Assembly (NCBI GenBank): GCA_943368755.1 | Contig: CALRLO020000010.1 | Location: 420 to 64,419 of the forward strand | Direction of reading: 5' to 3' | Source of the DNA: Synechococcus sp. UW140 | Lineage (GTDB): Bacteria > Pseudomonadota > Gammaproteobacteria > Burkholderiales > Burkholderiaceae_C | Length of the DNA: 64,000 nt | In this document: positions 1 through 64,000 of the stretch, piece after piece | Position numbering within the stretch: position 1 is the stretch's first letter | Layout of the letters: each line of letters starts with the position of its first letter | Position numbers and translations under genes: made by a program | Notes under the pieces: generated by a model | What the model saw: only the letters and a program-made list of their open reading frames with translations | Told to the model about the DNA's origin: nothing | The model's database searches: none

Positions 1-4
1 CCAG

Positions 5-703
5 GTGAACGACCACGGCCATACATTGGGCCTCGAGGCCCTGTTGCGCTGGCGCCATCCCAAGCTGGGCGTGGTGCCGCCCGACCGCTTCATCCGCGTG
101 GCCGAGGAGACCGGCCTGATTCAGCCCATGGGCCAGTGGGTTCTGCAGCAAGCCTTGCGGCAGGTGGCCGTGTGGCGCAGCTCCGGTGTCCCCTTCGGCC
201 ACCGGGTGTCGGTGAACGTCTCGGCCTGGCAGTTCGCACGCGAGGACTTTACCGACCTGGTGCAGCAGGCACTGCAAGCCAGCGGCGTGCCCGCCAGCTG
301 CCTCACGCTCGAACTCACCGAAAGCGCCCTGCTCTACGACGTGCGTGCCGCCATCGACAAGCTCTCGCGCTTGCGTGCCCTCGGGCTGCAGATCGCACTG
401 GACGATTTCGGCACGGGCTATTCGTCACTGGCCTACCTGCGCGACCTGCCGCTGGACGAGCTCAAGATCGACAAGAGCTTCGTGCACGAGCTGGGCCGTG
501 GTCGCCAGCACCCGCTCATCGGAGCCATGGTCACCATCGGCCGTCAGATGGACCTGCGCGTAGTGGCCGAAGGTGTGGAGACCGAAGAGCAGTTCAGGGC
601 TCTGGTCGAGTTGGGCTGCAACGGCTTCCAGGGCTACTGGTTCAGCCACCCCTTGCCCGAAGCCGAGTTGCAGCCCTGGCTGCAGGCCCGCGCATCCGCA
701 TAA
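5..703 (+). CDS. EAL-domain c-di-GMP phosphodiesterase, C-terminal part (5' end lies before the window)
   Basis: LEALLRW, LDDFGTGYSSL, ELKIDKSF, AEGVET and QGY motifs all present; the frame is open to the window edge. Confidence 0.9.
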   Translation: MNDHGHTLGLEALLRWRHPKLGVVPPDRFIRVAEETGLIQPMGQWVLQQALRQVAVWRSSGVPFGHRVSVNVSAWQFAREDFTDLVQQALQASGVPASCLTLELTESALLYDVRAAIDKLSRLRALGLQIALDDFGTGYSSLAYLRDLPLDELKIDKSFVHELGRGRQHPLIGAMVTIGRQMDLRVVAEGVETEEQFRALVELGCNGFQGYWFSHPLPEAELQPWLQARASA

Positions 704-770
704 CCCCGTGCTACCCAAAGGCAGGTCGCTGTGAAAGAATCGGCGGCCTCACCCACTGTGGAGACACGAC

Positions 771-1073
771 ATGAAAAAGATCCCCGCCCTGCTGGCGCTG
801 TGTGCGCTGGGCTTGCCCGGTCTTGGCGCCCATGCCCAGGTCGCGCAGGTGAAGGTCTGGGCCGCGGCCTGCGCCAACTGCCACGGCACCGATGGCCGCG
901 CACAGCCCGGCATGGTCCCGCTCGCAGGCCGCAGCGCCGCCGATCTCACACGTGCCCTGATGGACTTCAAGGCAGGCACCCGCCCCGCGACCATCATGCA
1001 CCAGCTCTCCAAGGGCTACAGCGACGAACAGATCCAGCAGATCGCCGCGTACTTTGCGGCACAGAAACCCTGA
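771..1073 (+). CDS. fccA: Monoheme c-type cytochrome, probable cytochrome subunit of flavocytochrome c sulfide dehydrogenase
   Basis: Sec signal peptide, single CxxCH (CANCH), distal Met in TIMHQ, GGAG SD; lies directly upstream of the flavoprotein. Confidence 0.8.
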   Translation: MKKIPALLALCALGLPGLGAHAQVAQVKVWAAACANCHGTDGRAQPGMVPLAGRSAADLTRALMDFKAGTRPATIMHQLSKGYSDEQIQQIAAYFAAQKP

Positions 1074-1083
1074 GGAGCGAGCC

Positions 1084-2367
1084 ATGAAACGTCGACAACT
1101 CGTTCAAACGCTGGGCGCTGGTGCAGCACTCGGCACCCTCGGTCTCCTGGGTGGCTGCGCCACTCCCATGACGGGCGCCGGCCCGCGCGTCGTGGTCATC
1201 GGTGGCGGCTACGGTGGCGCCACCGCTGCCAAGTACCTGCGCCTGTGGTCCGAGGGCAAGGTGCAGGTCACGCTGGTCGAACCCAACGCCGCTTTCGTCT
1301 CCTGCCCCATCTCCAACCTGGTGCTGGGCGGCAGCAAGACGATGGCCGACATCACCACGCCCTACGACAACCTGGAAAAGCGCCATGGCGTGAAGATCGT
1401 GCGCGACATGGCCATCAGCATCGATGCCGACAAGCGCACCGTGAAGCTGGCTGGCGGCGCCGTGCTGCCCTACGACCGCCTGATCCTGTCACCCGGTGTG
1501 GACTTCATGTGGGAAACCCTGCCCGGCATGGCCAGCCAGGCCGCCAAGGACAAGGTGCTGCACGCCTGGAAGGCCGGCCCGCAGACCGCTGCGCTGCGCC
1601 GCCAGCTCGAAGCCATGCCCAACGGGGGCGTCTACGCCCTGTCCATCCCGCTGGCGCCCTACCGCTGCCCGCCCGGACCCTACGAGCGCGCGTGCCAGAT
1701 CGCCCACTACTTCAAGCAGGCCAAGCCCCGCTCCAAGGTGCTGATCCTCGATGCCAACGACGACGTGACCTCCAAAGGCCCACTGTTCAAGAAGGCGTGG
1801 GCGGACCGCTACGCCGGCATCATCGAGTACCGCGGCAAACACCGGGTGACGGATGTGGACGTGGCCACCAGCACCCTCAAGTTCGAGTTCGAGAACGACA
1901 TCAAGGCGGACGTGCTCAACGTGGTGCCCAACATGCGCGCTGGCGACATCGCGGCCAACGCGGGACTGGCCACGGCCAACAAGCGCTGGTGCGAGGTGGA
2001 CTTCCTGACCTTCGAGAGCAAGGCCGCGAAGAACATCCACGTGCTCGGCGATGCGATCCAGATTGCGCCAGCGATGCCCAAGTCGGGACACATGGCCAAC
2101 CAGCATGGCAAGACCTGCGCCGCCGCCGTGCTCGCGCTGCTGACGGGGCAGGAGCCGCTTCAGCAGCCGCTGTACGCCAACACCTGCTACAGCTTCGTGT
2201 CCGACAAGGAAGTGGTGCACGTGGCCAGCGTGCACCGCTACGACCCGGCACAGAAGACCATGGTCACGGTGGCAGGCTCGGGTGGCGTGTCGGGCGCCGC
2301 GAGCGAACTGGAAGGCGCCTACGCGATGGGCTGGGCCAACAACATCTGGGCCGACATGCTGGGGTGA
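1084..2367 (+). CDS. fccB: Flavocytochrome c sulfide dehydrogenase flavoprotein subunit (FccB/SoxF family)
   Basis: Twin-Arg leader (KRRQLV), GGGYGG FAD motif, SCPISN, YRCPPGPYERA and NTCYS cysteine motifs, C-terminal WANNIWADML. Confidence 0.88.
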   Translation: MKRRQLVQTLGAGAALGTLGLLGGCATPMTGAGPRVVVIGGGYGGATAAKYLRLWSEGKVQVTLVEPNAAFVSCPISNLVLGGSKTMADITTPYDNLEKRHGVKIVRDMAISIDADKRTVKLAGGAVLPYDRLILSPGVDFMWETLPGMASQAAKDKVLHAWKAGPQTAALRRQLEAMPNGGVYALSIPLAPYRCPPGPYERACQIAHYFKQAKPRSKVLILDANDDVTSKGPLFKKAWADRYAGIIEYRGKHRVTDVDVATSTLKFEFENDIKADVLNVVPNMRAGDIAANAGLATANKRWCEVDFLTFESKAAKNIHVLGDAIQIAPAMPKSGHMANQHGKTCAAAVLALLTGQEPLQQPLYANTCYSFVSDKEVVHVASVHRYDPAQKTMVTVAGSGGVSGAASELEGAYAMGWANNIWADMLG

Positions 2368-2370
2368 CTC

Positions 2371-2451
2371 CCCGCGCCGCGCCTGGCGGCGCGTCACCCC
2401 CCAAGGGGGGCAACGCGAGCGGACCGGCAGAGCCGGCTCCGCCGCGTTCCC
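2371..2451. repeat. Intergenic three-hairpin repeat (REP/MITE-like), copy 1
   Basis: cgcgccgc/gcggcgcg, cccccc/gggggg and aacgcg-a-gcgga-ccggc/gccgg-c-tccgc-cgcgtt stems; aligns end to end with 14040-14119. Confidence 0.8.
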
Positions 2452-2454
2452 GGT

Positions 2455-3747
2455 TCAGGTAACGACCGTGACGCTTGGGGTGATACGCACCTGCTCGATG
2501 CGGCGGCCGTCGAGCTCTTTCACCTCGAAGCACCAGCCCACCACCTCCACCCGCTCGCCCACGTCCAGAAGGTCGCCGGCCACCGTCTGCATGAGGCCAG
2601 CCACGGTGTTGTAGCGACCCTTGTCCTCGTCGGGCAGCTCCTTGATCTCCAGCCGGGCCTTCAGCTCGGTCACCGGCATGGCGCCGTCCACGCTCCAGCT
2701 GCCATCGTCCTGGCGCGTGGCCCAGGCGTCCACCGGCATCTGCGGCGACAGCTCGCCGGTGATGGCCTCGAGCATGTCCAGGGGCGTCAGGATGCCCTGC
2801 ACCACGCCATATTCATCCACCACGAACACCATGCGCGTGGCCCGCTCGCGGAACTGCTCCAGCAGCTCCATGCCGCTCAGCGTCTCGGGCACGAACACGG
2901 CCGGCTCGGCAAACACCTGCAGGCCACCCTCCTGCCCCTCGGACTGAAGCGTCAGCAGGCGCGGCAGGTGCACCACGCCCACCACCTCGTCCAGGCCGCC
3001 CCGGCACACCGGGTACCAGGAGTGGCCACCCGCCACCGCGCGGCGCACCGCCTCGTCCACCGGCTCGTCGGCATCCAGCCAGGCCACGTCGGAGCGCGGC
3101 ACCATGATGGAGGTCAGTTGCCGGTCGTCGAGCTGGAACACATTGCGCACCATCTGGTGTTCGTGTGCCTCGATGATGCCGGCGTCCACACCCTCTTCCA
3201 GGCTGGCGTTGATTTCCTCTTCGGTCACCTGCTGGTTGTCACCGCCCTTGAAAGGCAGCATCCTGAGCACCGCCTGGGTGGTGATGGCCAGCAGGCTCAC
3301 AAACGGCCGGGCGATGCGCGCCACCCACGCCATGGGCCGCGAGACCCAACGCGACACCTGCTCCGGGTACATCTGGCCGATGCGCTTGGGCACCAGCTCG
3401 CCGAACACGATGGTGACAAAGGTGATGACCACCACCACGATCGCAGTGGCCGTGATGTCGGCCGACCCTTCGGGCAGCCCCCATACGATCAGACGCTCGG
3501 CCAGGGGGCCGCTGAAGGCAGCCTCGCCCACGATGCCATTGAGCATGCCGATGGAGGTGATGCCGACCTGGATGGACGACAGGAACTGGGTCGGGTTCTC
3601 AAGCAGCTGCAGCGCGGTCTGCGCGCCCTTGTCGCCCGATTCGGCCAGGGCCAGCAGGCGGGCCTTGCGGCTCGAAGCCAGGGCCAGCTCCGACATGGCG
3701 AAGGCCCCGTTGAGCACCGTCAGGAAGACGATCAGGAGGATGTCCAT
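2455..3747 (-). CDS. HlyC/CorC family (CNNM) membrane protein with CBS pair and CorC_HlyC domain
   Basis: LNGAFAMSELAL, QVGIT, GELVPK, HSWYPV, VVDEYG and C-terminal YNTVAGL motifs. Confidence 0.92.
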   Translation of the reverse strand: MDILLIVFLTVLNGAFAMSELALASSRKARLLALAESGDKGAQTALQLLENPTQFLSSIQVGITSIGMLNGIVGEAAFSGPLAERLIVWGLPEGSADITATAIVVVVITFVTIVFGELVPKRIGQMYPEQVSRWVSRPMAWVARIARPFVSLLAITTQAVLRMLPFKGGDNQQVTEEEINASLEEGVDAGIIEAHEHQMVRNVFQLDDRQLTSIMVPRSDVAWLDADEPVDEAVRRAVAGGHSWYPVCRGGLDEVVGVVHLPRLLTLQSEGQEGGLQVFAEPAVFVPETLSGMELLEQFRERATRMVFVVDEYGVVQGILTPLDMLEAITGELSPQMPVDAWATRQDDGSWSVDGAMPVTELKARLEIKELPDEDKGRYNTVAGLMQTVAGDLLDVGERVEVVGWCFEVKELDGRRIEQVRITPSVTVVT

Positions 3748-3756
3748 AATTTGCGG

Positions 3757-4584
3757 ATGTCAATGTACCTGATTGGAGATGTGCAGGGCTGTGACGCCGC
3801 GCTGGGGCGGCTGCTCTCGCACATCGGTTTTTCGCCCAGCCGCGACCGTTTCGTCGTGCTGGGGGATCTCGTGAACCGCGGACCGGACTCGTTGGCCGTG
3901 CTGCGCCGGCTGCGCGCGCTGGAGGGCTCGGCCGAGGCGCTGCTGGGCAACCACGATTTGCACCTGCTGGCCCTGGCGCACGGCATACGCCCCGCGCACC
4001 GGCACGACACTCTGGCGCCGCTGCTGGCAGCCCCCGACCGCGACGCGCTGCTGCAGTGGCTGACACAGCGTCCGCTGGCGCTGCTGCGCGAGGGCTGGCT
4101 GCTGGTGCACGCAGGGGTGTTGCCACAGTGGGAGGTGGACCACGTGCTCGCACTGGCCACCGAGGTGCAGACCGCACTGCGTGCGGACCCGCAGGCATTT
4201 CTCGCACGCATGTACGGCAACCAGCCTGACCGCTGGAGCGACGACCTGCAGGGGCCGGACCGCTGGCGTGTGGTCGTCAACGCGCTGACACGCCTGCGTT
4301 TCTGCAGCGCTGACGGGGTGATGGAGTTCGACACGAAGGACGGCACGGGCGCCGCGCCACCGGGCTTCATGCCGTGGTTCGATGTGCCCGGGCGACGCAG
4401 CGCGGGCACGCGCGTGGCATTCGGGCACTGGTCCACGTTGGGCCTTGTACGACGCCCCGACCTGCTGGCGCTGGACACGGGCTGCGTCTGGGGCGGTTGC
4501 CTGAGCGCGGCGCGCCTGGACGCCGACGGTGAGGTGGCTGAGGTGCTGAAGGTCGAATGTCCTCAGGAACAGGTACCGGGCTGA
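3757..4584 (+). CDS. apaH: Symmetrical bis(5'-nucleosyl)-tetraphosphatase (Ap4A hydrolase)
   Basis: IGDVQGC, GDLVNRGP, LGNHD, VHAG, FGHWS, LDTGCVWG; start at ATG 3757 or 3763. Confidence 0.93.
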   Translation: MSMYLIGDVQGCDAALGRLLSHIGFSPSRDRFVVLGDLVNRGPDSLAVLRRLRALEGSAEALLGNHDLHLLALAHGIRPAHRHDTLAPLLAAPDRDALLQWLTQRPLALLREGWLLVHAGVLPQWEVDHVLALATEVQTALRADPQAFLARMYGNQPDRWSDDLQGPDRWRVVVNALTRLRFCSADGVMEFDTKDGTGAAPPGFMPWFDVPGRRSAGTRVAFGHWSTLGLVRRPDLLALDTGCVWGGCLSAARLDADGEVAEVLKVECPQEQVPG

Positions 4585-4611
4585 CCACCGGGCTGGCGGC
4601 ACGCGGCCGGC

Positions 4612-6024
4612 TCAGCCCACCGCCTTGAACAGCGCTGCGACCTTCTTCTTGGTCTTGATGTTGGGCGACAGGCCGGTGCGCTGCGGCTTGTCAGTCCCCT
4701 CCCACGCGGGCTTGGCATCGGTGTCCAGGCTGGGTTCGTAGGGCTTGTCAAAAAACGGGTCAGCCGGCGCACGCGCGGGCCGCGGCACACGCGCAGGACG
4801 CGGCGCCTCGTCGCGCGAACCAGAGGCAGCAGCGTCCTTCCAGGCACGCTGCCCATCGTTGAAGCGGCTGCCACGCGGCGGGGCTTCAGGCTCCACGGCG
4901 ACGAACTCGGCCTTCTTGCCGATCAGCTTCTCGATGTCGGTCAGCAGGCGGGTGTCACGCCCGGTGACAAAGGACATCGCCAGGCCCGAGGCACCGGCGC
5001 GCCCGGTGCGGCCGATGCGGTGCACGTAATCCTCGGCGTTGAACGGCAGGTCGAAGTTGAACACCGCCGGCACGTCCTTGATATCCAGGCCGCGTGCGGC
5101 CACATCGGTACAGACCAGCAGATCGACCTGCCCCTGCTTGAAGGCCTCGAGGGCCTTCAGGCGCTCGTCCTGGCTCTTGTCGCCGTGCAAGGCCGTGGCG
5201 TTCAGGCCATCGCGCTCCAGCGAACGGGCCAGGCGGGCACAACCCAGCTTGCTGTTCACGAACACGAAAGCCTGCTTGACGCCGCGCTCGCGCAGCAGCT
5301 GGCGCAGCACGGCGCGCTTGTCGTCGTCTTCGACGCGGTAGAAGCACTGCTCCACCGTCGCAGCGGTGGCATTGGAGCGCACAACCTCGATGGTCACCGG
5401 ATCCTGCAGGTAGCTGGAGGCCAGGCGCTTGATCTCGGGCGAGAACGTGGCACTGAACAGCAGCGTGGTGCGCTGCTTGGGCAGGTAGCTCAGGATGCGC
5501 TGCAGGTCGGGCAAAAAGCCGATGTCCAGCATGCGGTCGGCCTCGTCAAGCACAACGTACTCGACCTGGTTGAGCACGCAGTTCTTGGCTTCGATGTGGT
5601 CCAGCAGGCGCCCAGGCGTGGCCACCAGCACTTCCACGCCCTTTTTCAGCTCCAGGGTCTGGGGCTTCATGTCCATGCCGCCAAACACCACCGTGCTGCG
5701 CAGCTGGGTGTGTTTGGCGTAGAGCTTGATCTGTTCGGCCACCTGGTCGGCCAGTTCGCGCGTGGGCAGCAGCACCAGCGCACGCACCGGGTGTCGCGCT
5801 GGCGAGGTGGAAGCGTTCTCGTGCTTGAGCAGGCGCTGCAGCAGCGGCAGCGAAAAGGCAGCCGTCTTGCCGGTACCGGTCTGGGCAGCACCCATCACGT
5901 CACGGCCTTCCAGCACCACGGGAATCGCCTGCGCCTGAATGGGCGTCATGCTCTCGTAGCCCATGTCGGCCACGGCACGCGCCAGCGTGGGCGCGAGGTT
6001 CAGTTGGGAAAAAGCGTTCGTCAT
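4612..6024 (-). CDS. rhlE: DEAD-box RNA helicase, RhlE-like
   Basis: Q motif TPIQ, AQTGTGKT, PTRELA, DEAD, SAT, HRIGRTGR; start set at MTNAF (6024). Confidence 0.88.
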   Translation of the reverse strand: MTNAFSQLNLAPTLARAVADMGYESMTPIQAQAIPVVLEGRDVMGAAQTGTGKTAAFSLPLLQRLLKHENASTSPARHPVRALVLLPTRELADQVAEQIKLYAKHTQLRSTVVFGGMDMKPQTLELKKGVEVLVATPGRLLDHIEAKNCVLNQVEYVVLDEADRMLDIGFLPDLQRILSYLPKQRTTLLFSATFSPEIKRLASSYLQDPVTIEVVRSNATAATVEQCFYRVEDDDKRAVLRQLLRERGVKQAFVFVNSKLGCARLARSLERDGLNATALHGDKSQDERLKALEAFKQGQVDLLVCTDVAARGLDIKDVPAVFNFDLPFNAEDYVHRIGRTGRAGASGLAMSFVTGRDTRLLTDIEKLIGKKAEFVAVEPEAPPRGSRFNDGQRAWKDAAASGSRDEAPRPARVPRPARAPADPFFDKPYEPSLDTDAKPAWEGTDKPQRTGLSPNIKTKKKVAALFKAVG

Positions 6025-6076
6025 TACGACGCGTATTGTCTCACTTTGAGCGCAAGGCCTTGTTTTTGCTTGGCTT

Positions 6077-7180
6077 TCAGACAAGGGCAGGCGCGGGCTC
6101 GCTCGTGGGATGGCCCCGGAAATCGGTCCAGCAGCGCCGGGTGAAGTCGTAGAGCTTGCAGCGGCGGGCGGTGTCAAAGTACCAGCGCCAGGAAAAATCC
6201 TGGACCACGATACGCCCGGGCAAGGCTTCCTCCAGCAGCTGCTGGGCCTTTTTCAACCGGTAAAGCGGGATGCCCATGTCCAGGTGGTGGGCGGTGTGCT
6301 CCATGATGTGGTGCATCCAGCCGCCCCAGCGCCAGGGAAAGCGCAGGTGCACCGTGGTGGAGACAAAAGGTGCGGCGCGCGCCCAGGCCACCTTGTCGTC
6401 ATGCCACTGCACGCGGGTGTGGGTGTGGTGCACATAAACCACGAAGCCGATCATGGCGTTCCAGAACAGGAAGGGCAGCACAAAACCCGCACCCACCAGC
6501 AGCCCTGCCGATTGCCCCGTGGCCCGGGCGGCAGCCAGCAGCCCCGCAATCCACAGCGCGGCGGTGGCAACCACGAACAGGCCATCCCACACAAAAACCG
6601 GCCGGCGCGAGCCCATGTAAGTCTTGCGGGGAAACAGCATGCGCAACCACCACATCTCGATCAGGTAGTACAGCGCCGGTCCCCAGCCGCTGCGGTAGGT
6701 GCGCTCCAGCGCACGGCGCCAGGCCGGCAGCGCCTGGTACTCGGCCCGGGTCAGTGGCGCCCAGACAAAATCCACGCCCTTGAGGTTGGTGTAGCCGTGA
6801 TGCACCACGTTGTGGCCCACCTCCCACAGGCTGTAGGGCGTGAGCGAAGGTGCCAGCGCGATGCGTCCCAGGATGCGGTTGAGCCGGCGGTGGGGCGTGT
6901 AGCTCTGGTGGCAGGCGTCGTGGCCGATGATGAACAGCCGACCGATCAGGAAGCCTGCCGCCAGGCCGCAGAGCAGCTTGGCCCAGACGGCATCAAGCCC
7001 CACGACTCCGGCCATCAGGGCTGCAAACAGGGCGAGGTCGGCAACCAGCAGGGCCACGGCCAGCGCGGTGCGTGGCTCGACGATGGGGGCCAGCCACCCA
7101 CGCATCACCTTGCGGTGTGGCAACGGTTGCTGGGGAGGGACCGGGCATTCCGGGGGCAGGTGACGGGGCGTTTCAGACAT
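6077..7180 (-). CDS. Membrane fatty acid desaturase family protein
   Basis: Histidine boxes HDACH, HNVVHH and EHTAHH, with hydrophobic segments; substrate not determinable from sequence. Confidence 0.88.
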   Translation of the reverse strand: MSETPRHLPPECPVPPQQPLPHRKVMRGWLAPIVEPRTALAVALLVADLALFAALMAGVVGLDAVWAKLLCGLAAGFLIGRLFIIGHDACHQSYTPHRRLNRILGRIALAPSLTPYSLWEVGHNVVHHGYTNLKGVDFVWAPLTRAEYQALPAWRRALERTYRSGWGPALYYLIEMWWLRMLFPRKTYMGSRRPVFVWDGLFVVATAALWIAGLLAAARATGQSAGLLVGAGFVLPFLFWNAMIGFVVYVHHTHTRVQWHDDKVAWARAAPFVSTTVHLRFPWRWGGWMHHIMEHTAHHLDMGIPLYRLKKAQQLLEEALPGRIVVQDFSWRWYFDTARRCKLYDFTRRCWTDFRGHPTSEPAPALV

Positions 7181-7306
7181 GCCCGGCATGCTAGCCAGCC
7201 CCTCCGTCCGTCCGCTTGACCTGGGTCAAAATCCCGATCTGTGGCAAAACGGCTACAATAGCGGGCTTTGCTGGCAACATCCACAAACTCGTAAAGGATC
7301 ACTCAC

Positions 7307-7609
7307 ATGGCAACCGCCAAGCCCAAGAAAAAGAACCCCCGTCTGGCATCCGGCCGCAAACGCGCCCGCCAGGACGTCAAACTGAACGCCGCGAACACCT
7401 CGCTGCGCTCCAAATACCGCACCGCCGTCAAGAACGTCGAGAAGGCCGTTCTGGCCGGCGACAAGACCAAGGCCACCGAACTGTTTGCCAAGATGCAAGG
7501 CGTGGTGGACACCATCGCCGACAAGGGCATCTTCCACAAGAACAAGGCCGCTCGCGACAAGAGCCGCCTGTCCGCCAAGGTGAAAGCCCTGGCCCAAGCC
7601 GCCGCCTGA
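7307..7609 (+). CDS. rpsT: 30S ribosomal protein S20
   Basis: ASGRKRARQ...N...RS..RTAVK...[14 protein letters not shown]. Confidence 0.97.
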
Positions 7610-7679
7610 AGGCCACCTCAGGTACAGCCCGGAGCGCTACGCCGCTCCGCCGTTTGAAACGGTGCGCTGCCAGCAAAGC

Positions 7680-7706
7680 AAAAAGCCGTCGCAAGACGGC
7701 TTTTTT
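7680..7706. terminator. Bidirectional intrinsic terminator between rpsT and the DUF3579 gene
   Basis: aaaaagccgtc-gcaa-gacggcttttt. Confidence 0.85.
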
Positions 7707-7721
7707 GTTGCCTGTCGCCTT

Positions 7722-8042
7722 TCAGCCCTTGGGTTTTTCGTCGGGCATCAGGCAGGCTTCGACCACCTGCAGTTCGTTGTCGCGCGCGAAGTTCATGCAG
7801 AAGTCCCAGGCCATGGGCTCGGCCTCGCGCAGATCGGTATGGACCACCACACACTTCACGCCGCCCAGCGTGGTGGGAATGCACCAGGGGGAATAGCTCA
7901 GGTGGCTGCCCGGGTGAGCGCCGCCGGGGCGAAAACCGCTCATGACACCCGCCAGTCGCTCGGCCCAGTCGCTGGGCCGGAAGGTCTTGCCGTTGAGCGT
8001 GACGCCCTGGATGAAGACTTCTTTGGCGGAGGAAGTGACCAT
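7722..8042 (-). CDS. DUF3579 family protein
   Basis: IQGVT..GKTFRPSDWAERL...FARDNELQV signature; start set at MVTSS. Confidence 0.8.
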   Translation of the reverse strand: MVTSSAKEVFIQGVTLNGKTFRPSDWAERLAGVMSGFRPGGAHPGSHLSYSPWCIPTTLGGVKCVVVHTDLREAEPMAWDFCMNFARDNELQVVEACLMPDEKPKG

Positions 8043-8122
8043 GGGGTGGCGGCCAGACGAGGTTTTGGGAGAACCGCTAGTGTGCCGGGATCGCCGGCTG
8101 TTGCGGTGCAGCAAGTATTCTA

Positions 8123-8134
8123 TCTTATATAAGA
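8123..8134. promoter_or_regulatory. Perfect palindrome TCTTATATAAGA, candidate transcription-factor operator
   Basis: 12-bp AT-rich perfect dyad in the divergent DUF3579/argD intergenic region. Confidence 0.6.
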
Positions 8135-8260
8135 CTTAGGCATGGCTGCAGGCATTGCAGTGATGCCGAATTGTCATCCAGACCGCAAGGGGCGTGGTTC
8201 TAGAATGTCACTTCAACGGCCCCACTCTCGTTGGGCCGCTTTCTTTTGTCGGAGACCTGA

Positions 8261-9463
8261 ATGACCGCTTTCATCGAAGCCGCCTCGCCGCATGTCATGA
8301 ACACCTATGGCCGCGTGCCCATTGCGCTGTCGCATGGCCGAGGCAGCCGCGTGTGGGACGTGAACGGCAAGGAGTACCTGGACGCGCTGGGCGGCATTGC
8401 GGTCAACACCCTGGGTCACGCCCACCCAAAGCTGGTGCCGGCGCTGCAGGACCAGGTGGCCAAGCTCATCCACAGCAGCAACTACTACCACGTGCCCAAC
8501 CAGGAGGTGCTGGCCCGAAAGCTGGTGGAGCTCTCCGGCATGACCAACGTGTTCTTCTGCAGCACCGGCCTGGAAGCCAACGAGGCCGCACTCAAGCTGG
8601 CGCGCAAATACGGCCACGACAAGGGCATCACTCAGCCGAAGATCGTGGTCTATGAAAAGGCCTTCCATGGCCGCTCCATCGCCACGCTGTCGGCCACGGG
8701 CAACCCCAAGGTGCAGGCCGGCTTCGGCCCGCTGGTGGAAGGTTTCATCCGCGTGCCGCTCAACGACATCGAGGCGCTGAAACAGGCCACCGAAGGCGAC
8801 GGGGACGTGGTGGCCGTGTTCTTCGAGACCATCCAGGGCGAAGGAGGCGTGAACCCCATGCGCGTCGAATACCTCCAGCAGGTACGCAAACTGTGCGACC
8901 AGCGCGGCTGGCTGCTGATGATCGACGAGGTGCAGTGTGGCGTGGGCCGGACCGGCAAGTGGTTCGCCCACCAGTGGGCCGGCATCGTGCCCGACGTGAT
9001 GCCCCTGGCCAAGGGCCTGGGCTCGGGCGTGCCCATTGGCGCGGTGGTGGCTGGCCCCAAGGCAGCCCACATCTTTCAGCCCGGTAACCACGGCACCACC
9101 TTCGGCGGCAACCCGCTGGCCATGCGTGCCGGCGTGGAGACGCTGCGCATCATGGAAGAGGACGGCCTGCTGGACAACGCCGCGCAGGTGGGCGCCCACC
9201 TGCGCGCCGCGCTGGAGCGCGAGCTGGGCGGCCAATCCGGCCTGAAAGAGATTCGCGGTCAGGGCCTGATGCTCGGTGTGGAGCTGACCCAGCCTTGTGG
9301 CGTGCTGGTGGGCCGTGCGGCCGAAGCCGGCCTGCTGATCAGCGTCACCGCCGACAGCGTGATACGCCTGGTGCCGCCGCTGATCCTCACCCGCGCCGAA
9401 GCGGACGAGATCGTTGCCAAGCTGGTGCCGCTGGTGAAAGCCTTCTGGAAGGAGCAGCCATGA
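8261..9463 (+). CDS. argD: Acetylornithine aminotransferase
   Basis: FHGRS, ETIQGEGG, DEVQCGVGRTG, LAKGLGSG, HGTTFGGNP; TAGAAT -10 candidate at 8201-8206. Confidence 0.93.
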   Translation: MTAFIEAASPHVMNTYGRVPIALSHGRGSRVWDVNGKEYLDALGGIAVNTLGHAHPKLVPALQDQVAKLIHSSNYYHVPNQEVLARKLVELSGMTNVFFCSTGLEANEAALKLARKYGHDKGITQPKIVVYEKAFHGRSIATLSATGNPKVQAGFGPLVEGFIRVPLNDIEALKQATEGDGDVVAVFFETIQGEGGVNPMRVEYLQQVRKLCDQRGWLLMIDEVQCGVGRTGKWFAHQWAGIVPDVMPLAKGLGSGVPIGAVVAGPKAAHIFQPGNHGTTFGGNPLAMRAGVETLRIMEEDGLLDNAAQVGAHLRAALERELGGQSGLKEIRGQGLMLGVELTQPCGVLVGRAAEAGLLISVTADSVIRLVPPLILTRAEADEIVAKLVPLVKAFWKEQP

Positions 9464-10380
9464 GCATTCGCCACTACCTGCAGTTCAAGGATCTCGCGGC
9501 CAACGAATACGCCCACCTGCTCGAGCGCGCGCGTTTCATCAAGGCCAAGTTCAAGGCGGTGGAGAAGTACCAGCCCTTTGCCGACCCCGACCGTACGCTG
9601 GCCATGATCTTCGAGAAGGCCAGCACGCGCACCCGGGTGAGCTTCGAGGCCGGCATGTACCAGATGGGTGGCAGCGTGGTGCACCTGACCACGGGCGACA
9701 GCCAGCTGGGCCGCGCCGAACCCATAGAGGACAGCGCCCGCGTGATCAGCCGCATGGTCGACATCGTGATGATCCGCACCTTCGAGCAAAAAAAGATCGA
9801 GGCCTTTGCCGCGCACTCACGCGTGCCGGTCATCAACGGCCTGACCAACGAGTACCACCCCTGCCAGATCCTGGCCGACATCTTCACCTACATCGAATAC
9901 CGCGGCCCTATCCAGGGCAAGGTGGTGGCCTGGGTGGGTGACGGCAACAACATGGCCAACACCTGGCTGCAGGCAGCCGAGATCCTGGGCTTCACCGTGC
10001 ATGTGAGCACCCCCAGCGGCTACGAGATCGACCCGGCCGTGGCAGGCGTGAAGAACACCGGCTGCTACAAGGTCTTCAAAGACCCGCGCGAAGCCTGCAA
10101 GGGGGCCGACCTCGTCACCACCGATGTGTGGACCAGCATGGGCTACGAAGCCGAGAACGAGGCCCGCCGCAAGGCTTTCGCGCAGTGGTGCGTGGACGAA
10201 GCCATGATGCGCCACGCCAAGCCCGACGCACTCTTCATGCATTGCCTGCCGGCCCACCGCGGCGAAGAGGTCACCGCCGAAGTGATCGACGGCCCGCAGT
10301 CGGTGGTGTGGGACGAAGCCGAGAACCGCATGCACGTGCAAAAGGCGCTGATGGAGTACCTGCTCCTGGGCAAAGTCTGA
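9460..10380 (+). CDS. argF: Ornithine carbamoyltransferase
   Basis: KASTRTR, HPCQ, DVWTSMG, MHCLP, EAENR; ATGA overlap with argD. Confidence 0.95.
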   Translation: MSIRHYLQFKDLAANEYAHLLERARFIKAKFKAVEKYQPFADPDRTLAMIFEKASTRTRVSFEAGMYQMGGSVVHLTTGDSQLGRAEPIEDSARVISRMVDIVMIRTFEQKKIEAFAAHSRVPVINGLTNEYHPCQILADIFTYIEYRGPIQGKVVAWVGDGNNMANTWLQAAEILGFTVHVSTPSGYEIDPAVAGVKNTGCYKVFKDPREACKGADLVTTDVWTSMGYEAENEARRKAFAQWCVDEAMMRHAKPDALFMHCLPAHRGEEVTAEVIDGPQSVVWDEAENRMHVQKALMEYLLLGKV

Positions 10381-10384
10381 CCCC

Positions 10385-10732
10385 ATGTCCGCCTGTCAGA
10401 CCTGTGGTGCGTGCTGCGCCTGCTTCCGGGTCGATTTCTCGGTTCACGAGGTCGATGAGGAAGGTGGCAGCGTCCCCTCGGGTCTGGTGGTCGAGGTCAA
10501 TGACAGCCTGCGGCGCATGCGGGGCACCGACCATGCCTTACCCCGTTGCGCTGCACTGACTGGCAAGGTCGGCCAGCAAGCGAGCTGCGGCATCTACGAA
10601 TGGCGCCCCTCGCCCTGCCGCGAGTTTGAAGAGGGCAGCGACGCCTGCGAACGCGCCCGCGCGCGCCACGGCCTGAGCGCGCTCACGGCGTTGCGGGCAA
10701 CGGCACCGGCAGCCCCCCCAGCCGGCCCTTGA
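10385..10732 (+). CDS. YkgJ family (CxxCxxCC) zinc/iron-chelating protein
   Basis: CQTCGACCACF, CAAL, CGIYEWRPSPCREF. Confidence 0.85.
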   Translation: MSACQTCGACCACFRVDFSVHEVDEEGGSVPSGLVVEVNDSLRRMRGTDHALPRCAALTGKVGQQASCGIYEWRPSPCREFEEGSDACERARARHGLSALTALRATAPAAPPAGP

Positions 10733-11162
10733 ACTCCTGCAGCGAGAAGTGCGACTGCACGTGCCGAACGCCCGGCAGCCGGTGCAGCTTTTGCTGCAAC
10801 AGGCTGGAATAGTGGTCCAGGTCGCGCGCCACCACCGCAATGAGGAAGTCCGACGGGCCCGAGATCGCGTGGAACATGACCACCTCGGGAATCTGGGCCA
10901 CCGCTTCCTCGAACGCCTGCGACACCGGTTCGTTCTGGTGATCAATGCCCACCAGCACAAATGACAACACGCCATAGCCCAGCGAACGGCGGTCCAGTGC
11001 TGCGTGATAGCCACGTATCACGCCCTCTTCTTCGAGGCGGCGGATGCGCCGCCAGGCCGGTGATTGCGACAGGTGCGCAACCTGCGCGAGTTCGCCCGAG
11101 GTCAGCCGGGCGTCGTCCTGCATGGCGCGCAGCAGCAAACGGTCGGTACGGTCGATTTCCAT
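10683..11162 (-). CDS. Lrp/AsnC family regulator, KynR-like
   Basis: DARL..ELA...LSQSPAWRRIRRLEEEGVIRGY HTH; divergent from kynB; GAGG SD. Confidence 0.88.
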   Translation of the reverse strand: MEIDRTDRLLLRAMQDDARLTSGELAQVAHLSQSPAWRRIRRLEEEGVIRGYHAALDRRSLGYGVLSFVLVGIDHQNEPVSQAFEEAVAQIPEVVMFHAISGPSDFLIAVVARDLDHYSSLLQQKLHRLPGVRHVQSHFSLQEFKGRLGGLPVPLPATP

Positions 11163-11274
11163 TGCGTCCTCACCCCATTTTTGGGCTATTGATGCATAAA
11201 TTATCCAATTTTTTACGCATTCAAGCCTAACTGTTCAGACTCCCTAGAATCCAGCAAATAGCCCGAACCCGACC

Positions 11275-11913
11275 ATGCCAGCCACGTCGCCCCGCCTCTG
11301 GGACATTTCGCCCCCGGTACACACCGCCAGCCCGGTGTTCCCCGGTGACACGCCCTACAGCCAGCAATGGGCCGCCTCCATAGGCCCCGGCTGTCCGGTC
11401 AACGTCAGCGCCATCACGCTCTCGCCGCACGTGGGTGCCCATGCCGATGCGCCACTGCACTACGACCCGCAGGGCCTGCCCATTGGCGAAGTGCCGCTGG
11501 ACGCTTTCATCGGCCCCTGCCGGGTGATTCACGCCATAGCTTGCCGGCCGCTGGTGGAATGGCACCACATCGCCCACGCCACACAAGGCTTGCCGCCGCG
11601 CGTGCTGGTACGCACCTACACCCACATGCCGCAAGACCGCTGGGACGGCGCGCTGGCCGGCTACGCCCCGCAAGTAGTGGAGCGTTTCGCCGCACTGGGC
11701 GTGAAGCTCATCGGCATAGACACCGCCAGCATCGACCCCGCCGAGAGCAAGACGCTGGACAGCCACCAGGTGATACGGCGGCACGGCATGCGGGTACTGG
11801 AGAATCTCGTGCTCGACGACGTGCCCGAAGGCGACTACGAACTCATTGCCCTGCCCCTCAAACTGACCCAGGCCGACGCCAGCCCCGTGCGCGCCGTCCT
11901 GCGCGACCTCTGA
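11275..11913 (+). CDS. kynB: Kynurenine formamidase (arylformamidase)
   Basis: [11 protein letters not shown] metal motif, [32 protein letters not shown]; TAGAAT -10 candidate at 11245-11250. Confidence 0.93.
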
Positions 11914-11934
11914 TTTTTTGCAACGGAAGCCCCC

Positions 11935-13140
11935 ATGACGACCTCTCTGTTCTCGCACGTGCCCGCCTACGGCGGCGACCCCATCCTCACCCTGATGGAA
12001 ACCTTCCAGAAGGATGCGCGCCCCAACAAGGTCAGCCTGTCCATTGGCATCTACTTCGATGAAGAAGGCCGCCTGCCGGTGCTCGAATCGGTGCGCCGCG
12101 CCGAAGCCTCCGGGCTGGAGAAGATCGGCCCGCGCCCCTACCTGCCCATGGAAGGCGCCGCCGCTTACCGCAACGCGGTGCAAATGCTGGTGTTCGGTGC
12201 CGAGCACGAAGCCGTGGCAAGTGGCCGCATCGCCACCCTGCAGAGCCTGGGCGGCTCGGGCGCGCTCAAGGTGGGCGCCGATTTTCTCAAGCGCTACTTC
12301 GACAGCTCGGAAGTCTGGGTCAGCGACCCGACCTGGGAGAACCACGTCGCCCTGTTCGAAGGTGCCGGCTTCAAGGTCCACACCTACCCCTATTACGACG
12401 CCAAGACCGGCGGCCTGCGTTTCGACGAGATGGTCGCCGCCTTCAAGGCCTTGCCGGCACGCAGCATCGTGCTGCTGCACGCCAGCTGCCACAACCCGAC
12501 GGGCGTGGACCTGACCCAGTCCCAGTGGCAGCAGCTCATTCCCGTCATCGCCGAGCGCGGACTGATCCCCTTCGTGGACATGGCCTACCAGGGCTTCGGC
12601 GACGGCCTCGCCGAAGACGCCTTCTCCATCCGCGCGCTCGCCAGCGCCGGCGTGCAGTTCTTCGTGGCCAACTCGTTCTCCAAGAACTTCTCCCTCTACG
12701 GTGAACGCTGCGGCGGCCTGCATGTGGTCTGTGCCGACGCGGCTGCCGCCGACACGGTGCTGGGCCAGCTCAAGGCCACAGTGCGCCGCAACTACTCCAG
12801 CCCGCCCACGCACGGCGAGGTGGTCATCACCAAAGTGCTGTCCGATCCAGAGCTGTTCGCGCTGTGGCAAAAAGAGCTGGCCGAGATGCGAGAGCGCATC
12901 AAGGCCATGCGCGAAGGCTTGCACCGGGTGCTGAACGAGCACTTCAAGGGCGCGCGCAACTTCGACTACTTCCTGACCCAGCGTGGCATGTTCAGCTACA
13001 CCGGCCTCAGCGCCGCGCAGGTGGACACCCTGCGCGACCAGCACGCGGTGTACCTGGTGCGTTCGGGCCGCATGTGCATGTCGGGCCTGAGCACCCAGAA
13101 TGTGGGCTACGTGGCCAACGCCATGGCCCAGGTGCTCTGA
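11935..13140 (+). CDS. Class I PLP aminotransferase of AspC/TyrB type; candidate kynurenine aminotransferase
   Basis: [42 protein letters not shown] (PLP Lys), SGRM; does not resemble kynureninase. Confidence 0.9.
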
Positions 13141-13163
13141 CCCCAGTTCCGGAGCGCCCGCAC

Positions 13164-14033
13164 ATGTGCCCCCACGCCCACGGCAGCACGCCCGCCTCGG
13201 TGCCCGAGTCCATCGTGCACGAGGAAAAGGCACAGCTGGATTTCAGCCGCAGCATGAGCTACGGCGACTATCTCCAGCTCGACCAGATCCTCAACGCGCA
13301 GCAGCCCCGCTCGCCCGCACACGACGAACTGCTGTTCATCGTTCAGCACCAGACCAGCGAACTCTGGATGAAGCTGATGCTGCACGAGCTGCGCGGTGCC
13401 ATCCGCAACGTCGCCAACGACGAGCTGGGCGCCGCCTTCAAGATGCTGGCGCGCGTGAGCCGCATCATGGAGCAGCTGGTGCATGCCTGGGACGTGCTCT
13501 CCACCATGACACCGCCCGAGTACAGCGCCATGCGGCCCTACCTGGGCGCCTCCAGCGGCTTCCAGAGCTACCAGTACCGTTGCATCGAGTACTCGCTGGG
13601 CAACAAGAACCCGGCCATGCTCAAACCCCACGAGCACCGACCCGACCTGCTGGCGCTGGTGCGCGAGTCCTTCGACGCGCCCTCGCTGTACGACGAATCG
13701 CTGCGCCTGCTGGCACGCCGGGGCATCGCCGTTCCCGCCGAGTACCTGGAGCGCGACTGGAGCCAGCCCTATGTGGCCAGCGACGCGGTGGAACAGGCCT
13801 GGCTCACCGTCTACCGCAACCCCAAGGAATACTGGGACCTCTACCAGCTGGGCGAGGAACTGACCGACCTGGAAGACGCCTTCCGCCTCTGGCGCTTCCG
13901 CCACGTGACCACGGTGGAACGCGTGATCGGCTTCAAGCGCGGCACCGGTGGTACCGGTGGCGTGAGCTACCTGCGCAAGATGCTGGACGTGGTGCTGTTC
14001 CCCGAAATCTGGAAACTCCGGACGGACCTGTAA
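13164..14033 (+). CDS. kynA: Tryptophan 2,3-dioxygenase
   Basis: [50 protein letters not shown]. Confidence 0.95.
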
Positions 14034-14039
14034 CCCACC

Positions 14040-14119
14040 CCCGCGCCGCGCCTGCGGCGCGTCACCCCATCAAGGGGGCAACATCAGCAGGCCGGCAAAG
14101 CCGGCTCTGCGATGTTCCC
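14040..14119. repeat. Intergenic three-hairpin repeat (REP/MITE-like), copy 2
   Basis: cgcgccgc/gcggcgcg, cccc/gggg and aacatc-a-gcagg-ccggc/gccgg-c-tctgc-gatgtt; homologous to 2371-2451. Confidence 0.8.
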
Positions 14120-14151
14120 TGTCAAGCCGCTGCCACGTGGCGACTGTGGGT

Positions 14152-15141
14152 TCACTGCGGTTTGATGTTCGCCTTCTGGATCACCGCCGCCATCTTGGTG
14201 GTGTCCGCCTTGATGCGATTGCCCAGCCCCTCGGGCGAGGTGCCCGCCACCTGCCAGCCCTGCGTGAAGATGCGCTGACGGATTTCCGGATCGCGCACGA
14301 TGTCGGCCAGCAGGCCCGACACCTTGCTCACCACCGGCTTGGGCAGGCTGTTGGGCGCGGCCACCGCGTTCCAGATCTCCAGCTGGAAGCCCTTGATGCC
14401 GCCCTCGGCCACACTGGGCACGTTGGGCACCAGCGAGCTGCGGCCCAGCGAGGTGACGCCCACCGCCTTGAGCTTGCCCGCCGACACCTGCGCCATGGCC
14501 AGGCCCGGCGGCAGCAGCGACAGCTGCACATCCCCCGCCACCATGGCCGTGATCACCTGCGGGTTGCCCTGGTAAGGCACGTGCACCGCCTCGATGCCAG
14601 CGGTGGATTTCAGCAGCTCCATGCCGATGTGTGCCACCGTCCCAATGCCGGGCGTGCCGTAGTTCCACTTGCCACCGGCCGCCCGCGCCGCCGCCAGCAT
14701 GCCCGGCACATCGCCCGGCACCGAGGCCGCCGCCGCCAGGACCAGGGGCGCAGTGGCCAGCAGCGATACCGGCTGCAGGTCCTTCAGCGGGTCGTAGGTG
14801 GTGGCCGGGTTCAGGATCTTTGCGATGGTCAGGTTGCCATTGATCATCAGCCCCAGCGTGTGGTCATCGGTGGCGCGTGACACCAGGTCGGCGGCCACGT
14901 TGCCACCCGCACCGGGGCGGTTCTCCACCACCACAGGCTGGCCCAGCGCCTTGGCCAGAGGCTCGGCAATGGTGCGGGCCATCAGGTCCGGCGACGAGCC
15001 GCCGGGAAAGCCGACGATGAGGCGCACCGGCTTGGTGGGCCAGGCGCCGCCCTGCGCCCAGGCGCCGGACAACGCGAGTGCGGCTGCAAGGCCGATGGTG
15101 GACTGGATCACGAGGCGGCGGGAGGGTTTGGACTGGGTCAT
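14152..15141 (-). CDS. Bug/TctC family solute-binding protein
   Basis: IVGFPGGSSPD..AR, VENRPGAGG, YGTPG.G, HVPYQG. Confidence 0.9.
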   Translation of the reverse strand: MTQSKPSRRLVIQSTIGLAAALALSGAWAQGGAWPTKPVRLIVGFPGGSSPDLMARTIAEPLAKALGQPVVVENRPGAGGNVAADLVSRATDDHTLGLMINGNLTIAKILNPATTYDPLKDLQPVSLLATAPLVLAAAASVPGDVPGMLAAARAAGGKWNYGTPGIGTVAHIGMELLKSTAGIEAVHVPYQGNPQVITAMVAGDVQLSLLPPGLAMAQVSAGKLKAVGVTSLGRSSLVPNVPSVAEGGIKGFQLEIWNAVAAPNSLPKPVVSKVSGLLADIVRDPEIRQRIFTQGWQVAGTSPEGLGNRIKADTTKMAAVIQKANIKPQ

Positions 15142-15295
15142 GGCGCGTCTGTGGAAACGTTGGCGGGAAAGTTGGAACCGGCAACCTTAACCGATGCCCA
15201 TCAGATTTCCCCATGGTTTAAAAAGTATCAAAAACAGCATAATCGTTAGCCATCGAAGGCAAGCAACGCCCACAAATTTCAGCGAAAGGCCAGAC

Positions 15296-16003
15296 ATGGG
15301 TATCCAGGATCGCGACTACTGGCGGGAGTGGCACCGGGAACGGGAAGACAGCAACGGATTTCGCCGCCGGCCACCCGAGCCCCCAGGCGCGCAATGGCAC
15401 TGGAGCCTCAAAGTCTTGGTCTGGCTGCTGATTGCCGGGACCCTGTTCGCGGTATTCAAGCGCGTTGAACCGCGTCGCAACACCCCACGCCCGGCCGCCG
15501 CTTCCACGCAGGACTCGCCGACACCCACACAACCGCCATGGCCTGCAGCGCCATCGCCGTCGCAGACATTTCAGCCACCCCACTCTGGATACGCCCTACC
15601 CGCACCAGCCCCTACACCAGCACCCATTCCATCACGGGTCACCATCTATCTATGCAAGGACTACAGCGGCGGGATGTTCTGGGCATCCAACCACTGCAGC
15701 CAGCACCGTGCGTTGATCGACCGTATGGAATCGGTACCCAGCAACCTGCCCTGGGACCAGCAGGTGCTTCTGGCCCAACAGGCGCGCAACCGGGCTGCCG
15801 AATTGACCAGACCACCGCCCGTGATGGAAAGCCGCACAGTTATCGTGAATAACATGGGGAATACCGCAGCCTGCGAAGCTCTGGAGCAGCACATCGTTCA
15901 TCTGGATGCGATGGCGCGCCAGCCGCAGAGCGCGCAGATGCAGGACTGGATCAAGGCGCAGAAAGCGGATGCGCGGAGCCAGCAGTTCAGGTTGAGGTGT
16001 TGA
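15296..16003 (+). CDS. Hypothetical single-pass membrane protein with Pro-rich linker and Cys-containing C-terminal domain
   Basis: MGIQDRDYW start with GAAAGG upstream, one hydrophobic helix, P/S/T-rich linker, four Cys including a terminal Cys. Confidence 0.7.
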   Translation: MGIQDRDYWREWHREREDSNGFRRRPPEPPGAQWHWSLKVLVWLLIAGTLFAVFKRVEPRRNTPRPAAASTQDSPTPTQPPWPAAPSPSQTFQPPHSGYALPAPAPTPAPIPSRVTIYLCKDYSGGMFWASNHCSQHRALIDRMESVPSNLPWDQQVLLAQQARNRAAELTRPPPVMESRTVIVNNMGNTAACEALEQHIVHLDAMARQPQSAQMQDWIKAQKADARSQQFRLRC

Positions 16004-16170
16004 GTATTGAGTGTGGGAAACGGCCGGCAGCGGTGCAGCGTGTGCCGACATCTGCGTTTGTAAACAGTTGCTCGTGACGGGATCGAGGTCGACTCCCGTT
16101 GTGAGGTTTCCGCCACCGGGCCACTGCGGCCGTCGGCATAGACCAGCTGTGCACCCGCCCGCTGTCTCCT

Positions 16171-17055
16171 TCACCTTGCGGCGCTGGCAAGCAGCGAAAT
16201 CAGGCGCTTTGCAACAGGTGGCACATAGCTGTTTTCTCGGTAGGTGACGACAAGACGCCGGTGCATGGTGGCTTCTTTGACAGGCACCTCTCTGAGTTGT
16301 GAACTTGTGGTCGCTTGGTCCAGATGATGTCTGGAAATGAAGCTCAGCAAGCCCGTCTCGGCAATGAGCGTAGGAAGCATCAGCAACATGGTGCTTTCCA
16401 CCTGCACCCGAGGGCGAGGCAGTTGTTTGCGATCAAAAGTATGGTCCAACCAGTCGCGGGTCGGTGCACCAGGGGGTTGCAGGACCCAGCGGTACCGGGT
16501 CAGGTCACGCAGGGTCGGCTTGATGTTGTGAATTTCGTGTCCGACGCTGGCTGCCACGACGATGGTGTCGGCGGTCAAGACCTGTGAAACGAATCCCGAC
16601 TCTTCGGCACCCTCCGTTCCCACCATCAGGTCGATTTCACCTGCGCGCAATAGTGGGCGAAGCGTGTCCACCAGCCCGACCACTGTTTTCATGGTGACCT
16701 CTGGTGCCTCGGCCATCAACTCGCGGGCAGCATTCGGCAGCAGGAACTGCGCTGCGGTGGGAACAATGCCCAGGCGGATATGGCCCGACAGTCCAAGGCC
16801 GATATCGCCAATTTCCCGCCTGGCGTCGTCCATGTCAAATCGCATCCGCTGTGCCCATTTCTGCAGCACCCGACCCGCCGCCGTGAGACGGATACCCCGG
16901 CCATCCTTCTCAAAAAGTGGCGCACCACACTCTTCTTCCAGCCGGCGTATGCAACTGGTCAGCGCAGGCTGGGTGCGGTGCAGGCGCCGGGTGGCCTGAC
17001 CGATGTGTTCCAGCTCGGCGATAGTCTCGAAGTAGCGGAGGTCGCGCAGGTCCAT
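16171..17055 (-). CDS. LysR family transcriptional regulator
   Basis: MDLRDLRYF...HRTQPALTSCIRRLEEECGAPLF HTH; divergent from the catabolic cluster. Confidence 0.92.
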   Translation of the reverse strand: MDLRDLRYFETIAELEHIGQATRRLHRTQPALTSCIRRLEEECGAPLFEKDGRGIRLTAAGRVLQKWAQRMRFDMDDARREIGDIGLGLSGHIRLGIVPTAAQFLLPNAARELMAEAPEVTMKTVVGLVDTLRPLLRAGEIDLMVGTEGAEESGFVSQVLTADTIVVAASVGHEIHNIKPTLRDLTRYRWVLQPPGAPTRDWLDHTFDRKQLPRPRVQVESTMLLMLPTLIAETGLLSFISRHHLDQATTSSQLREVPVKEATMHRRLVVTYRENSYVPPVAKRLISLLASAAR

Positions 17056-17068
17056 ACCAAAAGTCAGA

Positions 17069-17082
17069 TTGATGAATATCAA
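17069..17082. promoter_or_regulatory. Candidate LysR-binding dyad
   Basis: TTGAT-gaat-ATCAA just upstream of lysR; contains T-N11-A. Confidence 0.45.
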
Positions 17083-17183
17083 GAAATAATCGATTGGACT
17101 GTAAGTGTTCGGCCCGGAATACTCAAGCCCACAAACGGGATGCCTGCGCGGTTGCAGGGAACCCAAAGCACTGGAGACAACCC

Positions 17184-18158
17184 ATGAACCTGCGCCTGAC
17201 CCGCCGCGCCCTGATCGCTCTGACCGTCACAACCTTTGCAGCCGGTGCCAGCGCCCAGGCATTCCCCAACAAGCCCATCCGCGTGGTCGTGCCTTTCCCT
17301 GCCGGCGGCGGTACCGACGTGATTGCCCGCGAAGTCACGCAGAAAGTGACCGCCACCACGGGATGGACTTTCGTGATCGAGAACAAGGCGGGCGCGGGGG
17401 GCAACATCGGTGTGGACGCCGCAGTCAAATCGCCGGCAGACGGCTACACCATCGTGCTGGGGCAGACCAGCAACCTGGCCATCAACGCCACGCTGTACGA
17501 CAAGATGCCGTACGACTCGCAAAAGGATCTGGCCCCCATCGTTCTGGTGGCCAATGCCCCCCTGGTGGTGGTCACCAGCAGTGCCTCGACTTTCAAGACG
17601 CTGGGCGACGTGCTGAAAGCGGCCAAGGCCAAGCCCGGCGCGGTGAACTACGCGACCTCAGGCAACGGCACCGTGGCACACCTGACCATGGAGCTGTTCC
17701 AGAACGCCGCGGCCACCAAGCTGCAGCACGTGCCCTACAAAGGCGCCGCTCAGGCCATGACCGATGTGGTCAGCGGCAACGTGGAGCTCTACACCTCCTC
17801 CGTGCCAACACTCCTGGGCCAGATCAAGCAGGGCAAGCTGCGCGCGCTGGCCGTCACGTCGGCCAACCGCGTGGACGACCTGCCCGAGGTGCCCACGATC
17901 AACGAATCGGGCTTCAAGGGATTTGACGCTGTGACATGGTTCGGCTTCCTGGCGCCCGCCGGTACGCCCAAGGATGTGGTGGCCCGGCTCAACGCTGAGT
18001 TCAACAAGGCCCTTTCACAGGCCGATCTGCGCAAGAAGCTGGGTGACCAGGGCGCCGAGCCCGTGGGCGGAACCCCCGAGCAGTTCGCGTCACTCATCAA
18101 GGACGAGATCGGGCGCTGGGGCAAGGTCGTCAAGGAATCGGGCGCGCGCAACGAGTGA
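17184..18158 (+). CDS. Bug/TctC family solute-binding protein
   Basis: VVPFPAGGGTD, ENKAGAGG, HVPYKG; GGAG SD. Confidence 0.92.
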   Translation: MNLRLTRRALIALTVTTFAAGASAQAFPNKPIRVVVPFPAGGGTDVIAREVTQKVTATTGWTFVIENKAGAGGNIGVDAAVKSPADGYTIVLGQTSNLAINATLYDKMPYDSQKDLAPIVLVANAPLVVVTSSASTFKTLGDVLKAAKAKPGAVNYATSGNGTVAHLTMELFQNAAATKLQHVPYKGAAQAMTDVVSGNVELYTSSVPTLLGQIKQGKLRALAVTSANRVDDLPEVPTINESGFKGFDAVTWFGFLAPAGTPKDVVARLNAEFNKALSQADLRKKLGDQGAEPVGGTPEQFASLIKDEIGRWGKVVKESGARNE

Positions 18159-18232
18159 AGCCAGGCGCCGCAGGCGCCACCCCATTCAACCCCCGCCAGC
18201 CCGAGCGCTGGCCATTCATCAGGAGATCTTTC

Positions 18233-18931
18233 ATGGGTCAAGCCGCTGCATTGCCCGATGTCATCCGGGACTTCGAACGGGTCGATGCCACCACCGTGGC
18301 AAAGGCCGCCGTGTTTCCATCGTCCATCCTGGCCGACGTGGCCGGTCGCCGTGGGGCGCTGAGCGGCCGTATCGCCCCGCTGGCGCCGACCATGCGGTTT
18401 GCCGGGCCGGCGCTGACGGTCGAAGTCCGTCCGGGCGACAACCTGATGATCCATGCCGCCATGGCGCTCGCGAAGCCGGGCGACGTGATCCTGGTTGACG
18501 GCAAAGGCGACCTGAGCAGCGCCCTGATGGGCGAGATCATGTCGCAGCAATGTGTGGCGCTGGGCGTGGCCGCCGTGGTGATCGATGGCGCGGTGCGCGA
18601 CAGCGAAGCCATCCGCGAGCTGGGCTTCCCGATGTACGCCGCCGGCCTCAACCCGAACGGCCCCACCAAATCGGTGGCGGGCCGGGTGAACCACCCCATT
18701 TCCATCGGCGGCGTGACGGTCAATCCGGGGGACCTGGTGGTGGGTGACGCCGATGGTGTGACCGTGATCGAACGCGCCAAGGCGGCCGCGATGTTGCCGC
18801 TGGCACACGAGAAGGTGGCCGCAGAGACCAAGCGCATCGCGCAGATCAAGAGCCGCGAGGCCCTGGCACCGTCCTGGCTGGGTGCAGCCCTGCGCGCCGC
18901 CGGCGTGCTCAAGGAAGGGGAGACGCTGTGA
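18233..18931 (+). CDS. RraA family / HMG-CHA aldolase-like protein
   Basis: GPALTV, GDNL, PGDVILVD, IDGAVRD, V.PGDLVVGDADGV; AGGAG SD. Confidence 0.85.
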   Translation: MGQAAALPDVIRDFERVDATTVAKAAVFPSSILADVAGRRGALSGRIAPLAPTMRFAGPALTVEVRPGDNLMIHAAMALAKPGDVILVDGKGDLSSALMGEIMSQQCVALGVAAVVIDGAVRDSEAIRELGFPMYAAGLNPNGPTKSVAGRVNHPISIGGVTVNPGDLVVGDADGVTVIERAKAAAMLPLAHEKVAAETKRIAQIKSREALAPSWLGAALRAAGVLKEGETL

Positions 18932-19848
18932 GCAAGCGCCCTGTATTGCTGGTAACGGCCGCAGATCTGGCTCCGCAGGCCCTGGCCTTGCTGACCGAGT
19001 TCGACGTCGTGTACGCGGGCAAGACGCCCACCGAGGAAGACGTCATTGCCTTGTGCCGGCAGCACGACCCTGTGGCCATCATCGTGAGGTACAGCAAGGT
19101 CGGTGCAGCCGCCATGGACGCGGCGCCCAGCCTGCGCGTCATCTCCAAGCACGGCAGCGGCACCGATACCATCGACAAACAGGCTGCGGCCGCACGTGGT
19201 ATCCAGGTGGTGGCGGCCGTGGGCGCCAACGCAGCAGCGGTGGCGGAGCAGGCGCTGGCGCTGTTGCTGGCCTGTGCCAAGTCGGTGGTCACCCTGGACC
19301 GGCGCATGCACGCCGGGCATTGGGACAAGTCCACGCACAAGAGCATCGAGCTCGAGGGCCGCACGGTGGGTGTGGTGGGTCTGGGTGCGATTGGCTTGCG
19401 CTTTGCCAAGGTTGCCGATGCGATGGGCATGCGGGTACTGGGTTTCGACCCTTACGCCCATCAGTTGCCGGAGTTCATTCGGTCTGTTGACCTGGACACC
19501 ATCTGGCGGGAGTCAGACGCCATTTCATTGCATTGCCCACTGACACCCGACAACGCTCAACTGATCAACGCCACCACCCTGGCCGCATGCAAGCGCGGTG
19601 TGCTCATCGTCAACACCGCACGCGGCGGGCTGATTGATGAGGCGGCTTTGCTCTCGGCCGTGAAGTCCGGACACGTGGGCAGTGCCGGACTCGACAGCTT
19701 CGTCGTGGAGCCCATGACCGCGCCGCACCCCTTCCACGGCGAAGATGGCATCGTGCTCAGCCCGCATATTGGCGGCGTGACGGCTGACGCCTACGTCAAG
19801 ATGGGCGTTGCAGCTGCAAAAAATGCACTTGCGGTGCTCAACGGGTGA
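18928..19848 (+). CDS. D-isomer-specific 2-hydroxyacid dehydrogenase
   Basis: GVVGLGAIG, SLHCPLT, NTARGGLIDE, SPHIGG; GTGA overlap with the aldolase gene. Confidence 0.9.
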   Translation: MSKRPVLLVTAADLAPQALALLTEFDVVYAGKTPTEEDVIALCRQHDPVAIIVRYSKVGAAAMDAAPSLRVISKHGSGTDTIDKQAAAARGIQVVAAVGANAAAVAEQALALLLACAKSVVTLDRRMHAGHWDKSTHKSIELEGRTVGVVGLGAIGLRFAKVADAMGMRVLGFDPYAHQLPEFIRSVDLDTIWRESDAISLHCPLTPDNAQLINATTLAACKRGVLIVNTARGGLIDEAALLSAVKSGHVGSAGLDSFVVEPMTAPHPFHGEDGIVLSPHIGGVTADAYVKMGVAAAKNALAVLNG

Positions 19849-19854
19849 ACCACC

Positions 19855-20919
19855 ATGACCCGGCGTTGGAAACAATCACCGCCAGGCGCTCACTGGGGCG
19901 AGTTTGGTGACGACGACCAGCGGGGTCGCATGAACCTCGTGACCCCCGCCAAGGTGCTGGAGGGCATCGCCGAAGTTCGTACAGGACGCACCTTCTGCCT
20001 GTCGCTTCCGCTGGACGTTCCCGGTGGCACCGCGCTCAACCCGCGGCGCCAGCCGCCCCAGCGTTTTGCGGTGCTGCGGGATGGCAGGAGCGCCGGGCAG
20101 CAAGGGTTCTGCTGGTCTTACGCCAGCGAAGACCCGGAACTCACCGACGTTGTCAACGACGACGTGGTGCTGATGAGCTTGCAATACTCGACGCAGTGGG
20201 ACAGCCTGGCTCACATCGGCGCCCATTTCGATGCAGACGGCGACGGGGTTGCTGAGGCGGTGTTCTACAACGGCTACCGGGCGGGCCACGATATCCGACC
20301 AGGCATCGAGAACGCGCAAGCAGCAAACGCCTATGCCCGTTTCCCCGGCCCTCAGGCGGATGCCCTTGGCATAGAGCACCTGGCAGAACATGGTGTTCAA
20401 GGCCGCGGCGTGATGGTGGACCTCGAACATCACGTTGGGCGAGTACGCACTGCAGTCGGCTACGACCAGCTGATGCGGATTCTGGACGCCGACAAGGTCG
20501 AGATAGAGCCAGGTGACATGGTGTGCCTGCACACCGGTTTTGCCGATACCTTGCTGGCCATGAACCGGTCACCCGACCTCAACCGCCTGCATCAGACGGG
20601 TAGTGGGCTGGATGGATGGGACCAGAAGCTGCTGAACTGGATTGTGGACACCCGCCTTGCCTGCCTGCTGGCAGACAACCCGGCGGTGGAATTGGTCGTC
20701 CCCAAGCTGACGACCCCATCCCCCATGCGCAGGCCACGGCTGCCACTGCACGAGCACTGCCTCTTCAAAAACGGCATACCCCTAGGCGAACTCTGGTACC
20801 TGACGGCACTGGCCGTCTGGTTGCGTGTCAACCAGCGAACGCGCTTTTTGCTCACCGCTCCGCCGCTGCGTTTGCCTGGCGCGGTGGGCTCACCGGCGAC
20901 ACCCATCGCCACCGTTTGA
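19855..20919 (+). CDS. Cyclase family (KynB-like fold) metal-dependent hydrolase
   Basis: WGEFGDDDQRGRMNL start, QYSTQWDSLAH, GRGVMVD, GIPLGELWYL, PPLRLPGAVGSPATP. Confidence 0.8.
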   Translation: MTRRWKQSPPGAHWGEFGDDDQRGRMNLVTPAKVLEGIAEVRTGRTFCLSLPLDVPGGTALNPRRQPPQRFAVLRDGRSAGQQGFCWSYASEDPELTDVVNDDVVLMSLQYSTQWDSLAHIGAHFDADGDGVAEAVFYNGYRAGHDIRPGIENAQAANAYARFPGPQADALGIEHLAEHGVQGRGVMVDLEHHVGRVRTAVGYDQLMRILDADKVEIEPGDMVCLHTGFADTLLAMNRSPDLNRLHQTGSGLDGWDQKLLNWIVDTRLACLLADNPAVELVVPKLTTPSPMRRPRLPLHEHCLFKNGIPLGELWYLTALAVWLRVNQRTRFLLTAPPLRLPGAVGSPATPIATV

Positions 20920-20969
20920 ACGCCGCACTTCAATCACCCTGCAAATCGAAAAGAGAAGGAGACAGAAAT

Positions 20970-21935
20970 ATGAATAGGCGATGGACCCGTGTGGTCGTGG
21001 CGAGCCTTGCGGCAACGTTCACACTTTGCGCTCAGGCAGCCTGGCCAGAGAAGCCCGTAAAGCTGGTGGTTCCCTATGCTGCAGGAGGCGCTGCTGATGC
21101 CTTGGCCAGAGTGGTGGCAACCGAACTCGGCGCGAGGCTCCAACAGCAAGTTGTGGTGGAAAACAAGGGCGGAGCCGGCGGAACCATTGGGGCGCAAGCG
21201 GTAGCACAGGCACCGGCAGACGGCTATACCTTTCTCTATGACGCGACGTCTTTTGCGGTCAATCCCAGCCTGTTTCCCAAGCTGACCTTCAGCTACACAA
21301 AGGACTTCGTTCCCATTTCCATGGTGGCCCGGATCCCGACGCTGCTGGTTGTTCCCGCAGCGTCTCCCGCCAACTCGGTTGCAGACCTGGTGCGTCTGGC
21401 GCGCGCCAATCCAGGCAAGCTGTCGTACGCGTCGGCTGGCAATGGTGGTGCTGCCCATCTGAGTGGCGAGCTGTTCAAGCAAGGGCACCGCATCTTTATT
21501 CTGCATGTCCCATACAAGGGCGGCGCGCCAGCACTGACCGACTTGACGGGAGGGCAGGTTGACATGATGTTCAGCGCCGTGACGGCTTCAGGCCCCCTGG
21601 TGAAATCAGGGCGACTCAAGGCCATCGCGACCGCATTTGACAGGCGAATCGAATCCATGCCGGACGTGCCCACCGTCGCGGAGGCTGGCCTGCCCGGATT
21701 CAGCGCGTACGAATGGAACGCTATCTTTGCGCCCAAAGGCACGCCAGCGGATGTCGTCAACCGCATGGAAACGGAAATGCGCAGCGTGCTGTCTGCCCCT
21801 TCAGTACGCGAACGCTTGTCCGCCATGGGTGCTCTGCCCGCAACGGGTGGCGCGAAGGAGCTGGGGGCATTTGTCGAGGCTGAAAGTGCCAAATGGGCCT
21901 CTGTCATCAAAACATCGGGCATCAAACTGGACTGA
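20970..21935 (+). CDS. Bug/TctC family solute-binding protein
   Basis: VVPYAAGGAAD, ENKGGAGG, HVPYKGG; AGGAG SD. Confidence 0.92.
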   Translation: MNRRWTRVVVASLAATFTLCAQAAWPEKPVKLVVPYAAGGAADALARVVATELGARLQQQVVVENKGGAGGTIGAQAVAQAPADGYTFLYDATSFAVNPSLFPKLTFSYTKDFVPISMVARIPTLLVVPAASPANSVADLVRLARANPGKLSYASAGNGGAAHLSGELFKQGHRIFILHVPYKGGAPALTDLTGGQVDMMFSAVTASGPLVKSGRLKAIATAFDRRIESMPDVPTVAEAGLPGFSAYEWNAIFAPKGTPADVVNRMETEMRSVLSAPSVRERLSAMGALPATGGAKELGAFVEAESAKWASVIKTSGIKLD

Positions 21936-21957
21936 ACCGATTCTCAAGGAGACACGC

Positions 21958-22914
21958 ATGAAACGTTCGATTCTCGCCACGCTGGCCGTGCTGGCGGCCA
22001 CATCCGGTTTGGCCCAGGGCTGGCCCAGCAAACCCGTCAAGATCATCGTTCCATATCCGCCTGGAGGTGCGGTAGATGTGGTCACGCGACGCATGGCGAC
22101 CAAGCTGCAGGAGCAGACCGGGCAAACCTTTTTTGTCGAAAACAAGGCTGGCGCCACAGGAACGATTGGCATCAGTCAGACGGTGCAATCCACGCCTGAC
22201 GGCTACACGCTGGTGGCCAACGACACCACGTACGCACTGTTGCCTCACATCTTCAAGAAGCTGCCTTTCGACCACGAAAAAGACCTGCTCCCGTTGGGGG
22301 CCTACATGTTCGCGCCCATGGCCGTGGTGGTGCGCAACGAATCGCCCTTCAAGACTCTGGATGACCTGCTGCGGGCAGGCAAAGCAGAACCCAACAAAAT
22401 CACCTACGGCACGGGCGGCGCAGGGACCATGCCCCACTTTGCGAGTGAAGCCCTGGGGATTGCCACAGGTGTGAACTTCATGCACGTCCCTTTCAAGGGT
22501 GCAGGTGAAGCCACCCTGGCCTTGCTGGGTGGAACGATTGACTACCAGATCGCCTCTACGCCCGGCATCATCGGCCAGGTCAAAGGCGGCAAGGCGCGCC
22601 TTCTGGCTGTCAGCGGTGACAAGCGGCCCAGCGCATTGTCCAACGTGCCAACCTTCACCGAGGCCGGTATCAAAGGCTACGGCGTGGTGAACTTCACAGG
22701 GCTGTGGGCGCCGAAAGGAACGCCAGCCGAGGTCGGGGAGCGTCTGCAGAAGGAAATTGCCACGGCCATGGCCAGTGCCGACATGAAAGCCTATGCCGAG
22801 AGCATTGGCGCCGAGGCCGGCGCCTGGGATGCCGCCACCTTCGCCCGGAACCTGGCCGAGCGCACCGCCTACTGGGGCAAGGTGGCCGCCAACACCAGCT
22901 TCGACCGCCAATAA
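21958..22914 (+). CDS. Bug/TctC family solute-binding protein
   Basis: IVPYPPGGAVD, ENKAGATG, HVPFKG; AGGAG SD. Confidence 0.92.
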   Translation: MKRSILATLAVLAATSGLAQGWPSKPVKIIVPYPPGGAVDVVTRRMATKLQEQTGQTFFVENKAGATGTIGISQTVQSTPDGYTLVANDTTYALLPHIFKKLPFDHEKDLLPLGAYMFAPMAVVVRNESPFKTLDDLLRAGKAEPNKITYGTGGAGTMPHFASEALGIATGVNFMHVPFKGAGEATLALLGGTIDYQIASTPGIIGQVKGGKARLLAVSGDKRPSALSNVPTFTEAGIKGYGVVNFTGLWAPKGTPAEVGERLQKEIATAMASADMKAYAESIGAEAGAWDAATFARNLAERTAYWGKVAANTSFDRQ

Positions 22915-22922
22915 GGCCGCGC

Positions 22923-23852
22923 ATGTGGCTGCTCAATCCTCCCGAGGTGCGTGAGGCGGAGGTCTTCACGCGCTTGCCCGAGCACTATCGACGCACAGGC
23001 GTGCGCTCCGTATGGGGTGACGCCAACCGTCCCGGCCAATCCACCGACAGTTTCCTGGAGGGCCCGGTGTTCGACGGTGCGGGCAATCTCTTCGTGACGG
23101 ACATCCCCTTCGGCCGCATCTTTCGCATCGATGGCGAGGGCAGTTGGACTCTGGTCACCGAATACGACGGCGAGCCCAACGGCATGAAGTTCCTGAACGA
23201 CCGGGAGTTGCTGATTGCCGACTACAAGAATGGTTTGATGACCTGCGATGTGGCCAGCGGTTCGGTCCGCCCCTACCTGGAGCGCCGCAACACCCAACGC
23301 TTCATGGGCATCAACGACCTGGTCTTCGACTCGGTGGGCAATCTCTACTTCAGCGACCAGGGTCAGACCGGCCTGCACGACCCGACGGGACGGCTGTACC
23401 GCCTGCGCCCGAACGGCCAACTGGATGTGCTGCTGTCTCGAGTGCCCAGTCCCAATGGCGTTGCGCTGTCGCCCGACGAGCGGGTGCTCTACCTCGGCGT
23501 GACCCGTGGCAACGAGGTGTGGCGCGTGCCTTTGCTTGACGACGGCAGCGTATCCAAGGTCAGCGCATTTTTCAGGTCATACGGGCCCAGTGGCCCTGAC
23601 GGCCTGGCAGTGGATGGCCAAGGCAAGGTGATCGTTGCCAACCCGGGTTTGGGCTACGCCTGGGTGCTCAATCACCGAGCTGAGCCCGTGCTGGTCCTGC
23701 GCAGCACCGTGGGCATGTCGCTGACCAATGTCACCTTCGGCGGGCCTGACCGCAAGACGCTTTACTGCACCGAGTCCGTGAGCGGTTCGATTCTTCGTGC
23801 AACCCTTGATGCAGCAGGACTCCCGCTGGCACGACCCAACCATGCACATTGA
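22923..23852 (+). CDS. SMP-30/gluconolactonase/LRE family beta-propeller
   Basis: FLEGPVFD, PNG, NDLVFD..GNLYFSD, PNGVALSPD, GPDGLAVD, TNVTFGG. Confidence 0.88.
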   Translation: MWLLNPPEVREAEVFTRLPEHYRRTGVRSVWGDANRPGQSTDSFLEGPVFDGAGNLFVTDIPFGRIFRIDGEGSWTLVTEYDGEPNGMKFLNDRELLIADYKNGLMTCDVASGSVRPYLERRNTQRFMGINDLVFDSVGNLYFSDQGQTGLHDPTGRLYRLRPNGQLDVLLSRVPSPNGVALSPDERVLYLGVTRGNEVWRVPLLDDGSVSKVSAFFRSYGPSGPDGLAVDGQGKVIVANPGLGYAWVLNHRAEPVLVLRSTVGMSLTNVTFGGPDRKTLYCTESVSGSILRATLDAAGLPLARPNHAH

Positions 23853-23888
23853 AGTGAGCGATTGACGTCGGTCGGAAAACCGTCCCGT

Positions 23889-25061
23889 CTACGGCCCGGC
23901 ATACAACGCCGGCACATCCATGACCTGCTCTGCGCCCACCGCCATCGCCACGTCACGCGCCCAGCGCATCGGTCCCTGCAGGTGGAAGATGCGCCCGTTG
24001 CGCCGGGAGCGCGCCTGCACCCATGCGTTGCGCGACCAGCGCTCCTGGGCCCAGCCCTGCAGCAACGCGGGCACACGCTCGCGCCAGCCCTGTCCCAGCA
24101 CACGCCCCAGCGCCCACGCATCCTCCAGCGCCATGGCCGCACCCTGCGCCAGGTAAGGGCGCATCGGGTGGGCAGCGTCGCCCAGCAGGGCCACACGGCC
24201 CTGGGCCAGTTCGTTCGCTCCGCGCACCGGTGGCCGGTCGTGCAGTGGCCACAGGGTCCAGCCGGGCACGGCGTCCAGCACGGCCTGCAGGTCACGGTGC
24301 ACCTCGCCCAGCGCGGCCCGCAATGCGGCGGCGCTGGCATGGTGGCTCCAGTCCTGCGCGTCGCCGTTCACGCGGCCGTGCACCACAGCCACGAGGTTGA
24401 GCCAGTCGCCGCCGCGCACGGGATAGTGCACCACGTGGTGGCGCGGGCCCAGCCAGGCGGTCACGCCGGTCTGACGCAGCGGCGCAGGCAGTTCGGCCTG
24501 GCGCAACAGGCCGCGGTAGGCCAGGTGGCCGGTGGGATGGGGCAGGCCATCGTTCAGCAGTTGCTGGCGCAGCCGGCTCCACACGCCGTCACAGCCCAGC
24601 AGCAGGTGGCCGGCCATGGGCTGGCCCTGCTGCGTTGAAAGCGCCACACCGTCGCCAGCATCGTGCCAGTGGCTGACCACGGTGCCCAGTTGCAGTTCGG
24701 CAAGGGGCTGCGCGGCCTGCAGCAGCATCCCATGCAGGTCGGCGCGGTGGACGGTGGCGTAAGGCTGCCCGTAGCGCTCGCGCGCACGCTCGCCCAGGCG
24801 CAGCGTGCCCAGCACCCGGCCGCTGCGGCTGTCGCGGGCGCGCAGCGCATCGGGAAAGGCGGCGCAGGCTTGCAGCGCGGGCAGCAGGCCCCAGCTGTCG
24901 AGCACGCGCACGGCGTTGGGGCCAAGCTGCAGGCCGGCCCCCACCTCGCCCCAGGCGCTGGCCTGCTCCAGCAGGCGCACGCGGGCTCCGGCGCGTGCCG
25001 TGGCAATAGCCGAGGCCAGACCGGCGATGCCACCGCCGGCAATCAGTACATCCGCATCCAT
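23889..25061 (-). CDS. Class A flavin monooxygenase (salicylate/3-hydroxybenzoate hydroxylase-like)
   Basis: GGGIAG, EVGAGLQLGPN, GCDG, LLGDAAHPMRPYLAQGAAMALEDA. Confidence 0.88.
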   Translation of the reverse strand: MDADVLIAGGGIAGLASAIATARAGARVRLLEQASAWGEVGAGLQLGPNAVRVLDSWGLLPALQACAAFPDALRARDSRSGRVLGTLRLGERARERYGQPYATVHRADLHGMLLQAAQPLAELQLGTVVSHWHDAGDGVALSTQQGQPMAGHLLLGCDGVWSRLRQQLLNDGLPHPTGHLAYRGLLRQAELPAPLRQTGVTAWLGPRHHVVHYPVRGGDWLNLVAVVHGRVNGDAQDWSHHASAAALRAALGEVHRDLQAVLDAVPGWTLWPLHDRPPVRGANELAQGRVALLGDAAHPMRPYLAQGAAMALEDAWALGRVLGQGWRERVPALLQGWAQERWSRNAWVQARSRRNGRIFHLQGPMRWARDVAMAVGAEQVMDVPALYAGP

Positions 25062-25122
25062 GGGCGTCGATTGTGCCCGGCGGGGGTGCCACAATGGTCC
25101 GTCATCGCAACCGGAGCCCGCC

Positions 25123-25503
25123 ATGGATCAGGAAGCCTTCAACCAGTCGCTGTTTCTCACGGCCCGTCTGGTCGACCGCGGTGACTACGTGGATGCCGCG
25201 ATCGCGCTGCGCCCGTGGCTGGAGACCGACCTGGACGCCAAGGGAAAAGCCATCGTCTGCATCAACCTGGCGGTGTGCTGCGAACACCAGAAGGACTACG
25301 AGAGGGCACTGGCCTGGTACGAGCACGGCACCCACCATGCCCTCGTGTTCGCCGGGGAGCACAAGGCCGCCCTGCTCTACCGGCTGGGCCGCAAGGCGGA
25401 TGCGTTGGCCACCTACCGCCGCCTGCTGCCCGAAATCCTCACGCCCGAGGAGCGAACGCGCATACAGACCAACGTGGATACGCTGGTCAAAGAATGCGGT
25501 TGA
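25123..25503 (+). CDS. Small TPR-like protein
   Basis: Helical repeats (DYERALAWYE, KAALLYRLGRKADALATYRRLL); GGAG SD; CACAAT at 25090-25095. Confidence 0.65.
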   Translation: MDQEAFNQSLFLTARLVDRGDYVDAAIALRPWLETDLDAKGKAIVCINLAVCCEHQKDYERALAWYEHGTHHALVFAGEHKAALLYRLGRKADALATYRRLLPEILTPEERTRIQTNVDTLVKECG

Positions 25504-26554
25504 ACCAGAACAGCGACAGGCCGCTGGCCATCAGCGCCAGCAGGGCGCCGGCCAGTGCCAGCAGCGCGGAAATTTCGGTTTCCTTCTTCTCCACCGTGAG
25601 GCGGGTGCTGAGGTTCTCGTAGACCTTCTTGAGGTTCTCGGCAGTGCCGGCGTAGAAGTATTCGGCCTGGGTGCGCAGCGCGACCTGCTTGAGGGTGTCT
25701 TCGTCCAGCCGCACGCGCATGGACCAGCCTTCGAAGCCAATGGTCTCGCCCTCTACCGTGCCCACGCCCACGGTGTAGACACGCACGCCACGGTCGGCGG
25801 CCATCTGGGCGGCTTCTATGGTGTCCACGCCGGTGGTGCGCTGGCCGTCGGTCAGCAAGATGATGGCGGCCGACGAGTAGGAGCCGGGCGCCACGGGCAC
25901 GTGTTCTTTCTTCTCCACCGGCTGGCCGTTGGCGTCCAGCGGGCGACCGCGCTGGGGGTTGTTCTGGTACATCATGGCCGCGAGGTCTATGCCCTGCCCC
26001 GGGAAAATTTCCGACAGCGCCACCACGATGGCACTGCCGATGGCGGTGGCGCGCTGCATCTGGAACTTGTCGATGGCAGCCACGAGGTCTTCGCGGTTCA
26101 CGGTGGGCGGCTGCACCACGTTGGCCGTGCCGGCAAAGGCGACGATGCCCACCTTCACGTTGCGCGGCAGCTCGGCCAGGAAAGCCTTGGCCGCGTTCTG
26201 CGAAGCCACCAGCCGGTTGGGCTCCACATCTGTGGCCCGCATGCTGCCCGACACATCCATGGCCAGCATGATGGTCTGCTGCGTGGACGGCAGCGTGAGC
26301 ACCGCCAGCGGGCGCGACGCCGCGAACAGGCTGAGCGTGATGGCCAGCAGCAGCAGGACGGGCGGGATGTGGCGGCGCCACTGCGAGCCGCCCATGGCCT
26401 CGCGCACGATGGACAGGCTGGCGTAGCGCACGGCCACCTTCTTCTTGCGGCGCAGCAGCAGCCAGTAGGTGAGCAGCAGCAGCGGCACCAGCAGCAGCAG
26501 CCACAGCATCTCGGGCCAGAGGAAGGTGACGGGGATTTTGGGCAGGGTTGGCAT
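25487..26554 (-). CDS. Membrane-anchored VWA protein (BatA/B-like)
   Basis: N-terminal FLWPEMLWLL TM, MIDAS DVSGS...T...LLTDG, C-terminal TM. Confidence 0.9.
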   Translation of the reverse strand: MPTLPKIPVTFLWPEMLWLLLLVPLLLLTYWLLLRRKKKVAVRYASLSIVREAMGGSQWRRHIPPVLLLLAITLSLFAASRPLAVLTLPSTQQTIMLAMDVSGSMRATDVEPNRLVASQNAAKAFLAELPRNVKVGIVAFAGTANVVQPPTVNREDLVAAIDKFQMQRATAIGSAIVVALSEIFPGQGIDLAAMMYQNNPQRGRPLDANGQPVEKKEHVPVAPGSYSSAAIILLTDGQRTTGVDTIEAAQMAADRGVRVYTVGVGTVEGETIGFEGWSMRVRLDEDTLKQVALRTQAEYFYAGTAENLKKVYENLSTRLTVEKKETEISALLALAGALLALMASGLSLFWFNRIL

Positions 26555-26567
26555 GGTGTCCTCCCGT

Positions 26568-27512
26568 TCAGGCGGCTCGCAGGTGGGCCGGCAGTGCACC
26601 GCCACCCAGTCGCTGGCGGCGGCGACGCAAATCAACAAAGCGCACCAGTGCGTCGACCAGGTCTTCGTCGGTGGCGAGTTCCAGGGTGTCCACGCCGGCG
26701 CGGTTCAGGCCTTCACGCAGTTCGGCCTCGCGCTGCGCGGCGATGCGGGCAAAGCGGCGGCGAAAGCCGATGTCGTGCGTGTCCACCAGCACGTGCTCGC
26801 CGGTCTCGGCGTCGCGCAGGGTGATGAGGCCGAGGTCGGGCAGCTCCAGCTCCAGCGGGTCGGTCAGGCGCACGGCCACCACATCGTGGCGCTGGGTCAG
26901 CTGGCCCAGGGGCTTGTCCCAGCCAGGCTGGCTGATGAAGTCGGACACCACGAACACGGTGGCGCGCTGGCGCACCGTCTGCAGCGCGGCCTGCAGCAGC
27001 TCATGCAGGCGTGTGGTGCCGCCCCCATCGGCAGGCGGCCTGGCCGGCGTTCGCATGGCGTGCAGGATCTGCAGCACATGGGCTCGCCCACCACGCGCAG
27101 GCAGCACCGCATCCACCCCCGAACCGTAGAGCATGGCGCCCACGCGGTTGCCATGGCGCGTAAGCAGGCGCGCGAGCGTGCCCACAAAATCGAGCGAGAG
27201 CTGGCGCTTGTTGCGGTCCCCCGAGCCGAAGTCCACCGAGGCGCTCAGGTCCAGCAGGAACCAGGCAGACATCTCGCGGTCTTCGTGGAACTGGCGCACA
27301 TGGGGCACCTGCAGGCGGGCGGTCACGTTCCAGTCGATATGGCGCACGTCGTCGTGGTGCTGGTACTCGCGCAGGTCGGCCAGGTCCAGGCCGGCACCGC
27401 GCATCAGCGTGCGGAAATCACCCTGCAGCAGCCCGTCAAGCCGCTTGATCACGGTCCATTCAAGGCGCTTGAGCAGCGCGTCGGCCGTGGTCGGGGACGT
27501 GGTCACATCCAT
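26568..27512 (-). CDS. DUF58 family protein
   Basis: G.G.DLADLREYQ..DDVRHIDWNVTAR, DLSAS, VVSDF. Confidence 0.9.
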   Translation of the reverse strand: MDVTTSPTTADALLKRLEWTVIKRLDGLLQGDFRTLMRGAGLDLADLREYQHHDDVRHIDWNVTARLQVPHVRQFHEDREMSAWFLLDLSASVDFGSGDRNKRQLSLDFVGTLARLLTRHGNRVGAMLYGSGVDAVLPARGGRAHVLQILHAMRTPARPPADGGGTTRLHELLQAALQTVRQRATVFVVSDFISQPGWDKPLGQLTQRHDVVAVRLTDPLELELPDLGLITLRDAETGEHVLVDTHDIGFRRRFARIAAQREAELREGLNRAGVDTLELATDEDLVDALVRFVDLRRRRQRLGGGALPAHLRAA

Positions 27513-27516
27513 GTTG

Positions 27517-28527
<1,011 letters not shown>

Positions 28528-28538
28528 GTCGTTTCCTT

Positions 28539-29432
28539 TCAGAAGGGAGGCAGGCCGGCGGCCGAGGCCGCGTTTTCGATGGGTACGGCAAAGCCTATGC
28601 CCACGAACGTGCGGGCATCGGTCGGGTTGAGGATGGCGGTGACGATGCCCACCACATGCCCATCCATGGTGACCAGCGGTCCACCGGAGTTGCCGGGGTT
28701 GGCAGCGGCATCGAACTGGATCAGGTTGGAGATGATCTGTTTGCCCTCGGGCGAGCGGAACGAACGGCCCAGGCCCGAGACCACGCCCGCCGACACCGAG
28801 GGGCCAATGCCGAACGGGAAGCCGATGGCCACCACCTGGTCGCCCGGCACGAGGTCGCCGGTGGAGCGCATGGTGGCCGCGTGCAGGTCGTCGGGAATCT
28901 CCTGCGCCTGCAGCACGGCCAGGTCGTTCTCGGCCTGCACGCCGGTGACGATGGCGTCGGCCTCCAGCCCGTCGGCAAACACCACGCGTATGGATTGGGC
29001 GCCCTGCACCACGTGCAGGTTGGTGAGGATCACGCCCTTGTCGACGATCACCACCCCGGTGCCCACGCCCTGCTCCACCTTTTCGCCGGTCTTCTTGTCG
29101 GTGACGTAGCCCATCACACGCACCACCGACGGCCCCACGGCATCGGCCGCACGGGCGGCCTGCGACGGCACCACCTGGGTGTTGAGGGTGTGCAGCACGG
29201 CCGCATCGAACTGCTTTTGCGTGAGCGGCTTGGCACCCGGCGCCATCGGGCGCACCAGGTTCACCACCAGCAAGGCGGCCAGCAGCAGGATGCCGGTCCA
29301 CAAGGCAGCCGGCGTGTGCAGCCAGGCCTGCAGCCGCACCAGGCGGGAAGGTCTGATCAACGCCACAGGCTTGGGCTGAGGCTCGGCCACAGCGGAGGGT
29401 CGGCGCGCGCTGTAGAGGGGGGGTCTTTTCAT
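28539..29432 (-). CDS. Membrane-anchored trypsin-like (S1C) serine protease without PDZ domain
   Basis: TNLHVV (His), NDLAVL (Asp), GNSGGPL (Ser); N-terminal TM; the ORF ends right after the protease domain. Confidence 0.88.
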   Translation of the reverse strand: MKRPPLYSARRPSAVAEPQPKPVALIRPSRLVRLQAWLHTPAALWTGILLLAALLVVNLVRPMAPGAKPLTQKQFDAAVLHTLNTQVVPSQAARAADAVGPSVVRVMGYVTDKKTGEKVEQGVGTGVVIVDKGVILTNLHVVQGAQSIRVVFADGLEADAIVTGVQAENDLAVLQAQEIPDDLHAATMRSTGDLVPGDQVVAIGFPFGIGPSVSAGVVSGLGRSFRSPEGKQIISNLIQFDAAANPGNSGGPLVTMDGHVVGIVTAILNPTDARTFVGIGFAVPIENAASAAGLPPF

Positions 29433-29455
29433 CGCGGCGCTCCCGGTCGTTGGGG

Positions 29456-32185
<2,730 letters not shown>

Positions 32186-32325
32186 GAGCTTCTCCCACGT
32201 GAGGTTGAGACAGCTTCATTGTGGCAGCAACGTCAATTTTTGCCAGAGGTGCCGGCGATAAATCCCGGCCCGTGCGCTGGGGTTTGGCACCCCCGGGGTC
32301 AGCGCACCGGCCCGTGTGCCCTTTT

Positions 32326-33333
32326 TCAGTGCAGCGACAGGCGCGAAGCCATCAGCGCCTTCATGGCGCCCTCGCCCATGCCGGCACCAAAGCGCTTGGC
32401 CAGCCGCGAGGCCACGTTTTCACGCTGGGTGTAGTCCACGATCTCCTCGGCCTTGACCACCTCGCGCGCCACATGGTCGAGGTTGCCCAGGCCGTCAGCC
32501 AGGCCGAGCTCGATGGCCTTCTGACCGCTCCAGACCAGGCCGCTGAACAGAGTCGGCTCGGCCTTGAGGCGGTCGCCCCGGCCTTTCTTGACGACGGTGA
32601 TGAACTGCTGGTGGATCTCACCCAGCATGGCCTGGGCCATGGCGCGCTGCTCTTCGCTCTGCGGGCTGAAGGGGTCGAGGAAACCCTTGTTCTCGCCAGC
32701 GGTGAGCAGGCGGCGCTCCACGCCCAGCTTGTCCATCAGGCCGGTAAAACCGAAGCCGTCCATCAGCACGCCGATGCTGCCCACGATGCTGGCCTTGTCG
32801 ACGTAGATGCTGTCGGCCGCAGCGGCGATGTAGTAGGCTGCCGAGGCACAGGTTTCCTCCACCACGGCATAGACCGGCTTGTTGTGCAGGGCCTTGAGGC
32901 GGTGGATCTCGTCGTTGATGATGCCGGCCTGCACCGGGCTGCCGCCCGGCGAGTTGATCAGCAGCACCACGGCCTGCGCACCTTCGTCCTCGAAGGCCGA
33001 GCGGATGGAGCTGATCACCGCGTCGGCGCCGGCCTCGGCGCCCGAGGCGATCTCGCCACGGATCTCGACCAGCGCGGTGTGTGGCGTGCTGGGCGCGGTG
33101 GTGCTGGGCGCGTAGCCGAACAGCGCCCACACCAGACCGCCCACCAGGGCCAGCCAGACCAGCCGGAAAAAGATGCGCCAGCGGCGGGCGGCGCGCTGCT
33201 CGTTGAGCTGGGCAAACAGCAGCTTTTCTATGGTGGCGCGCTCCCAGCCGGCCGACGGATGCGGCGCCATGTGAACAGGCTGGGGGGAGACGCTGCCAGC
33301 GTCCTGGGGTCGCATGTCTTGCATGTCGGTCAT
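32326..33333 (-). CDS. S49 family (SppA-like) signal peptide peptidase
   Basis: INSPGGS, CASAAYYIA, GSIGV, KGFLDPF, GLADGLG; N-terminal TM. Confidence 0.9.
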   Translation of the reverse strand: MTDMQDMRPQDAGSVSPQPVHMAPHPSAGWERATIEKLLFAQLNEQRAARRWRIFFRLVWLALVGGLVWALFGYAPSTTAPSTPHTALVEIRGEIASGAEAGADAVISSIRSAFEDEGAQAVVLLINSPGGSPVQAGIINDEIHRLKALHNKPVYAVVEETCASAAYYIAAAADSIYVDKASIVGSIGVLMDGFGFTGLMDKLGVERRLLTAGENKGFLDPFSPQSEEQRAMAQAMLGEIHQQFITVVKKGRGDRLKAEPTLFSGLVWSGQKAIELGLADGLGNLDHVAREVVKAEEIVDYTQRENVASRLAKRFGAGMGEGAMKALMASRLSLH

Positions 33334-33334
33334 C

Positions 33335-33721
33335 TCAGAATTCCACGGGTTTGAGGTGGTATTGTGACCGCCAGAACACCACCCCGTCGCGCTCCAGGGT
33401 CTCGATGCGGATCAGCGGCCCGCGCCCGGGACCGTGTGTGCACTCGCCGGTGTCGGGCCGGAACATCGCACCGTGCGAGCCACACACCAGGTAATGGCCC
33501 GTCAGGTCGAAGAATCGATCGGGCTGCCAGTCCATCTCCATGGCCACGTGGCTGCATCGGTTGAGGTAGGCGAACACGCCACCGCGGTAACGCACCGCGA
33601 AGGCCCGGCAGGTCTGGCCGGCATAGACCACGTCGAACGATACGGCCAGGCCCGAGTTGGTCAGGTCGGCGCTGGCGCACAACGGGTTCAGGTCGGGTTC
33701 GGCAGCGGCATCGTGGCTCAT
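33335..33721 (-). CDS. Rieske [2Fe-2S] ferredoxin-like protein
   Basis: NRCSH and CGSHGAMF ligand motifs; start set at MSHDA. Confidence 0.88.
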   Translation of the reverse strand: MSHDAAAEPDLNPLCASADLTNSGLAVSFDVVYAGQTCRAFAVRYRGGVFAYLNRCSHVAMEMDWQPDRFFDLTGHYLVCGSHGAMFRPDTGECTHGPGRGPLIRIETLERDGVVFWRSQYHLKPVEF

Positions 33722-33800
33722 GGGTTGACCTGTCGGTGGACTCGGACTTGTCTTGGCCTCAACAATGAGGGTTCCATTCTGCGTCATGTGATCCGCCACC

Positions 33801-34364
33801 ATGGACCTGTCAACCTGCTCCCGCCGGCACTGGCTGCTGGCCACCGGCCTCGCGCTGTCCAACCCCCTGCGGGCCGCCGACTTCTGGGCCCACGCCCGAG
33901 AACCCGGTGCCGTGGTGCTGTTGCGGCACGCCCAGACAGACCCGGGCGTGGGCGACCCGCCCGATTTCCGCCTCGGGGCCTGCCACACCCAGCGCAACCT
34001 CAGCGAGGAGGGTCGGCGGCAGGCGCAGCGCATCGGTCAGGCGTTTGCCGGCGCACGGGTGCGCCCGGGCGAGGTGCGCAGCAGTGCCTGGTGCCGCTGT
34101 ATCGATACCGCGATGCTCGCTTTCGGCGAGCACCGTGTCTGGGCCCCGATCAACTCGTTTTTTGGCGGCCGCCATGCCGAGCAGGCCCAGACCCAGGCGG
34201 TGCTGGCCGCGGCGCAATCCTGGCGCGGCAACGGTCCGCTGGTGCTGGTGACACACCAGGTCAACATCACCGCGCTCAGTGGCGAGTTCCTGTCCATGGG
34301 TGAGCTGCTCGCCTGCCGGGCCGACAACGGGCGACTTCGGGTGCTGGCGCGGCTCGTTGTCTAA
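33801..34364 (+). CDS. Histidine phosphatase family protein, probably exported
   Basis: LLRHA, RNLSEEGRRQA, SS...RC..TA, LVTHQ; N-terminal RRHWLL plus hydrophobic leader. Confidence 0.82.
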   Translation: MDLSTCSRRHWLLATGLALSNPLRAADFWAHAREPGAVVLLRHAQTDPGVGDPPDFRLGACHTQRNLSEEGRRQAQRIGQAFAGARVRPGEVRSSAWCRCIDTAMLAFGEHRVWAPINSFFGGRHAEQAQTQAVLAAAQSWRGNGPLVLVTHQVNITALSGEFLSMGELLACRADNGRLRVLARLVV

Positions 34365-34393
34365 TAGCGCCATCCCCCTACCGGAGTTTTTCC

Positions 34394-35578
34394 ATGAGCA
34401 GAGAAGTCGTGGCCGTCAGCGCCGTCCGTACCGCCATCGGCACTTTCGGCGGCAGCCTGAAAGACGTTCCGCCCACCGCGCTGGGCGCCACCGTGGTGCG
34501 CGAATCGCTGGCGCGTGCCGGCGTGGAGGGCAAGGATGTGGGCCACGGGGTGTTCGGCCACGTGGTCAACACGGAACCCAAGGACATGTACCTGTCGCGC
34601 GTGGCAGCCATCAACGGCGGCTGTGCCGAGGGCACCCCGGCCTTCAACGTCAACCGGCTGTGCGGCTCGGGCCTGCAGGCGGTCGTATCTGCGGCCCAGA
34701 GCATCCTGCTGGGCGACTGTGACATCGCCATCGGTGCCGGAGCGGAGAACATGAGCCGCGCGCCCTTCGCCAGCCTCAACACCCGCTGGGGCGCCCGCAT
34801 GGGCGACACCACGCTGGTGGACATGATGATCGGCGCCCTGCACGACCCCTTCCACGCCATCCACATGGGCGTGACGGCCGAGAACATCGCGGCCAAATGG
34901 GGCATCAGCCGCGAAGACCAGGACCGGCTGGCCGTGGAGAGCCACAACCGCGCCCAGCGCGCCACCGAGGCCGGCCATTTCAAGGGCCAGATCGTCCCCG
35001 TCATGCTCAAGAGCAAAAAGGGCGAGGTGGCCTACGACACCGACGAACACTTCCGCCCCAACGCCACGTTCGACGACATGGCCAAGCTCAAGCCGGTGTT
35101 CGTCAAGGACAACGGCAGCGTCACTGCCGGCAACGCCTCGGGCATCAACGATGCCGCAGCGGCCGTGGTGCTCATGGAGGCCAAGACCGCGCAGACGCGC
35201 GGCCTGAAACCCCTGGCCCGGCTGGTGGCCTACGCCCACGCCGGCGTGGACCCCAAGTACATGGGCATAGGCCCGGTGCCCGCCACCCAGCTGGCACTCA
35301 AGAAAGCCGGCCTGACGGTTCAAGACCTGGACGTGATCGAGGCCAACGAGGCCTTTGCGGCCCAGGCCTGCGCGGTCACCCGCGACCTGGGCCTGGATCC
35401 GGCCAAGGTCAACCCCAACGGTTCGGGCATCTCGCTGGGTCACCCCATTGGCGCCACCGGCGCGCTGATCACGGTGAAGGCGCTGCACGAGCTCGACCGG
35501 ATCCAGGGCCGCTATGCGCTGGTGACCATGTGCATTGGCGGCGGCCAGGGCATTGCCGCCATCTTCGAGCGCACCTGA
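34394..35578 (+). CDS. bktB: Beta-ketothiolase, BktB-like
   Basis: NRLCGSG, NEAFA, GHPIGATG, CIGGGQG; MYLSRVAAI is typical of BktB. Confidence 0.88.
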   Translation: MSREVVAVSAVRTAIGTFGGSLKDVPPTALGATVVRESLARAGVEGKDVGHGVFGHVVNTEPKDMYLSRVAAINGGCAEGTPAFNVNRLCGSGLQAVVSAAQSILLGDCDIAIGAGAENMSRAPFASLNTRWGARMGDTTLVDMMIGALHDPFHAIHMGVTAENIAAKWGISREDQDRLAVESHNRAQRATEAGHFKGQIVPVMLKSKKGEVAYDTDEHFRPNATFDDMAKLKPVFVKDNGSVTAGNASGINDAAAAVVLMEAKTAQTRGLKPLARLVAYAHAGVDPKYMGIGPVPATQLALKKAGLTVQDLDVIEANEAFAAQACAVTRDLGLDPAKVNPNGSGISLGHPIGATGALITVKALHELDRIQGRYALVTMCIGGGQGIAAIFERT

Positions 35579-35651
35579 ACCGATCTCAACCGTTCTGGTT
35601 AGTAACCTTACTTAGGGTTTGCCTATATAGACAGAGGCATACTCCTCGGTA

Positions 35652-35683
35652 GGTCTGCCCAGCGCTTCGCTGCTGGGCAGACC
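35652..35683. other. Strong hairpin between bktB and the TRAP gene
   Basis: ggtctgcccagc-N8-gctgggcagacc perfect 12-bp stem with no U-tract. Confidence 0.6.
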
Positions 35684-35715
35684 GTCCACCCATAATCCGA
35701 GGAGTACTGTTCTAC

Positions 35716-36798
35716 ATGGATCGCCGTTCCCTGATGAAGAACGCCGGCGTCGCCGGTGTTCTGGCCACGGGCATCGCCCCCGCCGTTCACGCCCAAGCCG
35801 CTGTCCGCTGGCGCCTGGCTTCCAGCTTCCCCAAATCGCTGCCCACCATCTTCGGCGCAGCTGAGAAATTCTCCGAGACCGTCAAGGCCCTGTCTGGCGG
35901 CAAGTTCGAAATCTCCGTGCACGCTGCCGGCGAAATCGTGCCCGCGTTCAGCGTGGTCGATGCGCTGCAGAACAGCACCATCGAGATGGCGCAGACCGCG
36001 CCCTACTACTTCACCGGCAAGGACCCCATCTTCGCCTTCGGCTGTGCCGTGCCCTTCGGCCTGACCGCACGCCACATGGACGCCTGGATGGAGCATGGCA
36101 ACGGCCGCAAGCTGATGGACGAGTTCTACGCCAAGTACAACATCGCCTCCATGAGCTCGGGCAACACCGGCACCCAGATGGGCGGCTGGTACCGCAAGGA
36201 AATCAAGAGCGTCGCCGACCTCAAGGGCCTGAAGATGCGCATGGGCGGTGGCCTGTTCGGCGAATCCATGGCCAAGCTGGGTGTCGTGGCACAGAACATG
36301 CCTGCAGGCGAGGTCTACCAGGCGCTGGAAAAAGGCACGCTGGACGCCACCGAATTCGTGGGCCCGTTCGACGACGAGAAGCTGGGCTTCAACAAGGTCG
36401 CCCCGTTCTACTACTACCCCGGCTGGTGGGAAGGTGGCGCCGAGCTGGAATTCTTCATCAACAAGAAAGCCTTCGACGCCCTGTCGGCCGAAAACAAGGC
36501 CATCGTGCGTGCCGCCGGTGCCGTGGCCGCGCGTGACATGACCGCCAAGTACGACGCCGAAAACCCCGCTGCGCTCAAGCGCCTGGTGGCCGCCGGCACC
36601 AAGCTCAAGCCCTTCACCAAGGACGTGATGGACGCCGGCTTCAAGGCTGCCATGCAGGTGTTCGGTGAACACGAAGCCAAGTCGCCCGAGTTCAAGAAGA
36701 TCCACCGTGACATGCGCGCCTTCCAGCGCGACCAGATCCTGTGGAGCCGCTTCTCCGAGTGGCGTTACGACAGCTACATCAGCGGCCTCAAGATCTGA
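35716..36798 (+). CDS. TRAP transporter solute-binding protein (TakP-like)
   Basis: MDRRSL Tat leader, WRLASSFPKSL, GLKMR, EFVGPFDD, YYYPGWWEG. Confidence 0.9.
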   Translation: MDRRSLMKNAGVAGVLATGIAPAVHAQAAVRWRLASSFPKSLPTIFGAAEKFSETVKALSGGKFEISVHAAGEIVPAFSVVDALQNSTIEMAQTAPYYFTGKDPIFAFGCAVPFGLTARHMDAWMEHGNGRKLMDEFYAKYNIASMSSGNTGTQMGGWYRKEIKSVADLKGLKMRMGGGLFGESMAKLGVVAQNMPAGEVYQALEKGTLDATEFVGPFDDEKLGFNKVAPFYYYPGWWEGGAELEFFINKKAFDALSAENKAIVRAAGAVAARDMTAKYDAENPAALKRLVAAGTKLKPFTKDVMDAGFKAAMQVFGEHEAKSPEFKKIHRDMRAFQRDQILWSRFSEWRYDSYISGLKI

Positions 36799-36821
36799 GT
36801 CGCTGAGCAACGCAAGGCATC

Positions 36822-36855
36822 AAAGCCCCCTACCGGTATCGGCAGGGGGCTTTTT
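36822..36855. terminator. Intrinsic terminator between the TRAP gene and ssrA
   Basis: aaagccccct-accggtatcggc-agggggcttttt. Confidence 0.85.
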
Positions 36856-36864
36856 ACATTGTGG

Positions 36865-37241
36865 TGGTGGAGCTGGGGGGATTTGAACCCCCGTCCGCAA
36901 GCCTTCTTCGCGCAGTTCTACATGTGTAGCCATCTGTTTTGAGTCTCGCTTCCTGTAGCGCGCAGTGGCACGCTCTACAAGACGCCAGCAACCTATTGTC
37001 TCGACCTGCCCCAAGTTGCCCGAGGCGAGCCCAGCCGAATGAAGTTACCCCACAGCCTGGACAGCTTGCGCCACCCTTGCCCAGCCTATCGGCTTGCTGT
37101 TGTGAGGCTCACGTGCAATTAAGCAGCGAGTGCGAAACGTTCGTCGTTTGCAGTTAGTTTTTTTCTGCGGTTTTACGAGGTGACAGAACCTCGACATGCC
37201 CTGCCGCGTGTCCGAACCCACGTCGAAACCAATGCAGCCCC
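36865..37241 (-). ncRNA. ssrA: tmRNA
   Basis: 5' GGGGCUG and 3' CAGCUCCACCA acceptor stem with G3-U, T-arm GGUUCAAAUCC, internal tag GCA AAC GAC GAA CGU UUC GCA CUC GCU GCU UAA (ANDERFALAA) at 37119-37151. Confidence 0.97.
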
Positions 37242-37255
37242 AGGAACCGGGTAGT

Positions 37256-37936
37256 TTAAGCCAATGCGAGAAGTTTCAAGAGGTCGGCCGGACTTTCGAT
37301 GATGGCATCGGCCCCCCAGGCGCTTACGTCGTTGCGCTGACCCAGGTAACCATAGAGCGCTGCCACCGTCGGCATGCCGGCGGCGCGGCCGGCCTGGATG
37401 TCACGCTCATCGTCACCCACGTAGACGCACGCCGCCGGGTCCATTCCCATGCGGCGCGCCGCCTCGAACAGTGGCGCGGGGTGGGGTTTGGGGTGGGGCG
37501 TGGTGTCGCCACACACCACGGTGCCCACGCCGGCGAACAGCGGCAAGGCGCGTGTGAGCGGCAGGCTGAAGCGCTCGGCCTTGTTGGTGACCACACCCCA
37601 GGGCATCCCGGCGCTCGACAACATGGACACCAACTTGGGCACCTCGTCGAACGGCCGGGTGCGCTCGGTCATGCAGGCTTCGTAATGACCGAAGAACTCC
37701 TGACGCAGCGCCTCGTATTCGGGGTGGTCGGTACCGATACCGAAGGCCACGCCGATCATGCCGCGGGCCCCCGCCCCCGCCATGTGGCGGTACGCGGTCA
37801 GCGGCAGCGACGGCAGGCCTCGGTCGGTTCGCATGCGATCTGCTGCGGCACCCAGATCGGGGGCACTGTCGATCAGGGTGCCATCAAGGTCGAACAGGAC
37901 AGCGCGTACCCGCTGGAAAGGGGGCACCGGGCTCAT
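37256..37936 (-). CDS. gph: Phosphoglycolate phosphatase (HAD)
   Basis: [27 protein letters not shown]; follows ubiG with a 4-bp overlap. Confidence 0.88.
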
Positions 37937-38643
37937 GGTTTGCGGGTGGCGAACAGGTAGTTGACGCTGGTGTCGGCACTGAGCCAGTAGCGGCGCGTGA
38001 GCGGGTTGTATTCCAGGCCACGCGTGCCCTGCAGGTCCAGGTCGGCCTCGCGGCAATACGCCGCCAGCTCACTGGGCCGGATGAACTTGGCGTACTCGTG
38101 CGTGCCTTTGGGCAGCATCTGGAGCACGTACTCTGCGCCCACGATCGCAAACACAAAGGCCTTAGGGTTGCGATTGATCGTGGAAAAGAACACCCACCCA
38201 CCCGGCTTGACCAGTGTGGAACAGGCCCGCACCACCGAACCCGGGTCTGGCACGTGCTCCAGCATCTCCATGCAGGTCACCACGTCGAAGCGGCCGGGGC
38301 ACTCGACGGCCAGTGACTCCGCACTGATCTCGCGGTAACTCACGCCCGAAGTCTGCGCCTCCAGCGCATGCAATTGCGCCACCTTCAGCGCCTTGGAGGC
38401 GAGGTCTATGCCCAACACCTCGGCCCCCTCACGCGCCATGGAGTCGGCCAGGATGCCGCCGCCGCAGCCCACATCCAGCACCTGCTTGCCCGCCAGGCCA
38501 CCCGCAAGACGCGACAACCATTCAAGGCGCAGCGGGTTGATCTGGTGCAGGGGACGGAACTCGCTGTCGGGATCCCACCAGCGGTGGGCGAGCTCAGAGA
38601 ATTTGGCCAGTTCGGCCGGGTCGGCGTTGACGGTGGAACTCAT
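37933..38643 (-). CDS. ubiG: Ubiquinone biosynthesis O-methyltransferase
   Basis: [45 protein letters not shown]. Confidence 0.95.
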
Positions 38644-38665
38644 GCGGCGATTATCGGTGGGGGCG

Positions 38666-38695
38666 AAAAAAAACCGCGCCGACGCGCGGTTTTTT
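38666..38695 (-). terminator. Intrinsic terminator of ompA
   Basis: A8-ccgcgc-cgac-gcgcgg-T6. Confidence 0.85.
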
Positions 38696-38712
38696 CAGGC
38701 AATCCCGAGGGA

Positions 38713-39378
38713 TTACTTGTTGGCGCGGGTACCGACCACTTCGATCTCGACGCGGCGGTTCTTGGCGCGACCTTCTTTGGTCTTGTTGTCAGCCACGGGC
38801 TGGGCTTCGCCCTTGCCTTCGGTGTAGACGCGGTTGCCTTCGATGCCTTTGGACACCAGGTAGGCTTTCACGGCTTCAGCGCGCTTGACCGACAGGCCCT
38901 GGTTGTAGGCGTCAGCGCCGACGGAGTCGGTGTGACCCACGGCAATGATCACTTCCAGGTTGATGTCCTTGACCTTGCTGGTCAGGTCATCCAGTTTGGC
39001 TTTGCCTTCGGGCTTCAGCACGGCCTTGTCGAAGTCGAAGAAGGCATCGGCAGCGTAGGTCACCTTGGAGGCGGCAGCCGGGGCAGGTGCGGGGGCTGCG
39101 GCGGGAGCCGGGGCCGGAGCAGGTGCCGGACGGGCGGCAGGAGCCGGAGCCGGAGCGGGTGCGGGAGCTGCTGCCGGGGCAGCCACGATGGCGCCGTCGC
39201 AGCCTTTGGCGGCGGTGGCCGGGGTCCAGTTGGCATCGCGCCAGCAGAGTTCGTTCGTGCCGTTTTTCCAGACCAGCTCGCTGGTGCCATTGCGCCAGTT
39301 GTCAATGGTTTGTGCACCTGCGGCGGTAGCCAGCGCGGCCGTCGCGAAGAGCATTGCCACTTTATTCAGTTTTTTCAT
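38713..39378 (-). CDS. ompA: OmpA family protein of betaproteobacterial type
   Basis: Signal peptide, CWRD..WTP, PA linker, FDFDKA.LK, GHTDSVG, NRRVEI. Confidence 0.93.
   Translation of the reverse strand: MKKLNKVAMLFATAALATAAGAQTIDNWRNGTSELVWKNGTNELCWRDANWTPATAAKGCDGAIVAAPAAAPAPAPAPAPAARPAPAPAPAPAAAPAPAPAAASKVTYAADAFFDFDKAVLKPEGKAKLDDLTSKVKDINLEVIIAVGHTDSVGADAYNQGLSVKRAEAVKAYLVSKGIEGNRVYTEGKGEAQPVADNKTKEGRAKNRRVEIEVVGTRANK
39071..39184 (-). repeat. Low-complexity Pro-Ala linker coding repeat inside ompA
   Basis: Encodes AAPAAAPAPAPAPAPAARPAPAPAPAPAAAPAPAPAA. Confidence 0.85.
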
Positions 39379-39640
39379 GGTTTCCTCATGTGTAGGTGCA
39401 GACGAGCTGCAATCGAAAAATGACGTCTGAAGTGACCACCACTTGAAACGCTGCTTTTGATTGTGCCACAACCGCCTGACCCGCCCCAGGGCTGGGCGCG
39501 ACGCAATACGGGCGGTGCACGCTTTGACGGCCCCGGCTGTTGTTCATGCACCACAACGAGGCCTGGGCAGGCCCCAGGCGGGATGTGGGTTGGCGCCCAC
39601 TAAAATGGCAGATTGCGTTCCGACAACCCGCACCCTCTCC

Positions 39641-42297
<2,657 letters not shown>

Positions 42298-42301
<4 letters not shown>

Positions 42302-43389
42302 CGCGCCCCTACAACTTCTCGGCCGGCCCGGCCGCGATGCCCGAGGAGGTGCTGGCCCAGGCCGCCGCCGAGATGCTGGACTGGCACGGCAGCGGCATGG
42401 GCGTGATGGAGATGAGCCACCGCGGCAAGGAGTTCATCTCGATCTATGAGCAGGCCGAAGCCGACCTGCGCGAGCTGCTGGCGGTGCCCGCGCACTTCAG
42501 GATCCTCTTCATGCAGGGTGGTGGCCTGGCCGAGAACGCCATCGTCCCGCTCAACCTGTCGCGCGGCGGCACCGTCGATTTCGTACTGACCGGCAGCTGG
42601 AGCGAGAAGTCCGCCAAGGAGGCGCAACGCTACGCCACGACGCACATCGCCGCCAACGGGCAGGACAGCGGTTTCACCACCCTGCCCGCACCGTCCACCT
42701 GGCAATTGAGCCGCGATGCCGCCTACGTGCACGTCTGCAGCAACGAAACCATCCATGGCGTGGAGTTTCACGACCTGCCCGACCTCAAGGCATTCGGCAG
42801 CGACGCGCCCTTGGTGATCGATTTCTCGTCGCATGTGCTGTCTCGCCCGGTGGACTGGTCCCGCGTGGGTCTGGCCTTTGGCGGTGCGCAAAAGAACATC
42901 GGCCCTGCCGGCGTCACGCTGGTCATCGTGCGCGAAGACCTGCTCGGTCGCGCGCTGCCGGCCTGCCCCAGTGCGTTCGACTACCGGATCGTGGCGGACA
43001 ACCAGTCCATGTTCAACACGCCGCCCACCTATGCCATCTACATGGCAGGCCTGACCTTCCAGTGGCTCAAGCGCCAGGGCGGCGTGGCCGAGATGGAGCG
43101 CCGCAGCAAGGCCAAGGCGGAGTTGCTCTACGGCTACCTCGACGCCTCGCCGTTCTACCTCAACAAGGTGGAAGCCCATGCCCGCTCGCGCATGAACGTG
43201 CCCTTCTTCCTGCGAGACGAATCGCGCAACGAGGCCTTCCTGGCCGGCGCCAAGGCACGCGGGCTGCTGCAGCTCAAGGGCCACAAGTCGGTAGGCGGCA
43301 TGCGCGCCAGCCTCTACAACGCCATGCCGCTGGCCGGCGTGCAGGCGCTGGTGGATTACCTGCGCGATTTCGAAAAAGAGAACACCTGA
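42298..43389 (+). CDS. serC: Phosphoserine aminotransferase
   Basis: [36 protein letters not shown]. Confidence 0.96.
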
Positions 43390-43396
43390 AGAGACA

Positions 43397-44488
43397 ATGA
43401 CCGAAAAACCGCGCCCCCTGCCCGAGCTGCGCATCGAGATCGATGCGGTGGACCGCGAGCTGCTCCAGCTCCTCAATCGGCGCGCCCGGCTCGCACAGGA
43501 GGTGGGCGAGGTCAAGAAACTCGACGGCTCGCCGGTATTCCGGCCCGACCGTGAGGCACAGGTGATCGAAGGCCTGCAGACCGCCAACCCAGGGCCGCTA
43601 AAACCCCAGGGCATCGCCCACATCTGGCGCGAGGTGATGTCGGCCTGCCGTGCGCTGGAGATGCCCCAGCGTGTCGCCTACCTCGGCCCGGCGGGTACCT
43701 TCAGCGAACAGGCAGCCGTTCAGTTCTTCGGTTCGAGCATGTCTCACATTCCCTGCGCCAGCATCGACGAGGTCTTCCACGCCACCGCGGCGGGCAGCGC
43801 CGAGTACGGTGTGGTGCCGGTCGAGAACTCCACCGAAGGCGTGGTCACGCGCTCGCTGGACCTGTTCCTCAACAGCCCCTTGCGCATCGTTGGCGAGACC
43901 AGCCTGCTGGTGCGCCACAACCTGTTGCGTGTCAAGCCCGACCTGCAGGACATCGAGGTCGTGCTGGCCCACCCGCAGGCACTGGCCCAGTGCCAGAAGT
44001 GGCTCAGCCAGCACCTGCCACACGCCGAACGCCGCGCCGTCTCGAGCAACGCCGAGGGCGCCCGCCTGGCCGCCACCAACCCGGCCTGGGCCGGCATCGC
44101 CAGCACACGTGCCAGCTCGGAGTTCGGCCTGCACATCGTCGGCCATGCCATCCAGGACGACGACTTCAACCGCACCCGCTTCGCCATCGTCTGCCTGCCG
44201 CAGACCCTGCAGACACCCGCCGCCAGCGGACGCGACTGCGTGAGCCTGATCGTATCGGTGCCCAACCGCCCGGGCGCGGTACACGACCTGCTGGTGCCGC
44301 TCAAGCGCCATGGCGTGTCGATGACGCGCTTCGAGTCGCGCCCGGCGCGCTCGGGCCAGTGGGAGTACTACTTCTACATCGACATCGCCGGCCACCCGGC
44401 CCAAGACAACATGGCTGCCGCGCTGGCCGAACTGCAAGGTCTGTGCGCCTTCTACAAGGTGCTTGGCGCCTACCCCGTTTCCGATTGA
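43397..44488 (+). CDS. pheA: Chorismate mutase/prephenate dehydratase
   Basis: LR.EID.VD, YLGPAGTFSE, PVENSTEG, NRTRF, ESRP ACT domain. Confidence 0.95.
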   Translation: MTEKPRPLPELRIEIDAVDRELLQLLNRRARLAQEVGEVKKLDGSPVFRPDREAQVIEGLQTANPGPLKPQGIAHIWREVMSACRALEMPQRVAYLGPAGTFSEQAAVQFFGSSMSHIPCASIDEVFHATAAGSAEYGVVPVENSTEGVVTRSLDLFLNSPLRIVGETSLLVRHNLLRVKPDLQDIEVVLAHPQALAQCQKWLSQHLPHAERRAVSSNAEGARLAATNPAWAGIASTRASSEFGLHIVGHAIQDDDFNRTRFAIVCLPQTLQTPAASGRDCVSLIVSVPNRPGAVHDLLVPLKRHGVSMTRFESRPARSGQWEYYFYIDIAGHPAQDNMAAALAELQGLCAFYKVLGAYPVSD

Positions 44489-44498
44489 GGCCCACCTT

Positions 44499-45380
44499 AT
44501 GTTCGAGCAACTGGGCCTGATCGGCTGTGGCCTCATGGGCGGCTCGTTCGCGCTGGCGGCCAAACGTGCCGGCCTGGTCAAGCGCGTGGTCGGCTACAGC
44601 AAATCGCCCACCACCACCGAACGCGCGCGCCAGATGGGAGTGATCGACATCGAGGCACCGTCGGCGCTGCTGGCCGTATCGGGCGCTGACCTGGTGCTGA
44701 TGGCTGTCCCGGTGGCTGCCACCGAGGACACCCTCAAGGCCATTCGCCACCTGCTCACGCCACAGACGCTGCTGATGGATGTCGGCTCAACCAAGTCGGA
44801 TGTGGTGGATTGCGCCGAGCGCGTGCTGGGTGCGCAGGCCACCGGATTCGTACCGGCCCACCCCATCGCCGGCAAGGAAGTCGCTGGCGTCGAACACGCC
44901 GACCCCGAGCTCTACCGCGGCCGCCAGGTCATTCTCACCCCCACGGCACGGACCGCGCCGGATCACGCCGACCGTGCCGAGGCACTCTGGCGTGCGCTGG
45001 GCTGCCAGGTGCTGCGCATGACGCCGCAGGCCCACGATGCAGCCTACGCGGCCGTCAGCCACCTGCCCCACCTGCTGGCTTTTGCCTTCATGAACGGGCT
45101 TGCGGAACAGCCCGACGTCCAGCGCTTTCTGTCGCTGGCCGGCACGGGCTTTCGCGATTTCTCCCGCATAGCCGCCAGCGATGAAAACGTCTGGCGCGAC
45201 ATCCTGCTGGCCAACCGCGACGAGGTGCTGGCGCAGTCGCGACACTTCCGCTCCGCACTGGCTGCGCTGGAACACAGCCTGGAGGATGGTCGCGCCGATG
45301 TGCTGGTGCCGCTGATCCGGCAAGCGGCCGACCTGCGCCGCCCCTGGCGCCTGTCCAGCCCGAAGAACGACGACAACTGA
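44499..45380 (+). CDS. tyrA: Prephenate/arogenate dehydrogenase
   Basis: [40 protein letters not shown]. Confidence 0.9.
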
Positions 45381-47395
45381 TGTACGCCACCCCCTTTCTC
45401 GACCTGCCGCCGCTGCAAACCGCTGGCGGCACCGTGCGCCTGCCGGGTTCCAAGAGCATCTCCAACCGCGTGCTGCTGCTGGCCGCGCTGAGCCAGGGCC
45501 GCACCGTGGTGCGCGACCTGCTCGATTCCGACGACACCCGGGTGATGCTGGACGCGCTGCGGGCTCTGGGCTGTGGCATCGAACGTCTGGCCGACGGTGC
45601 GCTCGCCGTGACCGGTCTCGGTGGGGATCTCCCGCACAAGAACGGGCAACTGTTCTTGGGCAACGCCGGTACCGCCATGCGACCACTCACGGCGGCACTG
45701 GCCCTGCTGGCCACCCGCCACGGCGGGCGCTTCGAGCTCAGCGGTGTGCCGCGCATGCACGAACGCCCCATCGGTGACCTGGTGGACGCCCTCAGGCAAC
45801 TCGGCTGCGCCGTCGACTACCTCGGCAACAACGGCTACCCGCCGCTGCGCCTGGGCCCCGGCCAACCCGGCGCCCTGCAGCTGGATACCCCCATCCGCGT
45901 CCGCGGCGACGTCTCCAGCCAGTTCCTCACGGCCCTGCTGCTGGCGCTGCCGCTGGTGGCCGAGCGCGACGTGCACATCGACGTGGTCGGCGAGCTGATC
46001 TCGAAACCCTACATCGAGATCACGCTGGCGCTGCTGCAGCAGTTCGGCGTCCATGTTCAGCGCGAAGGCTGGCAGCGCTTCACCATCCCGGGCGGCAGCC
46101 GCTACCAGGCGCCGGCCGAGGTGCACGTCGAGGGCGACGCCTCCTCGGCCAGCTACTTTGTCGCACTGGGCGCCATCGCGGGCGTGACCGACGCGGTCAC
46201 CATCCAGGGCGTGGGCCTCAGCGCCATCCAGGGCGACATCCGCTTCGTCGAGGCCGCCCAGGCCATGGGCGCCCATGTCGAGGGTGGTCCCAACGAACTG
46301 CGCGTGCGTCGGGGTGCCTGGCCACTCAGGGCCATAGACCTGGACTGCAACCACATCCCCGACGCCGCGATGACGCTGGCCGTGATGGCCCTCTATGCCG
46401 ACGGCACCACCACACTGCGCAACATCGCCAGCTGGCGCGTGAAGGAAACCGACCGTCTGAGCGCCATGGCCACCGAGCTGCGCAAGCTGGGTGCCACGGT
46501 GGACGAAGGGGCGGATCACCTGTCCATCACGCCGCCGGCGCGCTGGACCTCAGGCTCCATCCATACCTACGACGACCACCGCGTTGCGATGTGTTTCTCG
46601 CTCGCCACCTTCGCGGGCGTGCCGGTGCGCATCGAGGACCCCAAATGTGTCGCCAAGACCTTCCCCGATTACTTCGAGGCGCTGTTCGGCGTGGTCGCCG
46701 CCAGGACCGAGGACATCCCGGTGATCTGCATCGATGGCCCCACGGCCTCAGGCAAAGGCACGCTGGCCGCAGCCGTGGCCGAACAGCTGGGTTACCACCT
46801 GCTCGACTCGGGTGCGCTCTACCGGCTGGTGGGCCTGGCGGCGCACAAGCAAGGCCTGTGCACCGAGGTGGAGGACCTTGCCACCCCGGCGCACGCCGAA
46901 CGCATCGGCCAGCTGGCCGCCACACTGCCCGTGCGGTTCACCGGCCAGCAGGTCTGGCTGGGCAACGAGGATGTGACCGAGGCCTTGCGCACCGAGGCCG
47001 CCGGCATGGCGGCCTCGCGCGTGTCGGCTGTGCCGCAGGTGCGCACCGCCCTTTTGGCACTCCAGCATGGCTTTCGGCGCCTGCCCGGGCTGGTGGCCGA
47101 CGGACGCGACATGGGCACCGTCATCTTCCCCGATGCGCCGCTCAAGGTGTTCCTGACGGCAAGCGCCGAACAACGTGCCGAGCGACGCCATAAGCAGTTG
47201 ATTTCCAAAGGAATTTCGGCTACACTCGACAGTCTTTTGGAAGACTTGCGTGCGCGCGACCACCGGGACATGACCCGGGCCAGCGCCCCACTCAAGCCCG
47301 CCGAAGATGCCTTGCTGCTGGACAACTCGCAGCTGAACGTCGAGCAATCGGTCGATCAGCTGCTGGCCTGGTGGCAAGGCAAAACGCCGTTCTGA
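45380..47395 (+). CDS. aroA: Fused EPSP synthase / cytidylate kinase
   Basis: [34 protein letters not shown], then in the same frame [26 protein letters not shown] (Cmk). Confidence 0.95.
47198..47226 (+). promoter_or_regulatory. Sigma70 promoter inside the cmk domain, probable rpsA promoter
   Basis: TTGATT-N17-TACACT in a locally AT-rich patch of the coding sequence. Confidence 0.65.
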
Positions 47396-47560
47396 CCCCG
47401 GTCGGTACGGCAAACCTGGCCCAAACGGTCCCGCCGGGCGCCTCGACGCCCGCAGGCCGGATGGATCTTGAACCTACCTGCACCTCCAGTGCATACAACC
47501 ACGCTGCCTCCGGCATCCCGACACCTTTCTCGTTGGCCCGCGAGCAGCACAGGAAACCTC

Positions 47561-49240
47561 ATGTCTGAATCTTTTGCCGCCCTGTTCGAAGAATCCCTGA
47601 AGCGCGCCGAAATGCGCTCGGGCGAAGTGATCACCGCCGAAGTGGTGCGTGTCGAGCACAACCACGTCGTGGTCAACGCCGGCCTCAAGTCGGAAGCCTA
47701 CATCCCGCTGGGTGAATTCAAGAACGACCAGGGCGAACTCGAAGTCCAGGTTGGCGACTTCGTCTCCGTCGCGATCGACTCCGTGGAAAACGGCTTCGGC
47801 GACACCCTGCTGAGCCGCGACAAGGCCAAGCGCCTGGCCTCGTGGATGGCGCTGGAAAAAGCGCTCGAGTCCGGCGAATTCGTCACCGGCACCACCACCG
47901 CCAAGGTCAAGGGCGGCCTCAAGGTCATGGTCAACGGCATCAGCGCCTTCCTGCCGGGCTCGCTGGTTGACAGCCGTCCCACCAAGGACCTGACCCCCTA
48001 CGAAAACAAGACCCTGGAATTCAAGGTCATCAAGCTGGACCGCAAGCGCAACAACGTGGTGCTGAGCCGCCGCGCCGTGGTGGAAGCCTCCATGGGCGAA
48101 GAGCGCGCCAAGCTGATGGAAACCCTGAAGGAAGGCGCCATCGTCCACGGCGTGGTCAAGAACATCACCGAATACGGTGCGTTCGTGGACCTGGGCGGCA
48201 TCGACGGCCTGCTGCACATCACCGACATGGCCTGGCGCCGTGTCCGCCACCCGAGCGAAGTCGTTCAGGCCGGCCAGGAAATCACCGCCAAGATCCTCAA
48301 GTTCGACACCGAGAAACAACGCGTCTCGCTGGGCCTCAAGCAGATGGGTGACGACCCCTGGATGGGCGTGGCCCGCCGCTACCCGCAAGGCACCCGCATG
48401 TTCGGCAAGGTCACCAACATCGCCGACTACGGTGCGTTCGTGGAACTCGAGCCCGGCATCGAAGGCCTGGTGCACGTCTCCGAAATGGACTGGACCAACA
48501 AGAACGTGGCACCGTCCAAGCTGGTGTCGCTGGGCGACGAAGTCGAAGTCATGGTGCTCGACATCGACGAAGACAAGCGCCGCATCTCCCTGGGCATGAA
48601 GCAGTGCCGTGCCAACCCCTGGCACGAGTTCGCCGAGTCCACCAAGCGTGGCGACCGCGTCAAGGGCCCGATCAAGTCCATCACCGACTTCGGCGTGTTC
48701 GTGGGTCTGGCTGCCGGCATCGACGGCCTGGTGCACCGGTCCGACCTGTCCTGGAACGAGCCCGGCGAAACCGCCGTGCGCAACTACAAGAAGGGCCAGG
48801 AAGTCGAAGCCATCGTGCTGGCCGTGGACGTCGAGCGCGAGCGCATCAGCCTGGGCATCAAGCAGCTGGATTCCGACCCCTTCACGACCTTCGTGTCGAT
48901 CAACGACAAGGGCTCCATCGTGACCGGCAAGGTCAAGACCGTGGATGCCAAGGGTGCTGAAATCGACCTCGGCGAAGAAGTGCTGGGCTACCTGCGCGCC
49001 TCCGAAATCAGCCGTGACCGCGTGGAAGACGCGCGCAACGTGCTGAAAGAAGGCGACGAAGTCACCACCGTGGTGGTCAACGTGGATCGCAAGACCCGCA
49101 ACATCCAGCTCTCGATCAAGGCCAAGGACGCCGCCGACCAGCAAGAAGCCATGGCCACCCTGAGCCAGAGCTCGGGCAACGCCGGCACCACCAGCCTGGG
49201 TGCCCTGCTGCGCGCCAAGCTGGACAACAACAACGGCTAA
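47561..49240 (+). CDS. rpsA: 30S ribosomal protein S1
   Basis: [12 protein letters not shown] and six S1 repeats ([21 protein letters not shown]); AGGA SD. Confidence 0.97.
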
Positions 49241-49249
49241 ACGCCGGAT

Positions 49250-49290
49250 GAAATGCGCCCTGCGGCCGAAAGGCTGCCGGGCGCATTTTC
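49250..49290 (+). terminator. Hairpin/terminator after rpsA
   Basis: gaaatgcgccc...ggcc-gaaa-ggct...gggcgcattttc. Confidence 0.65.
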
Positions 49291-49310
49291 ACGACGCCAC
49301 TCACATCCAC

Positions 49311-49637
49311 ATGACCCGAAGCGACCTCGTAGAAGCCCTGGCGGCGCGTTTTGGCCAGCTGACGCAGCGTGACGCCGAATTCGCAGTCAAGACCATCCTT
49401 GACGCGATGGGTGACGCCCTGGTGCAAGGCCAGCGCATCGAAATCCGTGGTTTTGGCAGCTTCTCCGTCAGCCGGCGCGCACCCCGCATGGGGCGCAACC
49501 CCCGCTCCGGCGAAAGTGTGGCCATCCCCGAAAAACGGGTGCCCCATTTCAAGCCCGGCAAAGCCTTGCGTGAGCAGGTCGACACCCGCACGGCCGAAAT
49601 GGCGCACCAGCAGCAGGCAGCCATCGCTTCCCGCTGA
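49311..49637 (+). CDS. ihfB: Integration host factor beta
   Basis: [37 protein letters not shown]. Confidence 0.95.
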
Positions 49638-49682
49638 ACACCATCCCCAGGGCTACAATCAGCCCGCCATGAAGGGGATGCC

Positions 49683-49964
49683 TTGAGATACCTCGTGTGG
49701 CTGCTGAAAGCGGCCATTTTTTTTGTGTTGTTCGCCTTTGCGCTGAACAACCAGGCGCCGGTGCACGTGCACCTGTTCTTTGGCGCGTACTGGCAGGCGC
49801 CGCTCGTGCTGGTGCTGCTGATCGCCCTGACGCTGGGCGTGGTGCTGGGCGTGCTGGTCATGCTGCCAATCTGGCTGAGGGTGCGCCGACGCTGGCTCCA
49901 GGCATCCGGCGGCACACCGCCCCAGCCCCCCTCACCCACGTCCACGCCACGCCATGGATCTTGA
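49683..49964 (+). CDS. lapA: Lipopolysaccharide assembly protein A
   Basis: FFVLFAFALNN, two TMs, lies between ihfB and lapB; TTG start. Confidence 0.82.
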   Translation: MRYLVWLLKAAIFFVLFAFALNNQAPVHVHLFFGAYWQAPLVLVLLIALTLGVVLGVLVMLPIWLRVRRRWLQASGGTPPQPPSPTSTPRHGS

Positions 49965-51090
49965 CCTGACCTGGCTGCTGTGGGGCTTGCCGCTGGCCTT
50001 CGTGATGGGCTGGCTGGCCTCGCGCCTGGACCTGCGCCAGTGGCGGCTCGAGAGCCGCCAGGCCCCCAAGGCCTTCTTCCGCGGCCTGAACCACCTGCTC
50101 AATGAACAGCAGGACCGCGCCATCGACGCCTTCATCGAAGCGGTGCAGAACGATCCGGACACCTCCGAACTGCACTTCGCACTCGGCAACCTGTTCCGCC
50201 GCCGCGGCGACTACGACCGTGCGGTTCGTGTTCACGAGCACCTGCTGTCCCGGGGCGACCTCAGTCAGAAAGACCGCGACCGTGCCCAGCATGCACTGGC
50301 GCTGGACTTTCTCAAGGCCGGCCTGCTGGACCGTGCCGAAGCCGCTCTGCAGCGCCTGCAGGGCACGGCTTTCGAAGCCGAGGCCAATCTGGCCCTGCTG
50401 GGCATCTACGAGCGCGGCCGCGACTGGTCCCTGGCGCTGGCCATGGCGCAGAAGCTGGAGTCGGCCCAACGGGGCAGTTTCGGCCCCCGCATCGCGCACT
50501 TCCTGTGCGAACAGGCCGCGAACGCCAGGGAACCCGCCCAGGCTCTGAGCCTGCTGGAACAGGCCATCGCAGCAGCACCAGCCGCCCCGCGCGCCCGGTT
50601 CGAGCTGGCCCAATGGCACCAGCAGCAGGGTCAGCCGGCCCAGGCGCTCGACACCTTGTTCGAACTTGCCCGCACCGCCCCCCAGGCCCTGCCCCTGATC
50701 GCCCACCCCATGGTGTCGCTGGGACAGGCCTGTGGTCGCGCCCACGAGGTAAAGGCACTGTTGCAGGGCAAGCAGGCAACCCCGCCCTCACTGGACGTGA
50801 CCGAGGCCCTGGCAGCGCTGAGCCCGGACCGCGAAACGGCGCGGGCCTGCTACATCAACCACCTGCAAAGCGAGCCCTCGCTGGTGGTGGCGGCCCGCTG
50901 GCTGCAGGACGAGCCGTTGGGCACATCCGAACAGAAGGCCCTGGTGCAGAAGGCCCTGGACCAGGCCGCGACCCCGCTCAAGCGCTACCGCTGTGCGGCC
51001 TGTGGCTTCGAGGCCAAGCAGTACTTCTGGCAATGCCCCGGCTGCCAGACCTGGGATAGCTACCCCACCCGCCGCGTCGAGGAACTCTGA
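49954..51090 (+). CDS. lapB: Lipopolysaccharide assembly protein B
   Basis: N-terminal TM, FRGLNHLLNEQQDRAIDAF, TPRs, rubredoxin CAACGF...WQCPGC. Confidence 0.93.
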   Translation: MDLDLTWLLWGLPLAFVMGWLASRLDLRQWRLESRQAPKAFFRGLNHLLNEQQDRAIDAFIEAVQNDPDTSELHFALGNLFRRRGDYDRAVRVHEHLLSRGDLSQKDRDRAQHALALDFLKAGLLDRAEAALQRLQGTAFEAEANLALLGIYERGRDWSLALAMAQKLESAQRGSFGPRIAHFLCEQAANAREPAQALSLLEQAIAAAPAAPRARFELAQWHQQQGQPAQALDTLFELARTAPQALPLIAHPMVSLGQACGRAHEVKALLQGKQATPPSLDVTEALAALSPDRETARACYINHLQSEPSLVVAARWLQDEPLGTSEQKALVQKALDQAATPLKRYRCAACGFEAKQYFWQCPGCQTWDSYPTRRVEEL

Positions 51091-51114
51091 CGCTCGGGCA
51101 GGACGGGTCACAGA

Positions 51115-51150
51115 CAACAAAAAAGGCCGCTTGTGCGGCCTTTTTTGTTG
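51115..51150. terminator. Bidirectional terminator between lapB and rplS
   Basis: caacaaaaaaggccgc-ttgt-gcggccttttttgttg perfect 16-bp dyad. Confidence 0.9.
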
Positions 51151-51163
51151 GAATCCGGGCAGA

Positions 51164-51520
51164 TCAGGCGCCCAGCTTTTCCTTGATGCGAGCGGATTTG
51201 CCGCTGCGGTCACGCAGGTAGTACAGCTTGGCGCGGCGCACGTCACCACGGCGCTTGACTTCGATCTTGGCGATACGGGGGCTATACAGCGGGAAGGTGC
51301 GTTCCACGCCTTCGCCGTTGGAGATCTTGCGCACGATGAAGCTGGAGTTCAGGCCGCGGTTGCGCTTGGCAATCACGACGCCTTCATAGGCCTGCAGACG
51401 CTTGCGGTTGCCTTCAACCACGTTCACGCTGACGATCACGGTGTCGCCGGGGGCAAACGGGGGGATTTCCTTGTTCAGGCGAGCGATTTCTTCCTGCTCG
51501 AGGATCTGGATGAGGTTCAT
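51164..51520 (-). CDS. rplS: 50S ribosomal protein L19
   Basis: [35 protein letters not shown]. Confidence 0.97.
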
Positions 51521-51645
51521 GACTTCCTGTTGAACAGTCGTGTTCGCGCTGCACTAAAGGCCTCGAATCCCGCCCCTGCAAGGCAGGGGACCTGGGTCAA
51601 GGCGGCCGAACAGAGGACCGAAAAGCCTTTGATTATAGCGCTTTG

Positions 51646-52425
51646 TCAGCCACCGGCCAACTGGCGCAGCCAAGCCTCGTCCGCCGGGGTCAGCCCGCCA
51701 GCACGGCGGGTCGCTTCCAGCACGTCGGGTCGGTGAGCGGCCGTGAGGGCCAGCCGCTGCTGGCGGCGGTGCCGCTCGATCCCGGCGTGGTGACCCGACA
51801 GCAGCACCTCGGGCACCGGCAGCGGGCCCTGCGGCCCTTGCCAGACCTCGGGGCGGGTGTAGTGCGGGCAATCCAGCAGGCCGTCCAGCGCCGGGTTGAA
51901 GCTGTCCTGCTGGTGGCTGCCGGCGTCATTCAGCACGCCCGGTTGCAGGCGAGCCACGGCGTCCAGCAGCGCCAGTGCAGGGATTTCACCCCCGGACAGC
52001 ACAAAATCGCCCAGGCTGAGCTGCTCGTCCACGTAGGTGTCGATGAAACGCTGGTCCACGCCTTCGTAGCGGCCGCAGACGAGGATGGCGCCACGGGCAT
52101 CCGTCGCTTTGGATTCAACCCCCGCGTGATCCAGCCGCCGGCCGATGGGTGAAAACCAGACGACCGGCGCACGCTCCGCTTCGGGTTCGTCGCGTTCGGC
52201 TCGCACCGCAGCCAGACAACGTGCGAGCGGCTCGACCATCATCACCATGCCGGGACCACCTCCGAACGGCCGATCGTCGACGCGGCGGTAGTTGCCCTCG
52301 GCGAAATCGCGCGGGTTCCACAGCCGCACGTCCACCTGAGCAGATTCGAAGGCACGGCGTGTGATGCCGCTGCTCAGGAACGGCGCAAAGAGTTCGGGGA
52401 ACAGGGTGAGGACGTCAAAGCGCAT
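51646..52425 (-). CDS. trmD: tRNA (guanine37-N1)-methyltransferase
   Basis: MRFDVLTLFPE, VDDRPFGGGPGMVM, CGRYEGVDQR, SLGDFVLSGGE, HYTRPE. Confidence 0.96.
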   Translation of the reverse strand: MRFDVLTLFPELFAPFLSSGITRRAFESAQVDVRLWNPRDFAEGNYRRVDDRPFGGGPGMVMMVEPLARCLAAVRAERDEPEAERAPVVWFSPIGRRLDHAGVESKATDARGAILVCGRYEGVDQRFIDTYVDEQLSLGDFVLSGGEIPALALLDAVARLQPGVLNDAGSHQQDSFNPALDGLLDCPHYTRPEVWQGPQGPLPVPEVLLSGHHAGIERHRRQQRLALTAAHRPDVLEATRRAGGLTPADEAWLRQLAGG

Positions 52426-52435
52426 GGCTTTGGCC

Positions 52436-53017
52436 TCAATAGTCGGTCTGCCAGTCGACGGTGATGCGTCGTGCGGCACGGTCCACCTCGTCCACGTACA
52501 CCGAGACAAAGGGGATCATGCGCTCACCGGTCTTGCCGTCCGGCAACGGGTATTCGAGTACCAGCACGGAATGCGGGCCAGTGGGCAGCAGGTCGCTCAC
52601 CACACCCAGGTGCACGCCCTCGCGGTTGACGACATCCAGGCCGATCAGATCGACCCAGTAGAACTCGTTGTCGTCCTCGGTGGCGGGAAAATCGGCGCGC
52701 GAGATGAAGATGCGGGCGCCTTTGAGCGCTTCGGAACCGTTGCGGTCATCCAGGCCTTCAATACGGGCCACCAGCGCGTCGGCATGGGGCTTGACCTCTC
52801 CCACCACTGCGGTGACGCACCCGGAAAAAGCGTCGAATCCCCGCGCAAAGCGGCCTTCAGGCGGCTGGAGGAACCAGTGTTGGGAATAGAACAGGGCTTG
52901 CGGATCGGCGCTGTGCGAATGCAGCTTGAACCAGCCTTTGATGCCCCAGGCCTCGGCGATGCGCCCGATCTCGACCGCGTCGCCGGGCAGTTCGGCGGGG
53001 GTGAGTGCAGGCAGCAT
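52436..53017 (-). CDS. rimM: Ribosome maturation factor RimM
   Basis: IGRI.EAWGIKGW, EFYWVDLIG, ERMIPFV, ITVDWQTDY; start is ATG 53017 or TTG 53035. Confidence 0.92.
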   Translation of the reverse strand: MLPALTPAELPGDAVEIGRIAEAWGIKGWFKLHSHSADPQALFYSQHWFLQPPEGRFARGFDAFSGCVTAVVGEVKPHADALVARIEGLDDRNGSEALKGARIFISRADFPATEDDNEFYWVDLIGLDVVNREGVHLGVVSDLLPTGPHSVLVLEYPLPDGKTGERMIPFVSVYVDEVDRAARRITVDWQTDY

Positions 53018-53064
53018 GCGAGGGAGCGTCGGCAACCCCGGATCGCAAGGATCCGGGATGGCGA

Positions 53065-53316
53065 TCAGGCGGCCTTGGCGGCGCCTTGCTTGATCAGACG
53101 CTGGACGGTTTCGGAGGGCTGGGCGCCCACGCCGGTCCAGTAGGTCAGGCGGTCGGTGGCGACACGCAGGGTTTCTTCGCCGCCTTTGGCCAGCGGGTTG
53201 TAGAAACCGATGCGCTCGATGAAGCGACCATCGCGGCGGTCACGCTTGTCGGCGACCACGATGCTGTAGAACGGACGGGATTTGGCACCGCCACGGGCGA
53301 GTCGGATGACGACCAT
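53065..53316 (-). CDS. rpsP: 30S ribosomal protein S16
   Basis: [38 protein letters not shown]. Confidence 0.97.
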
Positions 53317-53428
53317 GATTTATCCTTCGGGTGGTCAGGCGACCTGTTTTGTGTCGGCCAACCTGAATTTCGCAACGCTTGAGACACACGACTGACCACC
53401 CGGTCAGCGAAACGCTGCAAAGCCCAGC

Positions 53429-53434
53429 ATTATA
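53429..53434 (-). promoter_or_regulatory. -10 element of the rpsP operon promoter
   Basis: Perfect TATAAT on the minus strand 112 nt upstream of the rpsP ATG. Confidence 0.6.
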
Positions 53435-53441
53435 CCCTGCC

Positions 53442-53969
53442 ATGTCTTCACCCCTGATTCGCCCGTCCACCGACGCCGACCTGCCCGCCATCACCCGCAT
53501 CTACGGGCATCATGTGCTGCATGGCACCGGCACCTTCGAGACCACCCCTCCCACCGAGGCAGAAATGGCCACGCGCCGCGCCGACGTGCTGGGCAAGAAC
53601 CTGCCCTGGCTGGTGGTGGAGCAGGACGGTCAGGTGCTGGGTTACGCCTACGGCAACTGGTTCAAGCCGCGCCCCGCCTACCGGTTTTCGGTGGAGGACT
53701 CGATCTACATGGCGCCCGAAGCCGCCGGCAAGGGGCTGGGGCGCGCACTGCTGGCCGAACTGCTGGCCCAGCTCGAGCGCGGCGGCACGCGCAAGGTGAT
53801 GGCCGTGATCGGCGACTCCAGCAACGCAGGCTCCGTCGGCGTGCACCGCGCCCTGGGCTTCACGCCGGTGGGCACGGTGGCCTCCTGTGGCTGGAAGTTC
53901 GACCGCTGGCTGGACATCGTGATCATGGAAAAGACCCTGGGTGCGGGCAACAGCACCCGCCCTGAATGA
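53442..53969 (+). CDS. GNAT N-acetyltransferase (phosphinothricin/methionine-sulfoximine type)
   Basis: GTGTFET.PP, RPAYRFSVEDSIY, GKGLGRALL, H..LGF..VG, GWKFDRWLD. Confidence 0.88.
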   Translation: MSSPLIRPSTDADLPAITRIYGHHVLHGTGTFETTPPTEAEMATRRADVLGKNLPWLVVEQDGQVLGYAYGNWFKPRPAYRFSVEDSIYMAPEAAGKGLGRALLAELLAQLERGGTRKVMAVIGDSSNAGSVGVHRALGFTPVGTVASCGWKFDRWLDIVIMEKTLGAGNSTRPE

Positions 53970-54421
53970 TGGGCGCCGCCAAGTCGAAAACCCTCGCCGC
54001 CTGGCTTTCGCTGCTGGGTGGCCCGCTGGGGCTGCACCGCTTCTATCTGCACGGCCTGGGCGACTGGATAGGCTGGCTGCTGCCCATTCCCACAGCACTC
54101 GGGCTCTGGGGCATAGACCGGGCGCTGACGCTGGGGCAGGACGACAAGCTGTCCTGGCTGCTGATCCCGTTGCTGGGATTCACCCTGGCCGCCACCTGCC
54201 TGACCGCCATCGTCTATGCGCTGACGGACAAGGAGCGCTGGAACGCCCGCCACAACCCGCAAGCACCCGACGCCGCTGCCGGCCGAACCCACTGGCTGAC
54301 CATCGGTGCGGTCGTGCTGTCGCTGCTGCTGGGCGCCACGTCGCTGATGGGCAGCCTGGCCTTCAGCTTCCAGCGCTACTTCGAGTACCAGATCGAGGAA
54401 GCCCGCAAGATCAGCCAGTAG
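53966..54421 (+). CDS. TM2/NINE domain membrane protein
   Basis: KSKTLAAWLSLLGGPLGLHRFYL, several TMs; ATGA overlap with the GNAT gene. Confidence 0.8.
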   Translation: MMGAAKSKTLAAWLSLLGGPLGLHRFYLHGLGDWIGWLLPIPTALGLWGIDRALTLGQDDKLSWLLIPLLGFTLAATCLTAIVYALTDKERWNARHNPQAPDAAAGRTHWLTIGAVVLSLLLGATSLMGSLAFSFQRYFEYQIEEARKISQ

Positions 54422-54515
54422 CCCAGGCGAAAGGCGACCTGCCGCGGGGTCGCCCCAAGGCAGGTCAGCCCCCTCGGGGGGCAGCGACCCACACGCAGTG
54501 TGGGAGCGTGGGGGC
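54422..54515. repeat. Intergenic multi-hairpin element (REP-like)
   Basis: gacctgcc..ggcaggtc, gccccc-tc-ggggggc and cccacac-gca-gtgtggg stems between convergent genes. Confidence 0.65.
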
Positions 54516-54884
54516 TCAGTTGCTCCGGAACATGAAGTAGACGGCACCGACCATGCACAGGCCGGCCCACAGGTAGTCGAGCTTGAGCGGCTCCTTCAGG
54601 TAGAACACCGCAAATGGCACGAACACGCTCAGCGTGATCACTTCCTGCATGATCTTGAGCTGGGCCACGCTGAACTGCGTGTGACCGATGCGGTTGGCCG
54701 GCACCTGCAACAGGTACTCGAACAGGGCAATGCCCCAGCTCACCAGGGCGGCCACCAGCCACGGCGACGTGGCGTGGCTGCGCAGGTGGCCGTACCACGC
54801 GAAGGTCATGAAGACGTTCGACGCGATCAGCAGCGCGATGGTCTGAACCGGGACGGGCAACTGGGTCAGGAAGGACAGTGACAT
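54516..54884 (-). CDS. DMT family small membrane protein (DUF486-like)
   Basis: SNVFMTFAWYGHL, SWGIALFEYLLQVPANRIG, LKIMQEVITL. Confidence 0.88.
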   Translation of the reverse strand: MSLSFLTQLPVPVQTIALLIASNVFMTFAWYGHLRSHATSPWLVAALVSWGIALFEYLLQVPANRIGHTQFSVAQLKIMQEVITLSVFVPFAVFYLKEPLKLDYLWAGLCMVGAVYFMFRSN

Positions 54885-54902
54885 GAAACGTCTTTCAGGG
54901 TT

Positions 54903-55859
54903 TCACCACCACGACAAGGCCAACATCACGGCGCTGAGTGTCAACAGCGCGAGGGCGGTGGACACCCCCACGCTGGCGGTGACCAGGTCCTGAGCCACCT
55001 CGTAGCGCTGCGAGAACAGAAACACGTTGGCGCCGATGGGCAAAGCGGCAACCACCACCATCACCGTGAGCGCCAGGCCCTGCACGCCCATCAGCCAGCC
55101 GCTGGCAAACACCAGCACCGGCAGCACCAGGTTCTTGACCAGACCAATCAGCACCGCCTCACGCAGCAAGCCACCCACCGGGGTGCGCGACATGGTCACG
55201 CCCACAAGCACCAGAGCGATGGGCCCGAAGGCGCTGCCCAGCAGTTGCAGCGGCTTGTCCACCACCACGGGCAACGGAATGCCGAACTGCGCGTAGAGCA
55301 GTCCGCAAATGATGGGCAGTGGAATCGGGTGGATCAGCGCGCTCTTCAGCGCCGCACCTGCCGTGTGCAGCAGGGGGCGGGGCTGGCCGCCGGTGGCACG
55401 CAGCTCCCGGGCCACAGCCAGCTCGAACACCACCGTCGCACCGGTCAGCAAGATGAGCGCATGTACCGACACCAGTGTCAGCAGCGTGACCAGCCCGCTT
55501 TTGCCATAGGCCAGCTCGATCAGCGCGATGCCCAGCATCACCATGTTGGAAAACACCGTGGCCAGCGCAACGGCCACGCCACGGCGGTTCAGCCCTTGGT
55601 GCCAGACCACGAAAAAAAACAGCAGCCAGACCGCAGCAAAGTAGGCCAGAAGAACCTTGCCGTCCAGATCCTGGAAACGCACCGCGCTCATGGTGCGGAA
55701 CAGCAGCGCCGGAATCAGCAGCAGGAACACAAGGTTGGACAGGTCCTTGACCGCTGCCTCGCGTATCCACTGCAGGCGACCGGCCAGGTACCCCAGGCCG
55801 ATGAGCAGGAAAACGGGGGCAAGGGCCTGAAAGACGGAGTGGCTGGCGGAGGCGTTCAC
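54903..55859 (-). CDS. AEC (auxin efflux carrier) family transporter
   Basis: PVFLLIGLGY, LLIPALLF, FSNMVMLG, P.ALVLVG, LPIGANVF; GTG start inferred from a TAACAT box 7 nt upstream. Confidence 0.85.
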   Translation of the reverse strand: MNASASHSVFQALAPVFLLIGLGYLAGRLQWIREAAVKDLSNLVFLLLIPALLFRTMSAVRFQDLDGKVLLAYFAAVWLLFFFVVWHQGLNRRGVAVALATVFSNMVMLGIALIELAYGKSGLVTLLTLVSVHALILLTGATVVFELAVARELRATGGQPRPLLHTAGAALKSALIHPIPLPIICGLLYAQFGIPLPVVVDKPLQLLGSAFGPIALVLVGVTMSRTPVGGLLREAVLIGLVKNLVLPVLVFASGWLMGVQGLALTVMVVVAALPIGANVFLFSQRYEVAQDLVTASVGVSTALALLTLSAVMLALSWW

Positions 55860-55926
55860 GGCGGCGATGTTACTTCGCGCGCGACAGCACCCGAGGCGGC
55901 GGCCCGTGACACGGTGCGTTCTGGGT

Positions 55927-55947
55927 TGGGTTATAGTTAATAACCCA
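55927..55947. promoter_or_regulatory. Candidate TetR operator
   Basis: TGGGTTAT-agtta-ATAACCCA dyad overlapping a TATAGT -10 candidate, 14 nt before the tetR ATG. Confidence 0.6.
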
Positions 55948-55961
55948 TCGGTCAGTAACAA

Positions 55962-56642
55962 ATGCCCCGTACACCCTCTCCCCCTTCTGCCACCGAGGCC
56001 GAACCTCGTGGCAAGCGCGAGCGGCGCAAGGAAGCCCGCCCTGGCGAGCTGCTGGACGCCGCGCTGGAGCTGTTCGTCGAGAAAGGGTTCGCCGCTACCC
56101 GAGTGGAGGAGGTCGCAGCCCGGGCCGGCGTATCCAAGGGAACGCTGTTCCTGTACTTCCCCAGCAAGGAAGACCTGTTCAAGGCGGTGGTGCGCGAAAG
56201 CATCACCGGGCGGTTCACCGAGTGGACCGACATGCTTCAGCACTACGAGGGCAGCACCGAGGAGCTGGTCCGCGAATGCCTGCGCCAGTGGTGGGAACGC
56301 ATAGGCAACACCCGCGCTTCCGGCATCACCAAGCTGGTCATGAGCGAGGCCGGCATGTTCCCCGAGATCGCCGACTTCTACCAGCGCGAAGTGATCGAAC
56401 CCGGCAATCAGCTGATTGGCCGCATCCTCACGCGTGGCGTGGCGCGTGGCGAGTTCCGTCCCATGGACATCGACCACGCCATCCTGGGTCTGGTCGCACC
56501 GCTCATCTTCATGGTGATGTGGAAACACTCCCTGGCGCCCTGCAGCGCCGGCCTGCCCCACATCGACCCAGAGACCTTCCTCAACCAACAGGCCGACCTG
56601 CTGCTTCACGGCCTGCTCGTGCGCCCCGGAGAAACCCGATGA
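55962..56642 (+). CDS. TetR/AcrR family regulator
   Basis: [44 protein letters not shown]. Confidence 0.93.
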
Positions 56643-57775
56643 CCACACCCCGATGGCTGCGCTGGACCCTGCTGGCGCTACTGGTTCTGGGCCTTGCCTG
56701 GGGCGTGGGTCGCGCCCTGCAGGCGCGCAAGGCCCAGCAGGCAAACGCCTCCAGCGCCGCCGAACGCATGGCCACCCCTCCGGTGTACGAACTGCCGGCC
56801 GCCGACACGCTGGTCATTGCCCCGGTGACACTGGTGCAGGACATCGAGATCTCGGGCACCGTGAAAGCCCAGCGCAGTGCGGTCGTCAAGGCTCGCGCGC
56901 CCGGTGAGCTGCGCAACCTCACGGTGCGCGAAGGCGACCGCGTGCGCGCGGGCGACCTGCTCGCCCGCATCGACAACAGCGACGCCACCGCCCGCGTGCG
57001 ACAGGCCGAACAGCAGGCGCAGGCCGCGCAGGCCCAGGTGGCCATTGCGCAGCGGCAGTTCGACAACAACCAGGCGCTGGTCAACCAGGGGTTCATCTCG
57101 CGCACCGCACTGGACACCTCCCAGGCCAACCTCGACGCCAGCAAAGCCAACCACAGCGCGGCGCTGGCGGCACTGGACATCGCCCGCAAAGGCCAGGCCG
57201 ACACCGAGGTGCGTGCACCCATCCCCGGTCAGGTGGCGGCTCGCGCCGCACAGAACGGCGAGCGCGTGGCGCTGGATGCCCGCATCCTGGACATCGTGGA
57301 CCTGGGAGCACTGGAAGTGGAGGCTGCACTCACGCCCGCACAGGCGCTCGCGGTGCGCGAGGGCCAGCGCGCCGAACTGCGCATCGAAGGCACCGAGCTC
57401 AAGGTCGACGCCAAGGTCGCCCGCATCAACCCCGCAGCCCAACCCGGCAGCCGCAGCGTGCTGGTCTACCTGCAGGTGGCCGACACGGCGGGCCTGCGCC
57501 AGGGCCTGTTCGCGCAGGGCCGTCTGCTGGTGGGCGAGCGCCAGACGCTGGCCGTGCCACTGAGCGCGGTGCGCCAGGACAAACCCCAGCCCTACGTGCA
57601 GGTGCTGCGCGATGGCAAGGTGATCCACCAGACCGTCACCACCGGTGCCCGCGGCGTGGTGCAGGGCGAGGAGTGGGTGGTGGCCGAGCCCCTGCCCGCC
57701 GATGCCCGCGTGCTGCGCGCCAACGCGGGACTGCTGCGTGAGGGCACGGCCATCGCACTCAAGAACAACCCCTGA
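56639..57775 (+). CDS. RND efflux periplasmic adaptor (MFP)
   Basis: N-terminal [30 protein letters not shown]; ATGA overlap with tetR. Confidence 0.9.
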
Positions 57776-57795
57776 CACAGCAGGCCTGACACACC

Positions 57796-60700
57796 ATGTG
57801 GTTCACCCAGGTTTCGCTGCGCAACCCGGTCTTCGCGACCATGGTCATGCTGGCCTTCGTGGTGCTGGGGCTGTTCTCGTACCAGCGCCTGCAGGTTGAC
57901 CAGTTCCCCAACATCGACTTCCCCGTGGTGGTGGTCACCACCGAGTACCCCGGCGCCTCGCCTGAGATCGTCGAATCCGAAGTCACCAAGAAGGTGGAGG
58001 AAGCGGTCAATGCGATTGCCGGCATCAACGCGCTGACCTCGCGCAGCTACGAGAACCAGTCGGTGGTCATCATCGAGTTCCAGCTGCACATCGACGGCCG
58101 CAAGGCCGCGGAGGACGTGCGCGAGAAGATCGCCATCCTCAAGCCCGCGCTGCGCGACGAAGTGAAGGAGCCGCGCGTGCTGCGCTTCGACCCCGCCAGC
58201 CGCGCGATCTGGTCGGTGGCTGTGCTGCCCGAGACGGCCGGAGCGCCGGGCACCAGCCCCGTGGAGCTGACGAACTGGTCTGAACAGACGCTGAAGAAGC
58301 GGCTGGAAAATGTGCGCGGCGTCGGCTCCGTCACGCTGGTGGGCGGCGCGCGCCGCACCGTCCGCGTCGAGCCGCTGCCCCAGGCCATGGAATCGCTGGG
58401 CGTCAGCGCCGACCAGATCGTGGCCGCCGTGCGCAGCGAGAACCAGGACCTGCCGGCCGGTTCGCTGCGCTCGCCCGAACAGGAACGTGTGTTGCAGGTG
58501 CTCTCGCGCATGCAGCGGCCGGAAGACTTCGAACAGATCATCGTGGCGCGGCGCAATGGCCAGCCTGTGCGCCTGGGGCAGGTGGCCCGCGTGGTGGACG
58601 GCGCGCAGGAGCTCGAGAGCCTGGCGCTATACAACGGCCAGCGCACCCTGCTGCTGCAGGTACAGAAGTCGCAGGACGAAAACACCATCGCCGTCATCGA
58701 TGGGCTGAACGCCGCCCTCACGGAGCTGCGCGGCCAGTTGCCTGCCGGCGTGCGGCTGGAGCCGATCGCCGACGCTTCGCGGCCGATACGCGTGGCAGTG
58801 GACAACGTGCGGCGCACACTGATCGAAGGCGCTGTGCTCACGGTGCTGATCGTGTTCCTGTTCCTGAACTCGTGGCGCTCCACGGTCATCACCGGTCTGA
58901 CCCTGCCCATCGCGCTGATTGGCACCTTCCTGTTCATGCACTGGTTCGGTTTCACCATCAACATGATCACGCTGATGGCGCTGAGCCTGTGTGTGGGCCT
59001 GCTGATTGATGACGCGATCGTGGTACGCGAAAACATCGTGCGCCACGTGCAGATGGGCAAGACGCCCTACCAGGCTGCTCTGGAGGGAACGCAGGAAATC
59101 GGTCTGGCCGTGCTGGCCACCACGCTGTCCATCGTGGCGGTGTTCCTGCCCATCGGTTTCATGGAAGGCATCATCGGCAAGTTCTTCCACGAGTTCGGCA
59201 TCACCATCGTGGCAGCGGTGCTGATCTCCATGTTCGTGAGCTTCACGCTGGACCCGATGCTCTCCAGCATCTGGCACGACCCCGAGATCGACCGCCACGG
59301 CCAACCGTTCAAGCCGGTCACCCTCTACGACAAGACCCTGGGCCGCGTGACCCACTGGTTCGACCGCATGCAGGACGAGCTGGCCGAAGGCTACCAGTCG
59401 GTGCTGCGCTGGTCGCTCAAACACAAGCTGGCGACACTGGCGCTGGCCTTTGCCACCTTCGTGACCAGTATCGTGATGGTGCCGCTGCTGGGCACCGAGT
59501 TCGTGCCCAAGGCCGACTTCTCCGAAACCTCCATCAGCTTCTACACGCCCGTGGGCTCGTCGCTGGAGACCACCGAGGCGCGCACGCGCCAGGTCGAGAC
59601 CATCGTGCGCGAGTTCCCCGAGGTGCGCTACACGCTGTCCACCATCAACACCGGCTCTGCGCAGGGCAAGATGTACGCCAACGTCTACGTGCGCCTGGTC
59701 GATCGCAAGGACCGCACGCTCAACGTGGACCAAATGTCGGCCCGGCTGCGCGAACGCCTGCGCCGCGTGGCCGGCATCACCGTCACCCACGTGGGCCTGC
59801 TGGACCCGGTGGGCGGGCAAAAGCAGGTGGAGTTCTCGCTGCAGGGCAGCGACCTCGACGAACTCGAACGCCTGACCCAGCAGGTGATGGAACGCCTGCG
59901 CACCATCCCGGGCCTGGTGGACCTGGATGCCAGCGTCAAGCCCAACAAGCCCACGGTGGACGTGGTGCTGCGCCGCGACCTCGCCTCCGACCTGGGCCTG
60001 AACACGGCCCAGGTGGCCAGCACCCTGCGCACCCTGGTGGCCGGGCAGACCGTGGGCAACTGGCGCGCGGCCGACGACCAGACCTACGACGTGGAGGTGC
60101 GCCTGCCGCTGGCCGCCCGCGAACGCCTGGCCGACCTTCAGAACCTGCCCCTGGTCGTGGGCACCCTGGCGGATGGCAGCGCCCGCGTGGTGCGCCTGGG
60201 CCAGGTGGCCGAGGTGCTGCCCTCCACCGGCGCCAACCAGATCAACCGCCGCGCCCTCACGCGCGAGGTCAGCCTCAACGCCAACGTCTACGCCCGCTCG
60301 GTGGGCGAGGTCTCGGCCGACATCCGGCAGGTGCTCGACGGCGTGAACCTGCCACCGGGCTACCGCTACCAGTTCAGCGGCTCGACCAAGAACATGCAGG
60401 AGTCGTTCGGCTACGCGCTGTCGGCGCTGGCGCTGGGCGTGATCTTCATCTACATGATCCTGGCCAGCCAGTTCAAGAGTTTCCTGCAGCCGCTCGCGCT
60501 CATGAGCTCCTTGCCGCTGACGCTCATCGGCGTGGTGCTGGCGCTGCTCATGTTCCGCTCCAGCCTGTCGATGTTCTCCATCATCGGCGTGGTGATGCTG
60601 ATGGGCCTGGTCACCAAGAACGCCATCCTGCTGGTGGACTTCGCGATCCGGGCACGCGCCGGCACGCCCGACATGCCGGCCATGGGCCGCGAAGACGCCC

Positions 60701-61008
60701 TGCTGCTCGCAGCCAAGGTGCGGCTGCGCCCCATCCTCATGACCACACTCGCCATGGTGTTCGGCATGGTGCCGCTGGCCTTTGCGCTCACCGAAGGTTC
60801 CGAGCAGCGCGCCCCCATGGGCCAGGCGGTGATCGGTGGGGTCATCACCTCCTCGCTGCTCACGCTGGTGGTGGTGCCCGTCATCTACTGCTACATGGAC
60901 GACCTGGCCCGCTGGCTGCGGCGCCTGGCCGGGCTTCACGAAGCGGAAACACCCCTTCAGTACAATGAGGCAACCCCCGATCACATACCCCATGGAGTAC
61001 CAAAATGA
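57796..61008 (+). CDS. RND efflux permease (AcrB/HAE1-like)
   Basis: [41 protein letters not shown] (proton-relay residues intact). Confidence 0.95.
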
Positions 61009-61697
61009 GTACCGTCGCCTTTGATGTGGCCCAGGCCCGCTTCAACATGATCGAGCAGCAGATCCGCCCCTGGGAGGTGCTGGACACCCGCATCCTGGCT
61101 CTGCTGGGCGAGGTCCGCCGCGAAGATTTCGTGCCCGCCGCCCACCGTGCGCTGGCCTTCGCCGACCTGGAACTCCCCCTCTCCCAACCCCTGCGTGATG
61201 GCCAATGCATGCTGGCCCCGCGGGTCGAGGCCCGCATGGTGCAGGACCTGGCGCTGCAGCCCACCGACAAGGTGCTGGAAATCGGCACCGGCTCGGGCTA
61301 TGTGGCCGCGCTGCTGGGCCGCCTGGCGCGTGACGTGCTGAGCGTGGAGATTGACGCCACGCTGGCCGACACCGCCCGCGCCAATCTGCAGCGCGCTGGC
61401 GCCACCAACGTCCAGGTGCGCCAGGCCGACGCCGCCGCCGACCAGTTCGCGGTCTGCCGGGCAGCCGGCCCGTTCGACGCCATCGTGCTCAGCGGCTCGG
61501 TGGCCGAGGTCCCCGACGCCCTGCTGCAGCTGCTGGCGCCGGGCGGCCGCCTGATCGCCATCGTTGGCGACGAGCCCATGATGCGCGCCACGCTGGTCAC
61601 CCGCACCGGCCCGGCCAGCCTGCAGACCCAGCAGCCCTGGGACACCGTGGCACCGCGCCTGCTGAACTTCCCCGCGCCCTCGCGCTTCCATTTCTGA
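61005..61697 (+). CDS. pcm: Protein-L-isoaspartate O-methyltransferase family protein
   Basis: ARFNMIEQQIRPWEV, VLEIGTGSGY, FDAIVLSGS, GGRL. Confidence 0.88.
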   Translation: MSTVAFDVAQARFNMIEQQIRPWEVLDTRILALLGEVRREDFVPAAHRALAFADLELPLSQPLRDGQCMLAPRVEARMVQDLALQPTDKVLEIGTGSGYVAALLGRLARDVLSVEIDATLADTARANLQRAGATNVQVRQADAAADQFAVCRAAGPFDAIVLSGSVAEVPDALLQLLAPGGRLIAIVGDEPMMRATLVTRTGPASLQTQQPWDTVAPRLLNFPAPSRFHF

Positions 61698-61707
61698 AGC
61701 CCCGCCC

Positions 61708-62058
61708 ATGATCGCCGTCCGCCCTGCCCAACTGTCCGCCTGGCTGGCCCAGGCCACGGCCGAGGCCGGCAATGCCCAGCCGCCCATCGTGCTCGACGTG
61801 CGCGAAGCCTGGGAGCTTCAGACCGCCAGCGTCAAGGCCGACGGCTTCGAGCTGCTGCACCTGCCCATGGCAAGCATCCCGGCCCGTTTGGCCGAGATCC
61901 CGCGCGACCGCCCCGTGGCCTGCCTGTGCCACCACGGCGGGCGCAGCGCGCAGGTGACCCATTTCCTCATGAACCAGGGATACACCCGCGTCGCGAACAT
62001 CGCCGGCGGCATCCACGCCTGGTCGCAGGAAGTGGACACCAGCATCCCGGTCTACTGA
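61708..62058 (+). CDS. Single-domain rhodanese-like protein
   Basis: VLDVREAWE, CHHGGRS active loop, GGIHAWS...P.Y. Confidence 0.9.
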   Translation: MIAVRPAQLSAWLAQATAEAGNAQPPIVLDVREAWELQTASVKADGFELLHLPMASIPARLAEIPRDRPVACLCHHGGRSAQVTHFLMNQGYTRVANIAGGIHAWSQEVDTSIPVY

Positions 62059-62088
62059 TTCCCATCCCACTCAACCCTCAGGATTCCC

Positions 62089-63444
62089 ATGAAAGCTTCC
62101 GCTTCGCGTGCCGTCCACTCCCTGCCCCGCCTGCACCCCCTGCTGACGGCCTTGGCCGGAGTCACCGGGCTGCTCATGTCCGCGGGCGTGCAAGCACAGA
62201 GCCTGGGTGCGCTGTACGAGGCGGCACGCGGCTTTGATGCCACCTACCAGTCGGCCCGGTCGCAGTACGACGCCAACCTGGCCAAGGCCGAACAGGCACG
62301 TGCCGGGCTGCTGCCGCAGGCCGGCCTGTCGGCCGGTGCCAGCTGGGCCAACGTGGACAGCAGTGTGAGCGGCAATCGCAACACCGACAGCCAGAACATC
62401 GGTCTGACGGCGAGCCAGCCGCTGTACCGACCGGCCAACAGGGCCACCTTCGAGCAGGGCCAGCGCTCGCTGGTTGCGGCCGAAGCCCAGCTCGCCGCCG
62501 CCGAACAAGACCTGATCGTGCGCACCTCGCAGGCCTACTTCGACGTGCTGGGCGCCCAGGACACCCTGACCTTCGTGCAGGCCCAGAAAACCGCCGTGGC
62601 CGAGCAGTTGGCCGCCGCGCGCCGCAACTTCGAGGTCGGCACCGCCACCATCACCGACACGCGTGAAGCCCAGGCCCAGTTCGACCGCGTCGTGGCCCAG
62701 GAAATCGCCGCCGAGAACGACCTGCGCGTCAAGAAGCTCGCGCTCGATCAGCTGGTGGGCCGCGCCAACACCCAGCCCCAGCCACTGAGCGCGCCGGTCA
62801 ACCTCCCGCCGGTCGCACCGGACAACGTGCAGGCCTGGGTGGACGCCTCTCAGGCCTCCCACCCCAGCATCCGCCAGGCCGAGACCGCACTGGAGATCGC
62901 CCGACTGGAAACCCGCAAGGCCGAGGCTGGCAAGGGTCCCACCGTGGACCTCAACGCGGGCTACCAGGTGGCCCGCTCACCCAGCAGCACGCTGCCCATC
63001 AACGTGCGCACCAACACCGCCAGCATCGGCGTGGCCTTCAACCTGCCGCTTTACACCGGCGGCGCGGTGCAGAACCGCATCAAGGAAACCCTGGCACTCG
63101 AAGAGAAAGCCACCTCCGACCTCGAGGCCGCCAAACGCGGTGTGGCCCAGGCCACGCGCGCGGCCTACTTCGGCGTGGTCTCGGGCCTGGGCCAGGTCAA
63201 AGCCCTCGAAGCAGCAGAAATCTCCAGCCAGAGCGCGCTCGACGCCAACCGCCTGGGCTACCAGGTCGGCGTGCGCATCAACATCGATGTGCTCAACGCG
63301 CAGAGCCAGCTGTTCCAGACCAAACGCGACCTCGCCGTGGCACGCTACAACGTGCTGACCGGCACGCTGCGTCTGAAGCAGGCCAATGGTTCGTTGAAGG
63401 CTGAGGACATCGCCGCCATCGACCGGCTCACCAGCAGCCGCTGA
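62089..63444 (+). CDS. tolC: TolC family outer membrane channel
   Basis: Signal peptide, ARAGLLPQ, RNFEVGTATITD, PLYTGG, GYQVGVRINIDVLNAQ. Confidence 0.92.
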   Translation: MKASASRAVHSLPRLHPLLTALAGVTGLLMSAGVQAQSLGALYEAARGFDATYQSARSQYDANLAKAEQARAGLLPQAGLSAGASWANVDSSVSGNRNTDSQNIGLTASQPLYRPANRATFEQGQRSLVAAEAQLAAAEQDLIVRTSQAYFDVLGAQDTLTFVQAQKTAVAEQLAAARRNFEVGTATITDTREAQAQFDRVVAQEIAAENDLRVKKLALDQLVGRANTQPQPLSAPVNLPPVAPDNVQAWVDASQASHPSIRQAETALEIARLETRKAEAGKGPTVDLNAGYQVARSPSSTLPINVRTNTASIGVAFNLPLYTGGAVQNRIKETLALEEKATSDLEAAKRGVAQATRAAYFGVVSGLGQVKALEAAEISSQSALDANRLGYQVGVRINIDVLNAQSQLFQTKRDLAVARYNVLTGTLRLKQANGSLKAEDIAAIDRLTSSR

Positions 63445-63460
63445 CGCCCCCGGGGCGGGT

Positions 63461-64000
63461 TCAGGCCAGCAAGGCGCGTGTGGTGTGCTCCAGCGCACCG
63501 GCGCCCTGCTGGAGCAGTTCGACAGCGGCGCGGTGTGCGGCCTTCAGTGCCTCGGTATCGGCCGCCCAAGAGGTGGCAACGGCCACTCCCTCGGCCACAC
63601 CTCCAACCCGCCGAGCAGCCCCCAGCGCCACCGCGCGCTGCGCGGCCTCAGCAAAGTTGAATGTGTGTGGCCCCACGACCATGGGGCATCCACAGGCTGC
63701 TGCCTCGATCAGGTTCTGCCCGCCCAGCGGCGCGAAGCTGCCGCCCAGCAGACCCACATCAGCCAGTGCGTACCAGGCCACCATCTCGCCCAGCGAATCG
63801 CCCAGCCACACGTCGGCCAGGCCATCGGCCACTGAGGGACCCTGTTCCGACCAGGCCGAGCGTCGCACCACCCGCAGCCCGGCACCGCCCAGCAGTGAGG
63901 CCACCTCTTCGAAGCGCTGGGGGTGGCGGGGCACCACCACTGCCAGCGCCCCACGCGCCTGCGCACGCCAGGCGTCCAGCCAGAGGACTTCTTCGCCCTC
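63461..64000 (-). CDS. waaA: 3-deoxy-D-manno-octulosonic acid transferase, C-terminal part (5' end beyond the window)
   Basis: VVPRHPQRF, DSLGEM..WY..AD...GGSF...GGQNLIEAA..G.P...GPHTFNF. Confidence 0.93.
   Translation of the reverse strand, partial: EGEEVLWLDAWRAQARGALAVVVPRHPQRFEEVASLLGGAGLRVVRRSAWSEQGPSVADGLADVWLGDSLGEMVAWYALADVGLLGGSFAPLGGQNLIEAAACGCPMVVGPHTFNFAEAAQRAVALGAARRVGGVAEGVAVATSWAADTEALKAAHRAAVELLQQGAGALEHTTRALLA

Follow-up and report, generated by a model that had tools for sequence, protein, structure and literature searches.

Which end product does a tryptophan-breakdown operon yield when kynU is missing from it and an aminotransferase gene stands between kynB and kynA? The question is raised by a freshwater Comamonadaceae bacterium with the operon kynB-aminotransferase-kynA, which we analyzed in a 64-kb stretch of its DNA (hereafter, the window). 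Kynurenate is a bioactive compound (a ligand of AhR and GPR35 and a metal chelator), and we know of no dedicated bacterial gene that has been tied to its formation. Bacterial kynurenate formation is documented, for example, for P. aeruginosa, where the flux rises strongly upon deletion of kynU, and comparative genomics was stated to have found no genetic support for the quinoline branch (PMC4938989). The results described below suggest, with about even chances of being right or wrong, that the kynureninase-less Comamonadaceae locus, with the unit kynB-tyrB(AT)-kynA (AT, aminotransferase), leads from tryptophan to kynurenate via an ordinary TyrB and was derived by loss of kynU.

Gene content and organization of the locus

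An earlier note on this DNA had described an Lrp gene divergent from kynB, followed by a class I aminotransferase gene and kynA, with gaps of 21 and 23 bp, and the open reading frames and coordinates confirmed this layout (Table 1). The gaps (11914-11934 between kynB and the aminotransferase gene, 13141-13163 between the latter and kynA) each contain a GGA(A/G) ribosome-binding site. The kynA reading frame had been listed with a GTG start at 12864; the conserved start is the ATG at 13164 ('ATGTGCCCCCACGCCCA'), which is identical in the Hydrogenophaga locus L005. The model NF006719 in Table 1 is named 'aromatic amino acid transaminase'. At its 3' end, the regulator gene overlaps by 50 bp with a convergent CxxCxxCC gene (10385-10732). 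An assembly artifact at the kynB-aminotransferase junction is ruled out: its sequence recurs unchanged in independent Logan contigs (three runs, two studies), and the order of the genes is shared by a related strain (95-97% identity). The organism was found in algal and protist culture metagenomes.

Table 1. Features of the kynB-aminotransferase-kynA locus (positions in the window)
Feature	Position	Strand	Description
Lrp/AsnC-family regulator (KynR-like by position)	10683-11162	minus	159 aa; PF01037 2.8e-20, HTH_24 2.5e-16
Candidate operator, imperfect palindrome TGCATAAATTATCCAAT	11193-11209		within the 112-bp divergent intergenic region 11163-11274
kynB, kynurenine (aryl)formamidase	11275-11913	+	212 aa; TIGR03035 307.6 bits, cut-off 223; model positions 1-206 of 206; Pfam Cyclase
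TyrB-type (subfamily Ialpha) aromatic amino acid aminotransferase	11935-13140	+	401 aa; PF00155 1.4e-77; NF006719 572.9 bits, cut-off 377
kynA, tryptophan 2,3-dioxygenase	13164-14033	+	TIGR03036 433.4 bits, cut-off 390.7; model positions 1-264 of 264
Two GC-rich hairpins, kynA/TctC convergent spacer	14042-14061, 14080-14116	+	RNA fold 14030-14150: -66.8 kcal/mol, z = -4.66 vs shuffles

The note had also claimed that no remnant of kynU is present, and this was borne out within the 64-kb window: a tblastn search of the whole window with a Hydrogenophaga KynU gave a best E value of 3.3, with no match in the region 10.6-14.1 kb. The sole Aminotran_5 protein in a Pfam survey of the window is SerC (42298-43389, between gyrA and pheA), which was not matched by KynU. 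One low-depth X1 contig contained kynU-like patches; it is assignable to no particular genome. The locus resembles the canonical kynB-kynU-kynA operon with its Lrp-type KynR (P. aeruginosa; Ralstonia, Cupriavidus) in its equivalog-level KynA and KynB and in its divergent Lrp/AsnC regulator of about 159 aa. It differs in that, of the kynBUA genes of the anthranilate pathway, kynA and kynB are present whereas kynU was absent from the operon and from the 64-kb window; a TyrB-type aminotransferase gene stands in the place of kynU, and the predicted product is kynurenate, not anthranilate and alanine.

Regulator, candidate operator and transcription unit

By its position divergent from kynB, the Lrp/AsnC protein is KynR-like. 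It is 64-76% identical to the Lrps encoded beside kynBUA, AT-RidA, or permease-AT-kynA in Comamonadaceae and Pusillimonas, and orthologs with 68-76% identity precede canonical kynB-kynU-kynA operons in three metagenome loci (L095, L130, and L163), compared with only 35% identity to the kynBUA-linked Lrp of Ralstonia. The candidate operator belongs to a palindrome family with the approximate consensus TGGATAAnTTATCCAA. In Comamonadaceae loci, the palindrome precedes the regulator start by about 30-45 bp, irrespective of whether kynB, a permease gene, or the aminotransferase gene comes first, and some of the sites have diverged and fall under the PWM threshold. The site at 11193-11209 is the sole one at or above the threshold in the 64-kb window, a descriptive result, as the PWM was built with that site included. 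The same regulator ortholog and palindrome are found before kynBUA, AT-RidA-permease, and merged units.

The hairpins downstream of kynA probably mark the end of the transcript; a simple terminator scan missed them because they have no T-tract. Terminator-like calls inside kynB-AT-kynA were all located within coding sequence and were no more common than in shuffled sequences. Low-depth contigs from libraries labelled as RNA-Seq, in which carry-over of DNA is possible, span the aminotransferase-kynA junction (13066-13262, 100% identical), and a 94%-identical low-depth contig from such a library, with the same possible carry-over, spans kynB and the aminotransferase gene.

Gene orders in related species

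The kynR/kynB-kynU-kynA arrangement, which had been taken as the usual one, does predominate in close relatives: the canonical kynU-kynA order was found in 53 of 57 related KynA-centered metagenome loci, so that the arrangement in the window is rare. The locus shares its chromosomal slot with the canonical kynBUA of a Ramlibacter locus (L091) and with L095. The latter, which is syntenic on both sides, has the order argF-CxxC-Lrp(-)-kynB-kynU-kynA-TctC(-), with kynU in the slot of the aminotransferase gene; compared with it, the contig of the window organism omits 1344 bp and has 1274 different letters instead. In the nearest relatives, Hydrogenophaga, the order is Lrp(-)/kynB-kynU-AT-kynA (aminotransferase 86-88% and KynA 88-89% identical), with kynU confirmed by TIGR01814 (317 bits). 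The proposal that kynureninase was replaced by the aminotransferase therefore holds as far as position is concerned, judged from L095, but not as a recruitment: a TyrB ortholog that was inherited vertically (see below) and that Hydrogenophaga has together with kynU makes the window look like a case of kynU loss. According to this scenario, kynU would have been lost from a Hydrogenophaga-like kynB-kynU-AT-kynA order, and the remaining aminotransferase would be an ordinary TyrB, not a specialized paralog.

Loss of kynU also happens without the aminotransferase, as three relatives (L132, L140, and L169) have kynB-kynA with neither gene at the same chromosomal site, and a fourth (L101) has kynA only. 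Such plasticity would also suit a decaying locus, in which kynU was deleted, the operon only makes kynurenine or heads for loss, and the aminotransferase is a bystander from the kynB-kynU-AT-kynA ancestor. We regard decay as very improbable, because kynB, the aminotransferase gene, and kynA are all intact and full length compared with curated models, the junction is clean and contains a ribosome-binding site, and the kynU-less order kynB-AT-kynA is retained in Ottowia (aminotransferase 85% identical) as well as in the strain with 95-97% identity.

In an aminotransferase-centered survey, kynA and/or kynB were found at most 6 kb from the aminotransferase gene in 16 of the 21 distinct loci of the Comamonadaceae/Pusillimonas clade. 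These 16 loci represent at least six gene orders, and nine of them have no kynU in the locus; outside this clade, none of 61 orthologous aminotransferase loci had kyn genes. Across Comamonadaceae, the aminotransferase gene is often accompanied by a RidA gene and permease genes and is repeatedly linked to kynA/kynB. Loci of Variovorax ureilyticus, Pusillimonas, and Burkholderiaceae plasmids have kynA directly beside an aminotransferase gene, without kynB or kynU. An independent kynA-AT-RidA module is found on plasmids of B. thailandensis and P. graminis; its aminotransferase is a deep-branching member of the TyrB family (only 54.7% identical). As far as gene order can tell, the recurrent linkage under one orthologous Lrp, together with the independent plasmid module, speaks for a genuine functional link, the simplest being the conversion of kynurenine to kynurenate. 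The aminotransferase is no general alternative to kynureninase, since both genes are present together in Hydrogenophaga, Comamonas, and Delftia loci.

Family, substrate pocket and phylogeny of the aminotransferase

The best PDB matches of the aminotransferase are the TyrB entries 4wd2 (562 bits) and 3tat (534 bits), compared with about 353 bits for AspC; the score against mitochondrial AspAT is about 316 bits. The enzyme thus belongs to TyrB subfamily Ialpha, being above the model cut-off and closer to TyrB than to AspC. With residues numbered according to an E. coli AspC sequence, which is consistent with the motifs, the catalytic and substrate-binding residues K258, D222, Y225, N194, W140, Y70, R292, and R386 are all conserved. 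Positions 39, 41, 47, 69, 109, and 297, which we take to be those of the AspC-to-TyrB hexamutant and to govern aromatic specificity, are occupied by I39, F41, L47, P69, S109, and S297. Five of the six are TyrB-like, position 69 being Pro instead of Leu, and the enzyme shares these specificity positions and all catalytic residues with E. coli TyrB. The tree of the aminotransferase mirrors the species tree, and in the alignment comparison no pocket residue set the kyn-linked enzymes apart from unlinked orthologs. Judged by these comparisons, the enzyme is a vertically inherited TyrB ortholog of its lineage, not a newly recruited specialist, and it shows no sequence specialization relative to housekeeping orthologs; the comparisons give no support to the 'dedicated' pathway of the earlier note.

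Mammalian kynurenine aminotransferase (KAT) IV is mitochondrial AspAT. In bacteria, E. coli AspC is a kynurenine aminotransferase according to Han et al. (2001), as cited in PMC4938989. The suggestion that the enzyme is of the AspC/TyrB class, members of which transaminate kynurenine, is therefore supported: it is of the TyrB type (Ialpha) and is homologous to these proven KATs (PMC4938989) over the full length, and it would catalyze the reaction that they do (kynurenine and a 2-oxo acid to kynurenate). AspC and mitochondrial AspAT are promiscuous housekeeping enzymes that are not encoded together with tryptophan 2,3-dioxygenase (TDO) or formamidase, whereas the gene in the window is in a predicted operon with both. 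P. aeruginosa PhhC, which is essential for aromatic amino acid catabolism (PMC4938989), offers an earlier example of a TyrB-type enzyme that is catabolic and encoded within an operon. In contrast to PhhC and E. coli TyrB, the enzyme of the window is encoded under an Lrp-type regulator, with kynB and kynA on either side and no tyrR or phh context. The broad aromatic aminotransferases Aro8/Aro9 of yeast likewise double as kynurenine aminotransferases and direct the breakdown of Trp toward kynurenate (PMC5610271), but they are eukaryotic enzymes of another aminotransferase subfamily and are not encoded in operons.

The aminotransferase could use Trp, Phe, or Tyr in place of kynurenine. The serC-pheA-tyrA-aroA operon of the window contains no HisC-type aminotransferase gene (pheA and tyrA overlap, with none in between), so that the enzyme may also have a housekeeping, biosynthetic role in aromatic amino acid metabolism. 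It is unlikely, if by no means far-fetched, that it is the single housekeeping TyrB, serving Phe/Tyr biosynthesis and/or catabolism, that two modules for aromatic amino acids, Lrp/permease-AT-RidA and kynBUA, have merged in Comamonadaceae, and that kynU is located elsewhere, with Trp carbon flowing to anthranilate. The species-tree topology and the unspecialized pocket would fit such a role, as would the presence of the aminotransferase and kynU together in several genera, the wide distribution of KynU within the family, and units without kyn genes, namely Lrp/permease-AT in Burkholderiaceae and Lrp/AT-RidA-permease in some Comamonadaceae. However, a biosynthetic enzyme would have odd regulation here, with its gene 21 and 23 bp from the catabolic genes on either side and an Lrp-type pathway regulator in control. 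Co-regulation of parallel pathways also fits poorly with the loci of Variovorax ureilyticus, Pusillimonas, and the Burkholderiaceae plasmids (the last with a different aminotransferase lineage), where kynA alone is beside the aminotransferase gene. If the housekeeping role were the whole explanation, the locus would merely be an unusual genomic address of tyrB.

TyrB-type enzymes also accept Trp, and there is a small chance that the enzyme converts Trp itself to indole-3-pyruvate, alongside KynA or in competition with it, as a step toward catabolism or auxin-type products; transamination of Trp had been the alternative raised in the earlier note. The kyn-free Lrp/AT-RidA-permease units would suit a module for amino acid uptake and transamination, and exchange of Trp for indole-3-acetate is common in algal and protist cultures such as those in whose metagenomes the host occurs, a link that we infer. 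Yet the window ORFs scanned included neither a gene for indolepyruvate decarboxylase nor any other downstream gene, and stoichiometric co-expression with the kynurenine branch is a simpler explanation for a position between kynB and kynA.

Predicted pathway and comparison with known quinoline routes

Based on gene content, the operon probably yields kynurenic acid and not anthranilate as its end product. The regulator would bind the palindrome and, if it behaves as KynR of P. aeruginosa does, respond to kynurenine or Trp. KynA would oxidize L-Trp to N-formylkynurenine, from which KynB would release formate and L-kynurenine. As the operon lacks a kynureninase gene, the TyrB-type aminotransferase with its broad specificity would move the alpha-amino group of kynurenine to 2-oxoglutarate, yielding glutamate, and the resulting 2-oxo acid would cyclize spontaneously to kynurenate. 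Per Trp, the cell would gain one amino nitrogen and formate. The kynurenate may be excreted or may be degraded by genes beyond the window; no kynurenate catabolic genes were recognized within the 64 kb. A kynU deletion strain of P. aeruginosa overproduces kynurenate (about 100 uM; PMC4938989), showing that kynA and kynB without kynU divert flux to kynurenate through resident aminotransferases.

The quinoline pathway has the same predicted upper route, and Lrp/permease-AT-kynA-RidA clusters are found in loci of Delftia and Comamonas; the Delftia locus has kynU too. The window is devoid of recognizable kynurenate-degrading genes. The biochemical description of this pathway dates from the 1950s-60s, and Stanier and co-workers reportedly assigned it to Pseudomonas (now Delftia) acidovorans. 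The 'quinoline pathway' of pseudomonads, from Trp via kynurenine to kynurenate and beyond, is mentioned in PMC4938989, and no genes assigned to it were found in the searchable literature. Quinolobactin-type routes share the logic of TDO and formamidase followed by transamination and spontaneous cyclization to a quinoline acid. Their clusters, however, also contain siderophore genes and genes for a kynurenine monooxygenase and tailoring enzymes, and the aminotransferase of these clusters is not known to be a TyrB ortholog; no quinolobactin-type genes were found beside the operon among the ORFs scanned. In P. fluorescens, quinolobactin formation via xanthurenic acid is such a quinoline-2-carboxylate route from Trp (Matthijs et al., 2004, as cited in PMC9570651 and PMC5897657).

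If the kynurenate reading of the window is true, the annotation 'kynurenine pathway present' must separate anthranilate-forming from kynurenate-forming variants, and kynurenate may matter in the freshwater and phycosphere habitats of the host. The natural kynB-AT-kynA operon offers a concrete, cheap test system for kynurenate formation, as does the TyrB-type aminotransferase that, with RidA, travels with kynA in two Burkholderiales lineages. Tentatively, and with some doubt, we extend this reading: the genes for a TyrB-type aminotransferase, usually with those for RidA and APC permeases, together with kynA/kynB under the KynR-type regulator of Comamonadaceae might be the as yet unassigned genes of the upper quinoline pathway, from Trp to kynurenate, with the operon of the window as its minimal kynureninase-free form and the plasmid-borne kynA-AT-RidA as a mobile version. 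The B. thailandensis module adjoins genes for a Rieske oxygenase alpha subunit, an Fe-S reductase, and a Zn-dependent dehydrogenase, and these neighbors could lead to the orphan genes of kynurenate 7,8-hydroxylase and dihydrodiol dehydrogenase.

Structure of the kyn locus

The kyn locus consists of a gene for an Lrp/AsnC-family regulator and, divergent from it across an AT-rich spacer of 112 bp, kynB, a class I aminotransferase gene and kynA (table below). The gene calls and coordinates bear out this arrangement as described in the earlier note, with gaps of 21 bp between kynB and the aminotransferase gene and 23 bp between the latter and kynA, each containing a GGA(A/G) ribosome-binding site. 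The kynA ORF was listed with a GTG start at position 12864; the true start is the ATG at 13164, which is letter-for-letter identical in Hydrogenophaga. The kynB-aminotransferase junction is genuine: independent assemblies of three public runs gave contigs with the identical junction, and the gene order is unchanged in a strain with 95-97% identity to the window.

The spacing suggests co-transcription of kynB, the aminotransferase gene and kynA. Contigs from metagenome libraries labelled as RNA-Seq span both junctions, which is weak evidence, as DNA carry-over is possible. A simple scan of the kyn region found no sigma-70 promoter. The hairpins 3' of kynA probably represent the transcript end. 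Several runs, of metagenomes and of RNA, show a depth spike over 14035-14080; the spacer element occurs only once within the window, and the spike suggests a REP-like element common to many loci or organisms.

The absence of a kynU remnant, also claimed previously, holds across the whole window: tblastn with Hydrogenophaga KynU detected neither the gene nor a fragment in the 64 kb (best E = 3.3), and SerC was the only class V aminotransferase among the roughly 45 ORFs surveyed with Pfam. A candidate remnant in the 21-bp spacer was rejected; the faint likeness (TGATTTT) to the kynU-aminotransferase spacer of another scanned locus, L004, is insufficient proof of the direction in which the change took place.

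Features of the window discussed in the text
Feature	Coordinates	Strand	Remarks
CxxCxxCC-domain gene	10385-10732	+	3' end overlaps that of the regulator gene by 50 bp (10683-10732)
Lrp/AsnC-family regulator gene	10683-11162	-	intact
Palindrome	11193-11209		TGCATAAATTATCCAAT; only such site in 64 kb
kynB	11275-11913	+	TIGR03035, 308 bits
Class I aminotransferase gene	11935-13140	+	NF006719 "aromatic amino acid transaminase", 573 bits
kynA	13164-14033	+	TIGR03036, 433 bits
Convergent kynA-TctC spacer	14034-14151		two strong GC hairpins, z = -4.7 (RNA folding)
TctC/Bug-family periplasmic binding protein gene	14152-15141	-	convergent with kynA
ORF	15194-16003	+	269 aa, Pro-rich middle; no Pfam match
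Catabolic-looking cluster	16171-25124		lower GC (0.62 versus about 0.66); LysR (-), three TctC/Bug binding proteins, RraA-like aldolase, D-2-hydroxyacid dehydrogenase, 354-aa cyclase-family protein (KynB's Pfam family), SMP-30 lactonase-like protein, divergent FAD monooxygenase closest to 3-hydroxybenzoate 6-monooxygenase
ORF	37196-37960	+	254 aa; no Pfam match
gyrA-serC-pheA-tyrA-aroA/cmk-rpsA	39461-49240		
pheA	43397-44488		overlaps tyrA
tyrA	44463-45380		overlaps pheA

Distribution and origin of the gene arrangement

A scan with the aminotransferase, using one genome per species, returned 80 loci, which were typed by tblastn with the proteins of the window and with KynU, RidA and permeases of its relatives. 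The nearest relatives belong to Hydrogenophaga (aminotransferase 86-88%, KynA 88-89% identical), with the order Lrp(-)/kynB-kynU-aminotransferase-kynA. Because the extra gene encodes a kynureninase (TIGR01814, 317 bits), the aminotransferase is an additional member of the operon in Hydrogenophaga, and the window operon is the Hydrogenophaga operon minus kynU. The kynB-aminotransferase-kynA order of the window recurs in an Ottowia genome (L001; near-complete assembly GCA_047601385.1); an EamA exporter gene immediately follows kynA there.

Other orders in the Comamonadaceae/Pusillimonas clade were Lrp/(permease)-aminotransferase-RidA-kynB-kynA (L007-L009), Lrp/aminotransferase-kynA-x-RidA (Variovorax ureilyticus and Pusillimonas), Lrp/permease-aminotransferase-(kynA)-RidA-LysE-AraC-permease-kynB-kynU (Comamonas and Delftia; L025, L018-L020), aminotransferase-kynB (Acidovorax) and, lacking any kyn gene, Lrp/aminotransferase-RidA-permease (L010, L012). 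Altogether, kynA and/or kynB lie within 6 kb of the aminotransferase gene in 16 of the 21 distinct loci of the clade, nine of which have no kynU in the locus, whereas kyn genes were found at none of the 61 orthologous aminotransferase loci outside the clade. The Burkholderiaceae loci carry Lrp/permease-aminotransferase units instead, with a regulator identity of only 39-43%. In Delftia and Comamonas (L025, L018-L020), the kyn genes come with a LysE-type exporter and a pair of APC permeases. The stretch "x" between kynA and RidA is conserved over about 0.9 kb (8093-8887 in the Pusillimonas locus L052, 8003-8869 in the V. ureilyticus locus L013) and matched no family in any frame tried; it may encode a formamidase that has escaped recognition, or a different protein of the pathway.

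A metagenome scan with KynA yielded 80 further loci with 77-85% identity. Among the 57 with sufficient upstream sequence, kynU lies directly upstream of kynA in 53, in agreement with the view that kynB-kynU-kynA is the norm. Only two of all 80 loci have the aminotransferase gene directly before kynA, and in three no gene separates kynB from kynA, which shows that the window arrangement is unusual. The synteny of the metagenome locus L095 (argF-CxxC-Lrp(-)-kynB-kynU-kynA-TctC(-)) with the window extends to both sides, and the kynU of L095 stands exactly in the slot of the aminotransferase gene; in an alignment of the window organism's contigs with L095, 1344 bp (kynU) are skipped and 1274 unrelated letters stand in their place. 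Ramlibacter is also syntenic (DUF3579-argD-argF-kynB-kynU-kynA, followed by a flavoprotein and aconitase), and plain kynBUA occurs in Polaromonas, Variovorax boronicumulans and a Limnohabitans plasmid. The "replacement" of kynU proposed in the earlier note is correct with respect to position; with respect to evolution, the Hydrogenophaga form points to the loss of kynU from a four-gene operon.

The loss of kynU is recurrent in the family. At the argF-linked site, the metagenome loci L132, L140, L169 and L101 carry kynB-kynA (about 56 bp apart) or kynA alone, with neither kynU nor the aminotransferase gene. That the window harbors a decaying locus is very improbable in our view; all four genes between 10683 and 14033 are intact.

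Regulator and palindromic site

Among the loci of Comamonadaceae and Pusillimonas, the regulators are 64-76% identical, regardless of whether they precede kynB-kynU-kynA (L095, L130, L163), aminotransferase-RidA-permease or merged units. In contrast, the window regulator shares only 35% identity with the Lrp protein beside the canonical kynBUA of Ralstonia, and 35-43% with Ralstonia and Burkholderiaceae Lrp proteins in general. In the Comamonadaceae and Pusillimonas loci, whichever gene comes first, the regulator start is preceded at a distance of about 30-45 bp by an imperfect palindrome, with a family consensus of approximately TGGATAAnTTATCCAA; some sites have diverged. KynR of P. aeruginosa, as described in PMC12451312 (citing Knoten 2011), is a kynurenine-responsive Lrp/AsnC-type activator encoded by a 477-bp gene. 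The window regulator is of about equal size and of the same type, and by analogy kynurenine may be its effector, too.

Plasmid-borne kynA-aminotransferase-RidA modules

Two Burkholderiaceae plasmids carry kynA-aminotransferase-RidA. Their aminotransferase is only 54.7% identical to that of the window and branches deeper than the chromosomal Burkholderiaceae TyrB. Given this separate, deeper branch, the TDO gene was joined to a TyrB-family aminotransferase and RidA at least twice. The repeated linkage is the strongest argument that the aminotransferase acts in KynA's own pathway and not merely beside it. The module appears to be mobile, since in P. graminis (L086; NZ_CP024936.1, 5900-8600) it resides on a conjugative plasmid, where IS66 fragments and a group II intron border it. 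On the B. thailandensis plasmid (L085; NZ_CP141811.1, 1-10700), it adjoins genes for LysR, a Rieske ring-hydroxylating alpha subunit and an Fe-S reductase; further neighbors encode a DAO-type flavoprotein, an MFS transporter and a Zn-dependent dehydrogenase, which is annotated fdhA. The orphan genes for kynurenate 7,8-hydroxylase and dihydrodiol dehydrogenase could lie in this region; alternatively, the annotation as fdhA could indicate a demethylase system.

Family and descent of the aminotransferase

By its sequence, the window aminotransferase is classified as a bona fide TyrB-type (Ialpha) enzyme. The closest solved structures are TyrB 4wd2 and 3tat (562 and 534 bits, whereas E. coli AspC scores about 353 bits), the alignment shows every catalytic residue, and five of the six positions that discriminate TyrB from AspC are TyrB-like (I39, F41, L47, S109, S297; position 69 is Pro), in E. 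coli numbering, which is consistent with the motifs. A neighbor-joining tree of 88 sequences resolves Comamonadaceae, Sphaerotilaceae-like and Burkholderiaceae clades, apart from one another and from E. coli TyrB, in an order that matches the species phylogeny, so that the enzyme is a vertically inherited TyrB orthologue and not a diverged paralogue. A specialised substrate pocket was rejected, as no pocket residue separates kyn-linked from unlinked orthologues.

The vertical descent and the unspecialised pocket, together with the coexistence of the aminotransferase with kynU in several genera, favor the alternative that it is a housekeeping or general aromatic aminotransferase and that kynU is located elsewhere in the genome. 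The serC-pheA-tyrA-aroA operon of the window points in the same direction: a HisC-type gene is common at the pheA-tyrA site in other beta- and gamma-proteobacteria, but pheA and tyrA overlap here, so that no HisC-type aromatic aminotransferase lies between them, which raises the possibility that the kyn-embedded TyrB doubles as the biosynthetic enzyme. With respect to a distant kynU, contigs similar to Hydrogenophaga kynU are present in the metagenome contig sets X1-X4, but their depths do not follow that of the window organism; one unassigned contig of 3.5 kb comes close to it (8.8x versus 10.9x). None of the best 120 KynU homologues (all at least 74% identical) comes from the source contig or the Ottowia contig, a weak negative. 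On balance, we regard this alternative as rather unlikely. Action of the aminotransferase on Trp, yielding indole-3-pyruvate, is an improbable further alternative.

Proposed pathway to kynurenate

We consider the conversion of Trp via kynurenine to kynurenate by the products of kynB-aminotransferase-kynA to be the most likely mechanism, with middling confidence. KynA and KynB would convert Trp to kynurenine and formate; as the operon lacks a kynureninase, the presumably co-expressed aromatic aminotransferase would transaminate kynurenine, and the resulting keto acid would cyclise spontaneously to kynurenate. The direct benefit would be one amino nitrogen and formate. Genes for kynurenate degradation, encoding a Rieske hydroxylase, a dihydrodiol dehydrogenase or an extradiol dioxygenase, were not found in the window; kynurenate would probably be excreted or handled elsewhere. 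The cluster at 16171-25124 was rejected as evidence for degradation.

The chemistry and the enzyme family are already known. KAT IV is the mitochondrial AspAT. AspC is the kynurenine aminotransferase of E. coli according to work cited in PMC4938989, Aro8/Aro9 perform the same task in yeast (PMC5610271), and a kynU deletion strain of P. aeruginosa accumulates kynurenate to about 100 uM (PMC4938989). The classical "quinoline pathway" has also been described (mentioned in PMC4938989), as have secondary-metabolite pathways that reach quinoline acids through TDO, formamidase and an aminotransferase, for example quinolobactin via xanthurenate (Matthijs 2004, as cited in PMC9570651 and PMC5897657). 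Our literature search found no description of a primary-metabolism kyn operon with an aminotransferase in the kynU slot, nor of a single regulator under which, throughout a family, kynA/kynB are linked to RidA and a TyrB orthologue; it also found nothing on quinoline-pathway genes or on Delftia and kynurenate, the classic J. Bacteriol. papers of 1951 and 1969 being outside its range. The kynB-aminotransferase-kynA operon is easily testable.

The TctC gene downstream of kynA has a 72% identical counterpart at the matching place in L095, the syntenic locus with canonical gene content. Quinolinate and other pyridine dicarboxylates are ligands of some Bug proteins (PMC11452294); that the TctC protein of the window binds a Trp-derived carboxylate is pure speculation.

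Follow-up and report, generated by a model that had tools for sequence, protein, structure and literature searches.

Parts of the locus described here have counterparts in several characterised systems. HMG/CHA aldolase (LigK/GalC/ProA; PDB 3NOJ) of the protocatechuate 4,5-cleavage and gallate pathways has an RraA-like fold, is expected to be a divalent-metal pyruvate aldolase/oxaloacetate decarboxylase, and acts last in a carboxylate catabolic operon. MGS0169 (PDB 5IBZ) is an orphan metagenomic Mn-dependent carboxylesterase whose physiological substrate and gene context are not known. Its Mn-stimulated esterase activity, at least 1000-fold above its isatin amidase activity, was assayed with artificial pNP esters and not with lactones (PMC5341072). 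Orphan solute-binding protein genes lie beside catabolic genes in Bordetella, Cupriavidus, and Comamonas (for example terephthalate binding protein TphC), and in Weimberg/Dahms-type non-phosphorylative sugar-acid routes a beta-propeller SMP-30 lactonase opens a lactone ahead of oxidation or cleavage to pyruvate and a small fragment. RPA3624 (PDB 7RIS) is a broad-specificity lactonase.

The window, the whole 64,000-nucleotide stretch of DNA analysed, contains a Hydrogenophaga block of eight genes at 16173..23878, with the operon genes on one strand and lysR divergent (Table 1). ORF and Pfam assignment confirmed the eight genes and their families at the position given in the earlier note, as well as its remark that no oxygenase is encoded within the block; the abutting FAD monooxygenase is a resident gene. 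The gene-to-gene gaps from bug1 to the lactonase gene are 74, -4, 6, 50, 22, and 8 bp, the negative value being the overlap of the hadh start with the rraA stop. No internal terminator-like sites in the block exceeded the shuffled expectation, lysR reached the cutoff of no NCBIfam equivalog, and the literature yielded no published characterisation of the gene cluster. Like the TctCBA/Bordetella 'Bug' systems, the block carries TctC-family solute-binding proteins with signal peptides, three in all, beside catabolic genes. Unlike them, it lacks TctA and TctB and devotes several binding proteins to a single short pathway, in which each hydrolase tends to have a binding protein of its own.

Table 1. 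Features of the block and its flanks (window positions).
Feature	Position	Strand	Evidence
bug0, resident TctC/Bug, left flank of insertion	14152..15141	-	Pfam TctC; adjacency in G012, G004, G015, G016
Left junction segment with orphan ORF (frame 15194/15296/15674..16003), outside transferable block	15142..16170	+	
lysR, LysR-type regulator	16171..17055	-	HTH_1 + LysR_substrate
Divergent control region lysR/bug1	17056..17183	+	Alignment of 27 distinct lysR-bug1 intergenic regions
bug1, TctC/Bug periplasmic TTT solute-binding protein	17184..18158	+	TctC 254 bits; N-terminal signal peptide
rraA-like, candidate class II pyruvate aldolase/beta-keto-acid decarboxylase, PRK06201-like subfamily	18233..18931	+	PF03737, 162 bits
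hadh, D-isomer-specific 2-hydroxyacid dehydrogenase, PGDH/glyoxylate-reductase-like	18928..19848	+	2-Hacid_dh_C 184 bits
Cyclase-family hydrolase, 354 aa, Gln-Gln-Asp-His subtype	19855..20919	+	PF04199; no signal peptide
bug2, TctC/Bug TTT solute-binding protein	20970..21935	+	TctC 265 bits
bug3, TctC/Bug TTT solute-binding protein	21958..22914	+	TctC 223 bits
Lactonase, SGL/SMP-30/gluconolactonase-family beta-propeller, cytoplasmic	22923..23852	+	SGL 134 bits
Right junction	23853..23888	.	L110 homology stops ~23878, 10 bp short of resident monooxygenase stop codon
Resident FAD-dependent aromatic hydroxylase, right flank, outside block	23889..25124	-	FAD_binding_3; GC3 0.85

The cyclase-family protein matched MGS0169 with E=1.2e-34; its QYSTQWDSLAH corresponds to QGSTQWDALSH in that enzyme, and both have LPLH and GELW. 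The motif QxxxQxDxxxH, the equivalents of the Arg, His, and Glu of MGS0169, and a length of ~320-350 aa are common to the island cyclase and MGS0169; the trans-dienelactone hydrolase of Pseudomonas reinekei MT1, which carries the motif according to PMC5341072, is of the same subtype. In contrast to MGS0169, the island enzyme sits in a defined operon, and its orthologues are very highly conserved (75-93% identical within Burkholderiales; 45% of positions reach 98% identity or more among 81 sequences). Because QxxxQxDxxxH replaces the amidase motif HxGTHxDxPxH, the cyclase is more likely a second lactone/ester hydrolase than the amide- or lactam-hydrolysing enzyme previously suggested.

The RraA-like protein aligned to 3NOJ with E=1.8e-36, matching R123, D124, and E199 and replacing D102 with E. 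The corresponding R122, D123, and E198 were invariant in 77 orthologues, and we take the matched positions to be pyruvate- and metal-binding. The activity expected of this protein and its place as the last step of the operon agree with those of HMG/CHA aldolase; however, its identity to LigK is only ~32-35%, both LigK equivalog models scored below their cutoffs, no LigI/LigJ/LigAB partners accompany it, and it always shares an operon with the D-2-hydroxyacid dehydrogenase. Its nearest NCBIfam subfamily, NF004850, bears only the name 'hypothetical protein', and the score of 220 falls just short of the cutoff (231). For hadh, the best NCBIfam model was PGDH (245 bits, below cutoff), and the motifs GxGxxG...D, TARG, and SPHIGG are conserved. 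The solved structures nearest to the lactonase were 7RIS, a broad-specificity lactonase, and 8DJF (both E=2e-21), and 62 orthologues retain its motifs EGP, PNG, ND, and PDG.

The block is an insertion, because its flanking genes adjoin in four congeners and the same unit recurs between unrelated flanks. In G012, G004, G015, and G016, the FAD monooxygenase is followed by bug0 ~30-40 bp downstream, forming empty sites, and congeners carry the island elsewhere or not at all. G012 harbors the cluster at another locus with 80% nucleotide identity, matching window 16171-23833 exactly. The metagenome contig L110 holds the same eight genes at equal lengths, with 91.7% nucleotide identity over 16173-23878 and unrelated flanks, whereas L109 has the arrangement of the window itself at 99.25% identity. 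These results bear out the earlier claim that the block was acquired. Homology to L110, G012, and the closest relative, the Hydrogenophaga MAG L020, begins only at 16171-16173. The L020 copy lacks bug2 (segment 20922-21946 absent); six of the seven shared proteins are 92-95% identical in amino acids and bug1 is 75% identical. The orphan ORF of the left junction had no Pfam or NCBIfam match, returned only itself by tblastn on the genome, and had no homologue in the fetched loci. The right-flank hydroxylase resembles 3-hydroxybenzoate 6-monooxygenase but falls below the cutoff (NF006021, 333 against 459). A search for terminal direct or inverted repeats, a nearby tRNA, or a mobility gene that would explain movement of the block found none.

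The codon usage of the block also differs from that of the genome, as the earlier note had seen in its A/T-ending codons, but unevenly by gene. GC3 was 0.68 in lysR, 0.67 in bug2 (0.665, the block minimum), 0.74 in the cyclase gene, 0.76 in bug3, 0.77 in the lactonase gene, and 0.79 in hadh, against a genome mean of 0.85 (sd 0.06) and 0.85-0.91 in the genes flanking the block. The concatenated island (GC3 0.76) falls in the lowest 2.3% among 2452 eight-gene runs, and the GC of the 8.7-kb stretch, 0.628, in the lowest 5.7% of same-size windows. The low island GC3 agrees with the composition of L020 (roughly 62% GC). Since bug1 (0.85) and rraA (0.84) are host-like, the block may be a mosaic. Purifying selection acts on each of the eight genes, with dN/dS of 0.04-0.16 relative to the L110 copy (lysR, 0.08).

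Within the lysR-bug1 control region, the conserved block ..A.AAA.TATCGATTGGAC.. overlaps a -35-like TTGGAC (17094-17099), which an 18-bp spacer separates from a -10-like AATACT (17118-17123); a putative RBS, GGAGACA, lies at 17173-17179. The -35, -10, and upstream elements are kept across the 27 loci, whereas the dyad TTGATGAATATCAA at 17069-17082 is specific to the window. The promoter is proposed from phylogenetic footprinting, because a generic sigma-70 scan of the region did not call it.

A core of bug1, the RraA-like gene, and the 2-hydroxyacid dehydrogenase gene was found in at least 80 Burkholderiales species, and up to three non-homologous hydrolase modules join it, each with its own Bug: cyclase-like, SMP-30 lactonase, and Amidohydrolase_2. 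Among 59 full-length loci seeded with the cyclase, 56 contained rraA and hadh, 46 the lactonase, and 27 Amidohydrolase_2 in addition; a Bug gene lies directly upstream of the lactonase in 33 of those 46. The clusters contain 2-5 Bug genes, and bug1 opens nearly every one, including the three-gene minimal clusters. Three congeners have only bug1-rraA-hadh beside an IclR gene, and G016 has two half-clusters (cyclase with bug2; bug3 with lactonase), each with its own bug1-rraA-hadh. Outside the Bug-rich taxa, an IclR gene accompanies rraA-hadh-lactonase and two ACS-family MFS anion transporters replace Bug. The present block lacks the bug-bug-Amidohydrolase_2 tail of its fullest relatives and is not a complete form of the cluster. 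For uptake it would depend on one of five TctA loci elsewhere, as it encodes neither TctA nor TctB; with ~68 Bug paralogues against five TctA genes, orphan Bug genes are the norm in this genome.

A sugar-acid route would open an aldono- or aldaro-lactone, oxidise it, and cleave it in a Dahms-like manner, or run the same enzymes in reverse, with the aldolase first and glyoxylate or hydroxypyruvate reduction after. SMP-30 enzymes are classical sugar lactonases, the ACS-family transporters are nearest to D-galactonate-type carriers (below cutoff), and the dehydrogenase also resembles glyoxylate/hydroxypyruvate reductases. We nevertheless consider this route unlikely: a sugar 1-dehydrogenase, sugar-acid dehydratase, or kinase occurs in or beside no cluster, and characterised Bug proteins are known to bind di-/tricarboxylates or aromatic acids, not aldonates. 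The block departs from Weimberg/Dahms routes in lacking sugar dehydrogenase and dehydratase, in having an aldolase of another superfamily, and in its predicted carboxylate-specific uptake; moreover, no RraA-type aldolase is known to act on 2-keto-3-deoxy sugar acids. It is also quite doubtful that aromatic ring-fission lactones (2-pyrone-4,6-dicarboxylate, carboxy-/sulfo-muconolactones, dienelactones) are degraded by the block as a variant lower pathway, with hydrolysis and then LigK-like cleavage to pyruvate and oxaloacetate. The proximity of the RraA-like protein to HMG/CHA aldolase among solved structures would fit, as would the modified motif that trans-dienelactone hydrolase is stated to share (PMC5341072) and the Amidohydrolase_2 of fuller clusters, whose nearest model is 4-sulfomuconolactone hydrolase and which is also close to LigI-type lactonases. 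However, none of ~80 clusters has an OMA hydratase, tautomerase, maleylacetate reductase, or dioxygenase, and this genome already encodes, on another contig, the canonical LigJ-LigK-LigI-LigAB-LigC cluster, whose LigK is bona fide (386 bits). The 2-hydroxyacid dehydrogenase step has no place in these aromatic pathways, and since minimal clusters lack a hydrolase, the core substrate should be a free acid requiring this dehydrogenase.

The earlier note linked the block by proximity to tryptophan and N-heterocycles. On this reading the block would degrade an N-heterocyclic, tryptophan- or kynurenate-derived ring, with the cyclase as lactam/amide hydrolase, and would work alongside the kyn-like operon. 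Canonical PF04199 members are indeed amidases (PMC5341072), genes for a KynB-like formamidase and for an aromatic aminotransferase are found 2-5 kb left of the block, and a flavin hydroxylase abuts it. This link is not supported and the reading is very improbable: the insertion created the juxtaposition, kynB/aminotransferase lie near none of ~80 other loci, and the hydroxylase is resident with host-like codons. Additionally, both His of the amidase motif are missing from the cyclase, which matches the esterase subtype, in which isatin hydrolysis is the far weaker activity, and no deaminase, amidase, or nitrogen-handling gene occurs in the block. We give equally little credence to a decaying or non-functional remnant, lacking the tail and TctAB. 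Compared with G012 and L020, the unit does stop directly after the lactonase, and the genome has no orthologous Amidohydrolase_2 elsewhere; but none of the eight ORFs is broken, the same eight-gene form recurs in a second context, every gene is constrained, Amidohydrolase_2 is also absent from 19 of 59 full loci of other genomes, and unpaired Bug genes are commonplace here.

The explanation that we favour as a whole, with somewhat better than even confidence, is that the block is a discrete, horizontally transferable catabolic unit that, in this Hydrogenophaga lineage, was inserted between the monooxygenase and Bug genes of a resident operon, where only a short spacer had been. The proposal of a LysR-controlled catabolic operon that acts on a ring-bearing carboxylate and ends in an HMG/CHA-aldolase-like step is supported; from the overall earlier interpretation the acquired catabolic operon stands, whereas the amidase-type cyclase and the kynurenate link do not. 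The data show which genes are present, that the block was inserted, how its modules are arranged, and that it is conserved under purifying selection; we infer the sequence of reactions, that the substrates are lactones, and how they are taken up. LysR would switch the operon on from the conserved promoter when substrate or an intermediate is present. The three periplasmic Bug proteins would capture carboxylates and pass them to TctAB encoded elsewhere in the genome. In the cytoplasm, the Gln-Gln-Asp-His metallo-esterase and the SMP-30 lactonase would hydrolyse the ester or lactone rings of isomers or otherwise related compounds, giving a free 2-hydroxy (di/tri)carboxylic acid, whose 2-hydroxyl the NAD-type dehydrogenase would convert to a 2-oxo acid. 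The translationally coupled RraA-like enzyme may then split this acid, either as a 4-hydroxy-2-oxo acid by a retro-aldol reaction or, if it is oxaloacetate-like, by beta-decarboxylation. Its products would be pyruvate or 2-oxoglutarate and a small central metabolite, so that further dedicated enzymes would be unneeded. The order could also be the reverse: the aldolase would act first, and the dehydrogenase would reduce its glyoxylate- or hydroxypyruvate-type product. Candidate substrates are lactone-forming substituted 2-hydroxyglutarates (iso-/allo-isocitrate, 2,4-dihydroxyglutarate, and hydroxycitrate lactones) or aldarolactones. The block probably breaks down lactone-forming hydroxy-carboxylic acids and not a tryptophan-derived ring, and most likely it serves to take up carboxylated lactones, open their rings, oxidise the 2-hydroxyl, and form central metabolites by aldol cleavage or decarboxylation.

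The earlier note had described a LysR-controlled block of eight genes, and ORF listing together with HMM scans bore out all eight at the positions it had given. The seven plus-strand genes are separated by 74, -4, 6, 50, 22 and 8 bp. Within the block, no internal terminator-like signal exceeded the shuffled expectation, the terminator scan yielding fewer sites than chance, and the RNA folds of the intergenic spacers were no better than those of shuffled sequence. As read from the translations, all three Bug proteins have signal peptides and the four enzymes have none; the hydrolases are therefore taken to be cytoplasmic, acting on imported molecules. The adjacent flavin hydroxylase was considered as a member of the block and rejected.

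Coordinates, strand and supporting observations for the genes of the block and the neighboring orphan ORF
Feature	Position	Strand	Remarks
LysR regulator	16171..17055	minus	ORF listing, HMM scans
Bug1 (TctC)	17184..18158	plus	signal peptide at N-terminus
RraA-like protein	18233..18931	plus	HMM scans
D-2-hydroxyacid dehydrogenase	18928..19848	plus	start overlaps rraA stop by 4 bp
Cyclase-family protein (PF04199), 354 aa	19855..20919	plus	HMM scans
Bug2	20970..21935	plus	signal peptide at N-terminus
Bug3	21958..22914	plus	signal peptide at N-terminus
SMP-30/SGL lactonase	22923..23852	plus	HMM scans
Orphan ORF	candidate starts 15194, 15296, 15674; stop 16003		Pro-rich middle, GC3 0.72

For the insertion analysis, we performed a DNA search against nine related genomes, followed by alignments. 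In four species of the same genus, a FAD monooxygenase gene is followed about 30-40 bp on, on the same strand, by the resident Bug gene, forming a tight two-gene unit. In the window, 8.7 kb (15142..23888) separate the resident Bug gene from the FAD monooxygenase (23889..25124), and the Bug gene, now far from the gene that once preceded it, may have been cut off from its promoter. In Hydrogenophaga sp. OTU3427 (G012), the cluster lies at another locus, and homology covers exactly window positions 16171-23833 with 80% identity. The metagenome contig L109 is 99.25% identical to the window over the whole region and therefore carries the same insertion. A second metagenome contig, L110, harbors the same eight genes with equal lengths and 91.7% nucleotide identity across window positions 16173-23878; its flanks are wholly different: a MacB/FtsX transporter borders one end, and the other is bordered by a LysR fragment and a DUF1232 gene. 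These two contigs settle the limits of the transferable unit. The dN/dS ratio between the window and L110 copies was 0.04-0.16 for every gene.

The block is an insertion and a discrete unit. As in a genomic island, the site is empty in close relatives and the same block occurs in another context, and the codon usage is deviant and heterogeneous among genes. The presence/absence comparison with close relatives proposed in the earlier note thus gave an empty site in four congeners and the block elsewhere in G012 and L110, and the reading of an acquired catabolic island for a cyclic carboxylate holds. An integrase, a transposase, a tRNA target, and flanking or terminal repeats were searched for at the block ends, and none was found.

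The genome comprises 3.84 Mb in 91 contigs with 66.9% GC. The background gene set for GC3, obtained with a simple frame-plot caller on the genome itself, had a mean of 0.85 (sd 0.06), and the genes flanking the island ranged from 0.85 to 0.91. Within the island, bug2 (0.67) and lysR (0.68) had the lowest values, and rraA and bug1 the highest (0.84-0.85). The concatenated island had a GC3 of 0.76, which falls in the lowest 2.3% among 2452 eight-gene runs; A/T-ending codons are indeed commoner here than in the genome (GC3 0.76 versus 0.85), as had been claimed. The deviation is moderate and heterogeneous between genes. The closest sequenced version of the cluster, from a Hydrogenophaga MAG (L020), shares seven genes with the window; six of the seven proteins are 89-95% identical to those of the window, and Bug1 is 75% identical. 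The surrounding region of that genome has about 62% GC, and the cluster itself has a GC3 of 0.64-0.81, or 0.75-0.81 over the shared genes; the cluster of G012 (about 70% GC) has a GC3 near 0.9. Taken together with the low GC3 of the window copy, these values are in line with acquisition, fairly recently, from a relative of lower GC.

The 1 kb between the resident Bug gene and the block (15142..16170), which contains the orphan ORF, is outside the transferable unit and does not travel with it. The orphan ORF had no Pfam or NCBIfam match, and neither the genome nor any of the retrieved loci contained a homologue. Other features were observed around these sites. In L110, the gene just past the right end of the block (L110:15748-16167) encodes a 139-aa LysR fragment consisting of the substrate-binding domain only, which may be debris of a rearrangement at that site. 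On the left side of the window, positions 14030-14125 hold a GC-rich hairpin-forming element of roughly 85-90 bp (predicted -50.6 kcal/mol). The genome has at least 14 copies that measure at least 50 nt, four congeners have dozens with 80-89% identity, and the element appears to be a REP-like intergenic repeat. Two congener loci (L101 and L102) have about 2 kb extra between the gene ending near window position 14029 and the resident Bug gene, whereas this genome has the REP-like element alone in the corresponding interval (window 14029-14201); the difference points to a second indel at this locus. Further upstream, positions 11275-13140 encode a KynB-like formamidase with an intact HxGAHxDxPxH motif, preceded by an Lrp/AsnC regulator and followed by a TyrB-like aromatic aminotransferase, not a kynureninase. 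A tmRNA gene with the tag peptide ANDERFALAA is located on the minus strand at 36865-37241.

The cyclase-family protein had been read as an amide or lactam hydrolase. However, its motif is QYSTQWDSLAH, and it lacks the HxGTHxDxPxH of kynurenine formamidase and isatin hydrolase. Its sole solved relative is 5IBZ (E=1.2e-34), which shares the motif and has LPxH and GExW segments that match. In this alignment, the protein carries the QxxxQxDxxxH pattern and the Arg, His and Glu residues of the substrate site. Conservation of the motif and site residues reaches 98% or more among 81 orthologues, and in the same set identity is 98% or higher at 45% of positions. The 5IBZ structure is that of the metagenomic protein MGS0169, which has a Mn2+-stimulated esterase activity, shares its Gln-Gln-Asp-His motif with trans-dienelactone hydrolase, and is inactivated by mutation of the motif, Arg87, His286 or Glu299 (PMC5341072). 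The cyclase is predicted to belong to the esterase/dienelactone-hydrolase subtype rather than the amidase subtype. The SMP-30 protein scored 134 bits for the SGL domain (PF08450; gathering cutoff 26.3), and its nearest structures are broad-specificity beta-propeller lactonases. Its EGP, PNG, ND and PDG motifs, which we take from general knowledge of the family to be the metal ligands of the propeller, are invariant in 62 orthologues.

The RraA-like protein aligns with the HMG/CHA aldolase structure 3NOJ (E=1.8e-36). R123, D124, D102 and E199' of 3NOJ are reportedly catalytic and metal-binding residues, and we assume them to be the catalytic arginine and the acidic metal ligands. The alignment retains the C-terminal Glu as well as the Arg-Asp pair, with Glu in the place of Asp102; the corresponding R122, D123 and E198 are invariant in 77 orthologues. 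The protein scored 131.8 bits against TIGR02798 (cutoff 304.5), 152.9 against NF006731 (cutoff 179) and 220 against NF004850, an uncharacterized subfamily, slightly below its cutoff of 231. Judged by these alignments, it appears to keep the catalytic residues and falls short of the LigK/PcmE equivalogs. The dehydrogenase was closest to the PGDH and glyoxylate-reductase models, all under cutoff, and the acidic residue after its GxGxxG, read from the sequence in light of general family knowledge, presumably indicates an NAD-type enzyme.

Regarding uptake, the block has three TctC genes and neither TctA nor TctB, so that TctC, TctB and TctA do not occur together at this locus; the genome has five TctA genes on other contigs and about 68 TctC paralogues. 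PDB searches with the three Bug proteins returned general family matches alone, giving no ligand clue. The lysR-bug1 spacer was aligned over 27 distinct loci. Its conserved elements are a block that ends with TATCGATTGGAC, then AATACT after an 18-bp spacer, and the RBS GGAGACA; the rest is variable. In these 27 loci, the arrangement is divergent and the conserved block overlaps a -35-like hexamer, which is consistent with a putative LysR-activated promoter. A generic promoter scan found nothing.

We then considered the distribution of the cluster. A scan for cyclase relatives in one genome per prokaryote species gave 338 stretches, of which the best 80 had 75-93% identity and belonged to Hydrogenophaga, Curvibacter, Polaromonas, Variovorax, Ramlibacter, Rubrivivax, Roseateles, Piscinibacter, Cupriavidus, Ralstonia, Achromobacter and Bordetella. 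The island proteins were mapped onto the cyclase loci by tblastn, and 59 loci had full flanks. The rraA and dehydrogenase genes accompanied the cyclase in 56 of the 59, the lactonase was also present in 46, and 27 had an additional Amidohydrolase_2 gene, whose nearest curated model is 4-sulfomuconolactone hydrolase with a score far below cutoff. Bug genes number two to five per cluster; one comes after the cyclase in 52 of the 59 loci, and the lactonase has one directly upstream in 33 of its 46 loci. A LysR regulator was present in 24 loci, and 17 had IclR, which takes its place in other lineages. No further gene family recurred near the clusters among the mapped loci, and the pathway therefore appears self-contained. 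More distant cyclase homologues (50-63% identity) have unrelated neighbors, among them thiolase/DUF35, GMC oxidoreductase and Liv ABC genes, and gave no clue to the pathway.

The composition of the cluster varies. Three species of the genus have only IclR and bug1-rraA-dehydrogenase. The congener G016 has bug1-rraA-dehydrogenase twice, one copy with cyclase-bug2 and the other with bug3-lactonase, and the long form in G012 and L020 ends with bug-bug-Amidohydrolase_2. A close RraA orthologue was found in only 6 genomes of a 301-genome phylum sample. Two of the six, one of them outside Burkholderiales, have no Bug genes; both have IclR and rraA-dehydrogenase-lactonase followed by two ACS-family MFS organic-anion transporters. 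We conclude that the cluster has an invariant core, made up of the dehydrogenase, the RraA-like enzyme and one uptake component, to which the cyclase-like, SMP-30 and Amidohydrolase_2 proteins are added as exchangeable front-end modules.

As for the substrate, the earlier note favored a tryptophan-derived or N-heterocyclic compound on account of a putative kynurenate operon nearby. This reading fails because the neighborhood is an accident of insertion, found in none of about 80 other loci with the cluster, and because the cyclase is of the esterase subtype. A role of the RraA-like protein as the aldolase of protocatechuate 4,5-cleavage was also weighed. It resembles the HMG/CHA aldolases in fold and catalytic residues; genes for PDC hydrolase, OMA hydratase and ring-cleavage dioxygenase are absent from the block and from about 80 related loci. 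Elsewhere in the genome, contig C25 (12618-18851) holds a canonical protocatechuate 4,5-cleavage cluster in the order LigJ-like, LigK, Bug, LigI-like, LigA, LigB and LigC-like, whose LigK scores 386 bits against TIGR02798 and 382 against NF006731, and a true CHA aldolase is therefore already in the genome.

The minimal clusters contain no hydrolase, the families of all three optional enzymes are known to hydrolyze lactones or esters, and each of these presumably cytoplasmic enzymes tends to travel with its own binding protein. These features suggest a scheme in which carboxylated lactones and the matching free acid would be imported, the lactone rings opened and the exposed 2-hydroxyl oxidized, after which the RraA-like enzyme would cleave the 2-oxo acid by retro-aldol reaction, or decarboxylate it, to central metabolites. 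We infer substituted 2-hydroxyglutarates as the substrate class, since their 2-hydroxyl and distal carboxylate form a gamma-lactone; ring opening would unmask the group needed by the dehydrogenase, and several stereoisomers could account for several hydrolases. More tentatively, and with the balance of probability against it, the cluster may encode a widespread, undescribed Burkholderiales pathway in which as many as three non-homologous lactonases, all paired with dedicated binding proteins, feed stereo- or regioisomeric lactones from a single family of hydroxy-polycarboxylic acids into a two-enzyme core. The candidate core is the D-2-hydroxyacid dehydrogenase and the PRK06201-type RraA lyase, and the candidate acids are iso-/allo-isocitrate, 2,4-dihydroxyglutarate and hydroxycitrate. 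A literature search, with most subscription journals outside its scope, found no description of this gene combination. If true, the proposal would for the first time assign physiological roles to the Gln-Gln-Asp-His cyclase-like esterases, the PRK06201-type RraA subfamily and an orphan Bug set.

The practical value is modest pending substrate identification. Burkholderiales genomes encode dozens of orphan Bug/TctC proteins with nearly all ligands unassigned, as in this 3.8-Mb genome. The cluster ties three to five of them to a short, self-contained enzyme set that is strongly conserved in 80 or more species, including Cupriavidus, Achromobacter, Bordetella, Polaromonas, Variovorax and Rubrivivax, and ligand discovery is therefore tractable. 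It also provides a genetic context for MGS0169-type esterases and PRK06201-type RraA-like proteins, for which only in-vitro or structural-genomics data had been available. With its fixed core, swappable cassettes of hydrolase and substrate-binding protein, and a switch from TTT to MFS transport, the cluster illustrates clearly how catabolic operons are put together and transferred from genome to genome.
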